DNA of 64,000 nt, taken from an uncultured Bacteroidota bacterium. Its GTDB lineage: Bacteria > Bacteroidota > Bacteroidia > Bacteroidales > WCHB1-69. Positions 1 to 64,000 of the stretch are shown here, one piece after another (position 1 is the first letter of the stretch; the number at the start of each line of letters is the position of its first letter). The notes below the pieces were generated by a model that worked only from the letters and a program-made list of their open reading frames with translations, had not been told where the DNA came from and did not search any database. The translations under genes and the position numbers were made by a program. The stretch is taken from the NCBI GenBank assembly GCA_942493315.1, contig OW818690.1, forward strand, positions 2,759,275-2,823,274, in the 5' to 3' direction.

Positions 1-116
1 AATATTAATTAAATCTATAAATAGTGGTCTAAGGCTATCAAAATGGGTGAAATGATGAAATATTTGATTAAATGGCAAAATATGGGGTGAAATTCCCATT
101 CAATCTTTAATTTTCG

Positions 117-124
117 TATATTTG
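117..124 (+). promoter_or_regulatory. Bacteroidota-type -7 promoter box (TATATTTG) upstream of the LytTR gene
   Basis: Matches the TAnnTTTG consensus and is followed by CAAA, 23 nt before ATG 147. The same box-plus-CAAA pattern recurs before many genes in this window. Confidence 0.45.
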
Positions 125-146
125 CAAACTTAAAAATTGGAAAAGA

Positions 147-1013
147 ATGAGCAGCAAATTACCTGATTATTTGTTAAAAAAGAAAAATATATTTTTATTT
201 TTAGCTTTCGTTGCTCTTTTTTCTATTCTATTTATCAATATTTATAAACCTTTCAATTCAACTTCCTGGGCTAAAAATGGATCTAATAAAACGATCTATT
301 TTTTTGTATCCGGCTTGATTGTTCTATCCGGAATTGGGGTAATGCTTATCAGTCGTATCGTGATGTTGTTGTTAAAAAACAAAATAAAAATCACTATTTT
401 GGATTACTTTATCTGGATCATAATTGAAGTATTGATTATGTCCACCATTTATAGTATTGTAGCAATGCAGGTGGAAGAGAATTTGAAAGATTTTTTTGAC
501 ATTTTTCCCAATACCGTTTTATATATTTTTCTTACTCTATTCCTGCCCTACGTAGTATCCTGGCTATACTTTGCCTTGCAGGAAAAAAATTCTGCTATTG
601 CTAAATTGGTTGAAATGAACCGTTATATAGATGAAGAAAATTATGTTTCTTTAGGGAATGAAAAACAAAATTTAATCCATTTTCATGATGATAAAGGGAC
701 ATTAAGATTATCAATCAAATTCAGTAAACTTTATTATATTGAAGCTGCAGATAACTATGTTAATATTTATTATGAAAATAAAGGGAAAATCAGTCGTTTT
801 CTCTTACGTAAAAGCTTAAAAAGTATTGAAGATACCTATAAAGAGTATCCATTAATCCGATGCCATCGTTCTTATATCATCAATGTTGATAAAGTAAAAG
901 TTTTGAAAAAAGAGAAAGATGGAACCTACATTGATTTTGATTATGGGGAGATCAATGTGATCCCCGTTTCCAAAACGTATTCACAAAATATTATTGACAT
1001 TTTTTACAAGTAA
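147..1013 (+). CDS. Membrane-anchored LytTR DNA-binding domain protein
   Basis: Hydrophobic N-terminal half with about 4 TM segments. C-terminal LytTR signature (YYIEAADNYVNIYYENKG...IRCHRSYIINVDKV). Confidence 0.8.
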   Translation: MSSKLPDYLLKKKNIFLFLAFVALFSILFINIYKPFNSTSWAKNGSNKTIYFFVSGLIVLSGIGVMLISRIVMLLLKNKIKITILDYFIWIIIEVLIMSTIYSIVAMQVEENLKDFFDIFPNTVLYIFLTLFLPYVVSWLYFALQEKNSAIAKLVEMNRYIDEENYVSLGNEKQNLIHFHDDKGTLRLSIKFSKLYYIEAADNYVNIYYENKGKISRFLLRKSLKSIEDTYKEYPLIRCHRSYIINVDKVKVLKKEKDGTYIDFDYGEINVIPVSKTYSQNIIDIFYK

Positions 1014-1014
1014 T

Positions 1015-1497
1015 ATGTTTACAATTAGATTAGCAGAACCCAAAGATGTGAAAACTATATTGCACCTGATTAAAGGGATTGCAGAATATGAAAAATTATT
1101 GGATCAGGTTGAAGCCACAGAAGAGATTTTGTATGATTCTCTTTTTATAAAAAAGGGAGCAGAGGTTCTTTTAGGAGAATTAAACAATGAACCGATTGGA
1201 TTTGCTTTATTTTTCCATAATTTTTCCACATTTACCGGAAAAAGAGGCCTCTATTTAGAAGACATTTTTGTTCTTCCTGAACATCGAAACAACGGTTATG
1301 GTAAACTTTTCTTCAGTGAAATGGCCAAAATTGCTAAAGAAAGAGATTGTGGCAGAATGGAATGGATCTGTTTAGATTGGAACGAACCTTCTATTCAATT
1401 TTATAAAAACAGAATCGGTGCTATCGCTTTAGATGAGTGGACCGTTTACAGAATTCAAACTCATCAGTTTGATGATGTTATCAAAATGGGAAATTAA
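1015..1497 (+). CDS. GNAT family N-acetyltransferase (diamine/spermidine acetyltransferase-like)
   Basis: GNAT acetyl-CoA motif region (LEDIFVLPEHRNNGYGKLFF). I prefer ATG 1015 over the TTG at 994 used by the ORF track, because 1015 sits 1 nt after the upstream stop. Confidence 0.75.
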   Translation: MFTIRLAEPKDVKTILHLIKGIAEYEKLLDQVEATEEILYDSLFIKKGAEVLLGELNNEPIGFALFFHNFSTFTGKRGLYLEDIFVLPEHRNNGYGKLFFSEMAKIAKERDCGRMEWICLDWNEPSIQFYKNRIGAIALDEWTVYRIQTHQFDDVIKMGN

Positions 1498-1517
1498 AAA
1501 ACAAAAAAATAATATAC

Positions 1518-2165
1518 ATGAAAAAACAGATCATAACAGCAGAAGAAGCTGCTTCAAAAATTAAAGACGGTATGGTTTTGATGATTGGGGGTTTTATGGC
1601 AGCAGGAACTCCGAAAAAAATCATAGATGCATTAGTTAAAAGCCCTGTAAAAGATTTGATCGTTGTTTGCAACGATACCGCATTTCCCGATAAAGGGATT
1701 GGCAAACTTATTGCTGCTAAAAAAGTAAAAAAAGTGATTGCTTCACATATTGGAACCAATCCTCTGACCATCGAACAGTTTAATAATAAAGAGATTGAAG
1801 TGGATTTTGTTCCACAAGGAACTTTAGCTGAACAAGTAAGATGTGGTGGATCCGGATTAGGTGGTATTCTTACTCCTACCGGTATCGGCACAGTGGTTGC
1901 AGAAGGAAAACAGATCATTGAAATGGATGGCAAACAATATCTAATTGAAAAAGCTATTAGAGGTGATGTTGCTCTTATTGGTGCCAATGTAGCTGATCAT
2001 TCCGGTAATTTGGTTTATAAAGGAACCACTCAAAATTTTAATCCTCTAATGGCTATGGCTTGTGATTTAGTGATAGCAGAAGCTGAAGAGATCGTTGAAA
2101 CCGGCCAAATTCCAATGGAAAATATCCATACCCCTAATATTTTTGTAGATTTTTTAGTTCAATAA
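1518..2165 (+). CDS. 3-oxoacid / acetoacetate CoA-transferase subunit A
   Basis: N-terminus typical of AtoD/ScoA (ITAEEAASKIKDGMVLMIGGF...). Length 215 aa. Sits directly upstream of kal and kce. Confidence 0.8.
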   Translation: MKKQIITAEEAASKIKDGMVLMIGGFMAAGTPKKIIDALVKSPVKDLIVVCNDTAFPDKGIGKLIAAKKVKKVIASHIGTNPLTIEQFNNKEIEVDFVPQGTLAEQVRCGGSGLGGILTPTGIGTVVAEGKQIIEMDGKQYLIEKAIRGDVALIGANVADHSGNLVYKGTTQNFNPLMAMACDLVIAEAEEIVETGQIPMENIHTPNIFVDFLVQ

Positions 2166-2182
2166 TTTAAAAACAAAATAAT

Positions 2183-2572
2183 ATGATTAAATCAACAATA
2201 AGATTGAGAATGAGTTCACATGATGCCCATTATGGTGGTAATTTAGTGGACGGAGCACGTATGCTTCAACTTTTTGGAGACGTAGCAACTGAACTTCTCA
2301 TTATTCACGATGGTGATGAAGGTTTATTTGCAGCTTATGATAAAATTGAATTCTTAGCTCCTGTATTTGCCGGAGATTATATTGAAGCAACAGGAGAGAT
2401 TGTTTCTGTTGGAAATAGTTCCAGAAAAATGATTTTTGAAGCCAAAAAAGTGATTAAACCAAGACCGGATATTTCTGAATCTGCTGCAGACTTTTTAACA
2501 GAGCCTATTGTAGTTTGCAGAGCCAGTGGAACTTGTGTAGTTCCCAAAAAATGCCAAAGAATTGAACATTAA
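2183..2572 (+). CDS. kal: 3-aminobutyryl-CoA ammonia-lyase (hotdog fold)
   Basis: 129 aa with [27 protein letters not shown], typical of Kal in the lysine fermentation pathway. Adjacent to kce. Confidence 0.7.
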
Positions 2573-2591
2573 TATTGTAAACAAAAATAGT

Positions 2592-3416
2592 ATGAATAAA
2601 ATGATTATTACTGCAGCCATTTGTGGCGCTGAGGTTCTTAAAGAACATAATCCTGCCGTTCCTTATACTATCGAAGAATTGGTTAGAGAAGCTAAATCTG
2701 CTTATGATGCAGGCGCTTCCATTATTCACCTTCATGTTCGTTGGGATGATGGAACTCCAACTCAAGATAAAAACCGTTTCAAAGAAGCTATGGAGGCTAT
2801 CAAAAAAGTGATTCCTGATGTGATTATTCAACCTTCTACCGGTGGCGCTGTTGGAATGACCGATGATGAAAGACTACAACCTACCGAATTAATTCCTGAA
2901 ATGGCTACTTTAGATTGTGGTACCCTTAATTTCGGAGGGGATGATATTTTTATGAATACGGAAACTACCATCAAATATTTTGGAAAAAGAATGATCGAAT
3001 TGGGTATTAAACCTGAATTGGAATGTTTTGACAAAAGTATGATTGAGATGGCTCTTCGCTTACATAAAAAAGGATTTATCAATAAACCAATGCACTTTGA
3101 TTTTGTAATGGGTGTAAATGGTGGAATTGGTGGCGATTTGAGAGATTTCGTTTTCATGAGAGGTAGTATCCCTGAAGATGCAACTTATACTATTGCAGGT
3201 ATTGGTCGTTTTGAATTTCCTCTTGCTGTAGCTGCCATTGTTGATGGTGGACATGTTCGCGTTGGTTTTGAAGATAATGTATTCCTTTCTAAAGGGGTGC
3301 TCGCCAAATCAAATGGAGAGTTAGTAGCTAAAGTGGTTCGTATGGCTAAAGAATTAGGAAGAGAGATTGCCACTCCGGCTGAAGCACGTGAAATATTAGG
3401 ATTAAAACCTTTATAA
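2592..3416 (+). CDS. kce: 3-keto-5-aminohexanoate cleavage enzyme (BKACE/DUF849 family)
   Basis: MIITAAICGAEV...IIHLHVR...QPSTGG motifs of Kce. ATG 2592 is preferred to the TTG at 2562, which overlaps the kal stop. Confidence 0.8.
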   Translation: MNKMIITAAICGAEVLKEHNPAVPYTIEELVREAKSAYDAGASIIHLHVRWDDGTPTQDKNRFKEAMEAIKKVIPDVIIQPSTGGAVGMTDDERLQPTELIPEMATLDCGTLNFGGDDIFMNTETTIKYFGKRMIELGIKPELECFDKSMIEMALRLHKKGFINKPMHFDFVMGVNGGIGGDLRDFVFMRGSIPEDATYTIAGIGRFEFPLAVAAIVDGGHVRVGFEDNVFLSKGVLAKSNGELVAKVVRMAKELGREIATPAEAREILGLKPL

Positions 3417-3431
3417 TTTTAATTCAAGTTC

Positions 3432-3467
3432 AAAAAAAAAGAGGTCAAATTGACCTCTTTTTTTTTA
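3432..3467. terminator. Bidirectional rho-independent terminator
   Basis: Perfect hairpin GAGGTCA-AAT-TGACCTC (3441-3457) flanked by an A-run on the 5' side and a T-run on the 3' side. It lies between convergent genes. Confidence 0.8.
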
Positions 3468-4739
3468 TTTTCCTCCACTTAAAAGTTTCAATGCTATTTC
3501 TTTAAATGCCGGATCCATTTCCGCAGATCTGCCTGCACCACTGTAAGATTGGAATAAGTATTTTATAACATCCTCATTAGCAGGATTGATAACGTAAGCT
3601 TTTTTGAACCAAATAATAGCTTCGTCATAATATTGGCTTTTCAACACATTATTAGCTTCACTTTGTTTTCTTTTTTCTGCACCTGTCAATGTAGTTGAAC
3701 TCGCAATAGCTGCATTTTGATTAATGATTGCACTTATTTTAACTAAATTTAAAAATCCTTTATATTTGATCATATCAAAATCCATAGGATATTTTTCCAA
3801 ATATAAATCTAATATTTTTTCTGTCTCCAGTTCGATAAATTGATTAAATAATGTACCAATAACTTCAGTATAAAAATTTTTATTTATAGAATCTATACCA
3901 ATTTCATTAATCATTTCGATAGATCTGGATTTAAGAGAATCAACCATTGACATCATATCATAATAGGTTAACTCAAGTAAATAATAGTTTTTCTTATAAG
4001 AGATACTGTCTGTTTTTGAAGCAATCATTCTTGTTTTTTTAATCACTTTTCCACACTCTAAAGTATCTTTATTTTGGTAGAAAAAGTTATATGCAGTATA
4101 ATAAATGGCCGGAAAATCCTTATTTTTGGACATTGCTTTTTTTAAATTCACTTGAATATTTTCTTTATCATTTAAAGCTAAATATATACGGGTTAAGTCA
4201 AAATAAACTTCAAACATATTGTCTTCAAAAAGTTTTTCATCTTTCTCTTCTCCTTTTAAAACAATACCGTAGGTTTTTTGTGCAATGAGGATATATTCAA
4301 TCGCTTTTTTATAGTTAGTATCAAGAATTGCTTGTTTTCCCATAGCATGAATAAATTCACCACAGATTTTTTGTCCAGCTTTAGGTCCATATAACCCTGA
4401 TTTAACATTTTCTTCAATTTGGTTATCTAATTCAATCGCTTTTCTAAATGCTTCATACGCAACCACAATATACTCAGGATTAGCAATTATGTAATTTGTA
4501 TCCATTTCAGCTCTTTTCATTTCAGTTAGAGCATAGAAAAAATAGGTATTCCCTTTCATCAACCATACTTGGGCATTGGCTTCATTACCGGGCATACATT
4601 TTTTATCCATCATTTTCATTGCTTTCCCATAAGCTTTTTGATTGACTACAGTGTAGTAAATATCATTCAAACAATCTTGAGAAAAGAGTGTTCCACTCAA
4701 AATAATTGTAAATACAATTAAACTTAAGAATTTTTTCAT
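3465..4739 (-). CDS. Secreted TPR-like repeat protein, function unknown
   Basis: N-terminal signal peptide (MKKFLSLIVFTIILSGTLFSQ). Helical-repeat composition. Same strand as and downstream of gyrA. Confidence 0.55.
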   Translation of the reverse strand: MKKFLSLIVFTIILSGTLFSQDCLNDIYYTVVNQKAYGKAMKMMDKKCMPGNEANAQVWLMKGNTYFFYALTEMKRAEMDTNYIIANPEYIVVAYEAFRKAIELDNQIEENVKSGLYGPKAGQKICGEFIHAMGKQAILDTNYKKAIEYILIAQKTYGIVLKGEEKDEKLFEDNMFEVYFDLTRIYLALNDKENIQVNLKKAMSKNKDFPAIYYTAYNFFYQNKDTLECGKVIKKTRMIASKTDSISYKKNYYLLELTYYDMMSMVDSLKSRSIEMINEIGIDSINKNFYTEVIGTLFNQFIELETEKILDLYLEKYPMDFDMIKYKGFLNLVKISAIINQNAAIASSTTLTGAEKRKQSEANNVLKSQYYDEAIIWFKKAYVINPANEDVIKYLFQSYSGAGRSAEMDPAFKEIALKLLSGGK

Positions 4740-4766
4740 ATTTTTTTATTGATTAATTAATTATTG

Positions 4767-5945
4767 TTACTTTTTTAGCGTTTCTATTTTTTTTGAAATT
4801 TCATCAAATTTTGGTGATTGTAATCTTCCATATATGGACATCAAAGTATTTAAAACGTTTAAATCATTGGGAGTTGTTTCTACAACTTTTTCAAAATATA
4901 CACGAGCTTCATTCAAATAATAGTCGTATTCTACTTTCATTTTAGCACTATTTGTCTTATCTCCAATCACTTCTAACTCATTGTATTGTTTAAATTTATC
5001 ACTGGATATGTAATAATTACATACACCCAGATTGAACAGAATATTATAATTATTGGGATTCAAAGAGTTTGCAGTTTTTAATAATTCATTAGCCCTCACA
5101 TAATTACCATCTTTAATAAAACAATTAGATGCATTAAATAGGTGATCAGCGTTTTTATAAATGGAAGCTGGTAAATTATTCAATAAATTTCTGGCAGTTA
5201 CAGTATCCTGAATTTGAAAATAATAATCCACTTCAGAAATATTGATAGAAGGATCTTTGGGAAAAATTACTTTTGCTTTATTGATAGTTGATAAAACAAG
5301 ATCAAATTTTGATTCATTTTTATACTGTTCAATAAGTCTCACGTATACATTAATATTCTGAGAACTATCTAATATAGCTTTTTCATAATAGATTTTTGCA
5401 TTTGGATTTTGATCCATTTCTAAAGCATAACCATAATAGTAGTATAATTCGCCATTTAATTTGTAGGAAGGAGTTCCCATTTCATAACACTCAGTAGCTT
5501 TCTGGAATATTGAAATAGCTTGTTTATAATCATTTGAGATCAAAACATCTACACCATAAACAAAAAGCAGTACATAAAGGGAAGGAAGTGCCTGAGCAGG
5601 TGATAGCATGCTGTAACCTTCCACATTTTTATCGAGTTCTAATGCTTTTTTAAAAGCATCGAATGCTTGCACAGGAGCATCAGGATACTTAATAAGATAT
5701 GTATTATCGGTTCTTTTTAGTTCATATTCCTGATTTGCCAGGTACATATAGATATTCCCTTTATACAAAAAAGTGTTGGCTTTAGTCGCCAATTTAGGAT
5801 CCGCCACACATTCATCGATCAACTGTTTGGCTTCAACATAATCTTGATTAGAGTAGGCATTATAAGCTTTATTTAAAGAGGGTTTTTGCGCCCAAATTAA
5901 ACAGGAACTAACCAATAATAAAAGGAATAAAATATTCTTTTTCAT
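4767..5945 (-). CDS. Secreted tetratricopeptide repeat protein
   Basis: Signal peptide followed by repeated TPR-like AxxxY/F..A....P patterns. Confidence 0.6.
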   Translation of the reverse strand: MKKNILFLLLLVSSCLIWAQKPSLNKAYNAYSNQDYVEAKQLIDECVADPKLATKANTFLYKGNIYMYLANQEYELKRTDNTYLIKYPDAPVQAFDAFKKALELDKNVEGYSMLSPAQALPSLYVLLFVYGVDVLISNDYKQAISIFQKATECYEMGTPSYKLNGELYYYYGYALEMDQNPNAKIYYEKAILDSSQNINVYVRLIEQYKNESKFDLVLSTINKAKVIFPKDPSINISEVDYYFQIQDTVTARNLLNNLPASIYKNADHLFNASNCFIKDGNYVRANELLKTANSLNPNNYNILFNLGVCNYYISSDKFKQYNELEVIGDKTNSAKMKVEYDYYLNEARVYFEKVVETTPNDLNVLNTLMSIYGRLQSPKFDEISKKIETLKK

Positions 5946-5950
5946 GTATA

Positions 5951-8485
5951 TTAATTTTCATTTGAAGTATTCGTTTCGTTATCATTAACGATATTTTCTT
6001 CAGAATATTCTACATTTTCAACATCAATATCATCGATTTCATCTTCATCTCTTGGAACTTGTGTAACTGCAGCGATAATATCATCATTTTTAAGGTTAAT
6101 TAATCTAACCCCCTGAGTAGCACGACCCATCACTCTTAATTGATCTACATGTAAACGGATAGCGATTCCGGAACGGTTGATAATCATTAAATCATCAGCA
6201 TCAGTTACATTTTTAACAGAGATCAAACCACCTGTTTTTTCAGTAATACTGATCGTCTTAACCCCTTTTCCACCACGGTTGGTAGCTCTGTAATCTTCTA
6301 ATGGTGAGCGTTTACCATAACCATTTTCAGAAACAACCAAAATATCGTACTCTGGACTATCCACACAAATCATACCCACTACATAGTCTTGATCATGAGC
6401 TAATGTAACCCCTTTCACTCCTGATGCATTTCTACCCATTGGTCTAACTGTTTTTTCATTAAATCTGACTGCTTTTCCTGAATTCAGTGCCATCATGATT
6501 TCACTTTCACCATTGGTCAACTTAGCTTCTAATAAATGGTCATCTTCTCTGATTGTGATCGCAATAATACCGTTTTGACGTGGACGGGAATACGCTTCCA
6601 ATGAAGTTTTTTTAATAATCCCTTTTTCAGAACATAAGATGATATAATTATTGTTGATATAATCAGGATCTGATAGATTATTTACATTGATAACCGATTT
6701 AATTTTATCAGAAGGTTCAATATTGATCAAATTTTGGATAGCTCTACCTTTTGATAATTTATTACCTTCCGGAACTTCGTAAACTCTTAACCAGAAACAT
6801 TTTCCCTTTTCAGTAAAGAATAACAAGAAGTTATGATTGGTAGCAATATATAAATGTTCAATAAAATCTTCATCTCTTGAGTTACTCCCTTTTGAGCCTT
6901 TTCCGCCCCTATTTTGAACTTTATATTCTGTTAAAGATGTTCTTTTGATATAGCCCAAATGTGAAATAGTGATCACAACTTCCGTATCGGCAATGGTATC
7001 TTCTATTCTAAAGTCAGAAGCTGCAAATTCAATTTTGGAACGTCTTTCGTCACCATATTTTTGTTTTACTTCCATGACTTCATCTTTAAGAATCTGCATT
7101 CTTAAACCTTCATCAGATAAAATTTGTTGTAAGTATGTGATTTTCTTTAAAAGTTCATCGTATTCTGCTTGTAGTCTCTCTTTTTCAAGTCCAACCAACT
7201 GACGAAGTCTCATTTCAACGATAGCAGCAGCTTGTTTTTCAGAGAATTGCCATTTTACAATCAGGGTTTCTACTGCTTCAGCAACTGTTTTAGAGGATCT
7301 GATAACAGCAATTATTTCATCGATAATATCAAGAGCTTTGAGCAAACCTTCCAAAATGTGAGCTCTTTCCAATGCTTTATTCAAATCATATTCAGATCTT
7401 CTAACCACCACCTGATGGCGATGTTTCACAAATTCGACAATAATATCTCTTAAGTTTAAAGACATTGGACGTCCGTTAACCAAAGCCACATTATTAACAC
7501 TGTAAGAAGATTGGAGAGAAGTATATTGGTACAATTTGTTCAAAACCACATTAGCAACGGCATCTCTTTTCAGTTCGTAGATAATTTTTGTACCGGTTTT
7601 TTCGCTGGATAGGTTTTCAATATTAGAGATTCCATCAATTTTATCCTCACGAATCAATTCCACAGTTCTGCGAATCATTTCAGAAGGGTTAACCATGTAA
7701 GGAAGGGAATTCACAACAATGGTTGATCTGTTACCATCCTCTTCAATATTCACTTCACCACGCATCACAATACGACCTCTACCGGTTTCAAATGCTTCGC
7801 GCACCCCTTCATATCCATAAATTGAACAACCTGTTGGAAAATCGGGAGCTTTGATAAACTCCATTAGTTCAGCGACAGTAATATCTTTATTATCAATATA
7901 GGCAATAAGACCATCACAAACTTCAGAAAGGTTATGAGGGGGCATATTAGTAGCCATACCAACAGCGATACCGGAAGAACCATTAATCAAAAGATTAGGG
8001 ATTTTAGCAGGTAAAACGTTAGGTTCTTGTAAGGAATCATCAAAGTTATTTTCGAAATCCACTGTATTTTTTTCGATATCCTCCAACATCTCCTCTGCTA
8101 TTCTCATCATACGGGCTTCTGTATAACGCATCGCCGCAGGACTATCGCCGTCGGGAGAGCCAAAGTTACCTTGTCCATCAACAAATGGGTAACGCAATGA
8201 CCAGTTTTGGGCCATTCTCACCATAGCATCATAAACAGCAGTATCTCCGTGTGGGTGGTATTTACCTAAAACATCTCCAACAATTCTGGCTGATTTTTTA
8301 TAAGGTTTTCCGGAAACAATCCCCATATCCCACATGGCATATAATATTCTCCTATGTACCGGTTTAAATCCATCACGCACATCAGGTAAAGCTCTTGAGA
8401 CAATTACAGACATGGAATAGTCAATGTAAGCCGATTTCATTTGGTTTTCGATATTTACCTGTACAATTTTTTCTCCTTCAAACAT
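5951..8485 (-). CDS. gyrA: DNA gyrase subunit A
   Basis: Canonical GyrA N-terminus ([39 protein letters not shown] active-site Tyr region). C-terminal beta-pinwheel repeats and an acidic tail. Confidence 0.97.
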
Positions 8486-8601
8486 TTTTTTCGAAAAGTT
8501 TAGTTAAATTAAAGTTATGATTTTCAAATGGTTATATTATTTTTAAATAATTTACAAATATACAAAATTTTTCCAAACGAAAAGCTTAAAATCTATTAAA
8601 T

Positions 8602-8702
8602 AATTAGCAAATGTGATAATTAGCAAATGTGATAATTTGCTAATTTGCTAATTTACTAATTTGCTAATTTGCTAATTTGCTAATTCACTAATTTGCTAAT
8701 TC
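8602..8702. repeat. Octamer tandem array (TGCTAATT x ~9) preceded by 2 copies of a 16-mer containing its reverse complement
   Basis: Read directly. AATTAGCAAATGTGAT occurs twice, followed by TGCTAATT units. Lies 117-217 nt upstream of the gyrA start on the minus strand. Confidence 0.9.
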
Positions 8703-8711
8703 AAAATGATC

Positions 8712-9086
8712 TTATTTTGAAGCGATCGTTTCGATTTCAACTAAAACGCCCAATGGAAGTTCTCTAACTGCAAAAGCGGCTCTTGCAGGTGGATTTTCAG
8801 CATAATATTTGCCATAAACTTCGTTCATTGCTTTAAAATTAGCCATATCACTCAATAAACAAGTAGATTTAACAACATCCTGATAGGTATAACCTGCTTC
8901 ATGAAGGATGGCACCAATATTTTTCATCACTTGTTCGGTTTGAGCTTCGATCCCTTCAGGAACGGTAGTTGTTTCAGGGTTGATTGGAATTTGTCCGGAG
9001 ATAAATAACATTCCGTTCACTTCAATTGCTTGACTATAAGGGCCAATCGCTTTAGGGGCATTGTCAGTTTTAATAATTTTTTTCAT
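8712..9086 (-). CDS. ridA: RidA/YjgF family reactive-intermediate deaminase
   Basis: 124 aa with PKAIGPYSQA...PARAAFAVRELPLGVLVEIE, typical of the RidA family. Confidence 0.9.
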   Translation of the reverse strand: MKKIIKTDNAPKAIGPYSQAIEVNGMLFISGQIPINPETTTVPEGIEAQTEQVMKNIGAILHEAGYTYQDVVKSTCLLSDMANFKAMNEVYGKYYAENPPARAAFAVRELPLGVLVEIETIASK

Positions 9087-9174
9087 ATTATTTTTTATTT
9101 AGATTGAGTTCAAAAAAGTTTGCAAAATTATCAAAAAAAAGTGTGATTTTGATTATTTTTTTAATTTTTTATTT

Positions 9175-9354
9175 GGGCATTCCGGCACCATCCGACACAC
9201 GAGCATACCCTGGTGCCGTCGGGCTTGTTCCGGGGTCCGCTTCGCTCCCGTACTTCGCTGCACTTCACTTAGGATCATTAGTTTCATCTCGCTAACTCAT
9301 CACGGCGTTCGTTCCAGCTCGTACCACCTCCGGTGCCCTCCACATCCCTAATGC
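9175..9354 (+). repeat. GC-rich structured element, copy D (most divergent)
   Basis: Starts GGGCATTCC and ends CCCTAATGC like the other copies. Internal stem CGGCACCA...TGGTGCCG. GC-rich in an AT-rich context. Track ORF 9104-9295 lies inside it and is judged spurious. Confidence 0.75.
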
Positions 9355-9410
9355 AATGAAAATCTGCCCCAAATTTATCCGCTGGGGGGTAATATTTCAT
9401 ATTCTAATAT

Positions 9411-9504
9411 ATGCAGGGTACGGTATAAATGTAAAAATAACATTTTTTATAACATCCATTCATTCAATTATTTACACAATTTTTCACCCTGCTTTTATAA
9501 GAAT
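9411..9504 (+). repeat. AT-rich hairpin module, copy M5
   Basis: ATTCTAATATATGCAGGGT ... ACCCTGCTTTTATAAGAAT terminal inverted repeat enclosing an AT-rich loop of about 56 nt. Lies 3' of GC-rich copy D, as in copies A/M3 and C/M7. Confidence 0.7.
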
Positions 9505-9516
9505 ATAATAGCACAA

Positions 9517-9562
9517 TCGAGCATTCGAGCATTCCGAGCATTCGAGCAACCGAGCATTCGAA
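9517..9562. repeat. Short tandem repeat (GAGCATTC-type units)
   Basis: cgagcattcgagcattccgagcattcgagcaaccgagcattcg, read directly. Confidence 0.8.
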
Positions 9563-9641
9563 TTTTTGGCACGATATTTGCATTAATCTAAAATAACTCA
9601 AATTCTACTCAATCAAACTAAATTTTTCAAGCACTTTTTTG

Positions 9642-9649
9642 TACTTTTG
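9642..9649 (+). promoter_or_regulatory. -7 promoter box TACTTTTG upstream of the rhomboid operon
   Basis: TAnnTTTG followed by CAAA, 24 nt before ATG 9673. Confidence 0.45.
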
Positions 9650-9672
9650 CAAACTAAATATTACAACCATTT

Positions 9673-10491
9673 ATGAATGAAAGAATTGAACTCGGTCGAT
9701 ACAATATACTCCCTCCGGTAGTTAAAAATCTATTGATCATTAACGGATTATTTTATGTTGCTAAATTAGTTCTAAATTCACGAAATATTGATATCGATCT
9801 CGATCAATTATTTGGATTACACTATGTTCAGGCAACAGATTTTAAAATTTGGCAGGTAGTCACTTACATGTTTATGCACGGTGATTTCTGGCATCTCTTT
9901 TTCAATATGTTTGCCCTCTGGATGTTTGGATCTTCTATTGAAAATATCTGGGGAAGCAAAAAATTTCTGATCTATTACTTGATAACTGGAATTGGGGCTG
10001 CCTTAATTCATTATATTGTGATTTACTTTCAAATAAATCATGACATGTTGCTTTTTAATCAGTTTTTAGATGTACCGACTGAAGAAAATTTGAAAAATCT
10101 TTTTAGCTCTGTTAAATCTATAGAAGCTAGAAGAGAACTTCAACAGTATCTTATTAATAACGGTTCTTTAAATCCTTCATTAACCCAAATCAGTATGGAT
10201 ATTGTTAATGTAAAGGATCAATTTCTGAACGCTTTTAACATCATTGGAGCATCAGGATCTGTTTTCGGTATCCTTTTAGCTTTCGGGATGCTTTTTCCAA
10301 ATGCTTTGTTATACGTTTATTTCTTATTTCCAATCAAAGCTAAATGGTTTGTTTTAATATACGGAGCGTTAGAATTAATATATGGAGTTACCGGAACCAA
10401 TGATAATATTGCGCATTTTGCCCATTTAGGTGGTATGCTTTTTGGGATCATTTTAATTTTATTCTGGAAAAAGAAAAAAACATTCTATTAA
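9673..10491 (+). CDS. Rhomboid family intramembrane serine protease
   Basis: GASGSVFG catalytic Ser motif, HFAHLGG catalytic His motif, multiple TM segments. Confidence 0.9.
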   Translation: MNERIELGRYNILPPVVKNLLIINGLFYVAKLVLNSRNIDIDLDQLFGLHYVQATDFKIWQVVTYMFMHGDFWHLFFNMFALWMFGSSIENIWGSKKFLIYYLITGIGAALIHYIVIYFQINHDMLLFNQFLDVPTEENLKNLFSSVKSIEARRELQQYLINNGSLNPSLTQISMDIVNVKDQFLNAFNIIGASGSVFGILLAFGMLFPNALLYVYFLFPIKAKWFVLIYGALELIYGVTGTNDNIAHFAHLGGMLFGIILILFWKKKKTFY

Positions 10492-10497
10492 TCGTTT

Positions 10498-11436
10498 ATG
10501 AACTACTACAATCAACAATCCCCGTTTACCTTTACAAAAATTAACTGGAAACAATTCCTGAAAGGATATTTTGCCCTTACTTCAATGGTAAACAAACTGA
10601 TATTGATCAATGTCGGTGTTTATCTTATTTATCTGATTTTTAAACTTATTGTTGGACTATCAGGATTTTTATTTCAACAACCGGAATGGTCTGCTTTTGT
10701 TCCTAAAGTGGTTCAATGGCTCTCTTGTCCTGCTTCTTTAGATACACTCCTTTTACAACCCTGGTCATTGATTACATCTATTTTTCTTCATGTTGGGTTC
10801 TGGCATATTTTATTTAATATGATCATGTTATCTGTTGTGGGTGGATTATTCAGACAATTTTTAAATGAGAAAAAACTCCTCATTACCTATATTTTGGGTG
10901 GTATTTTTGGAAATATTTTATATATAGTAGCTTATAACTATTTTCCTGTATTTGAGAATAGTCTGGAGATAGGTTCTTTTGCTATGGGTGCTTCTGGTGC
11001 CATTATGGCTATTATGGCGGCTATTACTGCCTACAAACCAAACTATAAAATCAATCTGTTATTTATCGGACCGGTCAAACTTCTTTGGGTTACATTAGTT
11101 TTTATTTTTATCGATTTACTTAGTATTGAAGGTTCTAATGCCGGTGGACATCTGGCTCATTTAGGGGGTGTTATTTATGGAGCCATTTCGATTCTTTTTT
11201 ATACTAAAGTGAATTTTAATTTCTTAAAATTTAAAAAGAGAGATAAAAAGAAACCCAAATTTGCCACTTCTACTAATTATTCTTACAATGAAAGACCCAT
11301 TTCTGATGAAGAATATAATGCCAAAAAAGTTGAAAACGACAAAAAAATTGATACTATTTTAGATAAAATTTCCAAAAATGGTTATGAATCTTTAAGTAAA
11401 GAGGAGAAAGAGTTTTTATTCAAACAAAAAAGATAA
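10498..11436 (+). CDS. Rhomboid family intramembrane serine protease (second paralog, with a charged C-terminal tail)
   Basis: GASGAIMA and HLAHLGG motifs. Lys/Glu-rich C-terminal extension. Confidence 0.85.
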   Translation: MNYYNQQSPFTFTKINWKQFLKGYFALTSMVNKLILINVGVYLIYLIFKLIVGLSGFLFQQPEWSAFVPKVVQWLSCPASLDTLLLQPWSLITSIFLHVGFWHILFNMIMLSVVGGLFRQFLNEKKLLITYILGGIFGNILYIVAYNYFPVFENSLEIGSFAMGASGAIMAIMAAITAYKPNYKINLLFIGPVKLLWVTLVFIFIDLLSIEGSNAGGHLAHLGGVIYGAISILFYTKVNFNFLKFKKRDKKKPKFATSTNYSYNERPISDEEYNAKKVENDKKIDTILDKISKNGYESLSKEEKEFLFKQKR

Positions 11437-11437
11437 A

Positions 11438-12601
11438 ATGGCCAAAAGGAAAAAAAGAAAAATAAATTTTCTTAAACTTTTTAAGTATATAATCTTAATT
11501 ATCAATATTATATGCGCTATTGGTTTATTGTTTACTTTTATTGGACAATATGTTAAACCCTCTTATTCTACCGTCATTGCATTTTCAGGATTAGGGTTTC
11601 CCTATTTATTAATTGTAAATCTGTTTTTTGTTATTTTTTGGTTGTTTTTTAAAGCCAAACTTTCTATTGTTTCGTTAGTTTTAATTTTGATAAATATTAA
11701 TAACATTGATAAATTTTTTCAATTAAATGCATCACCAAAACCTGAAAATTGTGTAAATTGCATTAAAGTGATGAGTTACAATGTGAAACTTTTCGGTTTA
11801 TATAATTCAAACAATGTTCGTGAAAGAATTATTAATAAAGAGAAAGTATTAAATTTTATTGATCAGGAACAGCCCGATATTTTATGTTTACAGGAGTTTT
11901 TTTACGATAAAAGTGGACATTTGAATTTTAATACTTTGGATACCATTGTTTCAATTCTCAACCTAAAAGATGAAAATTACTACTATACCTATTTCCCTTA
12001 TAATCGAAAAAATGAGTATTTTTATGGCTATGCTACTTTTTCAAAGTACAGAATAGTGAATAGTGGAGTCGTATTACTCCCTGATAGTCACTCAATTGCA
12101 GCCACTTTTATTGATTTTAAATATAAAGGAGATACGATTAGAAACTATAATATCCATTTAGCTTCCAACTACTTTGATCCAGATGATGATCAAACCAGTA
12201 AGCAAATTTTAGCTTATGAACAATACGATTCATCATTAAATTCCAGAGCAAAAGTTGTTTACCGAAAAATGACAAAAGCGATCCATAAAAGGGAAATTCA
12301 AGCTCAAATGATTCAAAAACATATCGCTGAATCACCCTACAAAGTGATCGTTTGCGGAGATTTCAATGATCCTCCTTTTGCCTACACCTATAACCATATC
12401 AGTGATGATTTAAAAGACTCTTTCAGAGAGAGTGGCAAAGGAACCGGAAAAACATATCATGGTGATATCTACCCTAGTTTTAGAATTGATTACATCTTAC
12501 ACAACAGCACTTTTAATTCTTACGGGCATACCATTTACACTGATTTAAAAATCTCTGACCACTACCCTATTTCCTGTAACATTTCGCTTATTAAGAAATA
12601 A
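11438..12601 (+). CDS. Endonuclease/exonuclease/phosphatase (EEP) family membrane protein
   Basis: N-terminal TM segments. EEP motifs (MSYNV..., LCLQEF, CGDFND, SDHYPI). Confidence 0.8.
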   Translation: MAKRKKRKINFLKLFKYIILIINIICAIGLLFTFIGQYVKPSYSTVIAFSGLGFPYLLIVNLFFVIFWLFFKAKLSIVSLVLILININNIDKFFQLNASPKPENCVNCIKVMSYNVKLFGLYNSNNVRERIINKEKVLNFIDQEQPDILCLQEFFYDKSGHLNFNTLDTIVSILNLKDENYYYTYFPYNRKNEYFYGYATFSKYRIVNSGVVLLPDSHSIAATFIDFKYKGDTIRNYNIHLASNYFDPDDDQTSKQILAYEQYDSSLNSRAKVVYRKMTKAIHKREIQAQMIQKHIAESPYKVIVCGDFNDPPFAYTYNHISDDLKDSFRESGKGTGKTYHGDIYPSFRIDYILHNSTFNSYGHTIYTDLKISDHYPISCNISLIKK

Positions 12602-12602
12602 A

Positions 12603-12730
12603 GACTACGGACTACGGACTACGGACTACAGACTACGGACTACAGACTACGGACTACAGACTACGGACTACAGACTACAGACTACGGACTACAGACTACA
12701 GACTACGGACTACAGACTACGGACTACAGA
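12603..12730. repeat. Heptamer tandem array GACTACG/GACTACA (~18 units)
   Basis: Read directly. Starts 2 nt after the stop codon of the EEP gene. Confidence 0.95.
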
Positions 12731-12744
12731 CATTTATCTTTAAT

Positions 12745-12938
12745 CACCTGTCCCCTGTCCCCTGTCACCTGTTACCTGTTACCTGTTACCTGTTACCTGT
12801 CACCTGTTACCTGTTACCTGTTACCTGTTACCTGTCACCTGTCCCCTGTCACCTGTTACCTGTTACCTGTCCCCTGTCACCTGTCCCCTGTCACCTGTTA
12901 CCTGTTACCTGTCCCCTGTTACCTGTCACCTGTCCCCT
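12745..12938. repeat. Heptamer tandem array CCTGTCA/CCTGTTA/CCTGTCC (~27 units)
   Basis: Read directly. Ends 2 nt before the stop codon (12941-12943) of the minus-strand 1404-aa gene. Confidence 0.95.
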
Positions 12939-12940
12939 AT

Positions 12941-15900
12941 TTAGAGCCATTTAACCAAGTTAAAGTCCATATCATGTGGTAATATAGGATGACTAGGAAT
13001 TACTCGAATAGCAGTTTTCCATGATCCTGAAAATGAAGCATTCAAATCTAACAAAAAGTAAGAGATCCCCTTTTCAGTTTTGAGATACGAAATCGGATAT
13101 TTGGTAAATAATTGATTGGTATTTTCAGAAGAGTTCACAATCACCAATTCCATTTTAAGATCATCCGGTTTTAGATTTCCGAGTTTCACTTTTACTTCTA
13201 AATGAGCGCATTCCCCTACCTGAAAAACCTTTTCCCTTTCATTATCAAATTTAATGTTCACCAGCTCTAAATCATCCCAGTTGGAGAGAATTTTATCTTT
13301 CCAATAAATGAGCTGATGTAATTTTTCAAAGTTATTCTCAGACAAAATTTGAGTTCTTGCTTCCAGTTTGTGATAATATTGGGAATAGTAATCCTCCAAT
13401 TGCCTTTTCATTGTAAAATGGGGCGCAATCTGAGCAAAATTTTCTTTCATCATGGTAACCCAATCAGAAGGAATTCCTGATGATGTTCTGTTATAAAATG
13501 TTGTGGCAATTTGATCTTCAATTACTGAGTACAAAACAGCGGCATCCAACTCATCCTGGAAGAAGTTATCTTTATAGGTAATCTCCTCTTCCATGGCCCA
13601 GCCGGCTCCCGGTTTATAACCTTCTGCCCACCATCCATCTAAAACACTGAAGTTTAGTACACCATTCATAATCGCTTTTTCTCCACTGGTTCCCGATGCT
13701 TCAAGTGGTCGGGTCGGATTATTTAACCAGACATCACAACCGGAAATCAGTTTTTTGGCTAAAATCATATCATAATTTTCTAGAAATATAATTTTTCCGA
13801 TAAATTCGGGTTTTCTGGAAAATTCAATAATTTTTTTGATTAAATCCTGCCCCGCTTTATCGTGTGGATGCGCTTTTCCTGCAAAAAGAAATTGGATAGG
13901 TCTTTGAGGATTATTGACAATCGTTTTTAAACGTTCTTCATTTGTAAATAACAAATGTGCTCTTTTATAAGTGGCAAATCTACGGGCAAACCCAATAGTA
14001 AGTGTTTCATTATTAATAGATTTCAAAGTTTTAACGATCAAAGATGGGGATTCGTTCCGCTTTCTCATCTGAATCTCCAACTGTTCTTTTACATGATTTA
14101 ACATTTCAGTTCTCAATTCCTGTTTTATGGTCCAGATCGTTTCCTCTTTTCCGCTATAAATTCCATTCCATTTTTCCGGATAAGTCTGATAATCTATATA
14201 ATGAGATTGAAATTGTTCGGCATGAAACTTTTGCCATTTGGGGTGAGTCCAGGTTGGATAATGTACCCCATTGGTTACATAACCGATATGTAACTCGTTG
14301 GCAAAAAACCCGTTATATTGATTTACAAACATTTCACGAGATACTCTGCCATGAATTTTACTCACTCCATTCATTTCCTGAGATAACTTTAACGCAAGAA
14401 TACTCATAGAGAATTTTTCAAACTGGTTATCCCGATCTTTTCTACCAAATCCCATGAAAGTTTCCCAGGTGATGTTGAGATATGCAATATAATTTACAAA
14501 GTAGGTTCTCATCAGATCTTCACTGAATGCATCATGACCAGCCGGAACAGGAGTGTGCGTTGTAAAAAGTGTAGATGCCCGTACCATCTCAATAGCTGCT
14601 TGTAATGTATGATGATTCGTTTTTACCTCTTCCGATAACCTTTCAATCGCTAAAAAGGCTGCATGCCCTTCGTTCATGTGATAAATGACAGGTTTTTCAT
14701 CTAAAAGTTGCAACATTTTAACACCACCAATACCCAACAAAATCTCTTGTTTTAATCTATTTTCAATATCCCCGCCATATAAAGTGTGGGTTATTTGTCT
14801 ATCCTGCTGATTATTACATTCAAAATCAGTATCCAACAAATACAAAGGAATTCTGCCAACATCAACTTTCCAAATTCGGGCATAAAGCGTTCTTCCCGGC
14901 ATCGGAATTGAAATAAATTTCCAATCACCATTCTCCTCTTTAACAGGTGAAATGGGTAATTTTGAGAAACTTTGGGGCGGATAGAGACTGATTTGATCAC
15001 CCGAATGGCTAATCTGTTGGGTAAAATAACCATATCTGTATAGCAACCCTATACCAATCATATTCACATTTGAGTCACTCGCTTCTTTCAGATAATCACC
15101 CGCTAACATCCCTAACCCTCCTGAAAAGATTTTCAGTTCATTACTAATTCCGAACTCCATACTAAAATAGGCCACTTTTTGCTCCATTCTGGTTCTTGGA
15201 GCATTCAAATAATTTTGAAAATCCTGATATACACGATTCAATTTTTTCAAATAATCAACATTCGAGGCATAAGACTGAATTCTCTCGAATGATAACATTT
15301 GAAGCACATGGGTTGGATTTTCATGATATTGGTACCACAACTCTTTTCCGGCAATTTCAACAAACAATTCTCTGGCTTCAGGGGACCAGCTCCACCACAA
15401 ATTATGAGCAATCTCTTCTAATTTATTTAAGTCAGCTGTTAAATTTGATTTCACTGAAATATGAACCCAATTGGGCTCATTTTGAGGTAATTTTTCAGTA
15501 ATAAAGCTTATTCTCGATACTTTATGTTTAAAAAGATCAAAGCGTAAATCACTCTTTTCTAAAGCAATATGGTAAGCTTCCAAATAATGATTATACAAAT
15601 GACTCCATAGTGCTTGATTAGAAATCTCGGTAGCTTTTTGGTTGATTGCCAGCTTCTCTTCCGCTGACAAACTACAAAAATAACCGATAGAGGAAGCTAA
15701 TTGTTCAACCACTCGTTGATCATTATAATCATCTCTTTCTATGACAATAGCACTATTTTGCTTACCAAAATGGGATAATACCCAGGTTCCAAAACCGGCC
15801 AATGTTGTTGTGATAGTTGGAATACCAAAAGCAATACTTTCTAATGGAGTGTAACCCCATGGTTCATAATAGGATGGAAAAACAGAAAGATCAAAACCCA

Positions 15901-17155
15901 TGAGAAAGTCATAATAAGTCATATTAAAGACTCCATCATTTCCATCTAAATAAACGGGTACAAAAAGGATTTTTATATTGGACTTTGGATCATTATGTAA
16001 CCCGTTATTCAAAATATGATTGATCACAGGATCATGATTAGGATCAGAAAGCAGATGAGTAGCAAAGTCGTTTAAAACAGGAGTTTGAATCGGTTGCGCC
16101 ATTTTCTCCAAAAGATCGTGCCTTGCTCCCATATTTCCGGCAGGAACAGCTATAACGGCAACAATTTGTTTGGTCAGATTTTGTTTTCTGAGTTGAGCTA
16201 AAGATTCAATAAAGAGATCGATCCCCTTATTTTTAAACTCATATCTTCCGCTATTGATTACCAGAAGAGCCTCATGATCAATAGGTTGTTGTAATAGCGT
16301 TTCAGCAACTTTTATTATTTGTTTTCTTGCTTTGGCTCTTTTTTCCAGAAAAATAGCCTCTTCAGGAACTATTTTATTTTCAAAACCATTGATGGTCACA
16401 ACATCCACTGATTTTTTAAAGAACGATTCACATTCCACATTCGTAATTTCGCTTACAGTAGTAAATGAATCAGCATGTACAGCAGACAACATTTCCAATG
16501 AAAATTTGGATTGAATACCAAAATTAGTTGCTAATTCCTGTGGATTATATTCTTTAATTTTATTATAAAGTGGCAAACCGTTCCCTGCAATAGATCTTCC
16601 CAAAGCTGTTGCATGAGTAGTAAAAACTGTAGCAATTTGAGGCACATTTTCCTTTAAATGTAGAATACCGGTACCGGTCATCCATTCATGAAAATGGGCT
16701 ACAATATGGTCATTAGAATGGCAATAATAGTTATAAAAACTTTCAATCACTCTACCGGCAGTATATCCAAAAAGGGCAGGCTCAACATAATCCCACTGAC
16801 CTGAAATAGAATCTAACTTATACGAAAGCCAGAATTGAGTAAAAATTTCATCTTTTTTGGCAAAGAATGGGGTAAAATCAACTAAAAACACGATTGGAGA
16901 GCCTTTGATCTGCCATCTTCCGATTCTTACTTTTAATCCTTCCGTTTCCGCAATATCTTTCCATTTTTTGTATAAGGTAAAATCTTCCACAAATTCTACA
17001 TTCTGTTCCTTAGGTAAATCAGGTCCTATACAAATATATTTTTCAGGAAAATGTTCGGTTGCAGTAACCGCTTTCGTAGATAAAACGGTATAAATTCCGC
17101 CCACTTTATTACACACTTCCCAACTGGTTTCGAATACATAATCAGCTCTCTTCAT
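12941..17155 (-). CDS. Fusion protein: GT3-type glycogen synthase (N-terminal) plus alpha-glucan phosphorylase GT35 (C-terminal)
   Basis: The N-terminus YVFETSWEVCNKVGGIYTVLSTKA is the GT3 glycogen synthase signature. After about residue 570 come NLWWSWSPEARELF (DUF3417-type start of alpha-glucan phosphorylases) and EASGTSGEKAIMNGVLNFSVLDGWW (PLP-lysine region). Single uninterrupted 1404-codon ORF. Confidence 0.85.
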   Translation of the reverse strand: MKRADYVFETSWEVCNKVGGIYTVLSTKAVTATEHFPEKYICIGPDLPKEQNVEFVEDFTLYKKWKDIAETEGLKVRIGRWQIKGSPIVFLVDFTPFFAKKDEIFTQFWLSYKLDSISGQWDYVEPALFGYTAGRVIESFYNYYCHSNDHIVAHFHEWMTGTGILHLKENVPQIATVFTTHATALGRSIAGNGLPLYNKIKEYNPQELATNFGIQSKFSLEMLSAVHADSFTTVSEITNVECESFFKKSVDVVTINGFENKIVPEEAIFLEKRAKARKQIIKVAETLLQQPIDHEALLVINSGRYEFKNKGIDLFIESLAQLRKQNLTKQIVAVIAVPAGNMGARHDLLEKMAQPIQTPVLNDFATHLLSDPNHDPVINHILNNGLHNDPKSNIKILFVPVYLDGNDGVFNMTYYDFLMGFDLSVFPSYYEPWGYTPLESIAFGIPTITTTLAGFGTWVLSHFGKQNSAIVIERDDYNDQRVVEQLASSIGYFCSLSAEEKLAINQKATEISNQALWSHLYNHYLEAYHIALEKSDLRFDLFKHKVSRISFITEKLPQNEPNWVHISVKSNLTADLNKLEEIAHNLWWSWSPEARELFVEIAGKELWYQYHENPTHVLQMLSFERIQSYASNVDYLKKLNRVYQDFQNYLNAPRTRMEQKVAYFSMEFGISNELKIFSGGLGMLAGDYLKEASDSNVNMIGIGLLYRYGYFTQQISHSGDQISLYPPQSFSKLPISPVKEENGDWKFISIPMPGRTLYARIWKVDVGRIPLYLLDTDFECNNQQDRQITHTLYGGDIENRLKQEILLGIGGVKMLQLLDEKPVIYHMNEGHAAFLAIERLSEEVKTNHHTLQAAIEMVRASTLFTTHTPVPAGHDAFSEDLMRTYFVNYIAYLNITWETFMGFGRKDRDNQFEKFSMSILALKLSQEMNGVSKIHGRVSREMFVNQYNGFFANELHIGYVTNGVHYPTWTHPKWQKFHAEQFQSHYIDYQTYPEKWNGIYSGKEETIWTIKQELRTEMLNHVKEQLEIQMRKRNESPSLIVKTLKSINNETLTIGFARRFATYKRAHLLFTNEERLKTIVNNPQRPIQFLFAGKAHPHDKAGQDLIKKIIEFSRKPEFIGKIIFLENYDMILAKKLISGCDVWLNNPTRPLEASGTSGEKAIMNGVLNFSVLDGWWAEGYKPGAGWAMEEEITYKDNFFQDELDAAVLYSVIEDQIATTFYNRTSSGIPSDWVTMMKENFAQIAPHFTMKRQLEDYYSQYYHKLEARTQILSENNFEKLHQLIYWKDKILSNWDDLELVNIKFDNEREKVFQVGECAHLEVKVKLGNLKPDDLKMELVIVNSSENTNQLFTKYPISYLKTEKGISYFLLDLNASFSGSWKTAIRVIPSHPILPHDMDFNLVKWL

Positions 17156-17198
17156 TGAACAACAATTTTTTAGTAAAAAGATTGCAAAGATACGAAAT

Positions 17199-17288
17199 AA
17201 TGTGCTAATGTGCTAATGTGCTAATGTGCTAATGTGTTAATGTGCTAATGTGCTAATGTGCTAATGTGACAATGTGATAATGTAATAA
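17199..17288. repeat. Octamer tandem array AATGTGCT (~11 units)
   Basis: Read directly. Lies 44-133 nt upstream of the start of the glycogen fusion gene (minus strand). Shares the ATTAGCA core with the array upstream of gyrA. Confidence 0.9.
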
Positions 17289-17375
17289 TTTGCTAATTTT
17301 CTCAATGTGCTCTTTAGCTTGCTAATGTAAAAATTAATAAGAGGATACATTATATTGTATTTCTTTATGTAAATT

Positions 17376-18005
17376 TTAAAAATTAACACCAACTTTAAAA
17401 ATTCCTTGTGCTCCATATCCAATCTCCATATTCAAAATCTTTGATTTCGCAAAATTTAATCCAAGGAGGCATATTTGTATGTCTGGAAAAATGTAATTTG
17501 TACCTTCAGTAAATGAAAAACGATCACTTATACTCAATTCATTAGTATAGTTTATCCCAATTCCAATTGAGGAATAAACGGAAAAATTACTTTTATTTAT
17601 ATATGTAAACTTGTTTGAAATGAAAAGAGAATATACATGAATGTTGACCCCGTATTCAGTTGATAAAAGATCTTCTATTTTTTTCAAAGAGTAAACACCA
17701 CATACACCTAAACTATATTTAGAGTTAAAATTATAGAAATACCTAATATTAAAGGAGAATGGAATTGAATAGGAATCATTTTCTGGTTTATTAACAAAAC
17801 CAAAAAAGAAACCTGAAAAATAAAAATCTTCAAAAACTAAATTATATGGATTTAGTGGAATTGGAAAGACTCCCACTGAAACATTAAACTCATGTTTCTT
17901 CATTTTTAGTAGTTGTGATGATTGGTTTTCCTGTGCGAAAGCAGAAATTATCGTACAAAATAGCAAGACAATCAAAATTATTTTTTTTAAATGATACGAT
18001 TTCAT
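17376..18005 (-). CDS. Outer-membrane beta-barrel protein (small porin-like), function unknown
   Basis: Signal peptide MKSYHLKKIILIVLLFCTIISAFAQ at internal ATG 18005. Alternating aromatic/hydrophobic beta-strand pattern and C-terminal ...GVNF. The longer track ORF (to 18131) lacks a signal peptide at its start. Confidence 0.55.
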   Translation of the reverse strand: MKSYHLKKIILIVLLFCTIISAFAQENQSSQLLKMKKHEFNVSVGVFPIPLNPYNLVFEDFYFSGFFFGFVNKPENDSYSIPFSFNIRYFYNFNSKYSLGVCGVYSLKKIEDLLSTEYGVNIHVYSLFISNKFTYINKSNFSVYSSIGIGINYTNELSISDRFSFTEGTNYIFPDIQICLLGLNFAKSKILNMEIGYGAQGIFKVGVNF

Positions 18006-18301
18006 AATGCTTCGGTTTAAATTAAAATAATTTGATTCAATTTTATGAATCAAAAATAAGAAAAAAAATAATAGCTTATTAAAATAGTCATAATTTTTAA
18101 CATTTTCAACACTTTTTCCAAACGAACGCATGATTTTATGTCAAAAATGTTGAGATTTTTTTAATTTTTTTCACGCTGAGAACGCTTTATTCGCAGAGGT
18201 TTTTCTTGGTGATCTCTGTGATTTAAGACCTTAGTGTTCTTTGCGGTAAAATATAAAAGTTTAAAAAAAAATATTTATAAAAAAATAGAATTAATCGCTA
18301 A

Positions 18302-19441
18302 CTATTTCAAAAATAGCATTTTATAAATTAAGGAGAATGATTTTCCAATCTTCTCCTTGGAGAAATTATCAACAGCATAAGATCTGATATCCGAACTTGA
18401 ATATTGTGAATGGGAATCTAACATCTCTAAAATGGCGTATTTTAAACTATTTTCATTCTGTTTGGTTACCAAAATACCCCTTTCCTTATTCACAATTTCC
18501 GGGATTCCACCAACAGTGGTTCCAACAATCGGTTTGCCACACGAAAATGCTTCCAGAATAACACATGGTTGGTTTTCAAAATTGGAAAAAAGGACTAAAA
18601 AATCACTTTTTTTCAGGTGATGCGCCACTTGTGATTCACTCATACTTCCTAGAAAATGGATAAATTGATCCAATTGATGTTGCTTCACATACTCGATGAT
18701 CTCCGGCTTTTCAAATTCACTAATCACATCCAGTACAAAGTCTTGTCGCTCCTCTTTGATCTCTTCAATAACCCTGACAATGCCCATAAAATTTTTAGCT
18801 TCTTCATCCAAAGTTGAAATATGAATCAAGTGTTTTTTTGTTTTATGATGGTTCTCCGGTACAAAAAGATCGGTGTTGCATACATTGGAGATCACAAAAC
18901 CATGTTTGACCGGATAGATCTCTTTAATGGCATTCATGAGATGGTTGGAAACAGTTGTTAACCCATCAATCTGGCCATAAATGTTACTTATTTTATTTTT
19001 TAATCGTTTTGAAAGTTTTGACCAATTTTCGGGATGATAAACACTCCAATGTTCTGATAAAAGTAGTGGAATATTCCATTTTTTCTTGAATGAACAAGCA
19101 AATCCTCCCATGGGCAAAGCTACATGCAAATGGATCAATGCCGGTATTCCATAATTTTTTTCAATATAATGTGCCCCTTTTTGGTAATAAAAGTGGGTTA
19201 AAAATTTTGATTTATATTTATTTACTATCCCCTTTTTGTAATGAATGTAATAGGTGATCAATCGGTTATTAGGTGAAAGAAGTTCATCTTTCATGGGTTT
19301 GTTTTTTACTTCTGTTTTCTCAATTCTAAGGGTAATAGACGGGAAAAAAGAAGCTATCGAATCAATATGTTTTTCAATAAAATTGCCGGTATAGGGTTTA
19401 TTCATTTCCGGAAACCAGGAAGGAATATGGAGGATATACAT
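18302..19441 (-). CDS. Glycosyltransferase family 4 (GT-B, GT1 domain)
   Basis: C-terminal EAFSCGKPIVGTTVGGIPEIV motif typical of GT4 enzymes. Confidence 0.8.
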   Translation of the reverse strand: MYILHIPSWFPEMNKPYTGNFIEKHIDSIASFFPSITLRIEKTEVKNKPMKDELLSPNNRLITYYIHYKKGIVNKYKSKFLTHFYYQKGAHYIEKNYGIPALIHLHVALPMGGFACSFKKKWNIPLLLSEHWSVYHPENWSKLSKRLKNKISNIYGQIDGLTTVSNHLMNAIKEIYPVKHGFVISNVCNTDLFVPENHHKTKKHLIHISTLDEEAKNFMGIVRVIEEIKEERQDFVLDVISEFEKPEIIEYVKQHQLDQFIHFLGSMSESQVAHHLKKSDFLVLFSNFENQPCVILEAFSCGKPIVGTTVGGIPEIVNKERGILVTKQNENSLKYAILEMLDSHSQYSSSDIRSYAVDNFSKEKIGKSFSLIYKMLFLK

Positions 19442-19444
19442 AGA

Positions 19445-20794
19445 TCAATATTTAATTTTTTTTGAAAAAAGTTTCACCATTTCCGTTTTAAAAAGGGATA
19501 TTTCAACATCCGTAATGACAAAATCTGAAAAATGGAGTTTCTGTTCTTTATGAAAAAAGAGTAAACTAATTATCAAACTGATGAAATAGGAACCACTGGT
19601 TATAAAACCAGCAATCAGAATCCCATTCAGATAACCGCTTTTGGCTGCTAATGGAATTAAAAAATACCCCCCAACAGCAGTTAAAAGGAGTCCGATTAAT
19701 GAGGACAACCCATTTTTCCAATAGTGTCCTTTTGCTGCAAAATGGTGAGAAATGATGGTTAAGCATGATAAAAAGAAGATTCCGGGAGACAAAGCGTAGA
19801 TGATCGCTTTGGTATCTATGAAGTCAGAGCCAAAAATTAAGGTATAAAAAGAGGATGGGAGTAACAATAACAAGATGAGAACGATGAGTGTAAAAAGGGC
19901 CGAAATTTTAGCAAACATTAAGGTTAGTTTTCGGGCATATTCAGGATCTTTATTGTTGGACAACCGGGCATATTGTACTAAACACAAGCTTTTCGGAAAA
20001 ACCCATACAGCTTCAGAAATTTTAGTACCTAAATCATAAATCCCAAGTGGTTTTCTCCCAATAAACCATTCAATCAGAAAATAACTTAATCTGTAATTTA
20101 ACAATTGTGCTAAATTGGCAATCTGAACCCAAAAACCAAGCGTAACCATCTCTTTTAACTGGCTCCAAATCCCTTTTTGTTCAATGGTTATCGAACTATT
20201 CTGAAAATGGAAATCTCCTTTTTGGTAAAATTTCCAGATCACCATACCTGAGACTATAAAAGTTAGTAAATAGGACAAAAGATACGCATAAAAGTAAGAG
20301 TCAATGTTGGGTTTCTGATGATCTATTTTTTCAAAAAGTATCAAGGAAATTAAAATCAAAATTATGGCAACAGATTGAAAAATCTGAAAAAAGTTAAAGG
20401 TTTTAATTTTTTCAATCGCTTGAAAAAGAGTTAATTGTATTGAATTTAAAGAGAAAACAATGGAAATTATCAATAATAGAAAAACATAATTTTTAGGAAC
20501 CATCGCTAATGATTTCAATACAAATAGACCTCCAATATTTCCAATAAATGCCCAAAGTACAGTTAAAATGATCAGATGGGAAAAAGTTCTGCGTGGAATT
20601 AAATAAACTAGTGTAGTTCCTCCAATAAAGGAAGTGATCAGTTGTAAAATGGTAACATTCAGGATCATTAATCCAATCGTTCCAACCCCTTCTGCTCCAA
20701 AACTATTGGCATTAATCACTACAATGATCAACATAATCAACATAGTAAACACTCTGGAGAAAAAAGTAGATAAAATATTTCCAAACATAATCAA
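19445..20794 (-). CDS. Polysaccharide flippase (Wzx / MOP superfamily)
   Basis: 449 aa with about 12 predicted TM segments. Immediately upstream of the GT4 gene in the same operon orientation. Confidence 0.65.
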   Translation of the reverse strand: MIMFGNILSTFFSRVFTMLIMLIIVVINANSFGAEGVGTIGLMILNVTILQLITSFIGGTTLVYLIPRRTFSHLIILTVLWAFIGNIGGLFVLKSLAMVPKNYVFLLLIISIVFSLNSIQLTLFQAIEKIKTFNFFQIFQSVAIILILISLILFEKIDHQKPNIDSYFYAYLLSYLLTFIVSGMVIWKFYQKGDFHFQNSSITIEQKGIWSQLKEMVTLGFWVQIANLAQLLNYRLSYFLIEWFIGRKPLGIYDLGTKISEAVWVFPKSLCLVQYARLSNNKDPEYARKLTLMFAKISALFTLIVLILLLLLPSSFYTLIFGSDFIDTKAIIYALSPGIFFLSCLTIISHHFAAKGHYWKNGLSSLIGLLLTAVGGYFLIPLAAKSGYLNGILIAGFITSGSYFISLIISLLFFHKEQKLHFSDFVITDVEISLFKTEMVKLFSKKIKY

Positions 20795-20928
20795 ACCATT
20801 TAGAGTGGCAAAAATAACGAAAATAAATTTGTGTTATTATGTTAAAATGGAGACTAAATTCTAAGATGTTAGAAAAAACATATCGAAAAAATGAGTACTT
20901 TTGCCCCTTTTTATTTTTAGAAAACAAA

Positions 20929-22269
20929 ATGACAAAATTAGGGGAACTTCCTATCAAAAAACTATTCTGGAATTACGCCATTCCGGCTATTATTGCTACA
21001 ACTTCCACCTCTTTGTACAATGTCATTGATCGAATTTTTATCGGACATGGTGTGGGTCCTTATGCGATTTCCGGATTAGCCATCACCTTACCTTTGATGA
21101 ATATTGCAGTTGCATTGAGTACTTTAATTGGTACCGGAGCCTCTTCCATTATTTCGATCAGATTGGGTGAAAAAAGAAACGATTTAGCCAATAAAACCTT
21201 AGGAAATGCTACGATATTGTTTATTATTGTAGGATTTATATTCACATCACTATCATTAATTTTTATTGATCCCATTTTGAGGGCATTTGGTGCCAGTGAT
21301 TTAACATTACCTTTTGCCAAAGACTTCATGCAAATCATTTTGTTGGGAAATATCTTCACGAATCTGTTTTACGGGTTTTACAACATGTTAAGATCAGCCG
21401 GATATCCTACGAGAGCTATGAAAGGGATGATTTTTTCTGTTCTATTGAATTTAGCATTAGCTCCACTTTTCATTTTTGTATTCAAGTGGGGAATCAAAGG
21501 GGCAGCGTATGCCACTCTGATTGCTCAAATTGCAGGTTTTTTGATTTTCTTCTCCCACCTAATCACCAAAAATCATGTGATCCATTTTACGAAAGCAGGG
21601 TTTATTCTATCTAAAGAGATCATATCCAAAATATTCTCGATTGGCCTCTCCCCTTTTATCGTGCATACTTGTGCATTTTTAGTGGTTACTGTAGTCAATT
21701 TGCAACTTAAAAAATATGGCGGAGATTTTGCTATTGGTGCAGCGGGCATTATCAATAGCATTGCCGGCTTGATCATCATGATCATTTTTGGATTTGCTCA
21801 GGGGATGCAGCCTATTGTTGGTTATAACTACGGAGCCAAGTTATACGAGCGAATGTGGGAAGCGTATAGAATCACGGTTCTTTTTGCCACCATCACTTCT
21901 ATTGTGTCCTGGATTGCTGCATTGACTTTTCCACATGCCATTGCCGCTGTTTTCACTAATGATCCTGAAATGATCGAAAAAACCGCACATGGTATCAAAC
22001 TATATTTTATTGCTTATCCTGTGATCGGATTTCAACTGATCACTTCCCATTTCTTTTTATCCATCGGAAAATCAAAAATTTCCATTTTATTATCCTTATT
22101 CAGACAAGTGATTATCCTTTTACCCATATTATTTATTTTTCCACCGATTTGGAAATTGGATGGTATTTGGTTAAGTGAACCGGTTTCTTCTGTCATAGCA
22201 ATGGGATTATCTGTGTATATCATGTATCAATGGTATAAGAAACAAACATGGAAAACAGTCAGATTCTGA
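20929..22269 (+). CDS. MATE family efflux transporter
   Basis: N-terminus LPIKKLFWNYAIPAIIATTSTSLYNVIDRIFIGHG is typical of MATE/NorM-like proteins, with 12 TM segments. ATG 20929 is preferred to the track start at 20839. Confidence 0.85.
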   Translation: MTKLGELPIKKLFWNYAIPAIIATTSTSLYNVIDRIFIGHGVGPYAISGLAITLPLMNIAVALSTLIGTGASSIISIRLGEKRNDLANKTLGNATILFIIVGFIFTSLSLIFIDPILRAFGASDLTLPFAKDFMQIILLGNIFTNLFYGFYNMLRSAGYPTRAMKGMIFSVLLNLALAPLFIFVFKWGIKGAAYATLIAQIAGFLIFFSHLITKNHVIHFTKAGFILSKEIISKIFSIGLSPFIVHTCAFLVVTVVNLQLKKYGGDFAIGAAGIINSIAGLIIMIIFGFAQGMQPIVGYNYGAKLYERMWEAYRITVLFATITSIVSWIAALTFPHAIAAVFTNDPEMIEKTAHGIKLYFIAYPVIGFQLITSHFFLSIGKSKISILLSLFRQVIILLPILFIFPPIWKLDGIWLSEPVSSVIAMGLSVYIMYQWYKKQTWKTVRF

Positions 22270-22306
22270 TTTTTTTTACTAATTTTGTACTTTAATTTAT
22301 AATGCT

Positions 22307-23014
22307 ATGTATTTACATTCAAAAATATTTATAACCCCTGATACCATTATTGCAGCCATTATTAAAGAGAATCCATTAATCATGTTAGTTGTGGAAAACT
22401 TTGGAATTTGGGATTTTCCTAAGGGAGTCACTGTTTCAAAACTTTGTTCTCAAAATGGTATTAATGAATCCCTTTTTATTCAGATTTGCAATCTTCACAA
22501 TGGCTACTTTCTTGATTACTCCATTGAATACTCCAAAGAGGATCTTCCTGAAATTATCAAATATCTCCAAAAAAGTCATCAATACTATACCGGTGAAAAA
22601 TATCCGATTATCCTATCAGAGATAAAAAAACTTTATAAGGAAACCCGGTTGGATATCTTAAAAATTATTGAAAAGTACTTTGAAGAGTACTTCAAAGAGG
22701 TTCATGATCACATGGATTATGAAGATAAGATCGCTTTTCCCTATTTTAATACGTTGATCAATGCACAACAAACAGAAAGCACTTATTCATCGGAAACCTA
22801 CAGGGAACACCATTCTGATATTGAATCTAAACTGGATGCTTTGAAAGAATTGTTTATTGAACATATTCATTTTCAACAACCTAACCCATTAAGAAGAAAG
22901 ATTTTAAATAATTTAAACGAATTAGAATTTGAATTGAATATACACTCCCATATTGAAGATATGATTTTAATACCGCTGGTAAATAAAATTGAAAAAGGGG
23001 GAATTCATGGATAA
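22307..23014 (+). CDS. Hemerythrin-like (HHE cation-binding) domain protein, RIC/ScdA-like
   Basis: Three H..xE motifs (HDHMDYEDKIAFPYF, EHHSDIESKL, HSHIEDMILIPL). The N-terminal region resembles the ScdA_N/DUF1858 type. Confidence 0.55.
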   Translation: MYLHSKIFITPDTIIAAIIKENPLIMLVVENFGIWDFPKGVTVSKLCSQNGINESLFIQICNLHNGYFLDYSIEYSKEDLPEIIKYLQKSHQYYTGEKYPIILSEIKKLYKETRLDILKIIEKYFEEYFKEVHDHMDYEDKIAFPYFNTLINAQQTESTYSSETYREHHSDIESKLDALKELFIEHIHFQQPNPLRRKILNNLNELEFELNIHSHIEDMILIPLVNKIEKGGIHG

Positions 23015-23591
23015 AAAGAGAATCAACATTGCCATTTTGGAAAATGCTTCCATTGTAAGTGAAGGGATTCAAAGTTTGCTTCAAAAATCACATTTGTATA
23101 TCAAACCGATATGGATCAAAGATATTGACAATTTGAATTTTCATATAGAACGTTTAAAAATTGACATGATTATCATCAATCCAAACTTGGTAATCAATAG
23201 GTTCAAGTTTTTTACACAATTAAAAAACAACAATCCTCAGGTTAAATGGTTAGGGTTAACTTACAATCTGATTGAAAGGGAGATACAGCCTTTGTTTGAT
23301 GATGTTATTCAAATCGATGATGCTTATGAAAATATCACACGTAAGATCGATTATTTCATTGAAAATACGCAAAATGAGGAGACCACTGTATTAACAGATC
23401 GGGAGCAAAATGTATTAAAAGAGATTATCAAGGGATTATCAAATAAAGAGATAGCAGTTCGGTTGAATATCAGTATCCATACTGTAATGAGTCATCGTAA
23501 AAATATATACCAGAAAACCGATATCAAAAGTCAGGCCGGATTAACGGTTTATGCACTGACACACAATATTGTTTCGATAGAATCTCTATAG
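23007..23591 (+). CDS. LuxR-family transcription regulator with an atypical receiver-like N-terminal domain
   Basis: C-terminal LuxR HTH (LTDREQNVLKEIIKGLSNKEIAVRLNISIHTVMSHRKNIYQK). The ATG overlaps the upstream stop (ATGGATAA). The N-terminal domain lacks the usual DD pocket and phospho-Asp (ILEN, IIINPN). Confidence 0.75.
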   Translation: MDKKRINIAILENASIVSEGIQSLLQKSHLYIKPIWIKDIDNLNFHIERLKIDMIIINPNLVINRFKFFTQLKNNNPQVKWLGLTYNLIEREIQPLFDDVIQIDDAYENITRKIDYFIENTQNEETTVLTDREQNVLKEIIKGLSNKEIAVRLNISIHTVMSHRKNIYQKTDIKSQAGLTVYALTHNIVSIESL

Positions 23592-23622
23592 GGCTAAGGG
23601 CGAAGGGCGAAGGGCGAAGGGG
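23591..23622. repeat. Heptamer tandem repeat AGGGCGA/AGGGCTA
   Basis: gggctaagggcgaagggcgaagggcgaaggggg, starting right after the LuxR-family gene stop. Confidence 0.85.
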
Positions 23623-23697
23623 GATTATGTTTTACATTTTAATACAATTTTTAACAATTTAATAGTTTATCAAATTAAAGATTTCAAAAAAAATTTC

Positions 23698-23705
23698 TAT
23701 CTTTG
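23698..23705 (+). promoter_or_regulatory. -7 promoter box TATCTTTG serving the ATPase cassette
   Basis: TAnnTTTG followed by CAAA, 45 nt upstream of ATG 23750. Confidence 0.5.
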
Positions 23706-23749
23706 CAAAATAATCATGTTATTATGAATTAAAAAAAAATTAATTTTGA

Positions 23750-25081
23750 ATGAATAAGAATCAAATTAGTATTGAACTTAAAAACATAAGATCTGTTAGA
23801 GATGCAAATATTGTTTTTGATGGAATTACTGTAATTACTGGAGAAAACGGCAGTGGAAAGAGTACAATATCAAAATTGACTTATCATCTTTTTCGTACAT
23901 CTATTGAATTTGAAAAGATAGTTGAGGATAAGCTACAGGATGAATTAAAAAGAATTTATAGAAGTTTAGATCAATTATCTAGGGAATTAGAGTATTTTTT
24001 GGATAAAGATGAATATATTAAAATTAGAAATTCATTTAGAAATTTTTATAGATATGAAAATCAACTTAGTCTTTTTGAAGAAGACAATTCGATTTTTTCA
24101 GCAATTGACGCATTAATAAACATTTTTACAAATGAAAATATTAATTTAAAAAATAACAAACAATTATCTCAGCGATTGAAAAGAATTAAAATTATTATAA
24201 GTAATTCGATTCCCACAGATGATTATGAAAAAATAGAGATTCCAGAACTTTTAATTGTACTAAAAAACTTTATTAAGGATCACATCCAACAGACCACAAA
24301 TTATAAAGAAAATAGACCTTTATCAATTTTAAATGAAAAATTGGCTGAAGCTTTCTATGACTCTTCAATAACCAATTCATTTAATATATATGAATATGGA
24401 GTTCCAATAATTGATAGAGATAAAAATAAATTACTGCCAATACATTCAATCCAAAAAGTAGCATATATAGATACTCCAATGATAATTGGAATTGATTTCT
24501 TAGCAGAAAGGGCTCATTGGGATGATATTAATGAATTAATTTCTAATAAAAAAACATATAAATCTGACTCTGAATTAGACTCAATTTTTAAGAATGAAAT
24601 TTTGAAAGGAGATGTTAGCTATAATGAAAATGAAATTTCAAGTCAAACTTTTATTTATAAAAGAGATGATGGAAAGGATTTTGATTTGTTAGAATGTGCC
24701 ACTGGCTTAAAATCATTTAGTTTACTCCAATTGCTATTTAAAAATGGATTTCTCAACAATCAAACTTTACTCATCATTGATGAACCAGAAGTTCATTTAC
24801 ATCCACAATGGATTGTTGAGTATGCAAGACTTATCGTTCTATTTAATAAATATTTGGGAGTAAAGTTTCTCATAGCTAGTCATAATCCAGATATGATTAG
24901 TGCAATAAAATATATTTCAAAAAAAGAAAATTCTTGTAAAGATTTAAACTTTTATTTAGCTACCAAATATAAAAAAACATATACATATAATTACAAAAAT
25001 CTCGGAATAGAGATTGATGAAATTTTCGCTTCATTTAATATTGCTTTAGAAAGAATTGATTTTTATGGACAATCTGAATAA
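23750..25081 (+). CDS. SMC/ABC-type (AAA_15/AAA_21-like) ATPase with a coiled-coil insertion
   Basis: Walker A GENGSGKST. Signature-like ATGLKSFSLLQ. Walker B LLIIDEPEVHLHP. H-loop region IASHNPD. A helical insert of about 250 aa separates the two halves of the ATPase head. Confidence 0.8.
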   Translation: MNKNQISIELKNIRSVRDANIVFDGITVITGENGSGKSTISKLTYHLFRTSIEFEKIVEDKLQDELKRIYRSLDQLSRELEYFLDKDEYIKIRNSFRNFYRYENQLSLFEEDNSIFSAIDALINIFTNENINLKNNKQLSQRLKRIKIIISNSIPTDDYEKIEIPELLIVLKNFIKDHIQQTTNYKENRPLSILNEKLAEAFYDSSITNSFNIYEYGVPIIDRDKNKLLPIHSIQKVAYIDTPMIIGIDFLAERAHWDDINELISNKKTYKSDSELDSIFKNEILKGDVSYNENEISSQTFIYKRDDGKDFDLLECATGLKSFSLLQLLFKNGFLNNQTLLIIDEPEVHLHPQWIVEYARLIVLFNKYLGVKFLIASHNPDMISAIKYISKKENSCKDLNFYLATKYKKTYTYNYKNLGIEIDEIFASFNIALERIDFYGQSE

Positions 25082-25571
25082 CTTAACTTACTGTTCTACA
25101 ACAACTAATAATCACAAAATTGCATCTATTTGTCCTCAATGTGTTCAGAAAATTAATGCTGTATGTATCAAGGATGGTGCTAAACATACTTGTTTTACTA
25201 ATGAAGTTTGTCTTAATATAGATGATTTTGAAACCTTTTTAGCTCAACATGAAAAAAGAGATAAACAAAAAACCATGGATTTCTCTTTTGGAGTTAATAT
25301 CGAAAATAGAAATGAGCAAAAGATGATTTTAGTTGAACTTAGACTAAATTATACTAATTGGCGAAATATTAGCAAAAAAGAACTTGATGATAAAATTAAT
25401 CATTCAAAAGTTATTCTCGGGCATTCTCCTATTATTTCGAATCAATATTATTTCGTTTTCAAATCAGATTTAAAACAGCAAGCTCATAATCACTTAAGAA
25501 GACTATATTTAAATCGAAATTTTGTTTTTGGAGTTGATCTTAATGAATTGAAAAATAATTTTTTTCAATAA
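25065..25571 (+). CDS. Small Cys-cluster protein of unknown function, translationally coupled to the ATPase
   Basis: ATG 25065 overlaps the ATPase stop by 17 nt. N-terminal CPQC-x7-C-x8-C cluster. I recognise no domain. Possible weak D...ExR (MDFSF...ILVELR) nuclease-like pattern. Confidence 0.6.
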   Translation: MDNLNNLTYCSTTTNNHKIASICPQCVQKINAVCIKDGAKHTCFTNEVCLNIDDFETFLAQHEKRDKQKTMDFSFGVNIENRNEQKMILVELRLNYTNWRNISKKELDDKINHSKVILGHSPIISNQYYFVFKSDLKQQAHNHLRRLYLNRNFVFGVDLNELKNNFFQ

Positions 25572-25744
25572 TTTCTATATTCTATTAGATCTATTGATTA
25601 TTTATGATTCAATTATCAAATTAATAACTCAATTTTTTCAACTAAAAAAAGCACAATTTCATTTGAGTTTGTTTGATAATCTTAAGCAAATGTTTATTTT
25701 CAAAAAGACGGCAGCCTTTAAACTGTTGTCTGCTGACTGCTTTC

Positions 25745-27301
25745 TTATTTGCTCCCTTTCATCATTTTAATGAACGGATTGAAATAGTTTTCACCTTTGG
25801 CGACAACGCCGGTGAGACCTTTTCCACCTGTTTTGGAACGTTTGATAGCGCCAAACATCCCTTTTTCGAGTGCTTCGAAAAGACCCTCTTTCACCATATT
25901 ATCTAGTAATTCATGAGCATCGTTCAATACTTTGGCTGCTCTGTTTTTAATAATTCCACCCTCTTTATATTCCACTTCATCACCAATATTTTTCATATTG
26001 TTGAAAATATATTTGGCATTTTCAATCGCTAAATAACGATCCGACATAAATGGGGTATGAATCGCCTCAGTAATCATTCCTAACAGTTGTAATCCCTGCC
26101 CTGTCCAGATGGCAATTTGGTTAAAAAGAGCATCTTGAATTTGACCACGGAAGATGTTTCCTGTCATAAATTTTGTTGGGGGCATATATTTTAGAGGTGC
26201 ATTAGGGAAAATTTCGCGGGTCATTTGAGCCTGAGCCAATTCATAGAGAAAGCCATTTTCGAGTTCAGGATCCATTTCAAAAGCGTGACCTAAACCCATT
26301 TGTTCTTCAGGAATACCAGCTAATTTTGCCAATTGTTCATTGATAAGATCTGAGGCTAAAACGGTATGTGCTTCATCAAATGCATCTGCAGTAGTAAGAT
26401 AGTTATCCTCACCTGTATTGATGATCACACCGGCAAAACCATTGATCACTCTAGAGAAATATTGATCTATTAAAGTTCTTTGAGGATTAATATCTCTAAA
26501 AAGGATACCATAAAGTGCATCGTTCAACATCACATCAAGACGTTCCAAAGCACCCATAGCAGCGATTTCAGGCATACAAAGTCCTGAACAATAGTTACAT
26601 AAACGGATATAACGGCCCACTTCTTCTCCCACTTCATCCAATGCTTTTCTCATGATTTTAAAGTTCTCCTGAGTCGCATAAGTTCCGCCAAAGCCTTCAG
26701 TAGTAGCGCCATAAGGAACATAATCGAGCAAGCTCTGACCGGTAGTACGAATCACTGCAATAATATCAGCACCCTGACGAGCTGCAGCCTGAGCCTGAAC
26801 AACATCTTCAAAGATATTACCGGTTGCCACGATCACGTAAATATAGGGTTTTGAGCCCTCACCAATAGTATTCAGATACTCATTTCTACGGGCAACGTTA
26901 GCTTTGATACGGTCAACAGCAGCATCGATATAAGGTTGAACAGCTTGTTTCACTGCATTCAAGTCGTGAGCAGGAAGTTGGGTAATAGATAGTTGATTAT
27001 CAGCAATTTTTTCAGCAATCTGTTGAGGATTCAAACCGGTTTCCAAAATAGCATTTCCGATATAGTATAAAACGCCTTGACCCAAAACACCATTTTCATG
27101 AATATCATTCACCACCACATTGGGAAGGGGTACTTCATTTATATCGATACCATCTATACCGATTAAGCGACACAAAGTTCGTTCAACGGCAACGGTAGAG
27201 TAATTTTCAACAAATTGTTGCACATCAACTGCAATTTTGTGCGCCAACTCTTTAGCAGCATCCACTTTAGTAAAATCTAGTCCTAACTTACTGTTTCTCA
27301 T
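25745..27301 (-). CDS. kamD: Beta-lysine / D-lysine 5,6-aminomutase alpha subunit
   Basis: Near end-to-end similarity, from memory, to Clostridium sticklandii KamD (VERTLCRLIGIDG, IAVIRTTGQSLLDYVPYGATTEGFGGTYATQENF, CNYCSGLCMPEIAAMGA, GVIINTGEDNYLTTADA). Confidence 0.9.
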   Translation of the reverse strand: MRNSKLGLDFTKVDAAKELAHKIAVDVQQFVENYSTVAVERTLCRLIGIDGIDINEVPLPNVVVNDIHENGVLGQGVLYYIGNAILETGLNPQQIAEKIADNQLSITQLPAHDLNAVKQAVQPYIDAAVDRIKANVARRNEYLNTIGEGSKPYIYVIVATGNIFEDVVQAQAAARQGADIIAVIRTTGQSLLDYVPYGATTEGFGGTYATQENFKIMRKALDEVGEEVGRYIRLCNYCSGLCMPEIAAMGALERLDVMLNDALYGILFRDINPQRTLIDQYFSRVINGFAGVIINTGEDNYLTTADAFDEAHTVLASDLINEQLAKLAGIPEEQMGLGHAFEMDPELENGFLYELAQAQMTREIFPNAPLKYMPPTKFMTGNIFRGQIQDALFNQIAIWTGQGLQLLGMITEAIHTPFMSDRYLAIENAKYIFNNMKNIGDEVEYKEGGIIKNRAAKVLNDAHELLDNMVKEGLFEALEKGMFGAIKRSKTGGKGLTGVVAKGENYFNPFIKMMKGSK

Positions 27302-27477
27302 TCTATTATTGTTTATATATAATCAAATTTTAGTATTCTAATATTTTAAATAAAAGTAAATAAATACCCTATTTAAAGACGGCTGCAAAATTACAGAAAA
27401 TAATGAACTTTTTGATTATAGACACCATCAATCATTCAAATTGAAAAAATTAGAGACAATGTTACCATAAATTACTC

Positions 27478-27485
27478 TATATTTG
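27478..27485 (+). promoter_or_regulatory. -7 promoter box TATATTTG upstream of the SDR gene
   Basis: TAnnTTTG followed by CACA, 39 nt before ATG 27524. Confidence 0.4.
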
Positions 27486-27523
27486 CACATTAAATAACAA
27501 ATTCAACTATTAAAAAACAAGAT

Positions 27524-28327
27524 ATGAAAACCGAAAACAAAATATTTGTAGTTACCGGAGCCGGAAGTGGCATTGGTAGAGAATTAACCTTACAATTAGT
27601 AGCAAAAGGGGCACAAGTGGCCATGATTGACTTGAATCAGGAAAGCATGAATGAAACAGCATCCTTGACCAATAAAGAGAAGGTAACCTCATATATCGTT
27701 GATATTTCCAAACTGGAAAGTATTGAAAAATTCAAAGATGATGTATTGACCAAGTATGGTTTTGTAGATGGGATCATCAACAATGCCGGGATAATTCAAC
27801 CATTTATTCCGGTAAATCAATTAGATATGTCACAAATTGAAAAAATTGTGAATATTAATTTCTATGGTACTGTTTATATGATTAAAACGTTCCTTCCCCA
27901 TCTTTTAAACAGACCTGAAGGGCATATTGTGAACATTTCCAGCATGGGTGGTTTTATTCCATTTCCGGGCCAAACGATATATAGTGCAACGAAAGCAGCC
28001 GTAAAAACCTTAACTGAAGGACTTTATGCAGAACTCAAAAACTCGAATGTAAAGGTCACTGTGGTGCATCCGGGAGCGATTGCAACGAACATCAGTAAGA
28101 ATTCCGGAATAAAGATGCCGACTCAGACTGAAAATAAGGGGCAAAAATCAGCCATGAAAGCGTTACCTGCCGATCAAGCAGCCAGGATCATCATAAACGG
28201 TATTGAGAAGAACAAATTTAGGGTACTTGTAGGCAAAGATGCCAGTTTTTTAGACCTATTTTATCGAATTAGCCCTGAAAAAGCAGTAAATTTCATAGTC
28301 AAAAAGATGAGTTCCCTGATGAAATAA
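27524..28327 (+). CDS. Short-chain dehydrogenase/reductase (SDR) family oxidoreductase
   Basis: TGAGSGIG cofactor motif, NNAG, and catalytic YSATKAA. Confidence 0.9.
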   Translation: MKTENKIFVVTGAGSGIGRELTLQLVAKGAQVAMIDLNQESMNETASLTNKEKVTSYIVDISKLESIEKFKDDVLTKYGFVDGIINNAGIIQPFIPVNQLDMSQIEKIVNINFYGTVYMIKTFLPHLLNRPEGHIVNISSMGGFIPFPGQTIYSATKAAVKTLTEGLYAELKNSNVKVTVVHPGAIATNISKNSGIKMPTQTENKGQKSAMKALPADQAARIIINGIEKNKFRVLVGKDASFLDLFYRISPEKAVNFIVKKMSSLMK

Positions 28328-28338
28328 TCGAAATGCAA

Positions 28339-28460
28339 TCAGCTTTCAGCTATCAGTTTTCAGCTATCAGTTTTCAGCTTTCAGTTTTCTAATGGTCAAC
28401 CAAATTCAGGCATTGACACATTATTCATTATTCATTATTCATTATTCATTATTCATTAAT
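28339..28460. repeat. Two heptamer arrays: CAGCTTT/CAGCTAT/CAGTTTT (28339-28389) and TTATTCA (28420-28460)
   Basis: Read directly. The CAGCTAT/CAGTTTT units recur at 54609-54635, and the reverse complement of TTATTCA recurs at 29070-29100. Confidence 0.9.
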
Positions 28461-28492
28461 TTATTATCTTTGCAATCTAAAAATTAGAAATT

Positions 28493-28909
28493 ATGGAAAA
28501 TTATTGTACATTTTGTGAGTTATTTGACGGTATTAATTGGTGGATCTATTTGGCATCAGTTGTGACTGTGTTTATTATTGGGGCTATCTGGTTTTCATTT
28601 TTGTTTTCTAAAATGTGGATGGAAGTGAATAAATTGGATAAAGATGCCAAAATCAGCACCGGAAATATGGTTTTTACCATGTTATTTCAATTGACAACCA
28701 CCGCATTGTTGGGATTGGCCATATTTGTGTTAGTTTCAGAAACATCATGGGAATTGACTTTATTTGTAATTATTGGAGTTGTTGGCTGGATGAAGTCCAA
28801 CCTTAAATTCAAATTCAATGATTTTAAAACCTTTTTCAAAGCAGCGATTTCAGAAGTGGGCTATTTTGCCATTTCCGCGATTGTGTTTATGTTGTTTGCA
28901 TTGATATAG
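28493..28909 (+). CDS. DUF1761-like small membrane protein
   Basis: 138 aa, 4 TM segments. The N-terminal INWWIYLASVVTVFIIGAIWFSFLF resembles DUF1761 family starts. Own TATCTTTG box at 28465-28472. Confidence 0.5.
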   Translation: MENYCTFCELFDGINWWIYLASVVTVFIIGAIWFSFLFSKMWMEVNKLDKDAKISTGNMVFTMLFQLTTTALLGLAIFVLVSETSWELTLFVIIGVVGWMKSNLKFKFNDFKTFFKAAISEVGYFAISAIVFMLFALI

Positions 28910-28931
28910 TGACCTAATAGGGCAAAATCCA

Positions 28932-29012
28932 CCAACCTTTTATTAGATTAGCTATTCAGAGCTCAGTCGGCCCAATAGTCACGCATTTCCATTGTATTAG
29001 GGCGAAGGTCAG
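28932..29012 (-). repeat. Truncated junction fragment of the composite repeat (end of the AT module plus end of the GC-rich element)
   Basis: caaccttttattagattagc...gagctcagtcgg...gtattagggcgaagg aligns with 38716-38786 (junction of M7 and GC copy C). Confidence 0.6.
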
Positions 29013-29018
29013 ATAAAA

Positions 29019-29102
29019 AGACTACGGACTACGGACTACGGACTACGGACTACGGACAACGGACGAAAAATGAATAATGAAAAATGAATAATGGGAAATG
29101 AG
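29019..29102. repeat. Heptamer arrays GACTACG (x6, ending GGACAAC) followed by TGAATAA/TGAAAAA units
   Basis: Read directly. Same GACTACG unit as at 12603-12730. Confidence 0.9.
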
Positions 29103-29224
29103 TACTTTGAGAGTAGAGCGAATTATTGAATTTTTAAAAAAAGATTTATTGAATAAATTTGTGGTAAAATAAATAGAATAATTTTTATCTTTGCAAAAAA
29201 AATATTAGATAAACATTTTTTAAC

Positions 29225-30232
29225 ATGAGCCATTTATTTATAAAAAACGTTAATGATAGATCTATATACTATCTAAACTTTTACAAATCTGTATCATTTC
29301 TTTTTTTAGGCTTATTTTTAATATCTCTTGTTTGCTGTACTGAAGAGGAAAATTACAATGCTCTTATAAAAATTTCAAAAATAACTGATATAAAACAGTT
29401 TACAGCAAAATGCGAGGTTGCTTTTCAATCAGAAGATGATTTAATTGTTTTTAAAAGGGGTGTTTGTTGGAATAGTTTTGCAAATCCCACAGTTAATGAT
29501 AATAATATTCAAAATGGTGATGGTAATGGATCATTTACTATTCAACTTTCCGGTTTATCGATTGGAACAACTTATTATATTCGAGCTTATGCACTTACAA
29601 ACGAAGGAATTATTTATAGTCAAACCGTTCGTTTTTCAACAATTGGATCTCATTTTACAGATCCAAGGGACAAATATTCATACAAGATTTTAACCATAGG
29701 TAATCAAATTTGGTTAGGAGAAAATCTCAGATATTTACCAAAAGTTCATTCAATGAGTAGACTCTCCATAGATAGTGCCTGTTATTATGTAAATGGTTAT
29801 AATGGTCAAAATTTAGATTCAGCCAGACAAAATTATAACTACCACACATATGGGGTTTTATACAATTTTAAAGCAGCTTTAAGTGCTTGTCCTATAGGAT
29901 GGCATTTACCTTCTAATGAAGAATGGGAAGAATTAGCTGATTCTTTGGGTGGAAGAACCATTGCTGGTGGTAAACTAAAAGAGATGGGATATGAACACTG
30001 GAGCTATCCGAATGTGGGAGCCACTAATTCAAGTGGATTTACAGCATTACCCGGTGGGTTTAACATTAATGCTGAATATACATTAATCAACAATTTAGGA
30101 CAGTGGTGGAGTTCAACCGAATATAGTACATCTTTAGCAGAACATCAGTATCTTTTCTATGAATATGAACGATTTCATAATTCAATTTCGAACAAATCAA
30201 CCGGGAATTCTGTTCGATGTATAAAAGATTAA
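29225..30232 (+). CDS. Lipoprotein with a Fibrobacter succinogenes major paralogous (FISUMP) domain
   Basis: Lipobox-like LISLVCC. C-terminal FISUMP signature (GVLYNF..A..ACPIGWHLPSNEEWEEL...GGKLKE...SSGFTALPGG...WWSST...SVRCIKD). Confidence 0.8.
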   Translation: MSHLFIKNVNDRSIYYLNFYKSVSFLFLGLFLISLVCCTEEENYNALIKISKITDIKQFTAKCEVAFQSEDDLIVFKRGVCWNSFANPTVNDNNIQNGDGNGSFTIQLSGLSIGTTYYIRAYALTNEGIIYSQTVRFSTIGSHFTDPRDKYSYKILTIGNQIWLGENLRYLPKVHSMSRLSIDSACYYVNGYNGQNLDSARQNYNYHTYGVLYNFKAALSACPIGWHLPSNEEWEELADSLGGRTIAGGKLKEMGYEHWSYPNVGATNSSGFTALPGGFNINAEYTLINNLGQWWSSTEYSTSLAEHQYLFYEYERFHNSISNKSTGNSVRCIKD

Positions 30233-30316
30233 TTTATGTAAACATCTAAAGTGTCATATCAGTTTTTTTCTTATTTTTGTAGCTATGTTTTTTAGAAATA
30301 ATTAATTTTTGCTAAT

Positions 30317-32326
30317 ATGAAAGAAAAAGAGTTACAAGAGGAACTTTCCGAAATTAAACTGCCTGAAAATGCTTATACTGAGCTACATGAAGGTGAAGAG
30401 TACAAACCCATTCTTTTAGGAACTAAAAAATATCCTGAAATAAATGTTTGGTCTGTGACCTGGGGAATTATTATGGCTGTCATTTTTTCTGCAGCTACAG
30501 CCTATTCCGGATTAAAATTTGGTCAGGTTTTTGAAGCAGCTATCCCAATCGCGATTATTGCTGTGGGTGCTTCTACCCTTGCTAAAAGAAAAGGGGCTTT
30601 ATCTGAAAATGTGATCATTCAATCTATTGGAGCTAGTTCAGGAGTGATTGTTGCCGGTGCTATTTTTACGTTACCTGCAATTTATATTATCAAAGAAACA
30701 AACCCTGTTTTAGGTGCTGAAATTCAAGTTAGCTTTTTCCAGATCTTCTTTGCTTCCCTTTTTGGTGGATTCCTCGGAATTATGTTCCTGATCCCTTTCA
30801 GAAAATATTTTGTTGGCGATATGCATGGTAAATATCCATTTCCTGAAGCTACTGCTACAACTGAAATATTAGTTTCAGGAGCTAAAGGCGGCAATCAGGC
30901 TAAATTATTAATTGTTAGTGGATTAGTTGGTGGATTATTTGACTTTTTTGTTAGTACATTCAAATTTTGGGCCGAAGATATTAGTACCAGAATGACCGGT
31001 TGGGGTGAAAAATTAGCTTTAGATTACAAGTTTGTATTCAAAATGAATGCCGGATCGATTTTACTGGGGACAGGTTATTTGATTGGATTAAAATACGCTA
31101 TGATTATTTGTGCCGGATCATTACTTTCCTGGTGGTTTATTGTTCCACTTTTAGGAAGTTACGGGGTTACAGGTGATGGGATTTTAATGAGTACGCTCGA
31201 TCCTGAATTGATTTTCAAAGGATATGTTCGTTATATCGGTATTGGTGGAATTGCAATGGCTGGTATTCTTGGAGTAATAAAATCTGCAGGTGTCATTAAA
31301 AAATCTTTAGGTGTTGCTTTCAAAGCAGGTAAAGCAGGTGCTGAAAATCAAAATAGTGTTTTAAGAACACAAAAAGATATTTCTATGAAGATCATATTAA
31401 TTGGATTCGTAGTTGTTTTAGCTTTATTAGGTGTATTTTTCTTTTTTGGAGGTATGGAAATGAATATGACCCAAGTTTTAGTTGGCATTTTAGTCATTTT
31501 CATTTTTGCATTTTTATTTACAACAGTTGCTGCTACGGCAATCGCTACTGTAGGAACAAACCCTGTATCAGGTATGACCATGATGACCTTGATTTTATCA
31601 TCCTTCATTCTTTCAATGGTTGGATTAAAAGGGGGTACAGGAATTGTAACCGCATTAGTAGTGGGTGGTATTGTTTGTTCTGCTCTTTCCATGGCAGGTG
31701 GTTTTATCACCGATTTAAAAATTGGGTACTGGATTGGAACTTCCCCATACAAACAACAAGCACTAAAATTTTTAGGCACTTTGGTTTCAGCTTTGACTGT
31801 AGGTGCTGTAATTATGATATTATCAAAAACTTACGGATATGATCCATCAAAAGGTGGTTTGGTTGCTCCACAAGCAAATGCTATGGCTTCCATTATTCAA
31901 CCCTTAATGTCAGGTGGTCAAACACCTTGGATTTTATACATTATTGGAGCCGTATTAGCCTTATTATTAGACCGATTAAAAATTCCTGCATTAGCGTTTG
32001 CTCTAGGAATGTTCATTCCTTTACAACTAAATATTCCATTACTTGTAGGTGGAGCTATTGCCTGGTTTGTTGGAAGTAGAAGTAAAGATGAAGAGATCAA
32101 TAAATTGAGAAAAGAGAAAGGAACCTTACTTGCATCCGGATTATTAGCCGGTGGCGCCATTATGGGTGTAGTAAGTGCGATTTTAAAATATGCAAATATT
32201 AATCTTTCTACCGGTATAATTTACCAAAGCTCCGATTTCTTCTCTGTTTTAGCAGTGATTGCATATATTGGGTTGGTAACTTACTTAATTATTCACTCTT
32301 TTAAAGTAAAAAAAGAGAACATTTAA
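30317..32326 (+). CDS. OPT family oligopeptide transporter
   Basis: 669 aa polytopic membrane protein whose N-terminal region is typical of bacterial OPT transporters (EYKPIL...TWGIIMAVIFSAATAYSGLKFGQVFEAAIP). Confidence 0.8.
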   Translation: MKEKELQEELSEIKLPENAYTELHEGEEYKPILLGTKKYPEINVWSVTWGIIMAVIFSAATAYSGLKFGQVFEAAIPIAIIAVGASTLAKRKGALSENVIIQSIGASSGVIVAGAIFTLPAIYIIKETNPVLGAEIQVSFFQIFFASLFGGFLGIMFLIPFRKYFVGDMHGKYPFPEATATTEILVSGAKGGNQAKLLIVSGLVGGLFDFFVSTFKFWAEDISTRMTGWGEKLALDYKFVFKMNAGSILLGTGYLIGLKYAMIICAGSLLSWWFIVPLLGSYGVTGDGILMSTLDPELIFKGYVRYIGIGGIAMAGILGVIKSAGVIKKSLGVAFKAGKAGAENQNSVLRTQKDISMKIILIGFVVVLALLGVFFFFGGMEMNMTQVLVGILVIFIFAFLFTTVAATAIATVGTNPVSGMTMMTLILSSFILSMVGLKGGTGIVTALVVGGIVCSALSMAGGFITDLKIGYWIGTSPYKQQALKFLGTLVSALTVGAVIMILSKTYGYDPSKGGLVAPQANAMASIIQPLMSGGQTPWILYIIGAVLALLLDRLKIPALAFALGMFIPLQLNIPLLVGGAIAWFVGSRSKDEEINKLRKEKGTLLASGLLAGGAIMGVVSAILKYANINLSTGIIYQSSDFFSVLAVIAYIGLVTYLIIHSFKVKKENI

Positions 32327-32351
32327 ATTTAAAATTAAAGAATTCTAAATT

Positions 32352-32969
32352 ATGCATATAGCAATTGCCGGAAATATCGGATCAGGAAAAACAACATTAA
32401 CCGGAATGTTAGCCAAACATTATGGATGGGAACCACAATACGAAAGTGTGGACAACAATCCATACCTTGCCAGTTTTTACGAAGATATGCAAAGATGGTC
32501 TTTCAACTTGCAAATCTATTTTTTAAATTGTCGTTTCAGACAGGTTACAGAAATCAGAAAAAAGAAAAAAGATATTGTACAAGATCGTACTATTTACGAA
32601 GATGCTTACATTTTTGCACCCAACTTACACACCATGGGATTAATGCCCACACGTGATTTTGAAAATTACTCTTCGTTGTTTGAGTTGATGTCACAATTTC
32701 TTCAAGCTCCTGATTTGCTTATTTATCTAAAAGCTGATGTATCCACTCTGGTATCCCAGATACAAAAAAGGGGACGTGAGTACGAAAGTTCTATTCGTCT
32801 GGACTATTTGCAACATTTGAATGAACGTTATGAAGAGTGGATATCCAAATATACTGCAGGAAAATTATTGATTATTGATGTTAATACCATTAAATTTGGC
32901 GAAATACCTGAAGATTTTGGAATCGTAATTGATAAAATTAACGCTGAATTGTTTGGGTTATTCAAATAA
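32352..32969 (+). CDS. Deoxynucleoside kinase
   Basis: P-loop IAIAGNIGSGKTTL, DRTIYED and the lid region. 205 aa. Confidence 0.85.
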   Translation: MHIAIAGNIGSGKTTLTGMLAKHYGWEPQYESVDNNPYLASFYEDMQRWSFNLQIYFLNCRFRQVTEIRKKKKDIVQDRTIYEDAYIFAPNLHTMGLMPTRDFENYSSLFELMSQFLQAPDLLIYLKADVSTLVSQIQKRGREYESSIRLDYLQHLNERYEEWISKYTAGKLLIIDVNTIKFGEIPEDFGIVIDKINAELFGLFK

Positions 32970-32978
32970 AAAAACGGC

Positions 32979-33707
32979 ATGAGAAAAATCGGAATCATTC
33001 CTGCCAGATACGGGTCAACACGTTTTCCGGGAAAACCATTGGTTAAGATCTTTGAAAAACCGATGATTCAACATGTTTATGAACGTGCATCTGAATCCAG
33101 ATTGGACTTGGTATTTGTGGCCACTGATAATGAAGACATTTACAATTGTGTTCAGCAATTTGGTGGAAATGTTGTCATGACTTCCGCTGAACACCCTTCA
33201 GGAACAGATCGTTGTGGGGAAGCTGCTCAACTCATAGGAGCTGAAAATTCTGATATCATCATCAATATTCAGGGGGATGAACCATTTATTCAGAGTGAAC
33301 AGATTGATAATCTGATTGATCTTTTTGACCATTCTGAAGTTGAAATTGCCACTTTGGTAAAACCAATAGATTCATTAGATGATGCAAATAATCCTAATAA
33401 AGTTAAAGTTGTTTTTTCTTCTGATTATAAAGCCCTTTACTTTAGCAGATCCCCAATTCCCTATCCGAGAGAAAATGTAGCTGCATCTTTTTATAAACAC
33501 TTAGGAATCTATGCATATCGTTATTCTGTCTTACAACAATTAATAAAATTACCCGTTTCTTCATTAGAAAAAATTGAAAAACTGGAACAACTCAGATGGT
33601 TGGAATCCCATTTTTCCATTTATGTTTCTATAACTCATCACGAAAGCGTTGCCATCGATACTCCTGAAGATCTTTTAAACATTGAACATTTGAATCATAA
33701 AATATAA
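32979..33707 (+). CDS. kdsB: 3-deoxy-manno-octulosonate cytidylyltransferase (CMP-Kdo synthetase)
   Basis: IIPARYGSTRFPGKPL, HPSGTDR, IQGDEPF and LEQLRWLE motifs. Confidence 0.92.
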   Translation: MRKIGIIPARYGSTRFPGKPLVKIFEKPMIQHVYERASESRLDLVFVATDNEDIYNCVQQFGGNVVMTSAEHPSGTDRCGEAAQLIGAENSDIIINIQGDEPFIQSEQIDNLIDLFDHSEVEIATLVKPIDSLDDANNPNKVKVVFSSDYKALYFSRSPIPYPRENVAASFYKHLGIYAYRYSVLQQLIKLPVSSLEKIEKLEQLRWLESHFSIYVSITHHESVAIDTPEDLLNIEHLNHKI

Positions 33708-33711
33708 CACC

Positions 33712-35085
33712 ATGATTATAAATAGTATCATCAGGTTTTTTCATACAGATAATGAACTAACCATCAATAAATTAGGCAAATTTACTAAAAAACATATTGC
33801 ATCGCAATTGGAAGGTGGTCAAATTTTTCCACCTAAGGTTATTTTAGAGTTTGAATATAATGAAGATATCAATGGGTTTTCGTTTGTTGATAAAATATCT
33901 CAATGGGAGTCACTTCGGTTATTAGATGCTGATGATCAAGTTACTAAATGGGTAAAAGAATTAAAAAACGCCATTCAAAATAACAAAAGTGTTAGTTTTG
34001 AGAATTTTGGAACATTCTATATGAATCCAACCGGGGTTATTTGTTTTGATTCTGATATCATCAAGGAATTGAACAGTGAATATTACGGTATGGCACCGGT
34101 TCCGTTGAATAAGACGGGAGACGGGAGACAGGAGACGGGAGACGGGGGAATTCAGATTACGGACAACGGACTACAGACTATGGACGAGGGTATTCAGACT
34201 GCGGACAACGGACTACAGACTACGGACGAGGGTATTCAGACTGCGGACAACGGACTACAGACTACGGACGGGGGACTGGAGACTGGAGACGAGGGAGTAC
34301 AGACTGCGGACAACGGACTACAGACTACGGACGAGAGACTGGAGACGGGAGACGGGAGACAGGAGATTGGAGACGGGAGACAGGAGACGGGAGACGGGAG
34401 ACAGGAGACGGGAGACGGGAGACGTGAGATTGAGGACGACGGACTACAGACTACGGAAGAGGTTGAGGAAGAAGAAAAAGAAGAGGTTTTTATGCCGGTT
34501 AAAAAGAGAAAAAATAGATGGTTGGAGAGGCTCATTTTTATTTTGATTATTTTGGGATCAATCGGATTGGTTGCTTATCTTTTTAGATCTGATATAAAAA
34601 AATTCTATGATCAAAAATTTAATAAAAATAATCAGGTGGAAACCCCTACCCCTCAAGCTGTTGCGGTTGATACAAATATGGATGAATATATTGACTATGA
34701 AGCAGATTCTTTAGAAAATTCAAACTCTGCTACTAATACTTCAGAAGAGATTACTAATCCAACAGTTTCTAAAGTTGAGACAACAAAAAATTCAAATAAT
34801 TCCAATACAACAACAAAACCTGTTCAAATTGAAACAAATCAAAATGGAAGTAAAGATATTTCCTCCATTTCATTTGAAAAAGGGAAATTTTATGTTATTG
34901 CAGGTAGCTTTGGTAAAAAAAGTGATGCGATACAACATATCAAAGACAAAAAGTTAACACAATACAATCCTGTTCTTCTGGTTGGAGATTCAAGAGTCAG
35001 AGTTTGTATTGGAACCTATAAAACAGAAGCTGAAGCAACTGCTTTTGCTAAAAAAATTGATCAATCCTTTTGGGTATTAAAATAG
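33712..35085 (+). CDS. HU-like N-terminal domain / TM / SPOR-domain protein with an internal repeat-encoded low-complexity region
   Basis: C-terminal SPOR-like domain (GKFYVIAGSFGKKSDAIQHI...VRVCIGTYKTEAEATAFAKKI). Central TM segment (LIFILIILGSIGLVAYL). The Gly/Asp/Thr/Gln-rich region is encoded by heptamer repeats. Confidence 0.7.
   Translation: MIINSIIRFFHTDNELTINKLGKFTKKHIASQLEGGQIFPPKVILEFEYNEDINGFSFVDKISQWESLRLLDADDQVTKWVKELKNAIQNNKSVSFENFGTFYMNPTGVICFDSDIIKELNSEYYGMAPVPLNKTGDGRQETGDGGIQITDNGLQTMDEGIQTADNGLQTTDEGIQTADNGLQTTDGGLETGDEGVQTADNGLQTTDERLETGDGRQEIGDGRQETGDGRQETGDGRREIEDDGLQTTEEVEEEEKEEVFMPVKKRKNRWLERLIFILIILGSIGLVAYLFRSDIKKFYDQKFNKNNQVETPTPQAVAVDTNMDEYIDYEADSLENSNSATNTSEEITNPTVSKVETTKNSNNSNTTTKPVQIETNQNGSKDISSISFEKGKFYVIAGSFGKKSDAIQHIKDKKLTQYNPVLLVGDSRVRVCIGTYKTEAEATAFAKKIDQSFWVLK
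34113..34456 (+). repeat. Heptamer tandem repeats (GGAGACG, GGACTAC, AGACTAC and others) embedded in frame within a CDS
   Basis: Read directly. The units match the intergenic arrays at 12603 and 29019. The translation shows 7-aa periodic strings (GDGRQET, DNGLQTT). Confidence 0.9.
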
Positions 35086-35091
35086 TAAATC

Positions 35092-36042
35092 ATGGACATT
35101 TCAATTGTTATTCCTTTATTAAATGAAGAAGAGTCGCTTCCTGAATTAATGGGATGGATTAAAAAAGTAATGGATGAAAATCATTTTAGTTATGAAGTGA
35201 TGTTTATCGATGATGGTAGTAAGGACAAATCATGGAGTGTTATCCAAGAGCTTCAAAAAGAGAACAATTCAATCAAAAGCGTAAAATTCAGAAGAAATTA
35301 CGGAAAATCTGCTGCCTTAAATGTTGGTTTTCAAAGAGTTTCAGGAGATGTCGTGATCACAATGGATGCAGACCTTCAAGATAGTCCTGATGAGATTCCT
35401 GAATTGTACAGAATGATCAAAGAAGAGAACTATGACATTGTATCCGGTTGGAAAAAAGTGAGATACGATTCAAAAATAGCAAAAAACATTCCATCAAAAG
35501 TATATAATTGGACAGCACGTCAAATGTCAGGAATCTATTTACATGACTTTAACTGTGGACTAAAAGCCTACCGTTTAGAGGTAGTAAAAACGATTGAAGT
35601 ATATGGGGAAATGCACCGTTATATTCCTGTAATTGCAAAATGGGCTGGTTTTGAGCATATTGGTGAAAAAGTTGTAATTCATCAAAAAAGAAAATATGGA
35701 GTTACTAAATTTGGATGGAATCGGTTTATCAATGGATTTTTAGATCTGATGTCTATCACTTTTACTTCAAAATTTGGTAAAAAGCCGATGCATCTTTTTG
35801 GATTATTAGGAACATTATCATTTATAATTGGTTTTATGTTAACGCTTTATGTTATTATAGTTAAAATGATACATGTTATCAATGAAACAACCTATCGGCA
35901 AATCACTGACCAACCATTATTCTATTTAGCACTATTAGCGATGGTTCTAGGAACACAACTATTCTTAGCCGGATTCTTAGGAGATTTAATCGCCAGAAAT
36001 GCCGGTGATCGGAATCAATACATTATTGAAAAAGACATTTAA
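35092..36042 (+). CDS. Glycosyltransferase family 2 (polyprenyl-phosphate sugar transferase, GtrB/DPM1-like)
   Basis: ISIVIPLLNEEESL, IDDGSKD and DADLQD motifs. Two C-terminal TM segments. Confidence 0.85.
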   Translation: MDISIVIPLLNEEESLPELMGWIKKVMDENHFSYEVMFIDDGSKDKSWSVIQELQKENNSIKSVKFRRNYGKSAALNVGFQRVSGDVVITMDADLQDSPDEIPELYRMIKEENYDIVSGWKKVRYDSKIAKNIPSKVYNWTARQMSGIYLHDFNCGLKAYRLEVVKTIEVYGEMHRYIPVIAKWAGFEHIGEKVVIHQKRKYGVTKFGWNRFINGFLDLMSITFTSKFGKKPMHLFGLLGTLSFIIGFMLTLYVIIVKMIHVINETTYRQITDQPLFYLALLAMVLGTQLFLAGFLGDLIARNAGDRNQYIIEKDI

Positions 36043-36043
36043 T

Positions 36044-37162
36044 ATGAAAATCTGTATTGTTGGACCTGCACATCCATTGAGAGGTGGGTTGGCTTCTTTT
36101 AATGAAAGATTAGCTACTCAGTTTCAAAATGAGGGACATGAGGTTCAGATTATAACATTCAAACTACAATACCCCAAATTACTATTTCCAGGAAAGACAC
36201 AATATTCGAATTCTCCAAAACCGGAACATTTGAATATTGATATGCTGATAAACTCAATCAATCCTTTAAATTGGATTCAAATAGGTAAAAAAATCAGATC
36301 TTCAAAACCAGATTTAGTGATTATTCGATATTGGACCCCTTTTATGGCACCCTGTTTAGGAACCCTTGGAAGACTGGTAAAAAGAAAGGATAAAACAAAA
36401 GTGATCTGTTTAGTGGATAATCTCATTCCTCACGAAAAGCATTTTTTTGATACGTTTCTAACCCGATATTTTGTTAAAGGTGTAGATGGATTCGTCACTA
36501 TGAGTCAATCTGTTTACGATGATGTCGCAAATTTAAAAACCAGGAAACCGATCAAATTAACTCCTCATCCTATGTTTGATAATTTTGGATCACCTGTTGA
36601 AAAAGAGGAAGCATTAGAAAGGTTGAATCTGAATCCAAATTTTAGGTATTTGCTCTATTTTGGATTTATTAGAAGTTATAAAGGATTAGATTTATTAATT
36701 GAAGCATTTGGAAATGAAAAACTAAGATCCTTTCCATATAAATTGATCATTGCAGGAGAATTTTATGAAGACTCCACTCCCTATTATGAGTTAATTAAAA
36801 AAAACAAAATCGGAGATTATATTGAGTTAAGGACTGAATTTATCCCCAATCATTTAGTTGCAGATTATTTCAGTGTAGCAGATTTAGTTGTATTACCATA
36901 CAAGGATGCCACTCAGAGTGGTGTAACACAAATAGCATATCACTTTAAAAAGCCCATGTTAGTAACCAATGTAGGCGGACTACCGGAAATCGTTATAAAT
37001 GGAATTAGTGGCTATGTAGTGGAACCTAAAGTGGAAGCTATATCAGAAAAATTAATTGAATTTTGTTCTAAGGAGAACCCCAATCTATTTAATAATGGAA
37101 TTGAGCAGGAACGGAAAAGATTTGAATGGAATAAAATGACGGAGATTTTTTATTTGTTTTGA
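36044..37162 (+). CDS. Glycosyltransferase family 4
   Basis: MKICIVGPAHPLRGG start 1 nt after the upstream stop. C-terminal GVTQIAYHFKKPMLVTNVGGLPE motif. Confidence 0.75.
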   Translation: MKICIVGPAHPLRGGLASFNERLATQFQNEGHEVQIITFKLQYPKLLFPGKTQYSNSPKPEHLNIDMLINSINPLNWIQIGKKIRSSKPDLVIIRYWTPFMAPCLGTLGRLVKRKDKTKVICLVDNLIPHEKHFFDTFLTRYFVKGVDGFVTMSQSVYDDVANLKTRKPIKLTPHPMFDNFGSPVEKEEALERLNLNPNFRYLLYFGFIRSYKGLDLLIEAFGNEKLRSFPYKLIIAGEFYEDSTPYYELIKKNKIGDYIELRTEFIPNHLVADYFSVADLVVLPYKDATQSGVTQIAYHFKKPMLVTNVGGLPEIVINGISGYVVEPKVEAISEKLIEFCSKENPNLFNNGIEQERKRFEWNKMTEIFYLF

Positions 37163-37200
37163 TTAGAGGGGGTTTGGATTTTGATTTGGGGGATCTTTAT

Positions 37201-38758
37201 CCGACGGAGCACTCATTGGGTAATCTAATAAATGATGGGTAAAAAATTTAGTAAATTGTTTATTCATTGAAAGATATGAAATCTACTGATTTTGCATCCT
37301 TGTTTCACCAACCTTTTAATAGATTACCTAAATGAAAACCCAAATTTGAAATCTATCACCCATTTGACAACTCCAAAATCAAACCAAATTCTAAATTTAG
37401 CTCCTCTAAAATTAATCCAAATCTTCCTAAAATCAATCAGACTTTAGCTACAAACAAACCAATATTACCATTTTTAAATTAAATGGTTTTTTAATAACTT
37501 ATAAGATTATTTATTGTTTATACAAACATTTTGCAATGTTTGTAGTTTTCTTTCCCATTGTTGATTGAGATCGATTTTTCAATCATAGCAGATGAGGGAT
37601 CTAATCTGAATTTGATCTGTTCAAAGATCATATACCAATACAGATAGTTTTGCAGATAACTGGAGGATACTCCATGAAACCGATCCATAAATGCAATTAA
37701 CTTCAGGTATCTGCTTTCAATCGTTTTTGTATCATAATATTGGTTACATCCTTTCACTTTCTGATCCTTTTTTCTAATAAAGTAGCTGATCTTTCTCTTT
37801 CCTGCAAATTGTTTAAGAATCGGATGATCACTCAAACATAGTTTTTTTACTTTGTTTAGTTTTTTTCCAAGATGGTTCTTTAATTCTTCTTCTTGTAATG
37901 CACCTTGTTGAATAATTGTGATTTCAAAATGGGATATTCTGTCACCAATAGCCACTAAAGAAAGAGGTTTGTATTCCCCATTTCGGATACTTTCTGCTTT
38001 TCTATTACAGGCAGGATTCGTTATCTTTCCTTTTTGTCCTATTTGTTTAGCTTTGGCTCCTTGACCCTTTCGGGAGAAAGGTTCTGAAATATCAATCATT
38101 TCCGTTATTCCTCGATATTTATCCGGGACATATTCACCCAGAGAGGATATAATTTTATGTCTCCAATCAAATGAAGTTTGGTTAGAGATATCCAATGCAT
38201 CAGAACAATCTTTGATTCCTGTTCCTGATAACATCAACAAGAAGTAGGATTGTAGTTTCTCCTTCTTTTTGATGTAGGAAATTGTAGTACCTGAGAACTC
38301 ATTAAAGCTTCTGCCACAACTCTTACAAAGGAAATATTGAACTCCTTTTTTCTTACCGTTTAGAATAAAATGTGATTTTCCACATTTAGGACAAACTCTG
38401 ACTTGCTTCTCACTGATATACTTACATATAGAAGCCAAAGGATTAACAAAACTCTTTTTTTGGGGGGTAACTTCAGCAGATGGTGAGGGTTGAACTGAAG
38501 TAGGGTCAATGGTTTGCTTAGAGGATTGGGGTAGATCATTCATAGTATTTTGAGTTTAGTGAGTACTTGATATTGATGCAAATATAAACAAAAAAATGAA
38601 CGAATTGCAACAAAAATAAAAAAAAATCTGCTAATCTAATAAAAGATTGGTGCTATTGTGATGCAAAATCACAAGACTATAAAAAAGTGTTTAAAATCAA
38701 AAATATACCGAAAAACTCACCCATCTTTTAATAGATTAGCCAATTAAAGCTCCGTCGG
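37201..38758 (-). mobile_element. IS-like unit: IS1595-like transposase gene bracketed by inverted AT-hairpin modules of about 130 bp (M6 37201-37328, M7 38630-38758)
   Basis: The outermost 10 bp are perfectly inverted (CCGACGGAGC ... GCTCCGTCGG), followed by an extended imperfect inverted repeat through ATTGG-TAATCTA-TAAA-GATGGGT. No target-site duplication was recognised. Confidence 0.55.
37518..38543 (-). CDS. IS1595-family-like DDE transposase with an N-terminal zinc ribbon
   Basis: CPKCG...x18...CKSCG zinc ribbon. C-terminal HGVSSSYLQNYLYWYMIFE resembles the IS1595 (ISXO2-like) conserved end. A TATATTTG -7 box lies on the minus strand at 38579-38586. Confidence 0.6.
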   Translation of the reverse strand: MNDLPQSSKQTIDPTSVQPSPSAEVTPQKKSFVNPLASICKYISEKQVRVCPKCGKSHFILNGKKKGVQYFLCKSCGRSFNEFSGTTISYIKKKEKLQSYFLLMLSGTGIKDCSDALDISNQTSFDWRHKIISSLGEYVPDKYRGITEMIDISEPFSRKGQGAKAKQIGQKGKITNPACNRKAESIRNGEYKPLSLVAIGDRISHFEITIIQQGALQEEELKNHLGKKLNKVKKLCLSDHPILKQFAGKRKISYFIRKKDQKVKGCNQYYDTKTIESRYLKLIAFMDRFHGVSSSYLQNYLYWYMIFEQIKFRLDPSSAMIEKSISINNGKENYKHCKMFV

Positions 38759-38771
38759 ACAGTAAACCCCC

Positions 38772-38981
38772 GCATTAGGGCGAAGGCCAGGTACCCCGCA
38801 AGTTGAGCTGCTTAGGGCCTGACGGATCGGGCAGAGCGACGAAGGAGCTACTGCCCGGCCGATCAGACCCTTGCAGCGAAACGAGGAGTACAGGCCGGAG
38901 ACCGACCCTTTGGCCAGCGACGCGACTATTATTCATATTGGTCTGGATTTTTATTGAGCGCAGCCAAAGGGGAATGCCCTA
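38772..38981 (-). repeat. GC-rich structured element, copy C (reverse orientation)
   Basis: The reverse complement aligns along its length with copy A (47564-47770). It has the same CCTTTGGC...GCCAAAGG stem and a compensated CGGGCAG...CTGCCCG hairpin. Confidence 0.85.
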
Positions 38982-38999
38982 AATAACTAAATTTGAAAT

Positions 39000-40067
39000 C
39001 TATCTTGGAATATAATCCCTATAGTGTTTAAATCCTAAATGTGATGTTTTGGATCCCTTAACTAATGAATCTTCACTGACTGCAGAAATATTATAATATT
39101 TTACCGCATTATATCTTGCTCCTAATATGCCATAAGCTGTTTTAAATTCATCGTCAGTAGGACAAACCATGTTGGTATATTCCAAATGTTCCTGAACTAT
39201 ACTTGATGAAGGTTGGTTAACAATCAGATAGTTGAACAAACTTTTAGATGCCCCCCAAACCTGAATCGAAATACATGACGTTCCTAATTTATATCGATCT
39301 ACTGATGGATTTGGCTGTATTTGTAAGGCTATAATATCAAAAATGGCAGATGGTTTATATTCTTTGTTAATCTCTCCATTTGCAACATTTTTTTGTGTTA
39401 AAAAAGTCTGATTTGTAATATCTCTTTTTACAGTTCCATATTTAGTTATCTCTCCTGTCAATTTTGAAACCTCAAAATAATAAAAATATTGGTAGATTTC
39501 ATATCCAAATGCTTTTGGATTGTGCGTGAAAATGATATTTGATTTATTACCAATTAAATTCAATCCATTATTAATTGGAATAAATGGCGCAGTAATATTT
39601 ATTGAATCTATTAAATCTGTGGTACCTGTCACTTCTCTTCCTGTTTCTTTATTAACTATCTTGATGGAATAAGATGCTTTTCTATTCAATCTTTCACTTG
39701 TATAATATAGTAATTGTTTAGGATTTGCAAAAATTCCGGGATTTTTTGGAACTGCTGTTGTTGTATCTAAAGTTATGATTCTATTGGTTGATTCTCCATT
39801 AATAAACTCCTCTAAAGTAACATTTACTTTATCAAAATAGTATAAATTGGTCCAGTCAGCAGCTGCAATGATGCTATTTCCTTCTGTCTGAAATCCCTTA
39901 TAAACTTTTATGTATTGGATGGAATCATTTGGATTTAATAATCCATATACCACAGTCACATCTTTATAAGGTGCATTCAATGAAAATTCATCATTACAAG
40001 ATATTAGTAATAAGGATAATAGAGCTATTAAAGCTAATAATTTTGTTTTTTTCATATTATTTTTCAA
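39000..40067 (-). CDS. Lipoprotein of unknown function (possibly DUF4249-like)
   Basis: Lipoprotein signal LLLISC. Overlaps the upstream beta-barrel gene by 11 nt, consistent with one operon. Confidence 0.45.
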   Translation of the reverse strand: MKNNMKKTKLLALIALLSLLLISCNDEFSLNAPYKDVTVVYGLLNPNDSIQYIKVYKGFQTEGNSIIAAADWTNLYYFDKVNVTLEEFINGESTNRIITLDTTTAVPKNPGIFANPKQLLYYTSERLNRKASYSIKIVNKETGREVTGTTDLIDSINITAPFIPINNGLNLIGNKSNIIFTHNPKAFGYEIYQYFYYFEVSKLTGEITKYGTVKRDITNQTFLTQKNVANGEINKEYKPSAIFDIIALQIQPNPSVDRYKLGTSCISIQVWGASKSLFNYLIVNQPSSSIVQEHLEYTNMVCPTDDEFKTAYGILGARYNAVKYYNISAVSEDSLVKGSKTSHLGFKHYRDYIPR

Positions 40068-40818
40068 TTCTTACCCAACGAGGACCAATTCTTTTTCCAC
40101 TCTTATCATTTTTTTCGTTGTATGTATATTTGTCATTAAATGTATATAAAATTCTAAATGTCAAGACATTATTATATGGTGATCTGACTGATGTTCCTCC
40201 ATTATTATTGGCATAAAATATTTTATCTTTTCCTATTGGGACTATGGAATATTGATATCTAAAGTTAAATTTTAATCCTTTATAAACCGGAACTTTTACA
40301 TCTAAAAGGAAGCTCCATTCATTTCTATTATATCTACCGGATTGTAAATCTGCAAATAATCTTTGACCAAATACTGTTTCTTGGTAATTCACTAACCTTG
40401 CCCATGATGCTCCAATTCCAAATGCCCATCCAGTATATGGATCTTCATAATGAAAAACAATAGGAACTTCAACATAATCCAACCTTAATTTATAGTAAAT
40501 ATCATTTCTAAAAGGATATTCCATATCAAATAAAAGTGTATCATCTAATGGTTTGGCATCTACATTATTGGAATAATTTTTTTGAAATGCCCCTTTTTGA
40601 GTAAATAGCAGCTCCATGGTTACAAAAAATCGCTGTTTTTTATCTAAAGAAATCATAACTGAGGGACCCACGTTAAAACCCAATTTATTATAACCATTAA
40701 CTTCATCTCCCTCAACTTGTGTAATATTTGCACCGGCAGTGAAGCCTCCGATGAAAATCTGAGACTTCCCAACTACTAGAATTGAGGCAAATAAAAATAC
40801 AAATAATAGCTTTTTCAT
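40057..40818 (-). CDS. Outer-membrane beta-barrel (porin-family/PorT-like) protein
   Basis: Signal peptide MKKLLFVFLFASILVVGKSQ. Alternating beta-strand pattern with aromatic girdle residues. Confidence 0.55.
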   Translation of the reverse strand: MKKLLFVFLFASILVVGKSQIFIGGFTAGANITQVEGDEVNGYNKLGFNVGPSVMISLDKKQRFFVTMELLFTQKGAFQKNYSNNVDAKPLDDTLLFDMEYPFRNDIYYKLRLDYVEVPIVFHYEDPYTGWAFGIGASWARLVNYQETVFGQRLFADLQSGRYNRNEWSFLLDVKVPVYKGLKFNFRYQYSIVPIGKDKIFYANNNGGTSVRSPYNNVLTFRILYTFNDKYTYNEKNDKSGKRIGPRWVRIEK

Positions 40819-40857
40819 ATTCTTTTTTTAGAGTATGCAAAAATACATTTTTTTTTG

Positions 40858-40865
40858 TAATTTTG
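40858..40865 (+). promoter_or_regulatory. -7 promoter box TAATTTTG driving the riboswitch leader
   Basis: TAnnTTTG located 3 nt before the proposed P1 stem of the riboswitch. Confidence 0.45.
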
Positions 40866-40868
40866 CCA

Positions 40869-41050
40869 TGATTTTCAACAAGGGAATCGGGTGAAATTCC
40901 TGAACAGTTCCCGCTGCTGTAAGTCTCATTAAGTTCTTAGGATTTAGCCACTGTTTTTATTCCAAAAATGGGAAGGCCCTCAAGAGAGACAAGTCAGAAA
41001 ACCTATTGTAAATCAAGCATTAAGGCTTCGGGAAAAAGCTGAAACGAACC
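40869..41050 (+). promoter_or_regulatory. Cobalamin (B12) riboswitch
   Basis: AAGGGAATCGGGTGAAATTCCTGAACAGTTCCCGCTGCTGTAAG matches the conserved GGGAA..GGTGAAA.TCC...CCCGC.GCTGTAA core. Also GCCACTG...GGGAAGGC, a B12-box-like AAGTCAGAAAACCT, and a P1 candidate TGATTT (40869-40874) / AAATCA (41010-41015). Confidence 0.75.
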
Positions 41051-41119
41051 GTTTGTTCCAACTCTTTCCGATTCCAAATTTATTCATCTAACCAATCCAT
41101 TTTGGTTACTAAAAACGAA

Positions 41120-42196
41120 ATGATGAAACGGGAAAATTTTATCAAAAGATTACAAAAATTGATCTTTTTATGTTTTGGAATTGTACTTTTAGCAGTTTCT
41201 TGTGAACCACCTATTGATCCTCCCATTAATCAGGGAGAAAGTGGTATTTATATCCTTAATGAAGGGGGTTTTAATATGAATAACAGCTCTTTAAGTTTCT
41301 TTAATTTTAAAGATCACTCAGTAATTGAAAATATTTTTCTGCAATCTAATAACCGCGGATTAGGGGATGTGGCAAACGATATGAAACAATATGGTAATAA
41401 AATCTACATTGTTGTGAATAATTCCGAAATTATTGAAATTATAAATCTCAAAACTGCTAAATCAATAAAGCAAATCTCACTTACAGGAAAACAACCTAGA
41501 AATATAACTTTTTTTGAAAATAAAGCTTATGTTAGTTGTTTTGATGGTACAGTTGTAAGAATTGACACAACAACTCTTCTAATAGATGGAACCATAACCG
41601 TTGGTTCAAACCCTGAAGGGATCTGTGTCGCCAATAATAAACTATATGTGGCTAATTCAGGAGGATTAAGTTCACCCATCACTTCCAATACAGTTTCTGT
41701 TGTTGATTTGAATAGCTATACAGAATTGAAAAGAATACCGGTTGCAATTGGCCCCAGGATACTTAAAACTGATCAATATGGAGATATTTATGTGTCATGT
41801 ACTGGAAACTATGGGAATATTCCTGCGTCATTTCATCGAATCAATACAATTACAGATGAAACTGTTGAAAATTTTAATTTAGAAGTTCATAATTTTACTA
41901 TCCAGGGAAATTTTGCTTATTTATATTCCTATGATTTTACTGATCAATCTAAATGGTTTAAAGTAATGGATATTTCTACTGAAAACATTGTAAAAGATAA
42001 TTTCATTTCTGATGGTACGCAAATTACTATTCCTTATGGGATAGCAATTGATCCGGTAACCAATTATATTTATATCACTGATGCAGGTGATTATGTGTCA
42101 ACCGGTGATGTATTTTGTTTTAATCAGAACGGAGTTCTTCAGTATCAATTCGAAGCTGGTATTATACCTAATGGAAGTATGGTTTTTAAAAGATAA
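41120..42196 (+). CDS. Surface lipoprotein with a YncE-like beta-propeller (DUF5074-like)
   Basis: Lipobox LLAVSC. Repeated blades of about 40 aa (G..P..I......YV.N.....V..ID). ATG 41120 is preferred to TTG 41102. Confidence 0.6.
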   Translation: MMKRENFIKRLQKLIFLCFGIVLLAVSCEPPIDPPINQGESGIYILNEGGFNMNNSSLSFFNFKDHSVIENIFLQSNNRGLGDVANDMKQYGNKIYIVVNNSEIIEIINLKTAKSIKQISLTGKQPRNITFFENKAYVSCFDGTVVRIDTTTLLIDGTITVGSNPEGICVANNKLYVANSGGLSSPITSNTVSVVDLNSYTELKRIPVAIGPRILKTDQYGDIYVSCTGNYGNIPASFHRINTITDETVENFNLEVHNFTIQGNFAYLYSYDFTDQSKWFKVMDISTENIVKDNFISDGTQITIPYGIAIDPVTNYIYITDAGDYVSTGDVFCFNQNGVLQYQFEAGIIPNGSMVFKR

Positions 42197-42238
42197 TGAT
42201 TTGGATTTATATTTAAAACTTAAAATGGATGCATAAAA

Positions 42239-43435
42239 CTAATTTTTAATAAACTTAGCTTGCCCAATTTTTTGATTATGTTCTAAAGTAATGAAATAAA
42301 TACCTTTTGGAATTGTTGAAATATTCACTTGAATTTCAGAATTATTATCAAACTGTTCCATAATCTTAGTTCCTACTGCACTATAAATGGTTAATTTATA
42401 TTGATTAAATGAATCATTTAATCTTATATTAATCTGATCAGATGCTGGATTTGGATACACAAGAAATGGAATTGATGTTAAATTTTCCAATACATTCATA
42501 ATGATATCATTTCTAATAATATCTTTAAATGCATAAAAAACTGTTTGATTGATTCTGGCGTATACAACATGGTCTATTCCTCCACCTGATAAAACTCCAT
42601 AAGAAGTATAAAAATTTCCATTATCAATTTTCACTATTGAACTTCCACTTTCTCCAGGAATTGCGTTCAAATGATCTACAAAAATAAAATTATCTGTTGG
42701 CAAAGAGTTGTTAATAGTTCCATACCCATAATATAGAGTATCTCCATTATAATTATTTGAATCCACTTCTATCATTGTTCTAGCGGGGTATGAAAATTTA
42801 TAAAAAATACCATCTATCAAATCATCATCATCACTATTATAACCTATACTCACCCATCCTGTATTTTCACCAATAGGATTATTCAATTCTAATAAAGCTA
42901 AATCTCTATTCAAACTCCAGTGTTCAAAAAAATAAATTTTGGAAACCCAATCACCATTAAAAGGACTAAAACTATTATTATCATATGCCGGAGCTATGAA
43001 CAACTTACTATTTTGAATGGAATCCATTTCAAATGTAGCCACACAATGACATGCAGTAATAACATGTTTTTTACTAATCAATATACCAGAACATAAATTT
43101 TTCAACGTATCATTATGTAATCTGAATATTTTTACAGTTGTTCTAATTGGGTATTCATAAACATTATAATCTAACGAAGCTCTTTTCTTTTTTGTAAAAC
43201 TTGAGTTCGGATAAAGATTTTCTGTGGGAATATTTTGATCCAGAAAATTGATATCTGGATTTACATTTCCAACAAAATATGGTGTTTCTTCTTTTACCAC
43301 AGCAGAATCAAATGTGGGTGTATCCAATGTATCAATTAAACTTGTTTCTACATCAAAAACTAAGATTTTATTTTGTTGAGAAAAAAGAAATAAAGGTAAA
43401 AATGCAAATAAAAAAACAGCTAAATTTTTCATCAT
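42239..43435 (-). CDS. Secreted trypsin-like (S1) serine protease with a T9SS C-terminal sorting domain
   Basis: Catalytic triad contexts ITACHC (His), DLALLEL (Asp) and PGESGSSIV (Ser). C-terminal VYPNPASDQINI...GIYFITLEHNQKIGQAKFIKN. Confidence 0.8.
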   Translation of the reverse strand: MMKNLAVFLFAFLPLFLFSQQNKILVFDVETSLIDTLDTPTFDSAVVKEETPYFVGNVNPDINFLDQNIPTENLYPNSSFTKKKRASLDYNVYEYPIRTTVKIFRLHNDTLKNLCSGILISKKHVITACHCVATFEMDSIQNSKLFIAPAYDNNSFSPFNGDWVSKIYFFEHWSLNRDLALLELNNPIGENTGWVSIGYNSDDDDLIDGIFYKFSYPARTMIEVDSNNYNGDTLYYGYGTINNSLPTDNFIFVDHLNAIPGESGSSIVKIDNGNFYTSYGVLSGGGIDHVVYARINQTVFYAFKDIIRNDIIMNVLENLTSIPFLVYPNPASDQINIRLNDSFNQYKLTIYSAVGTKIMEQFDNNSEIQVNISTIPKGIYFITLEHNQKIGQAKFIKN

Positions 43436-43563
43436 TAAAACTCTAAGAACTGAATAATAACGTATGAAAATTTAAGAAATTGTATGCAATATTATTTTTT
43501 TAAATTCAATAAAATTATTGAATTTTGGGATTTATAAATATCAAAATTATTATTTAAATTAAT

Positions 43564-43700
43564 CGACAGAGCTATTTACCCCTATTCTAATAAATGATGG
43601 ATGAAAATTTTGTATCTATTTTATATTCAAACACATACAAAATTTCATTTTTTCTATCGAAACAGTATCAACCTTTTATTAGAATATAAAATATTGACGC
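43564..43700 (+). repeat. AT-rich hairpin module, copy M1
   Basis: CGACAGAGC...ATTCTAATAAATGATGG...CAACCTTTTATTAGAATATAAAATATTGACGCA. Near-identical to M2. Confidence 0.85.
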
Positions 43701-43791
43701 ACTTCGGTACATTTTTTTGTATTTTTCGTCATGAGTTCCGGATTTAAAAGTCGAGTAATTTTTCAATTTTGAACATTTGCAAATTATTCCC

Positions 43792-43799
43792 TATTTTTG
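43792..43799 (+). promoter_or_regulatory. -7 promoter box TATTTTTG upstream of the helicase gene
   Basis: TAnnTTTG followed by CA. It overlaps the TTG used as the start in the ORF track, which argues for a later start codon. Confidence 0.4.
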
Positions 43800-43847
43800 C
43801 ATTCCAAATTGCCACTAATTCATCATATTTCATCAAATTTAACTTTT

Positions 43848-46001
43848 GTGACTTCTTCTTTAAAATCAAATCTTAGTAATTTAAACACCCAACAACTAGA
43901 GGCTGTTATCAGTGACCATAAAAGACTTCTCGTATTAGCTGGTGCCGGTTCAGGTAAAACTAAAACACTTTTACAAAAAATTATCTATTTGATGGAAGAA
44001 AAAGGTGTTAGCCCTTCTCAAATACTTGCTATCACTTATACCAAAAATGCTACTAATGAAATGATTGATCGTCTCATTATCTCAGCTGATTCAACCGGAA
44101 ATTACGAAAAATTACTTTTGGATAGAAATCGTACTAAAGAGGAAAAAGAAAAAGAACGATATCTGCAACAAAAAAAATATAAATGGATTGATAACTTGAC
44201 TGTTAAAACATTCCATTCTTTTTGTTATTCGGTTCTAAGAAATTATGGTGTCAACGAATTCGATAATCAATTTAGAATTGTTGGGGATGAAAAGAAAGAA
44301 GAATCTGATGAATTAAATAAACATGTTGCTCCTGAAACGGCATTTGAGATTTTTCATAAACTATTGATTCATCAATGTGAAGATCATGAATACCTTTTAA
44401 AATTAAAAAGGCATATCCTTGATTATATGATTGATAAAATTCATATAAATCCAAAAAAGTCTGGATTTTTTGAATATGATGGTAAATTCTTTACTACACT
44501 CGACGGGATAAAAGTTAGATCAAAATCTGAACAATTTATTGCCGATTGGTTTTACCGACACTCTATCAAATACGAATATGAGCCTCTTTTGAACATTAAA
44601 GATTTCTCATTTCACCCAGACTTTTTTATTCCAGCTGCCAATCTTTATATTGAACATGTTAGTGATAAAAGTTATTCAACCAAAAATAAAGAGGAACAAT
44701 TTCGAAAAGGGAATCTATTGTTGGTGAAGACTTTTGAAAACATGACTACTGATTCAGCTCTTTTCAATCATACGCTAGATAATATTGTCAAGAATAGGTT
44801 ACCGGAACATTATCATGAGACTGTTGGATTAAATTTTAAAGAAGAATTTAATGGGTATCATGAAGATGTTAAAGATTTTGTTCGTCAAATCATGCGAATC
44901 ACCGATATGATCAAGGTTGAAAATATTGATATTGAAACAGTTTCTAAAAATGGACGAAATGACCAGCATGAAAGAGTTCGGCAATTTTATGAATTAGCGA
45001 TTCCAATCGTCAAAAAATATATTGAATATTGTACAGATAAATCCTTTTTAGATTTTAATGATCTGATTTCCAGAACTACATCTTTGTTTCAAAATCAAAA
45101 AGACATAGCGAATAAGTTCAGATCAAAATACAATTATATACTTGTGGATGAATTTCAGGATGTCAATAATTTACAAGTAGAGTTAATTCAATTGTTATTG
45201 ACAGAACAATCTCAGTTATTTTGTGTTGGTGATGACTGGCAAAGTATTTATGGTTTTAGAGGCTCCAATGTAAGTTATATTGTTGAATTTGAAAAACACT
45301 TTAAAGAAGCTAAAACGATAAAACTAAACCTAAATTACCGAAGCACTCAAAACATTGTGGGGGCAAGTAATGAGGTAATAAAACACAATAAATTCAAAGT
45401 GGAGAAAGAGATTTATGCATCAAAAAAATCGGAACACAAAATTGTGGTTTATGCTGGAAATAATGAAGATGAAAACCTTCAATTTTGCTTAGATAAAGTC
45501 AAAAAACTTCTCAAAGATGGCATCTCTAGTGACGATATTTTCTTTCTATACCGAAGAAGTAAAATGTACGCACCTTACTATTATAAATTCAGAAATGAAG
45601 GGATCAAAGTTCAAGGAAAAACAATTCATGCAGCTAAAGGGTTGGAAGCAAAAGTAGTCTTTATCATCGGCTTAACCGATGGGAATGGCGGGTTTCCGGA
45701 TATTTGGTTAGAAGATCGGATATTCCAGATGATCAAAAAATCAAACCATGATTTATTAATGGAAGAAGAGCGAAGACTTTTTTATGTTGCTATTACCCGA
45801 GCAAAAGAAAAGTTGTTTCTTATCACTGAAAAAGGATTTGAATCCAGCTTTTTAAAAGAGATTCCTGAAGTTTATACAGTAAGAACATCACAATACTTTA
45901 AAGCTGAAACTGAAAATGTTAAAACATGCCAAAATTGTTTAAGTCAGTTAGAAAATTTGTGGGTAGTTTGTCCTTATTGTGGAGAAAAAATTTGCGATTA
46001 A
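43848..46001 (+). CDS. UvrD/Rep-like SF1 helicase with an inserted PD-(D/E)xK-like module and a C-terminal zinc ribbon
   Basis: Walker A AGAGSGKT, TFHSFC, Walker B/motif II VDEFQDVN, GDDWQSIYGFRG, NYRS, and VAITRAKEKL (motif VI). The insert is RSKSEQFIADWFYRHSIKYEYEP...FHPDFFIP...LYIEH. C-terminal CQNC...CPYCG. The start is uncertain: GTG 43848, TTG 43809 or TTG 43797. Confidence 0.8.
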   Translation: MTSSLKSNLSNLNTQQLEAVISDHKRLLVLAGAGSGKTKTLLQKIIYLMEEKGVSPSQILAITYTKNATNEMIDRLIISADSTGNYEKLLLDRNRTKEEKEKERYLQQKKYKWIDNLTVKTFHSFCYSVLRNYGVNEFDNQFRIVGDEKKEESDELNKHVAPETAFEIFHKLLIHQCEDHEYLLKLKRHILDYMIDKIHINPKKSGFFEYDGKFFTTLDGIKVRSKSEQFIADWFYRHSIKYEYEPLLNIKDFSFHPDFFIPAANLYIEHVSDKSYSTKNKEEQFRKGNLLLVKTFENMTTDSALFNHTLDNIVKNRLPEHYHETVGLNFKEEFNGYHEDVKDFVRQIMRITDMIKVENIDIETVSKNGRNDQHERVRQFYELAIPIVKKYIEYCTDKSFLDFNDLISRTTSLFQNQKDIANKFRSKYNYILVDEFQDVNNLQVELIQLLLTEQSQLFCVGDDWQSIYGFRGSNVSYIVEFEKHFKEAKTIKLNLNYRSTQNIVGASNEVIKHNKFKVEKEIYASKKSEHKIVVYAGNNEDENLQFCLDKVKKLLKDGISSDDIFFLYRRSKMYAPYYYKFRNEGIKVQGKTIHAAKGLEAKVVFIIGLTDGNGGFPDIWLEDRIFQMIKKSNHDLLMEEERRLFYVAITRAKEKLFLITEKGFESSFLKEIPEVYTVRTSQYFKAETENVKTCQNCLSQLENLWVVCPYCGEKICD

Positions 46002-46006
46002 ATACG

Positions 46007-46144
46007 CGACGAAGCACTACACCCCTATTCCAATAAATGATGGGTAAAAATATTGTATCTATTTTATATTCAAACACATACAAAATTTAATTTTTTCAAT
46101 CGAAACAGTATCAACCTTTTATTAGAATATAAAATATTAACGCA
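46007..46144 (+). repeat. AT-rich hairpin module, copy M2
   Basis: Direct repeat of M1 beginning 6 nt after the helicase stop. Confidence 0.85.
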
Positions 46145-46360
46145 AATTGGATAATTTTGAGTTCAGATCCAGAAAGTTACAATTTCAACAAATCATAATT
46201 ATTCTTAATTTTTATATTTAATATTTATTATTTAGAATAATGTACTAAATTTGCATCATTAATAATCTTCAAAACCTACTTTTGAAGATTAATAGATTAA
46301 TTAAAATCTATTTCTTAATTTATTCTGAATTAACAGCTGAAATTTTAAAAAAAATATAAA

Positions 46361-47512
46361 ATGAAAAAACTATTATTTATTTCAATCCTTTTCTTTTCAA
46401 TGAATTTGAATGCACAATGGGCTCCAACCAATTGTCCCGGAACTGAGGTTCCCAAAATTGCAACTTATGGTAATTTACTATATGCTGCGACTGGTACTGG
46501 GGGTGGTTTTCATACTTCTAGTGATTCAGGACAAACTTGGACTGCTCCTTTTACTTTTCCATTAGGGGATTTTATTCAATCCGTTTTTTATTGTGATGGT
46601 TATTTATTTTTAGGAGGTTCTATTGGAAATTATAGATCTTCTGATGGGGGTTATACTTGGTCTCAAATGCCCACTTTAGTAGAGGAAACTTACTCTTTTT
46701 TAAAATTTGGATCGACAATATATGCCGGAACCTTTGGTGGTGGTGTATATAAAAGTATTGATACTGGAAATACATGGATTTCGTGTAATAATGGTTTATT
46801 TAATGGTTATATTCTTGCTTTAACAAATGATCAAAATTCATTATATGCTGCAAGTCCAAATGGACTATTCAAATCAATAAATAATGGGCAAAGTTGGCTT
46901 GACGTTACAATTTCTATTGGATCTCCCAACTTTGATGCAGTTACTTATGATGGAAGTTATATTATTGCCGGTGGTAACTATTGTGGAATTTACCGTTCTG
47001 CAGACGGTGGATCTACTTGGAATAGTGCTAACTCCGGTTTATCATCGACAGATATTAGGTCTTTATATACTGTCGGAGAAACGGTTTTTCTTGGTGGAGC
47101 TAATGGTGTAAAGTATTCTATTGACCATGGTGCAACCTGGGTAGATTACAATTTAGGATTTCCCGGAACATATTATGTAGAGAGTTTTTGTGTAATGGGT
47201 TCTACGCTTTTCTGTGGAACGATAACAAATGGTTTATGGAAACGTCAGTTAACAAATTCTTTATCAATTCCAACAATTGAAGAGCCGGTATTTTTCATTA
47301 TTCCTAATCCCAATAACGGAACATTTCAAATTTCACTTCCAAATGGAAATGAAACAGTTTTTATCACCAATAGTCTGGGACAAGAAATTTACAGAGCTAC
47401 AGCTAATAATAAATATACTTCAATAGATCTTGATGTACAGAATGGACTTTATTTTGTTAATATTCTGACAGATAAAGGAATTCTAAACCGTAAAGTTATA
47501 ATAAAAAAATAG
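46361..47512 (+). CDS. BNR/sortilin-type repeat beta-propeller protein with a T9SS C-terminal sorting domain
   Basis: Six S-x-D-x-G-x-T-W motifs (SSDSGQTW, SSDGGYTW, SIDTGNTW, SINNGQSW, SADGGSTW, SIDHGATW). C-terminal IIPNPNNGTFQI...GLYFVNILTDKG...IIKK. Confidence 0.8.
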   Translation: MKKLLFISILFFSMNLNAQWAPTNCPGTEVPKIATYGNLLYAATGTGGGFHTSSDSGQTWTAPFTFPLGDFIQSVFYCDGYLFLGGSIGNYRSSDGGYTWSQMPTLVEETYSFLKFGSTIYAGTFGGGVYKSIDTGNTWISCNNGLFNGYILALTNDQNSLYAASPNGLFKSINNGQSWLDVTISIGSPNFDAVTYDGSYIIAGGNYCGIYRSADGGSTWNSANSGLSSTDIRSLYTVGETVFLGGANGVKYSIDHGATWVDYNLGFPGTYYVESFCVMGSTLFCGTITNGLWKRQLTNSLSIPTIEEPVFFIIPNPNNGTFQISLPNGNETVFITNSLGQEIYRATANNKYTSIDLDVQNGLYFVNILTDKGILNRKVIIKK

Positions 47513-47563
47513 CACATTAACACTTTAGCATATTACTATTCACTATTAGTTATTCACTCTATA

Positions 47564-47770
47564 GGGCATTCCCCTTTGGCTGCGCTCAACCAAACCCCCA
47601 CCCCAACGAACAGAAACACCGTCGCTTGCCAAAGGGTCGGTCTCCGGCCTGTACTCCTCGCAGTTCCGCCAAGTGTTGCATCGGCCCGGCAGGAGCTCCT
47701 CCGTCGCTCTGCCGGTCTCGGCACCACTAAGCGTCCCTGCTTGCGGGGTACCTGGCCTCCGCCCTAATGC
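47564..47770 (+). repeat. GC-rich structured element, copy A
   Basis: GGGCATTCC...CCGCCCTAATGC. Stems CCTTTGGC/GCCAAAGG and CCGGCAG/CTGCCGG. Track ORF 47576-47767 lies entirely within it and is judged spurious. Confidence 0.85.
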
Positions 47771-47815
47771 AATTTCAGTAAGTGGTTAATATTTCAATTC
47801 GCCCCAAAACTTTAT

Positions 47816-47927
47816 ATTCTATTTAATGATGGGTAAAAATATTGTATCTATTTTATATTCAAATACATACAAAATATCATTTTTTCAATCGAAACACTAA
47901 CAACCTTTTATTGGAATATGAAATATT
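47816..47927 (+). repeat. AT-rich hairpin module, copy M3
   Basis: ATTCTATTTAATGATGGGTAAAAATATTGTATC...CAACCTTTTATTGGAAT. Lies 45 nt 3' of GC-rich copy A. Confidence 0.8.
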
Positions 47928-48052
47928 GGGATTTAATGGCAAAATTGGAGCATTTTTTTATTACTATTTTGTCAATAACTGTTATTTGTCTTGTCTCAAA
48001 TAAATATTTCAATATTTTATTTATTTTTGTAAACAAATATAAAAATTGATTT

Positions 48053-48916
48053 ATGTATAAAAGATTCATTCTTTTTTCGATTTTCTTACTATTATTTCAA
48101 AGCTCCTTTTTTGGTCAAGAGAATAAAAAAATGAATTTTTTTCCTATATGGACTTATCATCAAAAAAATATTAATATTCATGGTATATCAATTGGAATTG
48201 GAACTGTAAGATCCGTTCCACGTTTTACAAACACTAATGGAATTAAAATTGAACTAATAGGAGCGGGAATTGGTTTACTATTAATACCAAAGAGTCCATT
48301 AGCTTATGATGATAGTTCATTTATAGCTCTTGCAAACCAACCTATTTCAGAAATCATTAATGGGATAAGTCTGTCCGCTACTGGGACTGTTTGTGATTGT
48401 AAAACAAATGGAGTAAATATTGGTTTAATAGGAAATTTAAATTATCAGGTTAATGGACTTACAAGTTCAATTTTTATGAATTTTTCTCAGATCCATAACG
48501 GTTTACAATTTGCATTATTTAATGAAAGTTTTCTTTTAAATGGATTTCAATTGGGTTTATCAAATTTTGGATATCGGGTTAAAGGAGTACAATTTGGATT
48601 ATGGTATAATGAAAATAAAGAAATGAAAGGGGTCCAAAACGGAATTCATTTATATTTATTAACCATTAATTCACAGAATGAACAACTGATCGATTTTTAT
48701 GAAATTGGAACTCAAACAACACAATTTTTGGTATCCAAAGAGAATATGGATATTTATGAAGTATATGATGTTTCAGCAAAAAGGTTGGAATTTAATCAAT
48801 ACGAAGTGATCCGAAAAATGGAGATTCACTTTGATTTTAAAGATGAAAACAAGAACGATTCAATTATTCTTCAAACTCAAAAATGGAATATTAGCACATT
48901 ACGAAAACTACATTAA
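48053..48916 (+). CDS. Secreted repeat protein of unknown function (about 9 degenerate NG-x-Q/N-x-G-L repeats)
   Basis: Signal peptide. Repeats of about 20-24 aa (TNGIKIELIGAGIGL, TNGVNIGLIGNL, LNGFQLGLSNFG, VKGVQFGLWYNE, MKGVQNGIHLY). A TATTTTTG box lies at 48022-48029. Confidence 0.5.
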   Translation: MYKRFILFSIFLLLFQSSFFGQENKKMNFFPIWTYHQKNINIHGISIGIGTVRSVPRFTNTNGIKIELIGAGIGLLLIPKSPLAYDDSSFIALANQPISEIINGISLSATGTVCDCKTNGVNIGLIGNLNYQVNGLTSSIFMNFSQIHNGLQFALFNESFLLNGFQLGLSNFGYRVKGVQFGLWYNENKEMKGVQNGIHLYLLTINSQNEQLIDFYEIGTQTTQFLVSKENMDIYEVYDVSAKRLEFNQYEVIRKMEIHFDFKDENKNDSIILQTQKWNISTLRKLH

Positions 48917-48973
48917 TATTCATATAAATCCTTTCAAAACTTTTCACCTGGAAATAATTTCAAAAACATCAAA

Positions 48974-50242
48974 ATGAAACGATTCTCTTTATTTATTTTA
49001 TGGATTACTTTGGCACAATTGACTTTATACAGTCAACCAAAAACAGTTAAAACAAGTGTGTATTTTGATAGTGACAAATTTGTTTTGCGCGAAGATGGTA
49101 AAAATTCTATTGACGATATTTTGGATACTCTACTTCAATACAATATTGTAAAAATAACGATCACCGGGAATACCGATAATTCTGCTGATAGTTTGTATAA
49201 TCTTCAGCTTTCTGAAAACAGAACCAATGCTGTTAAAAGATATATTTTAGGGTATGGTATTGATGAAAAATTGATTAAAAGCAATTATTTTGGCGAAGAT
49301 AAACCTATTGCTCCAAATGACAACGACCAAGGGATGCAGATGAACCGAAGAGTTGATATCGTTTTCATTTATAAGAAAAAAAGTCCAAAAAAACAAATAG
49401 TTACCGATACTCTCCCAAAAATCGAGGAAAAAGCCGTTTTAAATGATGGTGATACTATTATCAATTTGCCCTATGGTACACAATTGGTTTTTAATCGCAA
49501 TGAATATTTAGAGATCAAGGATTGCTTGGAGTTTACAGAAGCCAATGATCCTAATTCAGTTTTATTGAATGGAATGTCATTGATGAACGATTCCGGAATT
49601 CCAATCGCCAGTTGTGGAATGTTAAAAGTAATGATGAAACCCGGTTGTACAGAAAGGATTTGTTTTAAATTTCCGGTAAAAGTCAGATTTCCTGTTCCTA
49701 AAGAAAATGAGTGTGATTATTGTAGAAGAAATGCACGAGTTTGGGATATTAATAGTCGAGGAACATGGGTTACAGAACAAGGTAGAAAAAGTCGGGTGAA
49801 AACGATTCGAGTGAATGGAGTTGCCTATTATGAATTTTTTATTTATTGTCCAAATTCATGGAAAAATTGTGACTGTTTAATAAAAGGGAAAAAAGTAAAG
49901 TTTAAAACCCAAAAAAACTATAAAATTGTAAATCTGACAATTACAAATGATTGTCCTACGTTGGTAATCAACACACATTCAAAAAAAAGGGAGCATGTTG
50001 CAACTGCAATAATTCCATGTTGGCAGGGTTATAAGACTATCAGCGGAAAAATCATTGACGATAAAGGTGACACTTTAATCTTACAACAACAACCCCTCAA
50101 TGATTTAACCAAAAGAACCCTATTTTCAAGATGTCACAGATATAAGGGACAATATATCGGTTATCGTTTATGGATTTTCCCTATTCACAAACGGGATGTT
50201 TACAGAAAATACATCATAAAGCCCAAGGATCTCCAATTATAA
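48974..50242 (+). CDS. OmpA-domain protein with a Cys-rich C-terminal extension
   Basis: Signal peptide. OmpA-like peptidoglycan-binding motif (ITGNTDNSADSLYNLQLSENRTNAVKRYIL...NRRVDIVF). The C-terminal 270 aa carry many Cys and match no domain I recognise. Confidence 0.7.
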   Translation: MKRFSLFILWITLAQLTLYSQPKTVKTSVYFDSDKFVLREDGKNSIDDILDTLLQYNIVKITITGNTDNSADSLYNLQLSENRTNAVKRYILGYGIDEKLIKSNYFGEDKPIAPNDNDQGMQMNRRVDIVFIYKKKSPKKQIVTDTLPKIEEKAVLNDGDTIINLPYGTQLVFNRNEYLEIKDCLEFTEANDPNSVLLNGMSLMNDSGIPIASCGMLKVMMKPGCTERICFKFPVKVRFPVPKENECDYCRRNARVWDINSRGTWVTEQGRKSRVKTIRVNGVAYYEFFIYCPNSWKNCDCLIKGKKVKFKTQKNYKIVNLTITNDCPTLVINTHSKKREHVATAIIPCWQGYKTISGKIIDDKGDTLILQQQPLNDLTKRTLFSRCHRYKGQYIGYRLWIFPIHKRDVYRKYIIKPKDLQL

Positions 50243-50355
50243 ATGTTATTTAACTGTATATAACTGTAAATGTGTTCAAATTTTCACTATTATTTGTCAT
50301 ATTTTATTAGAACATTATCACATTAATTAAGGTATTCCGTTTTGCCGCCCCACAT

Positions 50356-50458
50356 ATTCTAATAAATGACGGGAGAAAATAATTTTATTTATATCATTTA
50401 CAAATACTTACAAAATTTCATTTTTTCAATCAAAACAACAACCTGCTTTTATAAGAAT
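50356..50458 (+). repeat. AT-rich hairpin module, copy M4 (preceded by a remnant of about 20 bp resembling the fused ends of the GC-rich element)
   Basis: ATTCTAATAAATGACGGGAG...CAACCTGCTTTTATAAGAAT. Upstream GGTATTCCGTTTTGCCGCCCCA (50332-50352) resembles the GGGCATTCC and CCGCCC ends. Confidence 0.7.
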
Positions 50459-50596
50459 ATCTAAAACCTGTGGATTTGTATCGAAGGGGTAAGAGTTTTG
50501 CTAATATTCAAATTTTCAATTGTTATTTCAATACGTTTATATATATTTGTGCCAAAAATCAATGTACCAGAATAAGTAAAATAAACTCCTAATTTC

Positions 50597-52303
50597 ATGA
50601 AAAGAATTCTACTTTTTGCAATACTCCTAAATCTTACTACTTTAACTTTCAGTCAAACTTTTCCGGCTGATCAAGATCATGAGTTTGATCATGATTCTAA
50701 AGTCGTTTTTCCGGAAATGAATAATCAAATTGTTGAAAACTTAGAGCTATTAGGAAAAATTTGGGGATTTTTGAAATATAATCATCCTAAAATCGGAGAT
50801 GGAACATACAACTGGGATTATGAATTGTTTAGAATTTTACCCTCATATTTGAAGTCTACAAGTATTGAAGAAAGGGATCAAATTTTACTCCATTGGATTT
50901 CCAATTTAGGGATCATTGACTCTTGTTTATCTTGTAAACAAACATCTAAAGAAACCTATCTGGAACCCGATTTTTCCTGGTTGAATGATATGAACAGGAG
51001 TATCCTGTTGAGAAAAACTATTGAAAATATTTACAATAATCGTCATCAAGGGAAACATTATTATATCAGTTATGATAAGTATGGTAATCCTTCATTTATA
51101 AATGATCATCTTTATTCAGACATGCCCTACCCTGACGCTGGGTATAGATTATTGGCTTTATATCGTTATTGGAATTATATTCAATACTTTTCTCCTTACA
51201 GAAACCTAACAGATAAAAATTGGAATACTATTCTTAAAGAGTATATTCCTATTTTTATAAATGCAAAAACAGAATTGGAATATGAAACTGTAGCTCTTCA
51301 ATTAATAACTGAAACAAACGATTCACACTCCGGAACCATCCTCATAGGAAATAAAATTGCGGAAACAAAAGGTAAACAATTTCCACCTTTTAAAGTTAGA
51401 TTTATTGACAATCAATTGGTTGTGTATGAATTTTATAATCCGGAAAAGCCATGGCTTACTGATCTAAAAATTGGTGATGTTATTACTCATTTATCCGGAA
51501 AATCTGTACAATTTATTTTAGATAGTCTTAAATCATTATATCCTGCTTCAAATAATGCTTCAAAATTAAGAGATATTGCCTTTAATATTTTGCGTTCAAA
51601 TTCACAATACATTGAATTACAAATTATTAGCAATAATCAATCTAAATTAACAACCCTAAAGCTTTATCCTTCTGATAGTCTAAATCTATTTCCTAAAAAT
51701 AATGAAAAATGTTTCCAATTAATGAGTGGAAATGTTGGATATATCAACTTAGAATCAATTAAAAAGGAAGATATCTCTGTCATTAAATCAACATTCAAAA
51801 ACACAAAAGGTCTCATAATAGATTTAAGAAACGGGGTTTCTGAATATGTTCCTTATTCACTTGGGTCTTTTTTTGTAAATGAAGTAACTCCTTTTGCAAA
51901 AATAACTAGAGGGAATATAAATAATCCTGGTGAATTTTATTTTTCTGAAGTACCTCCCCTATTACCTGACAAAGATCCATACAAAGGAAAAGTTGTTGTT
52001 CTGGTAAACGAATTTACGCAAAGTATGGGAGAGTTTACAGCGATGGCTTTCAGAGCAGGGATAAACACAACCATCATTGGAAGCACCACTGCTGGAACCG
52101 ATGGAACTGCTCGTCAGGTTAACTTGCCGGGGAATTTAAAAACGATGATAACCGGTTATGGTGTATTCTATCCGGATGGAAAACTAACCCAAAGAGTCGG
52201 AATTGTTCCTAATGTAGTGATTTATCCTACTATTGAAGGTATAAAAGATGGCATGGATGAAGTTTTAGAAAAGGCAATCGAAATGATCCAAAATGAAGAG
52301 TGA
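50597..52303 (+). CDS. S41 family (tail-specific/C-terminal processing) peptidase with a PDZ-like domain
   Basis: Signal peptide. PDZ-like GDVITHLSGKSV. S41 core region (VVVLVNEFTQSMGEFTAMAF...GSTTAGTDG). A TATATTTG box lies at 50542-50549. Confidence 0.7.
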   Translation: MKRILLFAILLNLTTLTFSQTFPADQDHEFDHDSKVVFPEMNNQIVENLELLGKIWGFLKYNHPKIGDGTYNWDYELFRILPSYLKSTSIEERDQILLHWISNLGIIDSCLSCKQTSKETYLEPDFSWLNDMNRSILLRKTIENIYNNRHQGKHYYISYDKYGNPSFINDHLYSDMPYPDAGYRLLALYRYWNYIQYFSPYRNLTDKNWNTILKEYIPIFINAKTELEYETVALQLITETNDSHSGTILIGNKIAETKGKQFPPFKVRFIDNQLVVYEFYNPEKPWLTDLKIGDVITHLSGKSVQFILDSLKSLYPASNNASKLRDIAFNILRSNSQYIELQIISNNQSKLTTLKLYPSDSLNLFPKNNEKCFQLMSGNVGYINLESIKKEDISVIKSTFKNTKGLIIDLRNGVSEYVPYSLGSFFVNEVTPFAKITRGNINNPGEFYFSEVPPLLPDKDPYKGKVVVLVNEFTQSMGEFTAMAFRAGINTTIIGSTTAGTDGTARQVNLPGNLKTMITGYGVFYPDGKLTQRVGIVPNVVIYPTIEGIKDGMDEVLEKAIEMIQNEE

Positions 52304-52313
52304 AAGTAAGATC

Positions 52314-54209
52314 TCAGACACAACTAGGCAACGTGAAGTAAAATGTTGACCCTACCCCTTCTTCACTTTCTATCCAAATTCTGCCCCCATATTGTTCAAT
52401 AAATTCTTTACAGAGTATTAATCCTAAACCTGTTCCTTTTTCGTTTTGTGTTCCTTTAACGGTGAAATTTTCTTCAATTTTGAACATCCTTAACTGATCA
52501 GCTTTACTGATGCCTATACCAGTATCCCTAACCAAAAGAACAAGTTCATTGTCCAGTTTTTCTGTCAAAATGGTTATTTTACCTCCCGGATTAGTAAATT
52601 TTAGGGCATTCGAAATCAAATTTCGTAATATGGTGCCCATCATTGATTGATCTGCATGAATAGTAATTTCTTGATCTATTGTATTTATAATCTGAATTGA
52701 TTTTTGAGATGCTGCATCATTCAATAATAGAATGGTTTCAGTTAAAAGTTCATTTAGTGAAAAATCAATAGCAATAAACTCCATTTTTCCGGTTTGTAAT
52801 CGGGCCCAATCCAAAAGATTTGTCAATAAATCAAAAGTCCTTTGTGATGAGTTTTGGATGATAACGGCATATTCTTCCATATTTTCATAATTTTTATCCC
52901 GGATCTGTTCAGTTAATAGTTCACTAAACCCCATAATGGCATTAAATGGACTTCTAAGATCGTGGGCAATAATGGAAAAAAATTTATCTTTCGTATTGTT
53001 CAGATGATTTAATTTTAGGTTTAATTCTGATATCTCTTCCGTTTTATGCATCAATTGAGTATTTGTCCTAGATTTTAATCTATAGAATGAATACAACACT
53101 ATGGAAACTATAATCATTAAAATAGCAATGAAAATAGCTATTTTAGTATTTATCTTAGATATCCGTATCTCACTTTCTTTTTTTAAATTCAATTCCTTTA
53201 GTTGATGATCATATTCATGTTTTGCTTCAATATAAGCAATTGATTTTATGTTACTTTCGTTTCGCATTGTATCTGATAATTCAAAGAATTTGGTTCTGTA
53301 TTTCAATGCATTTTCATAATCTTTAATACTCAGATATGCTTTTGCAATCAGATCAGTTGCTTCCAAAACAATGTATCTACTTCCAATCGATTCTCCGATT
53401 TTATTCGCTTTTTGGGCAAAATTCAATGCATCAGAATAGTTTTTGATATTCATCAAAAAATCAGCATATTGGTTGTATGCCATAGCCGTTAAATTCGGAT
53501 TTTCAAGTTTTTGGAATATTTTTATACTTTCTTGAATTTGGATTTGAGCACTATCTAATTTATTGAGTTTAATAAAACATTTTCCTATAGATAAATAATT
53601 ATATCCCATTAACATTAAGTTATTTTCACTTTTCGCAAAATAATAACTTTTGTAATGATTCTCAATGGATTTATTGAAATCACCATTTTCAAATTCAATT
53701 AATGCCAGATTGTGTAATAATCGGGACATCTCTGTGTTATTTTTTATCTTGTTTGCAATTTCTAAACCTTGCAGTATATAACTTTTTGCCTTTGAAAATT
53801 GATTTCTGGCATAATAAACCAAACCAATATTATTATACGTTTTAGAAAGTAAAATGGGTTCGTTTAATTCTTTAAATATCGATATGGCTTTCAGATTATT
53901 ATCCAATGAAGCATCATAAATACCCATTCGGTAATAATTGATTCCTAATGCTTTATGTGCTTCTCCAATTCCCAACTTGTAATTTAATTTCTTTGCTAAG
54001 GCTAATGCATTATTGGCATAATACAATCCTTTTCCGGTATCAAAATCTTTTAATTCATCAGCTAATCTATTCATTAAATTAACTTTAGCTGTATCATCAG
54101 CCATAGTTTTAATTTTGATAGTATCGATCAATACATCAGCATTTGCATCAAAACAGATCAAGATTGCTATTACAGTAAAAAAAACAAATAATTTTCTTTT
54201 AAATTTCAT
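52314..54209 (-). CDS. TPR-repeat sensor histidine kinase
   Basis: N-terminal signal/TM, multiple TPR units and a TM segment. HisKA H-box FFSIIAHDLRSPFNAI. HATPase N/G boxes (NLISNALKFT, DTGIGI, GTGLGL). ATG 54209 is preferred to the TTG at 54221. Confidence 0.85.
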   Translation of the reverse strand: MKFKRKLFVFFTVIAILICFDANADVLIDTIKIKTMADDTAKVNLMNRLADELKDFDTGKGLYYANNALALAKKLNYKLGIGEAHKALGINYYRMGIYDASLDNNLKAISIFKELNEPILLSKTYNNIGLVYYARNQFSKAKSYILQGLEIANKIKNNTEMSRLLHNLALIEFENGDFNKSIENHYKSYYFAKSENNLMLMGYNYLSIGKCFIKLNKLDSAQIQIQESIKIFQKLENPNLTAMAYNQYADFLMNIKNYSDALNFAQKANKIGESIGSRYIVLEATDLIAKAYLSIKDYENALKYRTKFFELSDTMRNESNIKSIAYIEAKHEYDHQLKELNLKKESEIRISKINTKIAIFIAILMIIVSIVLYSFYRLKSRTNTQLMHKTEEISELNLKLNHLNNTKDKFFSIIAHDLRSPFNAIMGFSELLTEQIRDKNYENMEEYAVIIQNSSQRTFDLLTNLLDWARLQTGKMEFIAIDFSLNELLTETILLLNDAASQKSIQIINTIDQEITIHADQSMMGTILRNLISNALKFTNPGGKITILTEKLDNELVLLVRDTGIGISKADQLRMFKIEENFTVKGTQNEKGTGLGLILCKEFIEQYGGRIWIESEEGVGSTFYFTLPSCV

Positions 54210-54280
54210 TTGTTGTATCAATTTATGGATGCAAATATACCAAATAATTTATGAATATATTAAAAGTAAATATTTTTTTA

Positions 54281-54341
54281 GGTTTTGGGTTTTGGGTTAT
54301 GAGTTTTGGGTCTTGGGTTTTGGGTCTTGGGTTTTGGGTTA
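54281..54341. repeat. Heptamer array GGTTTTG/GGTCTTG (~9 units)
   Basis: Read directly. Its reverse complement (CCCAAGACCCAAAACCC) occurs at 57952-57969 on the other side of the island. Confidence 0.9.
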
Positions 54342-54387
54342 TTGCATAAAAAATTAATATCTAAAACCTTAAAACTAATATCTTTTT

Positions 54388-54567
54388 GGGCATTCCGGCA
54401 CCATCCCACCCACTTTCCTACCCTGCTGCCGTCGGTCTCCGGCCTGTACTCCTCGCAGTACCGCCAAGTGTTGCATCGGCCCGGCAGTAGCTCCCAAGGT
54501 CGCTCTGCCGGTCTCGTGCACCACTAGGCGTCCCTGCTTGCGGGGTACCTGACCTCCGCCCTAATGC
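54388..54567 (+). repeat. GC-rich structured element, copy B
   Basis: GGGCATTCCGGCA...TGCCGTCGGTCTCCGGCCTGTACTCCTCGCAG...CCGGCAG-TAGCTCCCAAGGTCGCT-CTGCCGG...CCGCCCTAATGC. Confidence 0.85.
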
Positions 54568-54571
54568 TTCT

Positions 54572-54692
54572 CGGGCTCAGGGCTCAGGGCGAAAGGCCAA
54601 GGGCTATCAGCTATCAGTTTTCAGCTATCAGTTTTGCATTTTGCTTATTTAGTGGCTGTTGTCTGTGGTCTGTAGTCCGTAGACCGTTGTCC
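54572..54692. repeat. Mixed short tandem repeats (GGGCTCA, CAGCTAT/CAGTTTT, and the complement of GACTACR)
   Basis: Read directly. Track ORF 54564-54824 is a translation of repeats and is judged spurious. Confidence 0.8.
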
Positions 54693-54700
54693 AAAATTGA

Positions 54701-54930
54701 GGAACGTTATATTTGTAGCAAATCAACCTCCGACAACTCCAACCCGCTCCGTAGGAGCGTTATATTTGTAGCCAATCAACCTCCGACAAAACCACTTCGC
54801 TCCAGCGGAGCGTTATATTTGTAGCCAAACAAATACCCGACAAAACCACTTCGCTCCAGCGGAGCGTTATATTTGTAGGCAAACGATTACCCGACAAAAC
54901 GATCCCGCTCCAGCGGAGCGTTATATTTGT
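54701..54930 (-). repeat. REP-like 53-54 bp hairpin units, ~4 copies, inverted relative to the downstream array
   Basis: Four CGCTCC-N3/4-GGAGCG hairpins, each followed by TTATATTTGTAG. The reverse complement matches the CAAATATAACGCTCCGCTGGAGCG units at 57170-57600. Confidence 0.9.
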
Positions 54931-54972
54931 TTTTTTTATTTCAAAAATTATGAATAATTAAAATAATTTCAC

Positions 54973-54980
54973 TATTTTTG
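54973..54980 (+). promoter_or_regulatory. -7 promoter box TATTTTTG upstream of the Y1 transposase gene
   Basis: TAnnTTTG, 26 nt before ATG 55006. Confidence 0.45.
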
Positions 54981-55005
54981 CTTCACTCTCTTAAAACTAA
55001 TTATT

Positions 55006-55476
55006 ATGGCTAACACTTACTCTCAATGCTATTTTCACCTTGTTTTTTCTCCTAACATTTCAAAATCATTAATTGATACATCTTGGAGCAATAATCTAGA
55101 AATTTTCATTACATCAATTGTTCAGGAAAATGTACATAAAATGATTGCCATTAAATGTATGCCTGATCATGTTCATATCTTTTTTGGATATAATTTGAAT
55201 CAAAAAATACCTGATTTGGTTAATGTCATTAAAATGACTTCTTCAAAATGGTTGAAAGAACAAAATTTTTGTAAAAACTCATTTAATTGGCAAAATGGGT
55301 ATGGTGCTTTTACTCATGTAAAATCTTCTGTTAATGATGTTTATAATTACATTATGAATCAAGAAAATCACCATAAAAAAATAAGTTTTAAAGAAGAATT
55401 TTTATCATTTTTAAAAAGAAATGAAATTGATTATCACGATGATTATTTATTCCATTTTTTAGACCCTAAGTTTTAA
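55006..55476 (+). CDS. IS200/IS605-type Y1 (HUH) transposase, REP-associated (RAYT-like)
   Basis: HUH motif in MPDHVHIFF. WQNGYGAFT. C-terminal catalytic Tyr helix SSVNDVYNYIMNQENHH (Y-I-x-N-Q). 156 aa. No tnpB partner. Flanked by inverted hairpin repeats. Confidence 0.85.
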   Translation: MANTYSQCYFHLVFSPNISKSLIDTSWSNNLEIFITSIVQENVHKMIAIKCMPDHVHIFFGYNLNQKIPDLVNVIKMTSSKWLKEQNFCKNSFNWQNGYGAFTHVKSSVNDVYNYIMNQENHHKKISFKEEFLSFLKRNEIDYHDDYLFHFLDPKF

Positions 55477-55485
55477 TTCCAAAAA

Positions 55486-57635
55486 CCAATTTAACGCTCC
55501 GATGGAGCGGGTTCGTTTTGTCCGTTATTTGTTTGCTACCAATTTAACGCTCCGATGGAGCGGGTTCGTTTTGTCCGTTATTTGTTTGCTACCAATTTAA
55601 CGCTCCGCTGGAGCGGGTTCGTGTCGCCGGTTATTCGTTTGCTACCAATATAACGCTCCGCTGGAGCGGGTTCGTGTCGTCCGTTATTTGTTTGCTACCA
55701 ATATAACGCTCCGATGGAGCGGGTTCGTTTTGTCCGTTATTCGTTCGCTACAAATATAACGCTCCGCTGGAGCGGGTTCGTGTCGACCGTTATTCGTTCG
55801 CTACCAATTTAACGCTCCGCTGGAGCGGGTTCGTTTTGTCCGTTATTTGTTTGCTACCAATTTAACGCTCCGATGGAGCGGGTTCGTTTCGCCTGTTATT
55901 TGTTTGCTACCAATTTAACGCTCCGCTGGAGCGGGTTCGTTTTGTCCGTTATTTGTTTGCTACCAATTTAACGCTCCGTTGGAGCGGGTTCGTGTCGCCG
56001 GTTATTCGTTTGCTACCAATATAACGCTCCGCTGGAGCGGGTTCGTGTCGCCGGTTATTCGTTCGCTACCAATTTAACGCTCCGCTGGAGCGGGTTCGTT
56101 TCGCCGGTTATTCGTTCGCTACCAATTTAACGCTCCGCTGGAGCGGGTTCGTTTTGTCCGTTATTTGTTTGCTACCAATTTAACGCTCCGTTGGAGCGGG
56201 TTCGTGTCGCCGGTTATTCGTTCGCTACCAATATAACGCTCCGCTGGAGCGGGTTCGTTTTGTCCGTTATTCGTTCGCTACAAATTTAACGCTCCGATGG
56301 AGCGGGTTCGTTTTGTCCGTTATTTGTTTGCTACCAATTTAACGCTCCGCTGGAGCGGGTTCGTGTCGCCGGTTATTCGTTTGCTACCAATTTAACGCTC
56401 CGATGGAGCGGGTTCGTTTTGTCCGTTATTTGTTTGCTACCAATTTAACGCTCCGATGGAGCGGGTTCGTTTCGCCTGTTATTTGTTTGCTACCAATTTA
56501 ACGCTCCGCTGGAGCGGGTTCGTTTCGCCGGTTATTCGTTCGCTACCAATTTAACGCTCCGCTGGAGCGGGTTCGTTTCGCCGGTTATTCGTTCGCTACC
56601 AATTTAACGCTCCGCTGGAGCGGGTTCGTTTTGTCCGTTATTTGTTTGCTACCAATTTAACGCTCCGATGGAGCGGGTTCGTTTTGTCCGTTATTTGTTT
56701 GCTACCAATTTAACGCTCCGATGGAGCGGGTTCGTGTCGCCGGTTATTCGTTTGCTACCAATTTAACGCTCAGATGGAGCGGGTTCGTGTCGCCGGTTAT
56801 TCGTTCGCTACCAATTTAACGCTCAGATGGAGCGGGTTCGTTTCGCCGGTTATTCGTTTGCTACCAATATAACGCTCCGCTGGAGCGGGTTCGTGTCGTC
56901 CGTTATTTGTTTGCTACCAATTTAACGCTCCGCTGGAGCGGGTTCGTGTCGTCCGTTATTTGTTTGCTACCAATTTAACGCTCAGATGGAGCGGGTTCGT
57001 TTTGTCCGTTATTCGTTCGTTACCAATATAACGCTCAGATGGAGCGGGTTCGTTTTGTTCGTTATTCGTTCGCTACCAATTTAACGCTCCGCTGGAGCGG
57101 GTTCGTTTTGTCCGTTATTCGTTCGCTACCAATTTAACGCTCCGCTGGAGCGGGTTCGTTTTGTCCGTTATTCGTTCGCTACAAATATAACGCTCCGCTG
57201 GAGCGGGTTCGTTTCGCAGGTTATTCGTTTGCTACCAATATAACGCTCCGCTGGAGCGGGTTCGTGTCGTCCGTTATTCGTTTGCTACAAATATAACGCT
57301 CCGCTGGAGCGAGTATGTTTTGTCCGTTATTCGTTTGCTACAAATATAACGCTCCGCTGGAGCGAGTATGTTTTGTCCGTTATTCGTTTGCTACAAATAT
57401 AACGCTCCGCTTGAGCGGGTTCGTGTCGTCCGTTATTCGTTTGCTACAAATATAACGCTCCGCTGGAGCGAGTATGTTTTGTCCGTTATTCGTTTGCTAC
57501 AAATATAACGCTCCGCTGGAGCGAGTATGTTTTGTCCGTTATTCGTTTGCTACAAATATAACGCTCCGCTGGAGCGAGTATGTTTTGTCCGTTATTCGTT
57601 TGCTACAAATATAACGCTCCGATATAGAGGGTTAC
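55486..57635 (+). repeat. Tandem array of ~40 REP-like 53-bp hairpin units
   Basis: The period is exactly 53 bp by counting (ACCAATTTAACGCTCCGCTGGAGCGGGTTCGTTTTGTCCGTTATTTGTTTGCT). Each unit has a CGCTCC-N4-GGAGCG hairpin. There are several unit subtypes. The last 7 or so units include five copies of a distinct GAGCGAGTATG variant, interrupted by one GGGTTCGTG-type unit. Confidence 0.97.
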
Positions 57636-57711
57636 ATCGAACTTCTAATATCTAACTTCTCCAGTCACCAGTCTCTCGTCCCTTGTCCTAAACAAAACCG
57701 CAGGTTTTGTT

Positions 57712-57874
57712 GCGTTAGGACGGAGCCGAGAAAGCCCGCAAAGGAGGAAGCCGATGTGATGCAGGGAGGAAAAGAGCGAACTTGTGAGCTCCTTTTACGA
57801 CCATGCAGTCACACGGCTTACGACTGCGGACTTGAAGGCGGAGACCGACGGCGAGCCTGCGAGCCGGAACGCCC
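57712..57874 (-). repeat. GC-rich structured element, copy F (reverse orientation, divergent)
   Basis: The reverse complement begins GGGCGTTCCGGC and ends CCGTCCTAACGC, and shares GTCGGTCTCCG and the AGCTC...TTCGCT loop. Track ORF 57756-57938 lies on it and is judged spurious. Confidence 0.75.
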
Positions 57875-57880
57875 AAAAAA

Positions 57881-57969
57881 GACTAAAGACAAAGGACGAA
57901 GGACAAAAGTCAAATTAAAAATGAAAAATGAAAAATGAAAAATGAGAAAAACCCAAGACCCAAAACCCA
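57881..57969. repeat. Short tandem repeats (AAGGACR units, AAAAATG x4, CCCAAGA/CCCAAAA)
   Basis: Read directly. Confidence 0.85.
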
Positions 57970-58042
57970 GAAATTAATTCCGTGAATAGTGCGTATTGAT
58001 ATTTTTATATACTTAGATGGGGAATAATTCACCATTTTTTCG

Positions 58043-58050
58043 TAATTTTG
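58043..58050 (+). promoter_or_regulatory. -7 promoter box TAATTTTG upstream of thrS
   Basis: TAnnTTTG followed by CAAA, 26 nt before ATG 58076. Confidence 0.5.
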
Positions 58051-58075
58051 CAAACTTATTAAAATTATATACAAG

Positions 58076-60013
58076 ATGATAAATATTACACTACCTGACG
58101 GGTCAAAAAAGCAGTTTGAAAGCGGCGTTACTCCCTACCAAATTGCACTAAGTATTAGCGAAGGACTTGCTCGTAACGTTCTAGCAGCTAAAGTGGATGA
58201 TAAAGTTGTTTCTCTGAATTATGAGATCACAACCGATTGTAATTTTAAGCTGTTCACGTGGGAAAATCCTGAAGGTAAAGCAACCTACTGGCACTCATCA
58301 TCTCATATCATGGCCGCCGCTATCGAACAACTCTATCCCGGAGTTAAATTTGGTATCGGTCCTGACATCGAAAACGGATTCTATTACGATATAGATTTTA
58401 TGGACTATTCCATCTCTTCTGATGACTTCCCTAAAATTGAAGCAAAAATGATGGAGATCATCCAAACTAAAGCTCAATTCGAAAGAAAAGAGGTTACTAA
58501 AGCCGAAGCTATCGAATATTTTACTAAAAAAGGGGACGAATATAAACTGGAACTCATCAGCGCATTGGAAGATGGAACCATCACCTTCTATCAAACCGGT
58601 GATTTTACTGACTTATGTAGAGGACCACACTTATTCAACACAGCAAGCATTAAAGCGGTTAAGTTGTTGAATACTGCCGGTGCTTACTGGAGAGGCGACG
58701 AGAAAAGAAAACAGCTTACCCGTATCTACGGAATCTCTTTCCCTAAGAAAAAAGACTTAGATGATTATCTACTTATGCTTGAAGAAGCTAAGAAAAGAGA
58801 TCATAGAAAACTAGGTAAAGAAATGGAACTTTTCGCATTCTCACCTAAAGTGGGTATGGGTTTACCATTGTGGTTACCTCGTGGAACTCAATTGAGAGAT
58901 CGCTTAGAGCAATTCTTGAAGAAAATCCAGAAAAAATATGGATACCAACAAGTTATGTGTCCACATATCGGTGATGTAAACTTGTATAAAACATCCGGAC
59001 ACTACCAAAAATATGGTGCAGATTCATTCCATCCAATCACTACTCCTCAAGAAGGGGAAAGTTTTATGTTGAAACCTATGAACTGCCCTCACCACTGTGA
59101 AATCTACTCTGTTAAACCTAGATCTTACCGTGATCTTCCGATCAGAATCGCTGAATTCGGAACCGTTTACCGTTACGAACAAAGTGGTGAATTACATGGG
59201 TTGACAAGGGTTAGAGGTTTTACTCAGGATGATGCCCATATTTTCTGTACTCCTGATCAATTAAAAGATGAATTTTGTAAGGTTATCGATATCATCCTTT
59301 ACATCTTTAAAGTGTTGAATTTCGAAAACTTCACAGCTCAGATTTCATTAAGAGACCCTAATAACAAAGAAAAATACATCGGTTCTGACGAAAACTGGGA
59401 AAAAGCAGAAAGAGCGATCATCGAATCGGCTGCTGAAAGAGGCTTGAATACCACTACAGAAACAGGTGAAGCTGCTTTCTATGGTCCAAAATTGGACTTT
59501 ATGGTAAAAGATGCCTTAGGAAGAAAATGGCAGCTAGGAACTGTTCAGGTAGACTACAACCTTCCCGAACGTTTTGAATTGGAATATATTGATGCTGATC
59601 AACTAAAACGTCGTCCAATCATGATTCACAGAGCACCATTTGGTTCTATGGAACGTTTTGTGGCTGTTTTATTAGAGCATACTGCTGGTCGTTTCCCATT
59701 GTGGCTAACTCCTGAACAAGTGATTGTGCTTCCTATCAGTGAGAAATATCATGATTATGCTATGAAAGTGAAAGAGATCTTAGAAGAACAAGAGATTCGT
59801 ACTATTGTTGATGAGAGAGCTGAAAAAGCAGGTAAAAAGGTTCGTGATGCAGAAATGAAAAAGATACCATTTATGGTGATTGTAGGAGAAAAAGAGGAAA
59901 ATGATAGAACGGTATCAGTAAGAGAACACGGACAAGGAGACATGGGAACACTATCAATTAGCGATTTTGTAACGATGATCAATAAAAAAATTGCAACAGA
60001 ATTAGAATCATAA
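58076..60013 (+). CDS. thrS: Threonine--tRNA ligase
   Basis: TGS domain start ([10 protein letters not shown]...). Class II motifs ([32 protein letters not shown]). C-terminal anticodon-binding domain. Confidence 0.97.
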
Positions 60014-60028
60014 AGAGAGAGAACAATT

Positions 60029-61363
60029 ATGTTTGAAAGTTTAAGCAACAAACTCGACAGAGCTTTTAAAGTCCTAAAAGGACAAGGATACATTACGGAA
60101 ATCAACGTCGCAGAGACCATGAAAGAGGTGCGTAAAGCCCTTTTGGATGCCGACGTAAACTATAAAATTGCTAAAGATTTTACAGACAATGTAAAAAAGA
60201 AAGCACTCGGACAAAACGTTTTGAAAGCGGTTTCTCCCAGTCAATTATTGGTAAAGATCACGTATGATGAGTTGATTGAATTGATGGGAAAATCATCTGA
60301 AGATATCAACATCAAATCAAATCCATCCATCATTTTGATGGCCGGTTTGCAAGGTTCCGGTAAAACAACACATTCAGCAAAGTTAGCCAAACTGTTGAAA
60401 ACCAAAAGAAATAAGAAAGTACTTTTGGTTGCTTGTGACGTTTATCGTCCAGCAGCAATTGACCAGTTAAAAGTGTTAGGAGAACAAATTGAAGTAGAAG
60501 TATTTACAGATCCAAACTCTAAAAGCCCGGTTGATATTGCCAAAAAAGCGGTTGCACATGCTAAAGATTGGGGACACCAGGTGGTGATCATCGATACTGC
60601 GGGTCGTTTGGCCATTGATGAGATGATGATGGAAGAGATCGGCAACATCAAAAAAGCCGTGAATCCTCACGAAATCTTGTTTGTTGTGGATGCAATGACA
60701 GGTCAGGATGCTATCAATACTGCTAAAGCTTTCAATGATAGACTCAATTTTGACGGAGTTATCCTAACCAAAATGGATGGAGACACCCGAGGTGGGGCAG
60801 CGATCTCTATTAGAGCTGTTGTTAACAAACCAATCAAATATATTGGAGTTGGTGAAAAAATGGAAGCCTTAGATGTTTTCCACCCTGATCGTTTAGCTGA
60901 AAGGATCTTAGGGATGGGAGACATCAGATCTTTTGTTGAGAAAGCGCAAGAACAATTTGATGAAGAGGAAGCGATTAAACTTCAAAAGAAACTAGCTAAA
61001 AACCAATTTGACTTCAATGACTTTCTAGCACAGATTGCCCAAATCAAAAAGATGGGTAATATCAAAGATATGATGGGCATGATCCCAGGAATGGGAAAAG
61101 CAATCAAGGATATGGATATTGACGACAACGCCTTTAAAGGAGTTGAAGCGATCATTTTATCCATGACCCCTCAGGAAAGAACCAACCCTGATATCTTAAA
61201 CGGAAGCAGAAAGAAAAGAATAGCTATTGGTAGCGGATCTGATATTCAAGAAGTTAACAGATTGATAAAACAATTTGAAGATACCCGAAAAATGATGAAA
61301 ATGGTGAACAGTGGCAAAGCGAAAAACTTAATGCAAGCGCTATCTGCTCCCGGAAGAAGATAA
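60029..61363 (+). CDS. ffh: Signal recognition particle protein Ffh
   Basis: MFESLSNKLDRAFKVLKG start. GTPase G1 GLQGSGKTT, DTAGR and TKMDGD. Met-rich M domain. Confidence 0.97.
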   Translation: MFESLSNKLDRAFKVLKGQGYITEINVAETMKEVRKALLDADVNYKIAKDFTDNVKKKALGQNVLKAVSPSQLLVKITYDELIELMGKSSEDINIKSNPSIILMAGLQGSGKTTHSAKLAKLLKTKRNKKVLLVACDVYRPAAIDQLKVLGEQIEVEVFTDPNSKSPVDIAKKAVAHAKDWGHQVVIIDTAGRLAIDEMMMEEIGNIKKAVNPHEILFVVDAMTGQDAINTAKAFNDRLNFDGVILTKMDGDTRGGAAISIRAVVNKPIKYIGVGEKMEALDVFHPDRLAERILGMGDIRSFVEKAQEQFDEEEAIKLQKKLAKNQFDFNDFLAQIAQIKKMGNIKDMMGMIPGMGKAIKDMDIDDNAFKGVEAIILSMTPQERTNPDILNGSRKKRIAIGSGSDIQEVNRLIKQFEDTRKMMKMVNSGKAKNLMQALSAPGRR

Positions 61364-61381
61364 TAATCAAGTTTTTAATTC

Positions 61382-62395
61382 ATGGAAACAACTAAAAAAA
61401 CACCCCTAATTTTAGACGGGAGACAAATAGCTGCCGATATTAAAAAAGAGATCGCGATACAGGTTGAAAAAATCTTAGATTCAGGAAAAGAAGCACCCCA
61501 TTTAGCTGCAATCATTGTTGGAGAAGATGGTGCTTCTAAAACTTATGTGGAGAGTATCGAAAGAAATGCCAAAGAGGTAGGATTTATCAGCTCCATTTAT
61601 CAATTTCCTTCAAAATTCACTGAAAATGAATTGATTGAAGTGATAGAATTTATCAATCGTGACGAAGAGATTGACGGTTACATCATCCAACTTCCCCTAC
61701 CCGATCATATTTCAGTAGATCACATCATCAATCATGTGAATCCTATGAAAGATGTGGATTGTTTTCATCCTGCCAACATGGGAAATTTAGTGTTAGGTAA
61801 AGAAACCTTCTTACCAGCTACTCCTCATGCTTGTATGGAGATCTTAAAACGTTACCATATCGAAGTTGCCGGAAAAAACTGTGTGGTTGTAGGTAGAAGT
61901 AACATCGTAGGTAAACCATTGGCTCTTTTATTATCTCAAAATAGTGCTGATGCTAATGGAACTGTAACGATAACTCACAGCAAGACCCAAAACTTGAAAG
62001 AGGTTTGCAAACAAGCCGATATCCTGTTGGTTGCCATCGGAAAACCTGAAATGATCACAAAAGAGTATGTGAAAGAGGGTGCAACTGTGATCGATGTAGG
62101 CATTCATCGTATTGAAGACAAAAAATCGGAAAAAGGATACAAAATTGTAGGCGATGTGAAACATGATGAAGTGGATCCTATCTGTTCTGCTGTTACTCCT
62201 GTTCCGGGTGGTGTTGGCGCTGTAACGATGAGTTGTTTGTTACTCAATACCTTAAAAGCTTACACGTTAACGCGTGGTTCTATCGAAAATTTAATTGCAG
62301 ATCACCCTATTGATGAAGAGATCATCGAAGAGGATCACGATCACCACCATCATGACCATGACCACGATCATTGTGGCTGTGGCTCAGATCATTAA
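61382..62395 (+). CDS. folD: Bifunctional methylenetetrahydrofolate dehydrogenase/cyclohydrolase with a C-terminal His/Asp/Cys-rich tail
   Basis: FolD motifs (ILDGR, VGEDGASKTYV, GRSNIVGKP, PVPGGVGAVT). Extra tail of about 40 aa ending EEDHDHHHHDHDHDHCGCGSDH. Confidence 0.92.
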   Translation: METTKKTPLILDGRQIAADIKKEIAIQVEKILDSGKEAPHLAAIIVGEDGASKTYVESIERNAKEVGFISSIYQFPSKFTENELIEVIEFINRDEEIDGYIIQLPLPDHISVDHIINHVNPMKDVDCFHPANMGNLVLGKETFLPATPHACMEILKRYHIEVAGKNCVVVGRSNIVGKPLALLLSQNSADANGTVTITHSKTQNLKEVCKQADILLVAIGKPEMITKEYVKEGATVIDVGIHRIEDKKSEKGYKIVGDVKHDEVDPICSAVTPVPGGVGAVTMSCLLLNTLKAYTLTRGSIENLIADHPIDEEIIEEDHDHHHHDHDHDHCGCGSDH

Positions 62396-62437
62396 TTCAT
62401 ATTGAGTCAATATTGATTGACCTAATACCCATTTTTT

Positions 62438-63430
62438 ATGAAAAAAAAGATATTATATGGTACTTTAATCACACTGGGTATCATTGTTATTATCTTTTTG
62501 TTAGGCCCAAAACCAACAAAACCCGAATACAATACTCAATTACCTGAGATTTCTGTTGATTTAGACCATTTAGATAGCTTAATTGCCCATAAAGAGGCAC
62601 AATACCGGATAAAACCGGATAATCAGAGTCGGATTATTTGGGCAAATGACAGTATTAAACAAAAAACAGAATGGGTATTGCTCTATTTACACGGCTTTTC
62701 AGCGTCCTGGTTTGAAGGATCTGACCTCAATCTTGATTTTGCCACCAGATACGGCTGTAATGCCTATTTTCCCAGATTAGCAGATCATGGATTGGTAACT
62801 GATGATCCATTACTTCACATGGCTCCCGATTCCTTATGGAACTCAGCCAAGGAAGCATTGGTTATTGCCCGCCAATTAGGTCATAAAGTGATGATTATGA
62901 GCACTTCAACAGGTGGAACCCTCTCATTAAAATTAGCTGCAGAATATCCTGAATTAGTAGATGGTTTGATTCTTTATTCTCCCAATATTAAAATCAACGC
63001 CCCCACTACCCTATTGACCAAACCTTGGGGATTACAGATTGCACGTTTATTATTCAAAGGAAAATATAGAACAATAACAGAAGATTTTGAGTGTCCTGAG
63101 TGTAAGTATTGGTTCTGTAAATATCGTTTGGAAGCAGTTGTTTATTTACAACAATTGGTGTCAACCACAATGACCAAAGAAACCTTTCAAAAAGTAAAAT
63201 GTCCGGTTTTTTTGGGGTATTATTATAAAGATAAAAAAAATCAGGATCCTGTTGTAAAAGTAAGTGCAGAACTGAAAATGTTTGAACAATTAGGGACTCA
63301 TGAAAAACAAAAAATCAAGAAAGGGTTTCCGGATGCGGGAGTTCATGTTATTGCTAACTCATTATTTTCCAAAGATTATAAATCTGTAGCTGCTGAAACT
63401 TTCCGATTTGCCGATTCTCTAATGAAATAA
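62438..63430 (+). CDS. Alpha/beta hydrolase fold protein (membrane-anchored)
   Basis: N-terminal TM segment. LYLHGFSAS oxyanion region, nucleophile elbow-like MSTSTGG, and a C-terminal His context (AGVHV). Confidence 0.65.
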   Translation: MKKKILYGTLITLGIIVIIFLLGPKPTKPEYNTQLPEISVDLDHLDSLIAHKEAQYRIKPDNQSRIIWANDSIKQKTEWVLLYLHGFSASWFEGSDLNLDFATRYGCNAYFPRLADHGLVTDDPLLHMAPDSLWNSAKEALVIARQLGHKVMIMSTSTGGTLSLKLAAEYPELVDGLILYSPNIKINAPTTLLTKPWGLQIARLLFKGKYRTITEDFECPECKYWFCKYRLEAVVYLQQLVSTTMTKETFQKVKCPVFLGYYYKDKKNQDPVVKVSAELKMFEQLGTHEKQKIKKGFPDAGVHVIANSLFSKDYKSVAAETFRFADSLMK

Positions 63431-63449
63431 GAAAAACAAAATAGAATTC

Positions 63450-64000
63450 ATGATAACAAAATTAACCAAAGAAGAGATTATCCAATTGCTGCAGAGCACC
63501 GGCGATGAACGGACTGCCCTATTTGAAAGATCTGCTAAGATTAAAGAGGAGACAGTTGGAAATCTGGTTTATTTGCGAGGATTGGTTGAATTCTCCAATT
63601 ATTGCAGTAAAGATTGCTTCTATTGCGGTATTAGAAAATCAAATAGAAATACGGAACGATACAACATCAGTGATGAAGAGATTGTTGATGCAGCGAAGTT
63701 TGCGTATGAGAACAAATATGGATCGATTGTGCTTCAATCGGGTGAATTAAAGAGTCCAGCCTTCACCAAAAGGATCACCAATTTAATTAAACTAATACAT
63801 CAAGAAACCGATCCAAGACTCAGAATCACATTATCTTGCGGCGAACAAACAAAAGAAACTTATCAGGAGTGGTTTGATGCGGGAGCTAAAAGATTCTTAT
63901 TAAGAATCGAATCCTCAAATCCGGAATTATATGTTAAATTACACCCACAAAACAAACTTCATTCATTTGAAGAACGAGTAAAATGTATCGACTATTTGCA
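63450..64000 (+). CDS. Radical SAM protein, HydE/biotin-synthase-like (5' partial, runs off the window)
   Basis: Not in the ORF track because it has no stop inside the window. My translation from ATG 63450 gives MITKLTKEEIIQLL...VEFSNYCSKDCFYCGIRKSN (CxxxCxxC radical SAM cluster) ...LQSGE...RFLLRIESSNPELY, open to position 64000. Confidence 0.75.
   Translation, partial: MITKLTKEEIIQLLQSTGDERTALFERSAKIKEETVGNLVYLRGLVEFSNYCSKDCFYCGIRKSNRNTERYNISDEEIVDAAKFAYENKYGSIVLQSGELKSPAFTKRITNLIKLIHQETDPRLRITLSCGEQTKETYQEWFDAGAKRFLLRIESSNPELYVKLHPQNKLHSFEERVKCIDYL

Follow-up and report, generated by a model that had tools for sequence, protein, structure and literature searches.

A horizontally mobile UvrD-like helicase of Bacteroidota with a putative nuclease module embedded in domain 1B

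Introduction

Helicase-nuclease fusions are central in DNA repair, as in RecBCD, AddAB and Dna2, and they are also found among several recent anti-phage genes. In AddAB, RecBCD and AdnAB a UvrD-like SF1A motor is joined to a PD-(D/E)xK nuclease in one polypeptide; the nuclease is a C-terminal domain of the RecB family and the enzymes are heteromers. Nhi, Hna, Hhe and GajB belong to other helicase and nuclease families and have another domain order than the protein described here. T7 endonuclease I, which resolves junctions in phage T7, and Bax1, the partner of the archaeal/bacterial XPB helicase, act on junctions and bubbles as structure-specific nucleases; in XPB-Bax1 this nuclease class is likewise coupled to a helicase.

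Here, we analyzed a gene located in a 64,000-nucleotide stretch of DNA from an uncultured Bacteroidota bacterium (the window). The encoded protein has the full set of seven helicase motifs and the 1A/2A fold known from UvrD, PcrA and Rep, but it has no domain 2B, its domain 1B is enlarged by a putative nuclease, and it falls far under the equivalog cut-offs of these enzymes. With helicase IV (E. coli HelD), whose name several sources give to its relatives, it has in common an SF1A UvrD-like motor, the lack of 2B and a collinear C-terminal part; however, helicase IV is a fixed chromosomal gene, whereas the family described here is mobile and patchily distributed, carries the 1B insert and a terminal zinc ribbon, and has no Helicase_IV_N domain. 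The AddAB, RecBCD and AdnAB group resembles it in architecture (fold matches with E from 1e-20 to 1e-14), but here a putative nuclease of endonuclease I type is housed in 1B and there is no partner subunit. This module also differs from T7 endonuclease I, a domain-swapped homodimer, in being a domain internal to an SF1 helicase, and from Bax1, which is a separate subunit of the SF2 helicase XPB. As with Nhi, Hna, Hhe and GajB, a helicase encoded by one gene is joined to, or works together with, a nuclease; all these genes spread horizontally, and some copies have other defence genes nearby.

No paper on this helicase-nuclease architecture, or on a pair of RNase H and a UvrD-like protein, was found by full-text literature searches, and Pfam, NCBIfam and PADLOC hold no model for the nuclease of this family. 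The design is a different one: a nuclease of the junction-resolvase type would sit in the fork-facing domain of an SF1A motor from which the regulatory 2B domain is missing. If active, the protein would be a compact, ATP-driven, structure-specific nuclease.

Relatives support a GTG start codon

The gene is real, and all of its SF1A helicase motifs are intact (Table 1). It lies in an open reading frame at 43797..46001 (+), and residue numbers refer throughout to this 734-aa frame, in which Walker A occupies residues 48-55 (31-38 when counted from the GTG). As the original prediction claimed, no in-frame ATG precedes Walker A. The GTG that it had named as a candidate start is backed by relatives: proteins 68-97% identical to the 717-aa product start at the aligned codon, in many cases TTG or GTG, and a 90% identical relative (P0001) opens with MTSSLKS there. 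The use of TTG or GTG as start codon is conserved.

Judged by the -33/-7 consensus of Bacteroidetes promoters, the upstream DNA contains a putative promoter composed of a -33 TTTG (43768-43771), a 20-nt spacer and a -7 TAttTTTG (43792-43799); the TTG at 43797 falls within this putative -7 box. The whole element lies inside DNA conserved with a 90% identical relative (locus L121); the similarity sets in at 43759, which is 89 nt upstream of the start codon.

Table 1. Features of the helicase-nuclease locus (positions in the window; residues of the 734-aa frame).
Feature	Position	Strand	Remarks
Helicase-nuclease CDS	43848..46001	+	717 aa; GTG start; TAA stop 45999-46001
Putative Bacteroidetes-type promoter	43768..43799	+	read from sequence
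Walker A / motif I AGAGSGKT	43938..43961	+	residues 48-55; invariant
Expanded domain 1B	44244..44972	+	residues 150-392, in place of ~60 PcrA residues (102-163)
Putative PD-(D/E)xK nuclease core, T7 endonuclease I / Bax1 type	44469..44801	+	profile, AF2, Foldseek
Core residue E245	44529-44531	+	Y261-E262 also belong to the core
Core residue D275	44619-44621	+	
Core residue E286	44652-44654	+	
Core residue K298	44688-44690	+	near-invariant
Motif II DEFQD	45147..45161	+	residues 451-455
C-terminal zinc ribbon CQNC-x10-CPYC	45927..45980	+	C711, C714, C725, C728; all four Cys invariant
Upstream AT-rich dispersed repeat copy	43560..43714	+	outside DNA common with L121; not part of the cassette
Downstream repeat copy	46003..46157	+	begins 2 nt past the stop codon
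Repeat copy	47797-47945		
Repeat copy	50339-50479		
Repeat copy	38760-38631	-	
Repeat copy	9507-9375	-	
Repeat copy	37198-37330		

The motor is UvrD-like and lacks domain 2B

All SF1 motifs quoted earlier for this protein (AGAGSGKT, TFHSFC, VDEFQDVN, GDDWQSIYGFRG, NYRS and VAITRAKEKL) were found, are invariant in relatives, and belong to a complete SF1A series in the order Walker A, Ia, II (DExQD), III, IV, V and VI. Both Pfam halves of the motor exceed their gathering thresholds, namely UvrD-helicase (PF00580; 2.9e-65, 221 bits, cut-off 23) and UvrD_C (PF13361; 7e-28, 98.5 bits, cut-off 25.6). The best solved structures for the motor were PcrA 1pjr in a sequence search (phmmer, ~1e-53) and 2is4 in a Foldseek comparison (2e-25). 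In the alignment to 1pjr, PcrA residues 360-555, which form domain 2B, have no counterpart.

Over its C-terminal ~330 residues the protein runs collinear to positions 353-675 of the 684-position NCBIfam model for helicase IV (NF008276). The model is well matched only there, and the protein misses its cut-off (254 bits vs 543); no match to Helicase_IV_N (PF12462) was obtained. The equivalog cut-offs for pcrA (299 vs 911), uvrD (258 vs 1144) and rep (232 vs 951) are missed as well, as are those for recB (162 vs 696) and addA (161 vs 708), and the C-terminus is a zinc ribbon, not a nuclease domain of the RecB family. The protein has an intact SF1A UvrD/helicase-IV-like ATPase motor without a 2B domain, which, by homology, would translocate 3'->5' on single-stranded DNA and unwind in an ATP-dependent manner.

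The terminal four-cysteine motif had been noted before, with a spacing of x12 that has to be read as x10. It gives a weak match to Pfam Zn_ribbon_3 (E=0.016), and the ribbons of related clades match Zn_ribbon_15 or Zn_ribbon_Top1.

Domain 1B houses a putative PD-(D/E)xK nuclease module

The distance between Walker A and motif II, originally given as about 400 residues, is 397 (Lys54 to Asp451), versus ~186 in PcrA. The Pfam UvrD-helicase match spans residues 29-503, while the profile has just 271 positions; both the phmmer alignment to 1pjr and the full-length AF2 model place ~240 extra residues in domain 1B. The segment RSKSEQFIADWFYRHSIKYEYEP...FHPDFFIP...LYIEH, on which the proposal of a nuclease was based, is present and nearly invariant in relatives, although its spacings were not x14 and x4: the sequence reads YEYEP-x8-FHPDF and FFIP-x3-LYIEH.

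Pfam gave no match for the insert alone, and among 51 family members only weak matches to Phage_endo_I (8/51) and DUF790 (4/51) were seen. A profile of the insert (A2) searched against the PDB matched T7 endonuclease I-type structures and Bax1 (2pfj, E=5.8e-5; 1m0d, 6.7e-5; Bax1 6p66, 6e-3), and the profile alignment pairs E245, D275 and E286 with the catalytic E20, D55 and E65 of T7 endonuclease I. The insert shares with T7 endonuclease I and Bax1 the signature RS..E ... YEYE ... PDF ... (V/I)E. E245, D275 and E286, together with E262, are invariant in 51 diverse sequences (26-69% identity, stand-alone small proteins included). A profile search meant to bring more diverged sequences into the structure alignment yielded mostly a clade of 75-80% identity.

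In the AF2 domain model (pLDDT 80) the core has the topology alpha-beta-beta-beta-alpha-beta, with secondary-structure elements in the order H-E-E-E-E-H-E. The matches obtained with Foldseek, which had been proposed as a check of the fold, are of the PD-(D/E)xK type throughout (PvuRts1I, AbaSI, Bax1, T7 endonuclease I, DrdV, R2 endonuclease and Cas4), with modest E-values of 2e-3 to 0.1. By profile, AF2 and Foldseek alike, the insert differs from an ordinary 1B/2B accessory domain, and the protein joins an intact UvrD-like motor, a restriction-endonuclease-fold module and a zinc ribbon in one polypeptide, as had been predicted. The insert is best described as a putative nuclease module that falls in the T7 endonuclease I / Bax1 class and has three invariant, presumably metal-binding acidic residues; where the canonical lysine would stand, it has Val288.

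The gene appears to move among Bacteroidota as a minimal cassette

Relatives occur in various orders of Bacteroidota and in Ignavibacteria, and their identities between distant hosts are high: 95.5% between Chryseobacterium and Flavobacterium, 96.3% between Mariniflexile and UKL13-3, and 85.8% between Ignavibacteria and Cytophagaceae. The gene tree conflicts with taxonomy and the distribution is patchy. In related loci the 138 immediate neighbours fall into 115 Pfam families, each seen at most three times, and between taxa DNA similarity is confined to the gene with ~90 nt upstream and ~60 nt downstream. Since the tree contradicts taxonomy, synteny is not conserved and the similarity is limited to the cassette, the gene is horizontally mobile and accessory, and its homologues are not core genes with conserved surroundings. 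It evidently spreads in Bacteroidota as a minimal cassette carrying its putative promoter, either solo or with an upstream RNase HI gene, and the protein is under very strong purifying selection. Such an evolution is unusual: the gene is abundant in Bacteroidota and conserved like a translation factor, yet it seems to move freely between orders as a naked cassette. It could be a handle on single-gene exchange in this phylum and on the role of the hybrid-binding RNase HI.

Searches of 72,556 plasmids and 50,697 phages revealed no relative of more than 60% identity, and the best segment in 2.9 million viral contigs was just 41% identical. The suggestion that the protein serves the maintenance of a mobile element is weakened, because close relatives are lacking in the phage and plasmid collections. 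An apparent case of two copies on one contig (L030/L031) was an assembly artefact, the contig being perfectly palindromic.

Neighbouring genes and a possible role in defence

The surroundings of the window copy had been described as an accessory region, which is not borne out; its neighbours are cargo of the type IX secretion system (T9SS), outer-membrane proteins and peptidases, the immediate ones being a trypsin-like and a BNR/Sortilin-like T9SS protein, and there are no defence or mobility genes nearby. Most immediate neighbours in related loci are likewise ordinary metabolic or envelope genes. A noticeable minority elsewhere gave strong PADLOC matches (a raw tally of neighbours), including type I and IIG restriction enzymes, Avs4, AbiU, SoFic, mad3, PDC-S01/S04/S06/S13 and PDC-M21B/M36A, and ParE, Fic, HTH_3, McrBC and an IS200-type transposase are among the Pfam neighbours. 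Plasmids carry distant homologues (25-27% identity), which combine Helicase_IV_N with a long 1B insert and a zinc ribbon and adjoin AbiEii, DUF262, and an AAA ATPase accompanied by another UvrD-like gene.

The gene immediately upstream, ~40 nt away and on the same strand, codes in 26 of 75 loci for a 210-aa RNase HI that has a hybrid-binding domain, and it is co-transferred; this RNase HI gene is missing from 65% of loci, among them the window. This RNase HI also pairs with other downstream genes, coding for a SMEK_N protein or an unknown product, and one of its copies is found within a HigB/HepT-MNT/PemK island. Besides RNase HI, no recurrent partner was found in 72 loci.

We propose, with somewhat less than even confidence, that the protein is a mobile accessory helicase-nuclease which defends its host against invading replicons such as phages and plasmids, a role that is plausible from its architecture and context. 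The motor would load on single-stranded DNA at a branched structure (a fork, flap, D-loop or R-loop) and then translocate 3'->5' using ATP. In UvrD and PcrA domain 1B faces the junction between single strand and duplex; since the nuclease sits in this junction-facing domain, it would cut DNA at or beside the junction under unwinding. The zinc ribbon may contribute DNA binding and, in loci with the RNase HI, the two proteins may together process RNA:DNA hybrids. The gene would take part in conflict at the level of nucleic acids, acting singly as Nhi, Hna and Hhe do.

The restriction, Abi and toxin-antitoxin neighbours, the alternative partners of the RNase HI and the conserved TTG/GTG starts speak for a defence role. 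Against it stand the window copy with no defence genes beside it, the predominance of ordinary neighbours, the lack of a specific PADLOC model, the domains of sister clades described below, and a full-length conservation of 70-97% that is atypical, as defence genes commonly diversify. The original prediction is partly borne out in what it observed and partly supported in how it interpreted it.

A bolder version, which we consider doubtful, is that the helicase-nuclease and the RNase HI with its hybrid-binding domain form a new immunity module that is common in Bacteroidota and travels on a promoter-bearing cassette of 2.3-3 kb, whose complementary and cassette-specific ends (GTT-N4-GT and AC-N4-AAC) look like the core and inverse-core sites of integrons. 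It would sense RNA:DNA hybrids or branched intermediates in the replication of invaders and destroy them by unwinding coupled to cutting, and if this were true the cassette-exchange mechanism would be new to the phylum.

Alternative explanations

It is somewhat unlikely, though the likeliest of the alternatives, that the protein is a genome-maintenance enzyme, that is, a helicase-IV-like helicase-nuclease which resolves R-loops, stalled forks or recombination intermediates of the host and is transferred incidentally, with RNase HI as its natural co-worker. In sister clades HRDC, RQC, HTH_40 or MutS_I domains are found, as is usual for genome-maintenance proteins; the motor lines up collinearly with helicase IV, and Helicase_IV_N itself is found in the distant plasmid homologues, one of which has umuD nearby. 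The co-transfer of RNase HI, the junction and bubble substrates of T7 endonuclease I and Bax1, and a purifying selection that would suit contact with conserved host machinery point the same way. However, a housekeeping role accords poorly with the patchy distribution, the discordant tree and the unconserved synteny, with restriction, Abi, toxin-antitoxin and transposase neighbours in a noticeable minority of loci, with an RNase HI that is joined to unrelated downstream genes in toxin-antitoxin islands, and with the many loci, the window included, from which this RNase HI is absent. If the protein were an ordinary repair helicase, the value of the present analysis would be smaller, consisting in a corrected annotation and start codon.

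Rather unlikely is a catalytically dead nuclease fold, which would do no more than direct a pure helicase to its target by recognizing particular DNA structures or by interacting with proteins. The canonical lysine of the E-x-K motif (Lys67 of T7 endonuclease I) is Val288 here, and Phe or Trp in the stand-alone relatives, so that a hydrophobic residue occupies this place family-wide; this replacement argues against nuclease activity, and the Foldseek E-values are weak. A relocated lysine (K298 or K243) would be needed for catalysis. PD-(D/E)xK enzymes with relocated lysines are known, and K298, which is >90% conserved, might substitute. Moreover, inactive domains mostly lose their metal ligands, whereas E245, D275 and E286 are kept even in the stand-alone small proteins.

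The cassette might also be selfish, the helicase-nuclease promoting its own horizontal spread or its retention, through addiction or a homing-like cleavage of empty sites, and not for the benefit of the host; we regard this as quite improbable. The transferred unit is minimal, has no recombinase aboard and is inserted at many unrelated sites, and truncated 3' ends of RNase HI remain upstream of several solo copies. Some cassettes end in complementary 9-mers particular to the cassette, GTT-N4-GT and AC-N4-AAC; the complementarity holds in 5 of the 6 loci having both, with three different N4. They match the integron core (GTTRRRY) and inverse-core (RYYYAAC) consensus inexactly, and no attC site or integrase was identified with them. 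On the other hand, both end motifs are kept in only ~7% of loci and none is detectable in the window; neither a target-site pattern nor a pair of empty and filled sites was found; nucleases like T7 endonuclease I are structure-specific and not sequence-specific; and phage, plasmid and viral-contig collections lack close relatives. Among the inverted-repeat tests only this subset stood out. Terminal inverted repeats around the window copy were rejected, as 82% of shuffles scored at least equally in local alignment, and so were cassette-wide inverted repeats in all loci (repeats of at least 9 nt in 9% of observed vs 4% of permuted locus pairs, a small difference).

Finally, it is very improbable that the protein is a GajB-like helicase component of a multi-gene defence system, for example Gabija or one with a reverse transcriptase. 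The top 25 matches in PADLOC-DB v2 were all RTasHel (RT-associated helicase) or GajB (E ~1e-65 at best) and nothing specific, Nhi and Hhe included, was among them. However, these matches, broken into 3-4 fragments, are limited to the generic motor and leave the insert uncovered; a GajA/OLD nuclease or reverse transcriptase neither adjoins the gene in the window nor recurs as a neighbour in 72 loci, and a conserved partner other than RNase HI is lacking.

The flanking repeats belong to a dispersed family

The gene had been described as bracketed by near-identical direct repeats of 137 bp. The direct repeats are real, with different dimensions: the pair is 94% identical over 124 nt (43578-43701 and 46021-46144) or 86% identical over ~155 nt. 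Because the repeat family has seven copies in the window (Table 1), the bracketing is not a trait of the gene; the repeats are dispersed and lineage-specific and do not delimit it. As cassette boundaries they were rejected on the same count, together with their presence in just one of more than 84 related loci. A structured RNA was rejected as well (fold z-score -0.17, no Rfam match there). In other taxa a conserved stretch of about 45 nt follows the stop codon, and homology of the repeat to this conserved downstream element was also rejected, since the window has no match (E<=10) to an nhmmer profile of the element. The repeat is missing from 84 related loci except L006, the closest relative, which has a diverged copy at the matching place.

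The motor lacks domain 2B and carries an enlarged domain 1B

Pfam matches the window protein to UvrD-helicase (2.9e-65, residues 29-503 against a 271-position profile) as well as to UvrD_C, and every SF1A motif is invariant among its relatives. The solved structures nearest to the motor are PcrA and UvrD, both by sequence (1e-53) and by Foldseek (2e-25) on a full AF2 model (pLDDT 77.5, pTM 0.71). When the sequences were aligned, PcrA residues 360-555 were replaced by just ORF residues 587-601 (residues are numbered here on the 734-aa ORF), thus the 2B domain is absent; in place of the ~60 residues of PcrA domain 1B stand ORF residues 150-392. Compared with UvrD and PcrA, the motor is therefore devoid of 2B and enlarged in 1B. 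The C-terminal half of the protein is collinear with positions 353-675 of the 684-position helicase IV model; however, the protein scores 254 against a cut-off of 543, and Pfam found no Helicase_IV_N domain in it. It also falls far short of the PcrA, UvrD, Rep, RecB and AddA equivalog cut-offs.

The insert resembles T7 endonuclease I

A Pfam search with the insert alone gave no matches, and an exhaustive search with residues 160-400 against 1.84 billion representatives gave 581 at E<=1e-3. The whole insert is common to ~25 helicase-length clusters (29-62% identity), whose C-terminal additions vary (zinc ribbon, RQC, HRDC, HTH_40, MutS_I, Zn_ribbon_Top1). The core signature alone, VRSKSE..IA..L....YEYE....PDFYLP...YIE(H/Y)xG, occurs in hundreds of proteins of 130-300 aa (e.g., P0171-P0270, none of them in the window), which belong to no Pfam family. 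In these stand-alone examples the core reads VRSKSE ... YEYE ... PDFYLP ... YIEHFG/YWG, and many have a Cys-rich N-terminal region.

A profile of 51 insert-core sequences matched T7 endonuclease I (2pfj, 5.8e-5; 1m0d, 6.7e-5) and Bax1 (6e-3), a nuclease that partners the XPB helicase, with T7 residues E20, D55 and E65 aligned opposite E245, D275 and E286. V240, E245, Y261, E262, D275 and E286 are invariant in all 51 sequences, and S242, P274, F276 and K298 are conserved in more than 90%. An alpha-beta-beta-beta-alpha-beta core was predicted by AF2 in both the full and the domain-only (pLDDT 80) models. Foldseek matches of the domain were almost all PD-(D/E)xK nucleases, at modest E-values of 2e-3 to 0.1 (RAP-domain mitoribosomal proteins, PvuRts1I, AbaSI, Bax1, T7 endonuclease I, DrdV, R2 endonuclease, Cas4, McrC). 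One defining PD-(D/E)xK feature is missing, as the lysine position of the E-x-K motif is occupied by Val288, for which K298 or K243 may substitute. Both the ATPase/helicase motor and the acidic triad of a nuclease fold within domain 1B are intact.

The protein also ends in a zinc ribbon, whose CxxC-x10-CxxC motif is invariant among relatives. In one related locus (L084), a complete helicase gene is followed by a 276-aa ORF whose final ~40 residues are a copy of the helicase zinc-ribbon C-terminus (VVEKIGTCAKCFSQLDNKLYVFCPYCGEKIG); thus, the zinc ribbon acts as a portable module.

The gene starts at a GTG codon

No in-frame ATG precedes the Walker A motif in the ORF. The closest relative (P0001, 90% identical) starts MTSSLKS exactly at codon GTG 43848, and the codon aligned with it at 81 related loci is very often TTG (e.g., L004, L011-L014, L019, L024, L027, L029, L032, L034, L042, L047) or GTG (e.g., L026, L036, L069). 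Since the relatives fix that position, the gene starts there and its product has 717 aa, as the coordinates of the original prediction had it. The TTG at 43797 falls within a putative -7 box, TAttTTTG, read from the sequence 20 nt 3' of a TTTG; we take this box to be of the Bacteroidetes type by the established consensus.

Coordinates of the features discussed, in the window and in related loci (L).
Feature	Sequence	Coordinates	Strand
Helicase-nuclease gene	window	43848-46001	+
ORF containing it	window	43797-46001	+
TTTG	window	43768-43771	
Putative -7 box	window	43792-43799	
AT-rich repeat	window	43560-43714	
AT-rich repeat	window	46003-46157	
AT-rich repeat	window	47797-47945	
AT-rich repeat	window	50339-50479	
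AT-rich repeat	window	38760-38631	-
AT-rich repeat	window	9507-9375	-
AT-rich repeat	window	37198-37330	
GC-rich repeat	window	47550-47775	+
GC-rich repeat	window	54431-54567	+
GC-rich repeat	window	38981-38772	-
53-nt arrays and 156-aa ORF	window	54701-54930, 55006-55476, 55485-57621	
Cobalamin riboswitch	window	40841-41024	+
DUF5074/NHL beta-propeller gene	window	41102-42196	
Helicase gene	L084	6043-8199	
276-aa ORF	L084	8295-9125	
RNase HI gene	L001	7333-7965	
RNase HI gene	L004	7328-7960	
RNase HI gene	L122	5001-5633	
RNase HI gene, split	L081	3787-3891 and 5423-5953	

The gene moves horizontally as a minimal cassette

The best 120 database matches, 77-90% identical to the window protein, come from Chitinophagales, Flavobacteriales, Sphingobacteriales, Cytophagales, Bacteroidales and Saprospiraceae, and 80 loci from species-representative genomes added Ignavibacteria. 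The helicase protein tree is at odds with taxonomy: copies of Flavobacterium cyanobacteriorum and Chryseobacterium salviniae are 95.5% identical, those of strain UKL13-3 and Mariniflexile 96.3%, the nearest to the Flavobacterium amniphilum copy is a Cyclobacteriaceae sequence (89%), and the nearest to an Ignavibacteria copy is a Cytophagaceae one (85.8%). In such pairs nucleotide similarity (78-92%) is limited to the gene or gene pair with short flanks (65-90 nt on the 5' side, 20-60 nt on the 3' side); between the window and its 90% relative (L121) it starts at 43759, 89 nt 5' of the start codon. The 138 immediate neighbours at 72 loci represent 115 Pfam families, each seen at most three times. 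Relatives above 60% identity were absent from collections of 72,556 plasmids and 50,697 phages, and 2.9 million viral contigs yielded a best segment of 41% identity. The conflict between tree and taxonomy, the cassette-limited similarity and the lack of synteny thus mark a chromosomal accessory gene that moves horizontally as a minimal cassette, which encodes no recombinase of its own.

At the cassette ends of L008, L009, L032, L046 and L067 we observed complementary 9-mers, with near-matches in L001, L007, L016 and L034; they were not detectable in the window. The 5' motif, GTT-N4-GT(C/T)A, is found 50-80 nt before the first gene, and the 3' motif, AC-N4-AAC, 5-13 nt past the helicase stop. 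Both occur in 6 of 84 loci, N4 being perfectly complementary in five of the six, with three different sequences (ATGC, AGCG, GGCG). They look like the core and inverse-core sites of integrons, or like pairing between the 5' and 3' parts of an mRNA. An apparent helicase duplication (L030/L031, contig JBDSAP010000260.1) was rejected, as the two identical copies lie on the two halves of a 48.8-kb contig that is a perfect palindrome, an assembly artefact.

The gene had been described as bracketed by direct repeats. Two copies do flank it (124 nt at 94% identity), but they are not specific to it, as nhmmer found seven copies of this ~150-nt AT-rich repeat in the window. Among all fetched loci the repeat was found elsewhere in L006 (89% relative) only, likewise just past the stop codon, and the similarity between the window and L121 does not extend to the upstream copy. 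It is a lineage-specific dispersed repeat, and its fold is no better than that of shuffled sequence. The repeat shows terminal dyad symmetry (TATTCTAATAAA ... TTTATTAGAATA) and may belong to the MITE- or REPIN-like elements. Every copy is intergenic, and four separate successive + strand genes from 43.5 to 50.6 kb.

An RNase HI is the recurrent partner

Clustering of flanking ORFs gave a single recurrent neighbour, a 210-aa RNase HI whose N-terminus carries a hybrid-binding domain (Pfam Cauli_VI + RNase_H), ~40 nt upstream of the helicase on the same strand. It is present in 26 of 75 informative loci (19 complete, 7 partial); the window holds no trace of it. It is transferred together with the helicase. 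Several loci with a solo helicase retain 3' remnants of RNase HI (L013, L014, L019, L029, L030, L042, L050), and in L081 the gene is split by a ~1.5 kb insertion, which suggests that the partner was lost repeatedly. The RNase HI family is 70-90% conserved across orders and had no PADLOC matches. Among four members whose contexts were looked up, two precede the helicase, one (L124) an SMEK_N protein with adjoining transposases, and one (L123) a 298-aa gene of no known type within a HigB / MNT-HepT / PemK island.

A role in conflict or defence is preferred

PADLOC matched the window protein to generic motor models only (GajB, RT-associated helicase). Most of the 138 immediate neighbours are ordinary genes. 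Strong PADLOC matches were obtained for roughly 10-14 of them (a raw count without a background rate); among these are restriction enzymes of types I and IIG, one specificity subunit, Avs4, AbiU, SoFic, PDC-S01/S04/S06/S13, PDC-M21B/M36A and mad3, and Pfam adds ParE, Fic, McrBC, HTH_3 and IS200-type transposases. Distant collinear homologues on proteobacterial plasmids (25-27% identical, 930-980 aa), composed of Helicase_IV_N, the insert and Zn_ribbon_Top1, adjoin AbiEii, DUF262 proteins, or an AAA ATPase accompanied by a further UvrD-like gene. The neighbours of the window copy encode two T9SS proteins, one trypsin-like and one BNR/Sortilin-like, together with a DUF5074 protein, an OmpA-family protein, an S41 peptidase and a histidine kinase.

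We prefer a conflict or defence function, with a probability of about 0.45, on account of how the gene is transferred, the minority of neighbours of defence or toxin-antitoxin type, the interchangeable partner of the RNase HI and the conservation of weak start codons. Host genome maintenance, to which the extreme sequence conservation and the relatives with HRDC, RQC and MutS_I would point, seems somewhat less likely to us.

In UvrD and PcrA structures, 1B sits at the single-strand/duplex junction. By this position, an enzyme moving 3'->5' along one strand of a branched substrate would cut at or near the junction, which agrees with the specificity of T7 endonuclease I and Bax1, structure-specific nucleases acting on junctions and bubbles. 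Where the RNase HI is present, the two enzymes would together target R-loops or RNA-primed replication intermediates. Helicase-nuclease fusions are an already known kind; for an endonuclease-I-type nuclease placed within 1B of a 2B-less SF1A motor travelling as a naked cassette, we found no description in Pfam, NCBIfam, PADLOC or the searched literature.

Other elements in the window

The DUF5074/NHL beta-propeller gene, which probably encodes a B12-capture surface protein, is immediately preceded by a cobalamin riboswitch (Rfam RF00174, 84 bits). A GC-rich repeat of ~226 nt, in a genome of ~32% GC, has two further copies that share 93% and 79% identity with the first one (47550-47775). It had no Rfam matches, even at E<=1, and its fold outscores those of shuffled sequences on either strand (+, z = -3.4; -, z = -2.6); the repeat could represent a non-coding RNA of a new type or a mobile element.

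A 53-nt unit, ACCAATTTAACGCTCCGCTGGAGCGGGTTCGTTTCGTCCGTTATTCGTTTGCT, with the hairpin CGCTCCGnTGGAGCG, forms 40.3 tandem copies at 92% identity, which account for the GC of 0.46-0.50 and the AT skew of -0.40 at 56-58 kb. Being without spacers, the array was rejected as a CRISPR array. On the opposite side of a 156-aa ORF lie ~4.3 reverse-complement copies of the unit. The ORF matches IS200/IS605-type Y1 transposases (ISHp608 TnpA and others, E about 1e-5), and together with the arrays it resembles a REP-associated transposase (RAYT) whose REP array is exceptionally long.

Follow-up and report, generated by a model that had tools for sequence, protein, structure and literature searches.

A family of structured, GC-rich intergenic repeats in Bacteroidales linked to a Y1 transposase locus

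Described systems and their likeness to the locus

The closest described counterparts are the REPIN/REP sequences and their RAYT (TnpA_REP) transposases (Nunvar, 2010; Bertels and Rainey, 2011, PMC3116915; Ton-Hoang, 2012). These are short intergenic repeats of raised GC content that fold into hairpins on one strand, carry compensated stems, reach copy numbers in the tens or higher in some genomes, lack both terminal inverted repeats (TIRs) and target-site duplications (TSDs), and persist vertically with some decay; their low-copy HUH Y1 gene has copies of the repeat on both sides, inverted relative to each other. All of these features recur in a previously uncatalogued family of GC-rich intergenic elements of 160–210 bp, found in a 64,000-nt stretch of contig OW818690.1 from an uncultured Bacteroidota bacterium (the window). 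In contrast to a REP doublet, however, the GC element is a 160–210 nt multi-helix fold with conserved loops. GTAG is not conserved in it: the loop of helix P7 reads AGTAGC in some copies and AGGAGC in others. Nor is it built from a GTAG/GTGG tetranucleotide beside a simple palindrome, two of which, inverted, make up a REPIN. The units that directly bracket the Y1 gene are a separate 53-nt repeat composed of a hairpin and GTAG, and the Y1 protein scores as IS200-type, with a subclass 1.2 signature, rather than as a canonical RAYT.

A second parallel is offered by the BIMEs of Enterobacteria, ordered intergenic mosaics of short modules that include REP-like hairpins. In the present mosaic, heptamers come first, then the structured element, a small hairpin and finally REP-like units. 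The module sequences and the host phylum differ, though, and nothing in BIMEs corresponds to the large GC-rich structured module.

IS200/IS605 elements and the ORF-less PATEs share with the family a related Y1 transposase, the lack of TIRs and TSDs, a subterminal hairpin and a left end beside a short conserved flank (TTAC or TTGAT there, TTT here). An end sequence is recognized there through base pairing with a guide located 5′ of the hairpin; pairing of GCRTT, which lies 5′ of hairpin P2, with the terminal AAYGC would be analogous. Unlike in these systems, the Y1 gene lies outside the element; an autonomous version enclosing a gene between its two ends was sought and not found. Full elements flank the gene in inverted rather than direct orientation, one obvious subterminal hairpin (P2) is present instead of one at both ends, and the cleavage sites are putative.

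The Correia/NEMIS, ERIC, RUP/BOX and RPE families are likewise intergenic repeats of 100–200 bp, co-transcribed and capable of folding as RNA. They differ in having TIRs and usually target duplications made by DDE enzymes, both absent here: the ends of the GC elements share only GCRTT/AAYGC (5 bp), and no target duplication was found. A classical DDE-mobilized MITE, for which TIRs of at least 10 bp and a TSD are required, was rejected since neither is present.

The transposase has its own point of reference. TnpA_Y1 subclass 1.2 is characterized by the motifs DH[VI]H, WQ and Y---Q--HH and a length of ~150 aa, has Bacteroidetes as one of its two host phyla, and in its original description had neither REPs nor terminal structures of the IS type (Quentin et al., 2018, PMC6006769). 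The protein encoded in the window has the motifs, length and host phylum of this subclass. In contrast to the published description, inverted arrays of hairpin+GTAG units bracket the gene, both here and in homologs of 34–57% identity.

Copies in the window and in other genomes

Five full copies lie in the window, all at the places given in an initial annotation of this DNA. Copy A occupies 47564–47770 (+, 207 nt). Copy C (−, 208 nt) occupies 38772–38979, the earlier end at 38981 having taken in two flanking bases, and its 3′ end directly adjoins one end of an IS1595-like element. Copy B (54388–54567, +, 180 nt) is found on the left side of the Y1 transposase locus, its 3′ end facing the gene; copy F (57712–57874, −, 163 nt), of a compact subtype with GCGTT/AACGC ends, lies to the right of that locus, inverted with respect to B. 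Copy D (9175–9354, +, 180 nt) is divergent. A covariance model, built from copies of other genomes and run with filters off, returned exactly these five from the window, four of them at E 1e-19 to 1e-35 (116 bits for A, 133 for C, 125 for B and 167 for F). Copy D reached only 12 bits and was matched through its 5′ module alone (E 0.28). With the rest of the family it has in common this module (GGGCATTCC, P2 and GTCGG) and the 3′ terminus (CCCTAATGC); the core of copy D is unrelated to theirs and folds no better than shuffled sequence (z = +1.05). Relatives of copy D occur in loci L011 and L008.

The sequence features first noticed also stand. The start GGGCRTTCC occurs five times in the window against 0.42 expected, a number reached in 0 of 100 shuffles, and CCTAAYGC closes every copy. 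The elements have a GC content of 0.56–0.66, compared with ~0.33 for the window. The end fragment at 28994–29012 (−, CTGACCTTCGCCCTAAT) is a true 3′ end, followed by a linker and an AT-rich IR module as downstream of copy C. The supposed fused-ends remnant at 50332–50352 (+, GGTATTCCGTTTTGCCGCCCC) fared less well: it is a possible, highly deleted remnant (GGTATTCCG..GCCGCCCC) that precedes an IR module, shows weak resemblance to the family and is held unproven.

In other genomes, a scan with a single 3′ pattern gave 44 loci in ~8 Bacteroidales/Bacteroidota MAGs, extraction by end patterns gave 38 distinct full copies, and the covariance model collected 53 copies. Matches to the 5′ pattern alone were mini-elements, copies of the D type, locus edges or chance occurrences. 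The viral contigs of IMG/VR contained 0 matches to the 3′ pattern, and thus gave no sign of phage carriage. A literature search for the 5′ motif yielded unrelated matches, and no paper on this repeat family was found.

Rfam 15 returned only a cobalamin riboswitch from the whole window at gathering thresholds, and, for copies A, F and D searched up to E ≤ 10, only noise. The elements were not traced to any known intron, IS end or rRNA; Rfam is empty for them. An integron attC site was also considered and rejected. Such sites consist of RYYYAAC...GTTRRRY bounding an imperfect palindrome of 55–140 nt between co-oriented cassettes, whereas the GC elements are longer and branched, occur in both orientations and lie between housekeeping genes; the GTTAGG read on their reverse strand is a fortuitous resemblance, found in the G/C variant only.

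A fold maintained by compensatory change

The elements share a layout of three parts: GCRTT pairs with AAYGC as the terminal stem, P2 is a variable hairpin, and five helices, P3–P7, make up a long arm whose internal and apical loops are conserved. The 5′ module reads GGGCRTTCC, then P2, then GTCGG. The last five bases of the 3′ terminus CYCCGYCCTAAYGC pair with bases 3–7 to form the terminal stem (P1′). P2 is long in copy A (CCTTTGGC...GCCAAAGG, with a CA-rich loop of ~45 nt); the P2 loops as a group are hypervariable, G-poor and CA-rich. The stems listed in the initial annotation are correct, its stem 1 being P2, directly followed by GTCGG, and its stem 2 being P7. Folded as RNA, copy A has z = −2.68; with DNA parameters, copy F gives the same architecture including the terminal stem (z = −3.2), in this case as a single-stranded DNA (ssDNA) fold.

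When 22 compact copies were aligned with MAFFT, pairing held in 95.6% of cells, compared with 35–50% when the partners are slid, and 23 of the 45 pairs show double changes. The 53 copies aligned to the model behave in the same way (95.1% paired vs. 39–51% in slid controls; double changes in 26 of 43 pairs). Several base pairs occur as three or four pair types, and the loops stay conserved across subfamilies whose stems have diverged. The proposal that a folded nucleic acid is under selection is thereby strongly supported, the folded form being a single strand. G.U-type pairs outnumber A.C-type pairs by 75 to 16, which points to one specific strand, and one U.G pair is invariant.

The terminal stem is part of this pattern. 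The coupled change of GCATT to GCGTT and AATGC to AACGC, first seen in one copy of the window, is real covariation: the variable position is A-T in 37 of the 53 copies, G-C in 6 and A.C in 1. A metagenomic copy (L078) has a second compensated position, GCGTG...CACGC. The alternative terminal helix GGGC/GCCC given by RNAalifold was discarded; it shows no covariation and is missing from mini-elements and from copy D. The GCRTT/AAYGC stem is preferred because it covaries at two positions and is universal.

Repeat-like behavior of the copies

All copies are intergenic. Matching loci per MAG range from 1 (JAVEZW) to 23 (JBLJBB), with 5 copies in the 64 kb of the window, and copies within one genome are 95–98% identical. 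Internal deletion has produced mini-elements of ~62 nt that retain only the 5′ module and the 3′ end; decayed or truncated copies and tail-to-tail junctions also exist. The presence of an element differs between genomes at one orthologous intergenic site, which is occupied in L031 but vacant in the window. The T-rich 5′ flank noted before is likewise present as a TTT run preceding the 5′ end, with T at positions −3 to −1 in 34, 33 and 29 of 38 copies and (A/T)TTT in 27 of 38, figures whose value for deducing a target site is weakened by the AT-rich context. Orientation relative to neighboring genes shows no bias (27/19 and 21/19), and a role as cis-regulatory leader was therefore dropped; no orientation bias that would fit replication-strand targeting is visible in the window. 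The helicase, response-regulator and OmpA genes that recur as neighbors were set aside as partners, being housekeeping genes.

These properties bear on the main alternative, that the elements are a structured ncRNA family of trans-acting sRNA paralogs or cis-acting UTR elements whose multi-copy spread is secondary, with possible roles as protein sponge, transcript stabilizer, Rho/terminator module or carrier of an antisense seed in the CA-rich P2 loop. The strong covariation and the loops conserved across diverged subfamilies are what an RNA would show, as are the invariant U.G pair and the one-strand excess of G.U, and a GC-rich island within an AT-rich genome is typical of structural RNAs. 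The composition of the P2 loops fits as well. Furthermore, ~10 copies immediately precede a terminator-like hairpin, and many lie 3–290 nt past the stop codon of a co-oriented upstream gene. Against this, the flanks hold no conserved promoter at a fixed distance. Only copies with five T accommodate the Bacteroidetes −7 box (TAnnTTTG), and the start would then fall inside the element with loss of the paired 5′ end. The lack of orientation bias, the truncated, decayed, internally deleted and tail-to-tail copies, the wide differences in copy number between related MAGs and the presence/absence at an orthologous site also speak for repeats, as do the lack of an Rfam match and the fixed position of elements relative to the REP-like units of a transposase. 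An RNA family is thus rather unlikely, although it carries more weight than the other rivals discussed below. Of the two readings first offered, structured RNA or mobile element, the latter is favored by the repeat-like behavior together with the linkage to a Y1 gene and REP-like units.

The Y1 transposase locus

This linkage is missing from the initial annotation. A Y1 HUH tyrosine transposase gene at 55006–55476 (+) encodes a protein of 156 aa (PF01797, E 7e-24) with an HUH motif (DHVH), a WQ motif and the Y motif YIMNQENHH, which matches the Y---Q--HH signature of subclass 1.2 (PMC6006769). Among NCBIfam models the protein exceeds the cutoff for IS200/IS605 (NF033573; 61.5 bits vs. 55) and falls far below that for REP_Tyr_transpos (26 bits vs. 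80), which places it outside the RAYT (TnpA_REP) clade. To the left of the gene, a REP-like array at 54701–54930 (+) contains 4.3 units of 53–54 nt, each a hairpin CGCTCC-N3-GGAGCG followed by TTATATTTGTAGC. To the right, ~40 copies of the 53-nt unit form an array at 55485–57621 (−), inverted with respect to the left one. Outside these arrays lie copies B (+) and F (−), one on each side of the gene and inverted relative to each other, with the 53-nt units between elements and gene.

The arrangement of Y1 gene and GC element recurs on at least seven other contigs. Close homologs of the protein (at least 81% aa identity) adjoin a GC element or its remnant in L038, L019, L045, L078, L046 (decayed) and L048 (3′ remnant), and probably in L018, the first six with the element on the same sides as in the window; in the L019 MAG, the element beside the Y1 gene is the sole pattern match. 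No GC element was found in the available flanks of three further close homologs (L047; L049, right side; L050). The flanking copies could represent one ancestral arrangement and hence few independent events.

Inverted hairpin+GTAG arrays also flank distant Y1 homologs (34–57% identity), which marks these units as the putative cognate repeats of the enzyme. The distant loci have the arrays only, with neither GC elements nor large analogous inverted elements. Ten of the 53 elements have the REP-like motif GGAGCGTTATATTTGTAG within 700 nt on their downstream side, and none (0/53) has it upstream; nine of these ten motifs are on the same strand as the element, and five of the loci are without a Y1 gene. 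The remaining 43 of 53 elements have no REP-like unit nearby. A comparison of the GC element with the 53-nt unit gave short shared words (GGAGC, GCTC, TAACGC) and no convincing homology. Because the Y1 gene is directly bracketed by the 53-nt units and no hairpin or GTAG is obviously shared between the two repeats, the enzyme–substrate link to the GC element is circumstantial.

The surrounding mosaic and an IS1595-like element

Upstream of the elements are AT-rich heptamer arrays ending in TTT; downstream are a small terminator-like hairpin and/or heptamers, often with at least one 53-nt hairpin+GTAG unit. In the window, such a hairpin (AACAAAACC-TGC-GGTTTTGTT, 57691–57711, −) directly follows the 3′ end of copy F, and the same module follows ~10 copies of other genomes. 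Heptamer tracts (CTCAGGG, AAGGGCG-like, CTATCAG) fill 54568–54640 (+), between copy B and the REP-like array, and their order recurs in L035, L038 and L041.

These short tandem heptamers, present beside nearly every copy, could be read as template slippage products of a retro-mobile or RT-templating RNA (SINE-like, retron-like or DRT-like) that spreads via an RNA intermediate, and the terminal stem joining the 5′ and 3′ ends recalls retron a1/a2. The heptamers vary from copy to copy, however, and also occur far from any element. Moreover, no reverse transcriptase was present in the recurrent-neighbor clusters examined or among the window ORFs scanned against Pfam, and neither poly-A nor target duplication accompanies the elements. 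We regard this origin as very improbable.

The IS1595-like element adjoining copy C (37188–38771, −) contains a transposase-like ORF of 341 aa (37518–38543) between composite terminal inverted repeats of ~150 nt, in each of which a linker (GGGGG..CCGACGGAGC) is combined with an AT-rich IR module; one end directly adjoins the ...AATGC of copy C. The GC element might be an accessory part or preferred landing pad of this IS and its MITE (linker plus AT-rich IR module), moved by that DDE transposase instead of a Y1 enzyme. The contact is precise, the IS/MITE end (GGGG..CCGACGGAGC..) exactly abutting ...AATGC in copy C and in L001, L010, L017, L036 and L039. An IS1595-like ORF is present in seven loci retrieved solely through the GC element, and 4–5 of the 8 linker+IR modules in the window follow the 3′ end of a GC element or a remnant. 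Yet the IS owns symmetric ends of 150 nt and occurs in either orientation, while the GC element is one-sided, most GC elements have no adjoining IS or MITE, and the TIRs and 8-bp duplications expected of IS1595-type DDE transposition are absent. The IR module is also found alone, in two solo modules, so the idea that a GC element precedes each AT-rich IR module is wrong. The adjacency is better explained by a target preference of one element for the boundary of the other, and mobilization by the DDE transposase appears improbable.

Proposed mechanism and significance

On balance, the elements appear to be REPIN/BIME-like, non-autonomous intergenic repeats of Bacteroidales that fold strand-specifically (“structured MITEs”), not conventional ncRNA genes, and they are probably handled as ssDNA by a Y1 enzyme. 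In the proposed mechanism, the strand carrying the fold would be exposed as ssDNA at the replication fork and would fold there, the terminal stem drawing the two ends of the element together. A Y1 HUH enzyme, most likely the product of 55006–55476, would then cut and rejoin at the putative cleavage positions TTT|GGGC and AATGC|. The element would thereby be copied or moved to the 3′ side of a T-run and leave the target unduplicated, like the IS200/IS605 and REP/RAYT systems. Selection for a transposition-competent fold would account for the conserved loops and the compensatory changes.

A more far-reaching proposal is tentative. The GC elements and the 53-nt hairpin+GTAG units might together supply the “orphan” TnpA_Y1 subclass 1.2, known from Bacteroidota and Cyanobacteria, with its long-missing cognate DNA substrates. 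The GC elements would then constitute a new REPIN-like replicator with a large multi-helix ssDNA fold, its ends recognized via the covarying terminal stem instead of a GTAG-tagged palindrome, and its 3′ boundary serving also as a landing site for an IS1595-type element.

If the Y1 link is true, a function-relevant substrate would be available for a Y1 subclass described without associated repeats, and the “domesticated replicator” idea developed for REPIN/RAYT would reach Bacteroidales. It would also mean that HUH systems can keep large multi-helix elements by compensatory evolution, beyond simple palindromes. If the elements are expressed RNAs instead, they form a new, abundant and well-supported RNA class missing from Rfam. 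Recognition of their repeat status prevents mis-annotation, as gene callers take the elements for ORFs and comparative screens would flag them as a novel structured RNA. MAG assemblies are also broken by the elements, many contigs ending inside copies.

Copies of the GC elements and their distribution

Within the window, whose GC content is about 33%, five islands of 163-208 nt with 56-66% GC lie exactly where the initial annotation had placed full copies of the GC elements: copies A (47564-47770, +), B (54388-54567, +), C (38772-38979, -), D (9175-9354, +) and F (57712-57874, -). Each copy begins at one of the five occurrences of the motif GGGCRTTCC, of which chance would give 0.42, and all five end in CCTAAYGC. 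Copies A, B, C and F are homologous end to end in a MAFFT alignment; copy D has only its first ~45 nt and last ~9 nt in common with the others, and its core shows no structure. The end fragment at 28994-29012 is a genuine 3' end of a GC element, while the supposed fused-ends remnant at 50332-50352 bears only a faint resemblance.

When species-representative genomes were scanned once for exact matches to a degenerate 3' pattern, 44 loci were obtained from ~8 Bacteroidales/Bacteroidota MAGs and from one contig labelled Planctomycetales, which is syntenic with the window. The loci are unevenly spread, with 23 in one MAG and 1 in another, and yielded 38 distinct full elements. A covariance model of aligned copies, proposed in the initial annotation and built here from 22 compact elements, recovers from the window, with filters off, the five known copies and no others, and 53 copies in total across the retrieved sequence. 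No GC element was found in viral contigs. An Rfam search gave no counterpart, and the family was not found described in the literature searched.

Fold and covariation

The consensus element starts with GGGCRTTCC and ends in the tail CUCCGYCCUAAYGC. It comprises P2, a hairpin of variable length (stem 4-9 bp, loop 3 to ~50 nt, the long loops being G-poor and CA-rich), a conserved single-stranded stretch, GTCGGTCTCCG, and an extended arm made up of five helices, P3-P7, in which a UU bulge is conserved, one U.G pair is invariant and the apical region reads AG(G/U)AGCUYC...GUCGCUCU. The covarying stems listed in the initial annotation are borne out. Pairing covers 95.6% of cells in the MAFFT alignment, which was made without fitting to a structure, and falls to 35-50% once the 3' partners are slid along by 1-3 columns; double compensatory changes occur in 23 of 45 pairs, several of them with three pair types. 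The 53-sequence model alignment is 95.1% paired (39-51% when slid), with double changes in 26 of 43 pairs.

A closing helix GGGC/GCCC drawn by RNAalifold was rejected: it never covaries and is absent from copy D and from the mini-elements, internally deleted forms of the family. All elements have instead the terminal stem GCRTT/AAYGC. The exchange of GCATT/AATGC for GCGTT/AACGC noticed in the window is also seen across the family (position 5 is A-U in 37 copies, G-C in 6 and A.C in 1), and in one metagenomic copy, L078, position 7 covaries as well, giving GCGUG/CACGC. G.U-type pairs outnumber A.C-type pairs by 75 to 16, an excess that comes mostly from the invariant U.G, and the folded strand is therefore one defined strand. 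Copy F takes the same architecture under DNA energy parameters (z = -3.2); folded as RNA, copy A has z = -2.7 for the sense and z = -1.8 for the antisense strand.

Repeat-like behaviour

The initial annotation had proposed either an ncRNA family or a mobile element whose structure is recognised. The behaviour of the copies points to a repeat and not to a gene-like unit. All 53 are intergenic and show no orientation bias: 27 point the same way as the downstream gene and 19 the opposite way, and for the upstream gene the counts are 21 and 19. Copy number varies strongly between related MAGs, several copies within one MAG are 95-98% identical, and the intergenic region orthologous to window positions 17155-17376 contains an element in L031 and none in the window. 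Mini-elements of ~62 nt (L043, L013) keep only GGGCATTCC-P2-GTCGG and ...CTCC(R)GTC(W)AATGC, and other copies are decayed (L046), 3'-truncated (L045), 5'-truncated (L048) or joined tail to tail (L020, ~60-100; L031, 5310-5330). Apart from the 5-bp stem the elements lack TIRs, and target duplications are absent; T precedes them at position -1 in 29, -2 in 33 and -3 in 34 of 38 copies, and their flanks have no promoter-like motif at a fixed distance. All these features argue against the main rival, a true structured RNA, to which the loops conserved across subfamilies, the invariant U.G pair, the CA-rich P2 loops and a terminator-like hairpin 3' of some copies would be well suited; it is left as the weaker reading and is rather improbable. 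The mobile alternative is the better supported, and the GC element is probably a REPIN/BIME-like non-autonomous mobile element.

At the tail-to-tail junctions an inverted full element has its 3' end fused directly to a 3'-end fragment or 5' module of another element (GCCCTAATGCATTAGGGC), a hint of recombination activity at the 3' boundary. In L013, a two-gene cassette (AbiEii-type toxin and partner) is present in duplicate (3857-5415 and 5743-7301), each followed by an identical 61-nt mini-element (at 5443 and 7329), suggesting segmental duplication or joint mobilisation. DEAD-box (DbpA-type) and RecQ helicase genes lie at most 1-2 kb from GC elements in L003, L004, L017, L025, L032 and L041; these are probably orthologous housekeeping neighbourhoods with no functional link.

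The Y1 transposase and its arrays

The ORF at 55006-55476 (+), between copies B and F, encodes a Y1 HUH transposase (Pfam Y1_Tnp, E 7e-24; above the cutoff of the NCBIfam IS200/IS605 model) whose motifs DHVH, WQ and YIMNQENHH fit the TnpA_Y1 subclass 1.2 signature. Inverted arrays of a 53-nt unit bracket the gene, with 4 units on the left (54701-54930) and ~40 on the right (55485-57621; 2.1 kb, 50% GC, AT-skew -0.4), each consisting of the hairpin CGCTCC-N3-GGAGCG and then TTATATTTGTAGC. A metagenome scan with the protein gave 80 loci. Hairpin units of the 53-nt type flank every close relative, and homologues at 40-50% identity carry inverted arrays that differ from these yet follow an analogous plan (hairpin, 8-10 nt, GTAG). 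Bracketing by arrays of ~50-nt units is found for the window gene and for homologues down to ~40% identity; subclass 1.2 genes with such inverted tandem arrays occur in L045-L050, L052, L053, L061, L066, L071 and L072. Together, the arrays of close and more distant relatives mark the hairpin units as the presumptive cognate REP-like repeats of the enzyme. The published description of TnpA_Y1 subclass 1.2 reports no associated REPs (PMC6006769). The likely Y1 promoter region (~54960-55000; TTTCACTATTTTTGCTTCAC) includes a Bacteroidetes-type TAnnTTTG box and resembles the TTCACTA heptamer plus T-run 5' of many GC elements.

Linkage of GC elements to Y1 loci

Copies B and F border the two arrays on their outer sides, both with their 3' ends toward the gene. 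The same position and orientation recur in L038 and L019, retrieved through the element, and in L045 and L078, retrieved through the protein; both also hold for the decayed copy in L046 and for a 25-nt 3' remnant in L048, and L018, whose contig ends in the array, probably has this arrangement. In the MAG of L019 the Y1-side element is the sole pattern-matching copy. The close Y1 loci L047, L049 (right side) and L050 have no GC element in the sequence examined. Of the 53 elements, 10 have the REP-like motif at most 700 nt downstream, nine of these on the same strand, and none has it upstream; five of the ten loci (L023, L024, L029, L035, L037) have no Y1 gene. This placement and the downstream motif make the GC elements a regular component of the Y1-system mosaic, distinct from its minimal hairpin unit. 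Some P2 hairpins and P7-loop insertions are themselves GTAG...CTAC palindromes (L002, 4497-4701; L005, 4277-4512; L019, 2655-2839; L013, 7609-7792; L033, 5785-5964), canonical GTAG-tagged REP-like sequences nested within the larger element. In some GC elements perfect palindromes, e.g., GTAGAGACGCCATGCATGGCGTCTCTAC, interrupt the apical loop of P7 or stand in place of the P2 hairpin.

Under the mobile-element reading, the single-stranded fold would be under selection for being the form that is recognised and processed, probably as ssDNA, with the Y1 protein of 55006-55476 as the candidate enzyme and putative cut positions on the element. The parallel with IS200/IS605 chemistry is suggestive: GC elements have neither TIR nor TSD, a left end with a short fixed flank, and P2 as a subterminal hairpin. 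In IS608, guide sequences base-pair with the cleavage sites; similarly, GCRTT just 5' of P2 pairs, with covariation, to the 3' terminal AAYGC. The 62-nt mini-elements retain exactly these parts (P2, GCRTT and the AAYGC end). Structured repeats between genes and associated with a Y1 transposase are a known kind, but the architecture is non-classical: the element is large, has several helices and a terminal stem that covaries, and sits beside hairpin+GTAG units without being built from them. The association is moreover with subclass 1.2 Y1 genes, previously reported without repeats (PMC6006769).

The surrounding repeat mosaic

Upstream of nearly every copy are AT-rich arrays of heptamers, or at times octamers, drawn from a small recurring set (TTCACTA, TTAGCAC, CTCTTAT and others). 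The 3' side carries one of three modules: (i) a small hairpin, AACAAAACC-N3-GGTTTTGT; (ii) heptamers richer in G whose order recurs, AAGGGCG.. being followed by CTATCAG..; or (iii) a linker hairpin with an AT-rich inverted-repeat module of ~115 nt. Module (iii) is the terminal repeat of an IS1595-like element (37188-38771, -), whose 341-aa ORF scores above the cutoff for the IS1/IS1595 zinc domain and below it for the IS1595 catalytic model. In at least six loci the IS end, or its solo MITE form, directly meets the ...AATGC of a GC element with no base between; within the window this is so in 4-5 of eight cases, and elsewhere in at least five loci. Such contacts might suggest that GC elements depend on the IS1595-like element; the end module is also found alone, with no GC element, and this dependence is unlikely, as is dependence on a reverse transcriptase. 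The IS1595-like terminal repeats are unusually long (~150 nt), a GGGG..CCGACGGAGC hairpin linker plus the AT-rich ~115-nt inverted repeat, and solo (MITE-like) ends lie at ~43555-43690, 46005-46135, 47775-47920, 50340-50460, 9355-9510 and 28900-28990. No 8-bp duplication is visible.

The window's intergenic regions are full of tandem heptamer/octamer arrays of varied units (AGACTAC, TCACCTG, TAATGTGC, TTTTGGG, TCAGCTT and others), located at 8601-8701, 9517-9561, 12602-12938, 17198-17311, 23590-23621, 28338-28467, 29020-29101, 54276-54340, 54607-54635 and 57912-57949. A few unit types hold fixed positions relative to GC elements and recur across genomes. Heptamer repeats have been described in some members of the Bacteroidetes and of the Cyanobacteria (PMC4679880), and it is in these two phyla that Y1 subclass 1.2 occurs. 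Repeats of 7, 21, 42 and 63 nt derived from heptamers (GACGGGA, GACTACG and others) also lie at 34112-34429, within a predicted coding sequence with HU-CCDC81 and SPOR domains (33712-35085, +), where the heptamer vocabulary of the intergenic arrays appears to be translated as a low-complexity linker. At 40841-41024 (+) a cobalamin riboswitch, scoring 84 bits, precedes the gene for a DUF5074 protein (41102-42196).

Follow-up and report, generated by a model that had tools for sequence, protein, structure and literature searches.

How does a transposase gene come to lie at the center of several layers of repeats that mirror one another on its two sides? The question is raised by a 3.7-kb gap between two ordinary genes (positions 54281-57969) in the window, a 64,000-nt stretch of DNA from an uncultured bacterium of the phylum Bacteroidota. 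The gap houses a Y1 (HUH) transposase gene wrapped in mirror-image repeat layers. The original prediction described mirrored layers between a histidine kinase gene and thrS, and proposed that the island was built by successive insertions into a hairpin-prone locus or by duplication and inversion of that locus, or that it might be mobilizable as one unit.

Anatomy of the island

Outward from the Y1 gene, each arm consists of hairpin units, period-7 fabric, a GC-rich element (B on the left, F on the right) and more period-7 fabric, and the outermost fabric of both arms terminates in the same GGGTYTT heptamers, in inverted orientation. Outer heptamers, B and F, intermediate tracts and hairpin units were all found where they had been predicted, each above chance, and the anatomy and statistics of the layers confirm that the inverted, multi-layered arrangement is genuine. 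The two arms differ greatly in size, with 4 versus 40 hairpin units. None of the flanking ORFs is a cas gene; they encode a histidine kinase, an S41 peptidase, ThrS and Ffh. The island occupies a divergent-promoter gap that has also collected the lineage's further repeat types, a structured GC-rich element of ~180 nt and period-7 microsatellites. No target-site duplication is visible at 54276 or 57969. Small ORFs at 54115-54357, 54306-54527, 54564-54824, 57715-57876, 57756-57938 and 57910-58074 were dismissed as artefacts of repeat sequence, and a tRNA or tmRNA reading of the island repeats was rejected.

The left outer heptamers (54276-54340, plus strand) comprise 9.3 units of TTTTGGG, with a GGGTCTT variant. 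Their predicted mirroring takes the form of a 22-nt perfect inverted match, in which the right outer GGGTYTT heptamers (57969-57948, minus strand) copy 54314-54335. Within the 64-kb window, tandem GGGTYTT occurs at the island ends only (9 of 11 hits there, 1.3 expected). The TTTTGGG unit is identical to the junction of T-run and GGGC found at the GC-rich element's 5' end. Between the left heptamers and B is an AT-rich spacer of 47 nt (54341-54387, plus strand) that keeps the 7-nt register, accompanies B in relatives and is near-identical in the related loci L175 and L169.

The left inner fabric (54568-54700) is made of GGGCTCA, ATCAGCT/ATCAGTT and TGTNGTC units (lag-7 identity 0.63, z 9.6). 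On the right, the inner fabric and an adjoining hairpin occupy 57622-57711 (junction segment J; lag-7 z 3.5), and the outer fabric (57875-57947), composed of AAAGACN/AAGGACN and AAATGAA units, keeps one 7-nt register (lag-7 identity 0.73, z 8.1). B and F each have period-7 tracts on both sides, four in all (lag-7 identity 0.42-0.73, z 3.5-9.6), and promoter-proximal controls are flat. The tandem-repeat blocks predicted inside B and F on each side correspond to such tracts, which have periodicity but not sequence in common between the arms. Over 90 nt, the right inner segment shares 76.7% identity with the L175 segment between B' and a solo hairpin. At 57691-57711, abutting the 3' end of F, is a palindromic hairpin, AACAAAACC-GCA-GGTTTTGTT, and this same hairpin also comes after GC-rich elements in L169, L120 and L090.

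The Y1 protein and its hairpin units

The Y1 gene (55006-55476, plus strand), present in one copy in the window, encodes a 156-aa protein that matches Pfam Y1_Tnp (7e-24). It is intact and under purifying selection: the Y1 domain and its motifs are complete, HVH and the catalytic Tyr are kept in relatives, and dN/dS against five relatives is 0.12-0.23. The Bacteroidetes promoter consensus is TAnnTTTG, and we take TATTTTTG at 54973-54980 (plus strand), upstream of the gene, to be a putative -7 box of this type, as read from the sequence; the box is retained in close relatives. The protein's relatives are Bacteroidales, and exact-sequence look-ups for the Y1, ThrS and kinase proteins of the window found none on record.

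The gene had been labeled a RAYT. This label is apt insofar as a Y1 HUH gene is bracketed by inverted palindromic repeats, as in RAYT loci, but the sequence points elsewhere. Residues DHVH, NWQ and YIMNQENHH match the motifs DH[IV]H, WQ and Y---Q--HH of IS200-like subclass 1.2 (our motif-based assignment follows PMC6006769), and YIMNQENHH does not match the class-2 RAYT motif YIxxNP. The NCBIfam IS200 model NF033573 scores 61.5 bits, above its cutoff of 55, and the REP_Tyr_transpos model scores 26.4 bits, below its cutoff of 80. The nearest solved structures are IS200/IS605 TnpA proteins, with no TnpA(REP) structure among the PDB matches. Judging from motifs and NCBIfam scores, we assign the protein to IS200-like subclass 1.2, not to the canonical class-2 RAYTs. 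Subclass 1.2 proteins are about 148 aa long, come from Bacteroidetes or Cyanobacteria, and are listed without REPs and without IS200-type ends (Quentin et al. 2018; PMC6006769). The window protein has the same motifs, a similar length (~150 aa) and a Bacteroidetes origin, and is likewise low in copy number; it differs in that the gene and its relatives of 36-90% identity carry inverted hairpin-GTAG units.

Each such unit consists of a 6-bp GC hairpin, a spacer of ~9-10 nt and GTAG, with one unit per ~53 bp. The left array (54701-54930, minus strand) has 4.3 units of 54 bp, which on the plus strand read CGCTCC-NNN-GGAGCG and then TTATATTTGTAGC. The right array (55485-57621, plus strand) has 40.3 units in strict 53-bp register, with 92% matches, no indels, 25 sequence variants and 16 variable columns. 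Both arrays stop distally at the identical unit position, within the hairpin. They are complementary to each other at up to 80% over 128 nt, in agreement with the prediction that the innermost REP-like units are oppositely oriented around the transposase gene. A CRISPR reading of the 53-bp array was rejected, because the whole unit repeats and only the 16 columns vary, as simple polymorphisms. The right array holds 93 terminator-like hairpins (7.2 expected). All 41 occurrences of the 23-mer unit core fall in the island (0 expected); the rest of the window, 60 kb, is wholly without hairpin units, and the 10-60 kb of context around relatives' genes holds almost none, with a few stray matches in L085 and L103. 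Since no dispersed units are seen, a REP-like role in dissemination is unproven.

Inverted hairpin-N9-GTAG units of ~50-53 bp also flank the gene in relatives of 36-90% protein identity, among them metagenomic relatives (38-57% identity), Paludibacter WB4 and a Bernardetia plasmid. In most loci scanned, the units are on the plus strand left of the gene and on the minus strand right of it, usually with 1-6 units per array, as against 40 in the right array of the window. From what is known of IS608 TnpA and of TnpA(REP) of E. coli (PMC3479197, PMC8266576), we presume by analogy that the units are recognition sites that the Y1 protein would bind and cleave.

This arrangement invites comparison with REPtrons, which consist of a RAYT, or TnpA(REP), gene with inverted REPs (Nunvar 2010; PMC3116915; PMC3733652; PMC3479197). 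Likenesses are the small single Y1 HUH gene under purifying selection, the inverted short GC hairpins with GTAG, and a hairpin sequence that co-varies with protein lineage. The window protein, however, is of class 1 and those of REPtrons are of class 2; GTAG is 9-10 nt from the stem and not abutting it as in known REPs; and the units run head to tail in long arrays of constant ~53-bp period, whereas known REP clusters seldom contain head-to-tail dimers (PMC3733652). Further differences are the lack of dispersed copies in 60 kb and the phylum, Bacteroidota, from which GTAG REPs were not previously reported. Elements of the IS200/IS605 group (IS608, ISDra2) are akin to the locus in their protein, an IS200-family TnpA by NF033573 as well as by nearest structures and catalytic motifs, and in having subterminal hairpins as likely recognition sites. 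Their end hairpins are on the same strand and they occur as several near-identical copies, whereas the units of the window are inverted and iterated in place of a single left and right end, tnpB is absent, and relatives of the Y1 gene occupy different contexts and gene neighborhoods at 82-90% identity, not as identical copies. REPINs and BIMEs are approached by the flanks in Paludibacter, each of which is a doublet of inverted unit pairs; the window arrays, in contrast, are unidirectional, with 4 and 40 units, and lack alternating Y/Z-type units.

The GC-rich element in the window and in relatives

Elements B (54388-54567, plus strand; GGGCATTCC...CCCTAATGC) and F (57712-57874, minus strand) are, as predicted, homologous sequences on opposite strands, with ~70% identity. 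When B is aligned globally with the reverse complement of F, 112 of 163 columns are identical and the score is 140, compared with 62+/-7 for shuffled sequences and 34.5 for the same orientation. A blastn search of the window with F did not match B; recognition of the homology needed global alignment and a covariance model. This model, R1, scores B at 181.6 bits and F at 147.7 bits (both E<1e-32), both being among its training sequences, and F belongs to a different subfamily from B. The fold of B has a z-score of -3.4.

The model contains 46 base pairs. Paired nucleotides fill 92.9% of the modeled-pair cells, versus 36-45% when partners are slid, and 21 pairs show double changes, versus 1-6. 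Preference for G.U over A.C is 25 to 1, which points to one functional strand. The only Rfam match in the window at the gathering threshold is a cobalamin riboswitch, and searches at E<=10 across 54200-58080 gave nothing relevant. The element is a new, strongly covarying structured family, which could represent a non-autonomous ssDNA element or a noncoding RNA. No conserved TAnnTTTG box is found upstream of it, only a T-run.

The 3' end of the element points toward the Y1 gene in all 10 elements or fragments that adjoin Y1 modules (B and F, four in L085, and one each in L087, L120, L088 and L090), a rule based on about 6-7 independent loci of one clade. The gene-facing side thereby carries the element's 3' hairpin, CAAAACC-NNN-GGTTTTG. 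GC-rich elements adjoin 7 of ~11 distinct Y1 modules, with the same polarity throughout; about half of the Y1 flanks have one within ~500 bp, compared with a density of ~1 per 20 kb in the rest of the window. Four modules (the L081 group, L091/L086, L092 and L116) have none. That the element is a general trait of the Y1 family was rejected, since the covariance model found none in relatives of 33-57% identity or related Bacteroidales loci (610 kb); it is clade-specific.

Orthologous kinase loci show which layers can stand alone. In L169, an intact B is preceded by the heptamers and the 47-nt spacer and followed by the next gene, with neither Y1 gene nor hairpin units; L175 has heptamers, spacer, B and a solo hairpin, and no Y1 gene; L176 has B, but neither GGGTTTT heptamers nor Y1 gene. 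The outer array is pure GGGTTTT in L169 and L175, and in L175 and L176 the interior of B has given way to tandem repeats. The evidence from orthologues concerns the left (kinase) side: no relative with the thrS junction was found among those compared (in L001 the gap is 85 bp and follows a different gene), and 80 species representatives (best ThrS identity 80%) show neither kinase-thrS synteny nor a nearby Y1 gene.

The predicted recurrence of the layer order was observed in relative L085, whose arms run from GC-rich element through 10-mer repeats, a 132-nt inverted repeat (94%) and hairpin units to the Y1 gene and then in mirror image; L087, L088/L120 and L090 have one-sided versions. The Y1 gene of L090 has the opposite direction relative to B from that in the window, with segment J and a B-type remnant downstream of it.

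Origin of the mirror symmetry

We consider it probable that the island is a REPtron-like locus, a subclass 1.2 Y1 gene between inverted arrays of its own recognition units, and that it is an assemblage rather than a unit transposon, with a mirror symmetry that has three causes. First, Y1 systems work on a single DNA strand, which places the units left and right of the gene on opposite strands, an arrangement that is observed in the island and is family-wide. Second, GC-rich elements and the Y1 core would join in a single polarity, with the element's 3' hairpin facing the gene, so that two independently acquired elements end up inverted. The polarity is observed; its cause may be strand- or hairpin-directed insertion of the core beside a resident element, or the reverse. 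Third, the inverted arms may swap sequence, and the core may flip or relocate, as we infer from the shared derived GGGTCTT variant and the opposite gene orientation in L090; the varied gene neighborhoods of Y1 modules agree with a mobile core. Layering by such strand-specific association and exchange between arms is, in our judgment, likewise probable. The 40-unit array could have expanded in register by unequal exchange, slippage or Y1-mediated reinsertion beside its own target. As a side effect, the stretch from the Y1 gene to thrS contains about 40 terminator-like hairpins that are bidirectional.

Assembly appears to have been piecemeal: B shares 92% identity with a dispersed copy 7 kb away (47564-47770) and ~70% with F, F shares 85% with the L120 element of another organism, and kinase loci carry B (and, in L169 and L175, heptamers) without the Y1 gene. 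Of the mechanisms originally proposed, successive insertions into a hairpin-prone locus agree with these loci.

It is unlikely, in comparison, that the block from one GC-rich element to the other is one compound mobile element, with the elements as terminal inverted repeats and the Y1 gene as transposase source. Such an element would resemble TIRtrons, in which a Y1 gene (TIRYT) lies between long inverted repeats that are unlike REPs and in some cases likewise form moderately abundant families (Di Nocera 2013); in the window, however, genuine hairpin units lie nearer the gene and the long inverted elements lie outside them; these elements are structured (covariation, G.U bias) and can stand alone at an orthologous site. 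The constant polarity of elements beside 7 of ~11 modules would suit a compound element, as would L085, which has two inverted copies of the whole module (GC-rich element, 10-mers, inverted repeat, hairpin units and gene; 88.8% identity over 1203 nt, with homology beginning ~25 nt beyond the 5' end of the GC-rich element). This duplication of a module of at least 1.2 kb is better suited to unit duplication than to piecemeal assembly. Yet its 657-nt core is 98% identical and its outer layers 83-89%, so core and shell have different histories. B and F are of different subfamilies, four modules lack the element, and neither target-site duplication nor common outer ends are visible. The proposal that the island is mobilizable as one unit also fails to fit L169 and L175, where the outer left layers stand without the core, and L090, where the gene is reversed; the kinase loci that retain B, or heptamers and B, provide no empty site for the whole block.

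We find it improbable that in-situ inverted duplication, with a palindrome arising at a hairpin-prone site and the arms later diverging and their arrays growing unequally, produced the symmetry. The 22-nt perfect inverted heptamer match, which includes the derived GGGTCTT, would be explained, as would the truncation of both arrays at the same unit position and the long inverted repeats of L085 (93-94%). The identities of B and F cited above contradict duplication and inversion at this locus, since each is nearer to an element elsewhere than to the other; moreover, the intermediate repeat blocks are unlike between arms, and the left layers are older than the core at the orthologous locus. A single inversion with a breakpoint in the heptamer array was ruled out because B keeps its conserved 47-nt spacer beside the left array, as in L169 and L175. 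For the flipped TTGTCCT block of L175, a single inversion was also rejected, as the block order does not agree.

Chance co-occurrence, with a heptamer and GC-element vocabulary filling intergenic regions and no rule behind the mirror order, fits the spread of period-7 arrays and GC-rich elements across the window and the repetition of units at unrelated loci (ATCAGCT at 28339 and 54603; AAATGAA at 29065 and 57912), but seems very unlikely given the 10 of 10 polarity, the concentration of elements near Y1 flanks, the restriction of GGGTYTT tandems to the island ends and the family-wide hairpin arrays.

The REPtron-like assemblage that we favor has several consequences. A subclass thought to be IS200-like without IS ends or REPs has cognate inverted hairpin-GTAG units, which extends the REPtron architecture to class-1 proteins and to Bacteroidota. 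The natural 40-copy array of a presumed binding site, whose conserved period is close to five helical turns, is a ready substrate for biochemistry. The new GC-rich element of ~180 nt is strand-specific and tied physically and directionally to the Y1 gene. For annotation, islands of this type break short-read assemblies and yield spurious small ORFs.

The island is also a testable handle on the origin of heptamer tandem repeats, which are described from Cyanobacteria (STRR), Beggiatoaceae and a few Bacteroidetes (MacGregor 2015; PMC4679880). Like these, the window has intergenic period-7 arrays with several unit types per genome and mixed-unit arrays; the published repeats, in contrast, have no known agent or mechanism, and the literature searched contained no link between them and a Y1 protein. 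Paludibacter WB4 and the genus of Flexibacter (Bernardetia) litoralis are both in that survey and among carriers of the Y1 subclass. Around relatives of 33-57% identity, we found 5 period-7 tracts per 166 kb; the corresponding figures are 2 per 1408 kb for Bacteroidota loci used as controls and 0 per 184 kb near other Y1 classes (p=2e-4). It is a long shot that the subclass 1.2 protein drives the lineage's intergenic repeats by moving GC-rich elements through ssDNA and seeding period-7 arrays; the elements would then be the true REPIN-like cargo, and the seeding may be direct or through breaks. The enrichment near relatives is compatible with this, as are the overlapping phyletic ranges of subclass and repeats (PMC6006769, PMC4679880), the identity of TTTTGGG with the element's 5' junction and the tandem repeats inside B in L175 and L176. 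We regard the link between Y1 subclass and heptamer repeats as a lead only; if true, it would supply a mechanism for the long-unexplained heptamer (STRR-type) repeats of Cyanobacteria, Bacteroidetes and Beggiatoaceae.

Layered anatomy of the island

The island lies between a gene for a TPR-histidine kinase (52314-54221, minus strand) and thrS (58076-60013, plus strand), and its GC content is 40-50%, versus approximately 33% for the AT-rich window. Both genes retain a short upstream stretch of their own, so that the repeat island proper is 54276-57969. Reading by eye, we find in these stretches TAnnTTTG boxes at 54232-54239 (minus, kinase) and 58043-58050 (plus, thrS), which we take to be of the Bacteroidetes type. 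The window contains no tRNA genes, and its sole Rfam match is a cobalamin riboswitch (40841-41024, RF00174, 84 bits).

The original prediction described a nested inverted island in which four layers mirror each other around the transposase gene, and repeat finding, alignment and counts confirm all four. In the outermost layer, alternating GGGTCTT and GGGTTTT units form a 22-nt perfect inverted match; tandem GGGTYTT is absent from the rest of the 64-kb window outside the island's two ends. The next layer consists of two copies of a GC-rich element, B (54388-54567, plus) and F (57712-57874, minus). These are not connected by blastn. They have GGGCRTTCCGGC, GCCGTCGGTCTCCG and CTCCGYCCTAAYGC in common in inverted orientation, and when B is aligned globally to the reverse complement of F the score is 140, as compared with 62+/-7 for shuffles and 34.5 in direct orientation. 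The short tandem repeats between layers are more than unrelated blocks: on both sides of B and of F they form a period-7 fabric (lag-7 identity 0.42-0.73, z 3.5-9.6 over the four flanks), whose 7-nt register continues up to the GGGC start of both elements. Promoter-proximal control stretches exhibit no periodicity.

Innermost are units of approximately 53 bp, each with a GC hairpin, a spacer and GTAG, arranged around a Y1 (HUH) transposase gene (55006-55476). Tandem Repeats Finder reports 4.3 units of 54 bp in the left array (54701-54930) and 40.3 units of 53 bp in the right array (55485-57621), the latter matching at 92% without indels. In register, the right array consists of 40 units of GCTACCAATTTAACGCTCCGCTGGAGCGGGTTCG...; the left array repeats this unit on the opposite strand, and the arms are complementary up to 80% across 128 nt. 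The 23-mer core of the unit occurs 41 times, always within the island, when no occurrence is expected, and each unit of the right array scans as a bidirectional terminator-like hairpin (93 sites versus 7.2 expected). The two sides correspond in order and orientation but not in size, with 4 units set against 40 and an identity of 70% between B and F. The right array has expanded to an extreme degree; its 40 units represent 25 variants from 16 polymorphic columns, unit identity declines slightly with distance (0.92 to 0.89), and a recently duplicated block sits at its distal end.

Both arrays stop distally at the same unit position, after AACG[C/T]TCC, inside the hairpin (54701 and 57621). A solo unit at L175, a related locus discussed later, starts at AACGCTCC, directly past the expected place of CTACAAATA(T), with its breakpoint between TTGCTT and AACGCTCC. 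These positions may be preferred break or cleavage points.

The Y1 transposase family and its hairpin units

The product of the Y1 gene (156 aa) matches Pfam Y1_Tnp. It passes the NCBI model for IS200/IS605 transposases (61.5 bits, cutoff 55) and fails that for REP-associated tyrosine transposases (26.4 bits, cutoff 80); among solved structures, ISDra2 and IS608 TnpA are nearest to it. The motifs DHVH, WQ and YIMNQENHH are the signature of TnpA(Y1) subclass 1.2 (Quentin et al. 2018, PMC6006769), a low-copy subclass found mostly in Cyanobacteria and Bacteroidetes, without IS200-type ends and listed as "REP: no" (PMC6006769). Homologues number more than 400, chiefly in Bacteroidales. Comparison with five relatives (81-86% identity) gives a dN/dS of 0.12-0.23, which indicates that the protein is kept by selection.

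Inverted hairpin units are found throughout this family. In metagenomic relatives of 38-57% identity, the Y1 gene is bracketed by inverted, often iterated units, each comprising a short GC hairpin, whose stem varies by lineage, and (T/G)GTAG 8-11 nt on. Unit spacing is approximately 50-53 bp, and one locus (L113) has at least 5 units on one side. In Paludibacter propionicigenes WB4, each flank of the Y1 gene is a REPIN-like doublet of unit pairs, and a Bernardetia plasmid carries the same inverted units around a gene annotated as IS200/IS605 tnpA, with a unit tail (AATATTTGTAG) nearly identical to that in the window. In most loci examined, a pattern scan placed plus-strand units left of the gene and minus-strand units right of it. 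Beyond the Y1 flanks, units are nearly absent in 10-60 kb of context (a few stray matches in L085 and L103), and the window has none outside the island. Y1 modules occur in unrelated gene neighbourhoods among relatives. A DUF6261 gene adjoins the Y1 gene both in strain WB4 (L167, 3940-4671) and in a relative of 83% identity (L081, 8229-8984), a hint of conserved synteny, and hence of vertical inheritance, for some family members.

A Y1 gene bracketed by inverted hairpin units is also the architecture of REPtrons (PMC3733652). However, the protein here belongs to class 1, the GTAG sits 9-10 nt from the stem, the units are head-to-tail with a fixed period of approximately five helical turns, and no dispersed unit copies have been seen so far in the 10-60 kb contexts.

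Period-7 arrays might also accompany this subclass. Near subclass 1.2 genes of 33-57% identity, we found 5 arrays per 166 kb (p=2e-4), versus 2 per 1408 kb in control Bacteroidota loci, both in the two nearest ThrS relatives, and 0 per 184 kb around other Y1 classes. The window, at a stricter threshold, has 8 per 64 kb. Unexplained heptamer repeats have been reported in Beggiatoaceae, Cyanobacteria and five Bacteroidetes (MacGregor 2015, PMC4679880), the surveyed Bacteroidetes including Paludibacter WB4 and Flexibacter (Bernardetia) litoralis (PMC4679880); carriers of subclass 1.2 found here include strain WB4 and the genus Bernardetia. We regard the association as a hypothesis, not a result; shared ancestry alone could explain it. 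Many other period-7 arrays lie between genes elsewhere in the window (12603-12934, 23590-23621, 28339-28467 and 29020-29101) and draw on a small common vocabulary (AGACTAC/GGACTAC, TCACCTG, AGGGCGA, TCAGCTT, CATTATT and GAAAAAT), some of which recurs in the island. Another array (34112-34429) lies inside an ORF (33712-35085) as in-frame 21-nt (7-aa) repeats, GIQTADNGLQTTDE...; here, then, heptamer fabric has become a low-complexity linker within coding sequence.

The structured GC-rich element and its polarity

In addition to B and F, the window has GC-rich element copies at 9175-9354 (plus), 38772-38979 (minus) and 47564-47770 (plus), and further copies occur in the related loci L085, L087 and L120. 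All three dispersed window copies are intergenic, and those at 38772 and 47564 are codirectional with their flanking genes. A seven-copy alignment yields a fold with a closing stem, a pair of small hairpins and one long hairpin, with compensatory changes in 21 of 47 pairs; for example, the closing stem covaries as GCATT/AATGC, GCGTT/AACGC and GCGTG/CACGC. On this structure, which was derived from these same sequences, 92.9% of cells are paired and covariation is 0.43, versus 36-45% and 0.05-0.09 when partners are slid. G.U cells outnumber A.C cells 25 to 1, and therefore one strand, running from GGGC to AATGC, carries the structure (plus for B, minus for F). No Rfam family matches the element. 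Our covariance model detects it solely in the clade with Y1 proteins at least 74% identical to that of the window, with no match in 610 kb that cover more distant Y1 loci as well as loci from related Bacteroidales.

The layering recurs in L085, a long-read contig whose Y1 protein is 74% identical to that of the window. Its order is GC element (plus), 10-mer repeats, a 132-nt inverted repeat (94%), hairpin unit, gene, two units and the mirror image, and a second copy of the Y1 module lies 8 kb off. The module copies (1-2176 and 9508-10690) are inverted around yidC-parAB-dapB-lepB; one contains a 472-bp tandem repeat, and an IS21-type element (10928-13239) is inserted beside the other. One-sided versions of the layering occur in L087, L120/L088 and L090. 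GC elements or fragments adjoining Y1 modules have their 3' end toward the gene in 10 of 10 cases, from about 6-7 independent loci in one clade, and in several cases a CAAAACC-NNN-GGTTTTG hairpin follows that end. About half of the Y1 flanks examined have the element within approximately 500 bp, as compared with approximately one per 20 kb elsewhere in the window. Given this density and the uniform polarity, the association is real in this one clade.

Separate histories of the layers

One suggestion was that the island may be mobilisable as one unit. Orthologous loci, which the kinase gene yielded and thrS did not, argue against this, because L169 and L175 have the outer left layers without the Y1 core of transposase gene and flanking units. 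In L169 (kinase 85% identical), 83.7% identity over 443 nt spans the start of the kinase gene, its promoter, the GGGTTTT heptamers, the 47-nt spacer and a complete B. Beyond B are the palindromic hairpin and an unrelated gene's promoter; the locus has neither hairpin units nor a Y1 gene. L175 (kinase 85%) shares S41 peptidase and OmpA synteny with the window. It presents heptamers, spacer, an altered B, hairpin, heptamers, the solo hairpin unit from which CTACAAATA is missing, further heptamers and unique DNA, and no Y1 gene. L176 (kinase 90%) has B eroded as in L175 and no GGGTTTT heptamers.

In these two loci (L175 300-520, L176 1-195), B keeps just 33 nt of its 5' end and 23 nt of its 3' end, and its long hairpin is replaced by TGTGCTCG/ATTGCTCG 8-mers and CATTATT heptamers. 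A structured element is therefore a place in which tandem repeats can expand. The 8-mers in L175 are related to period-8 arrays in the window (8601-8701, 9517-9561 and 17198-17311; units TAATTTGC, TCGAGCAT and TAATGTGC).

In L090, the junction segment that L175 has after B and a B-type remnant lie downstream of an intact Y1 gene whose direction relative to B is opposite to that in the window. In the window this segment (57622-57711) adjoins F and is 76.7% identical over 90 nt to its counterpart in L175. B shares 92% identity with the dispersed copy at 47564 but only 70% with F, which is 85% identical to the L120 element. Together with the ortholog layouts and the varied Y1 neighbourhoods, these affinities show that each layer has a history of its own: B with its heptamers has long occupied the gap that holds the kinase promoter, the Y1 core arrives, leaves or inverts, and F was separately acquired. 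The GGGTCTT variant is common to both outer arrays, unlike the pure GGGTTTT arrays of L169 and L175, which points to recent exchange between the arms.

We consider it improbable that the block from one GC element to the other moves as a single compound element. The 1.2-kb duplication in L085 takes in a GC element; it is an exception to the piecemeal pattern and leaves the compound element some support. Even so, its 657-nt core is 98% identical, whereas its outer layers are 83-89% identical. The original interpretation is thus partly supported: a multilayer inverted structure built in steps stands, and neither duplication-inversion nor mobility as one unit is supported for this locus.

If it behaves like IS608 TnpA and the TnpA(REP) of E. 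coli (PMC3479197, PMC8266576), the Y1 protein would bind hairpin units on one strand, this strand specificity would dictate that whatever associates with the units lies inverted, and the array would have grown by in-register exchange or reinsertion. The island is a REPtron-like locus, of a new variant, set within two other lineage-specific repeat systems; it was put together step by step, with an orientation rule, and not as a compound transposon.
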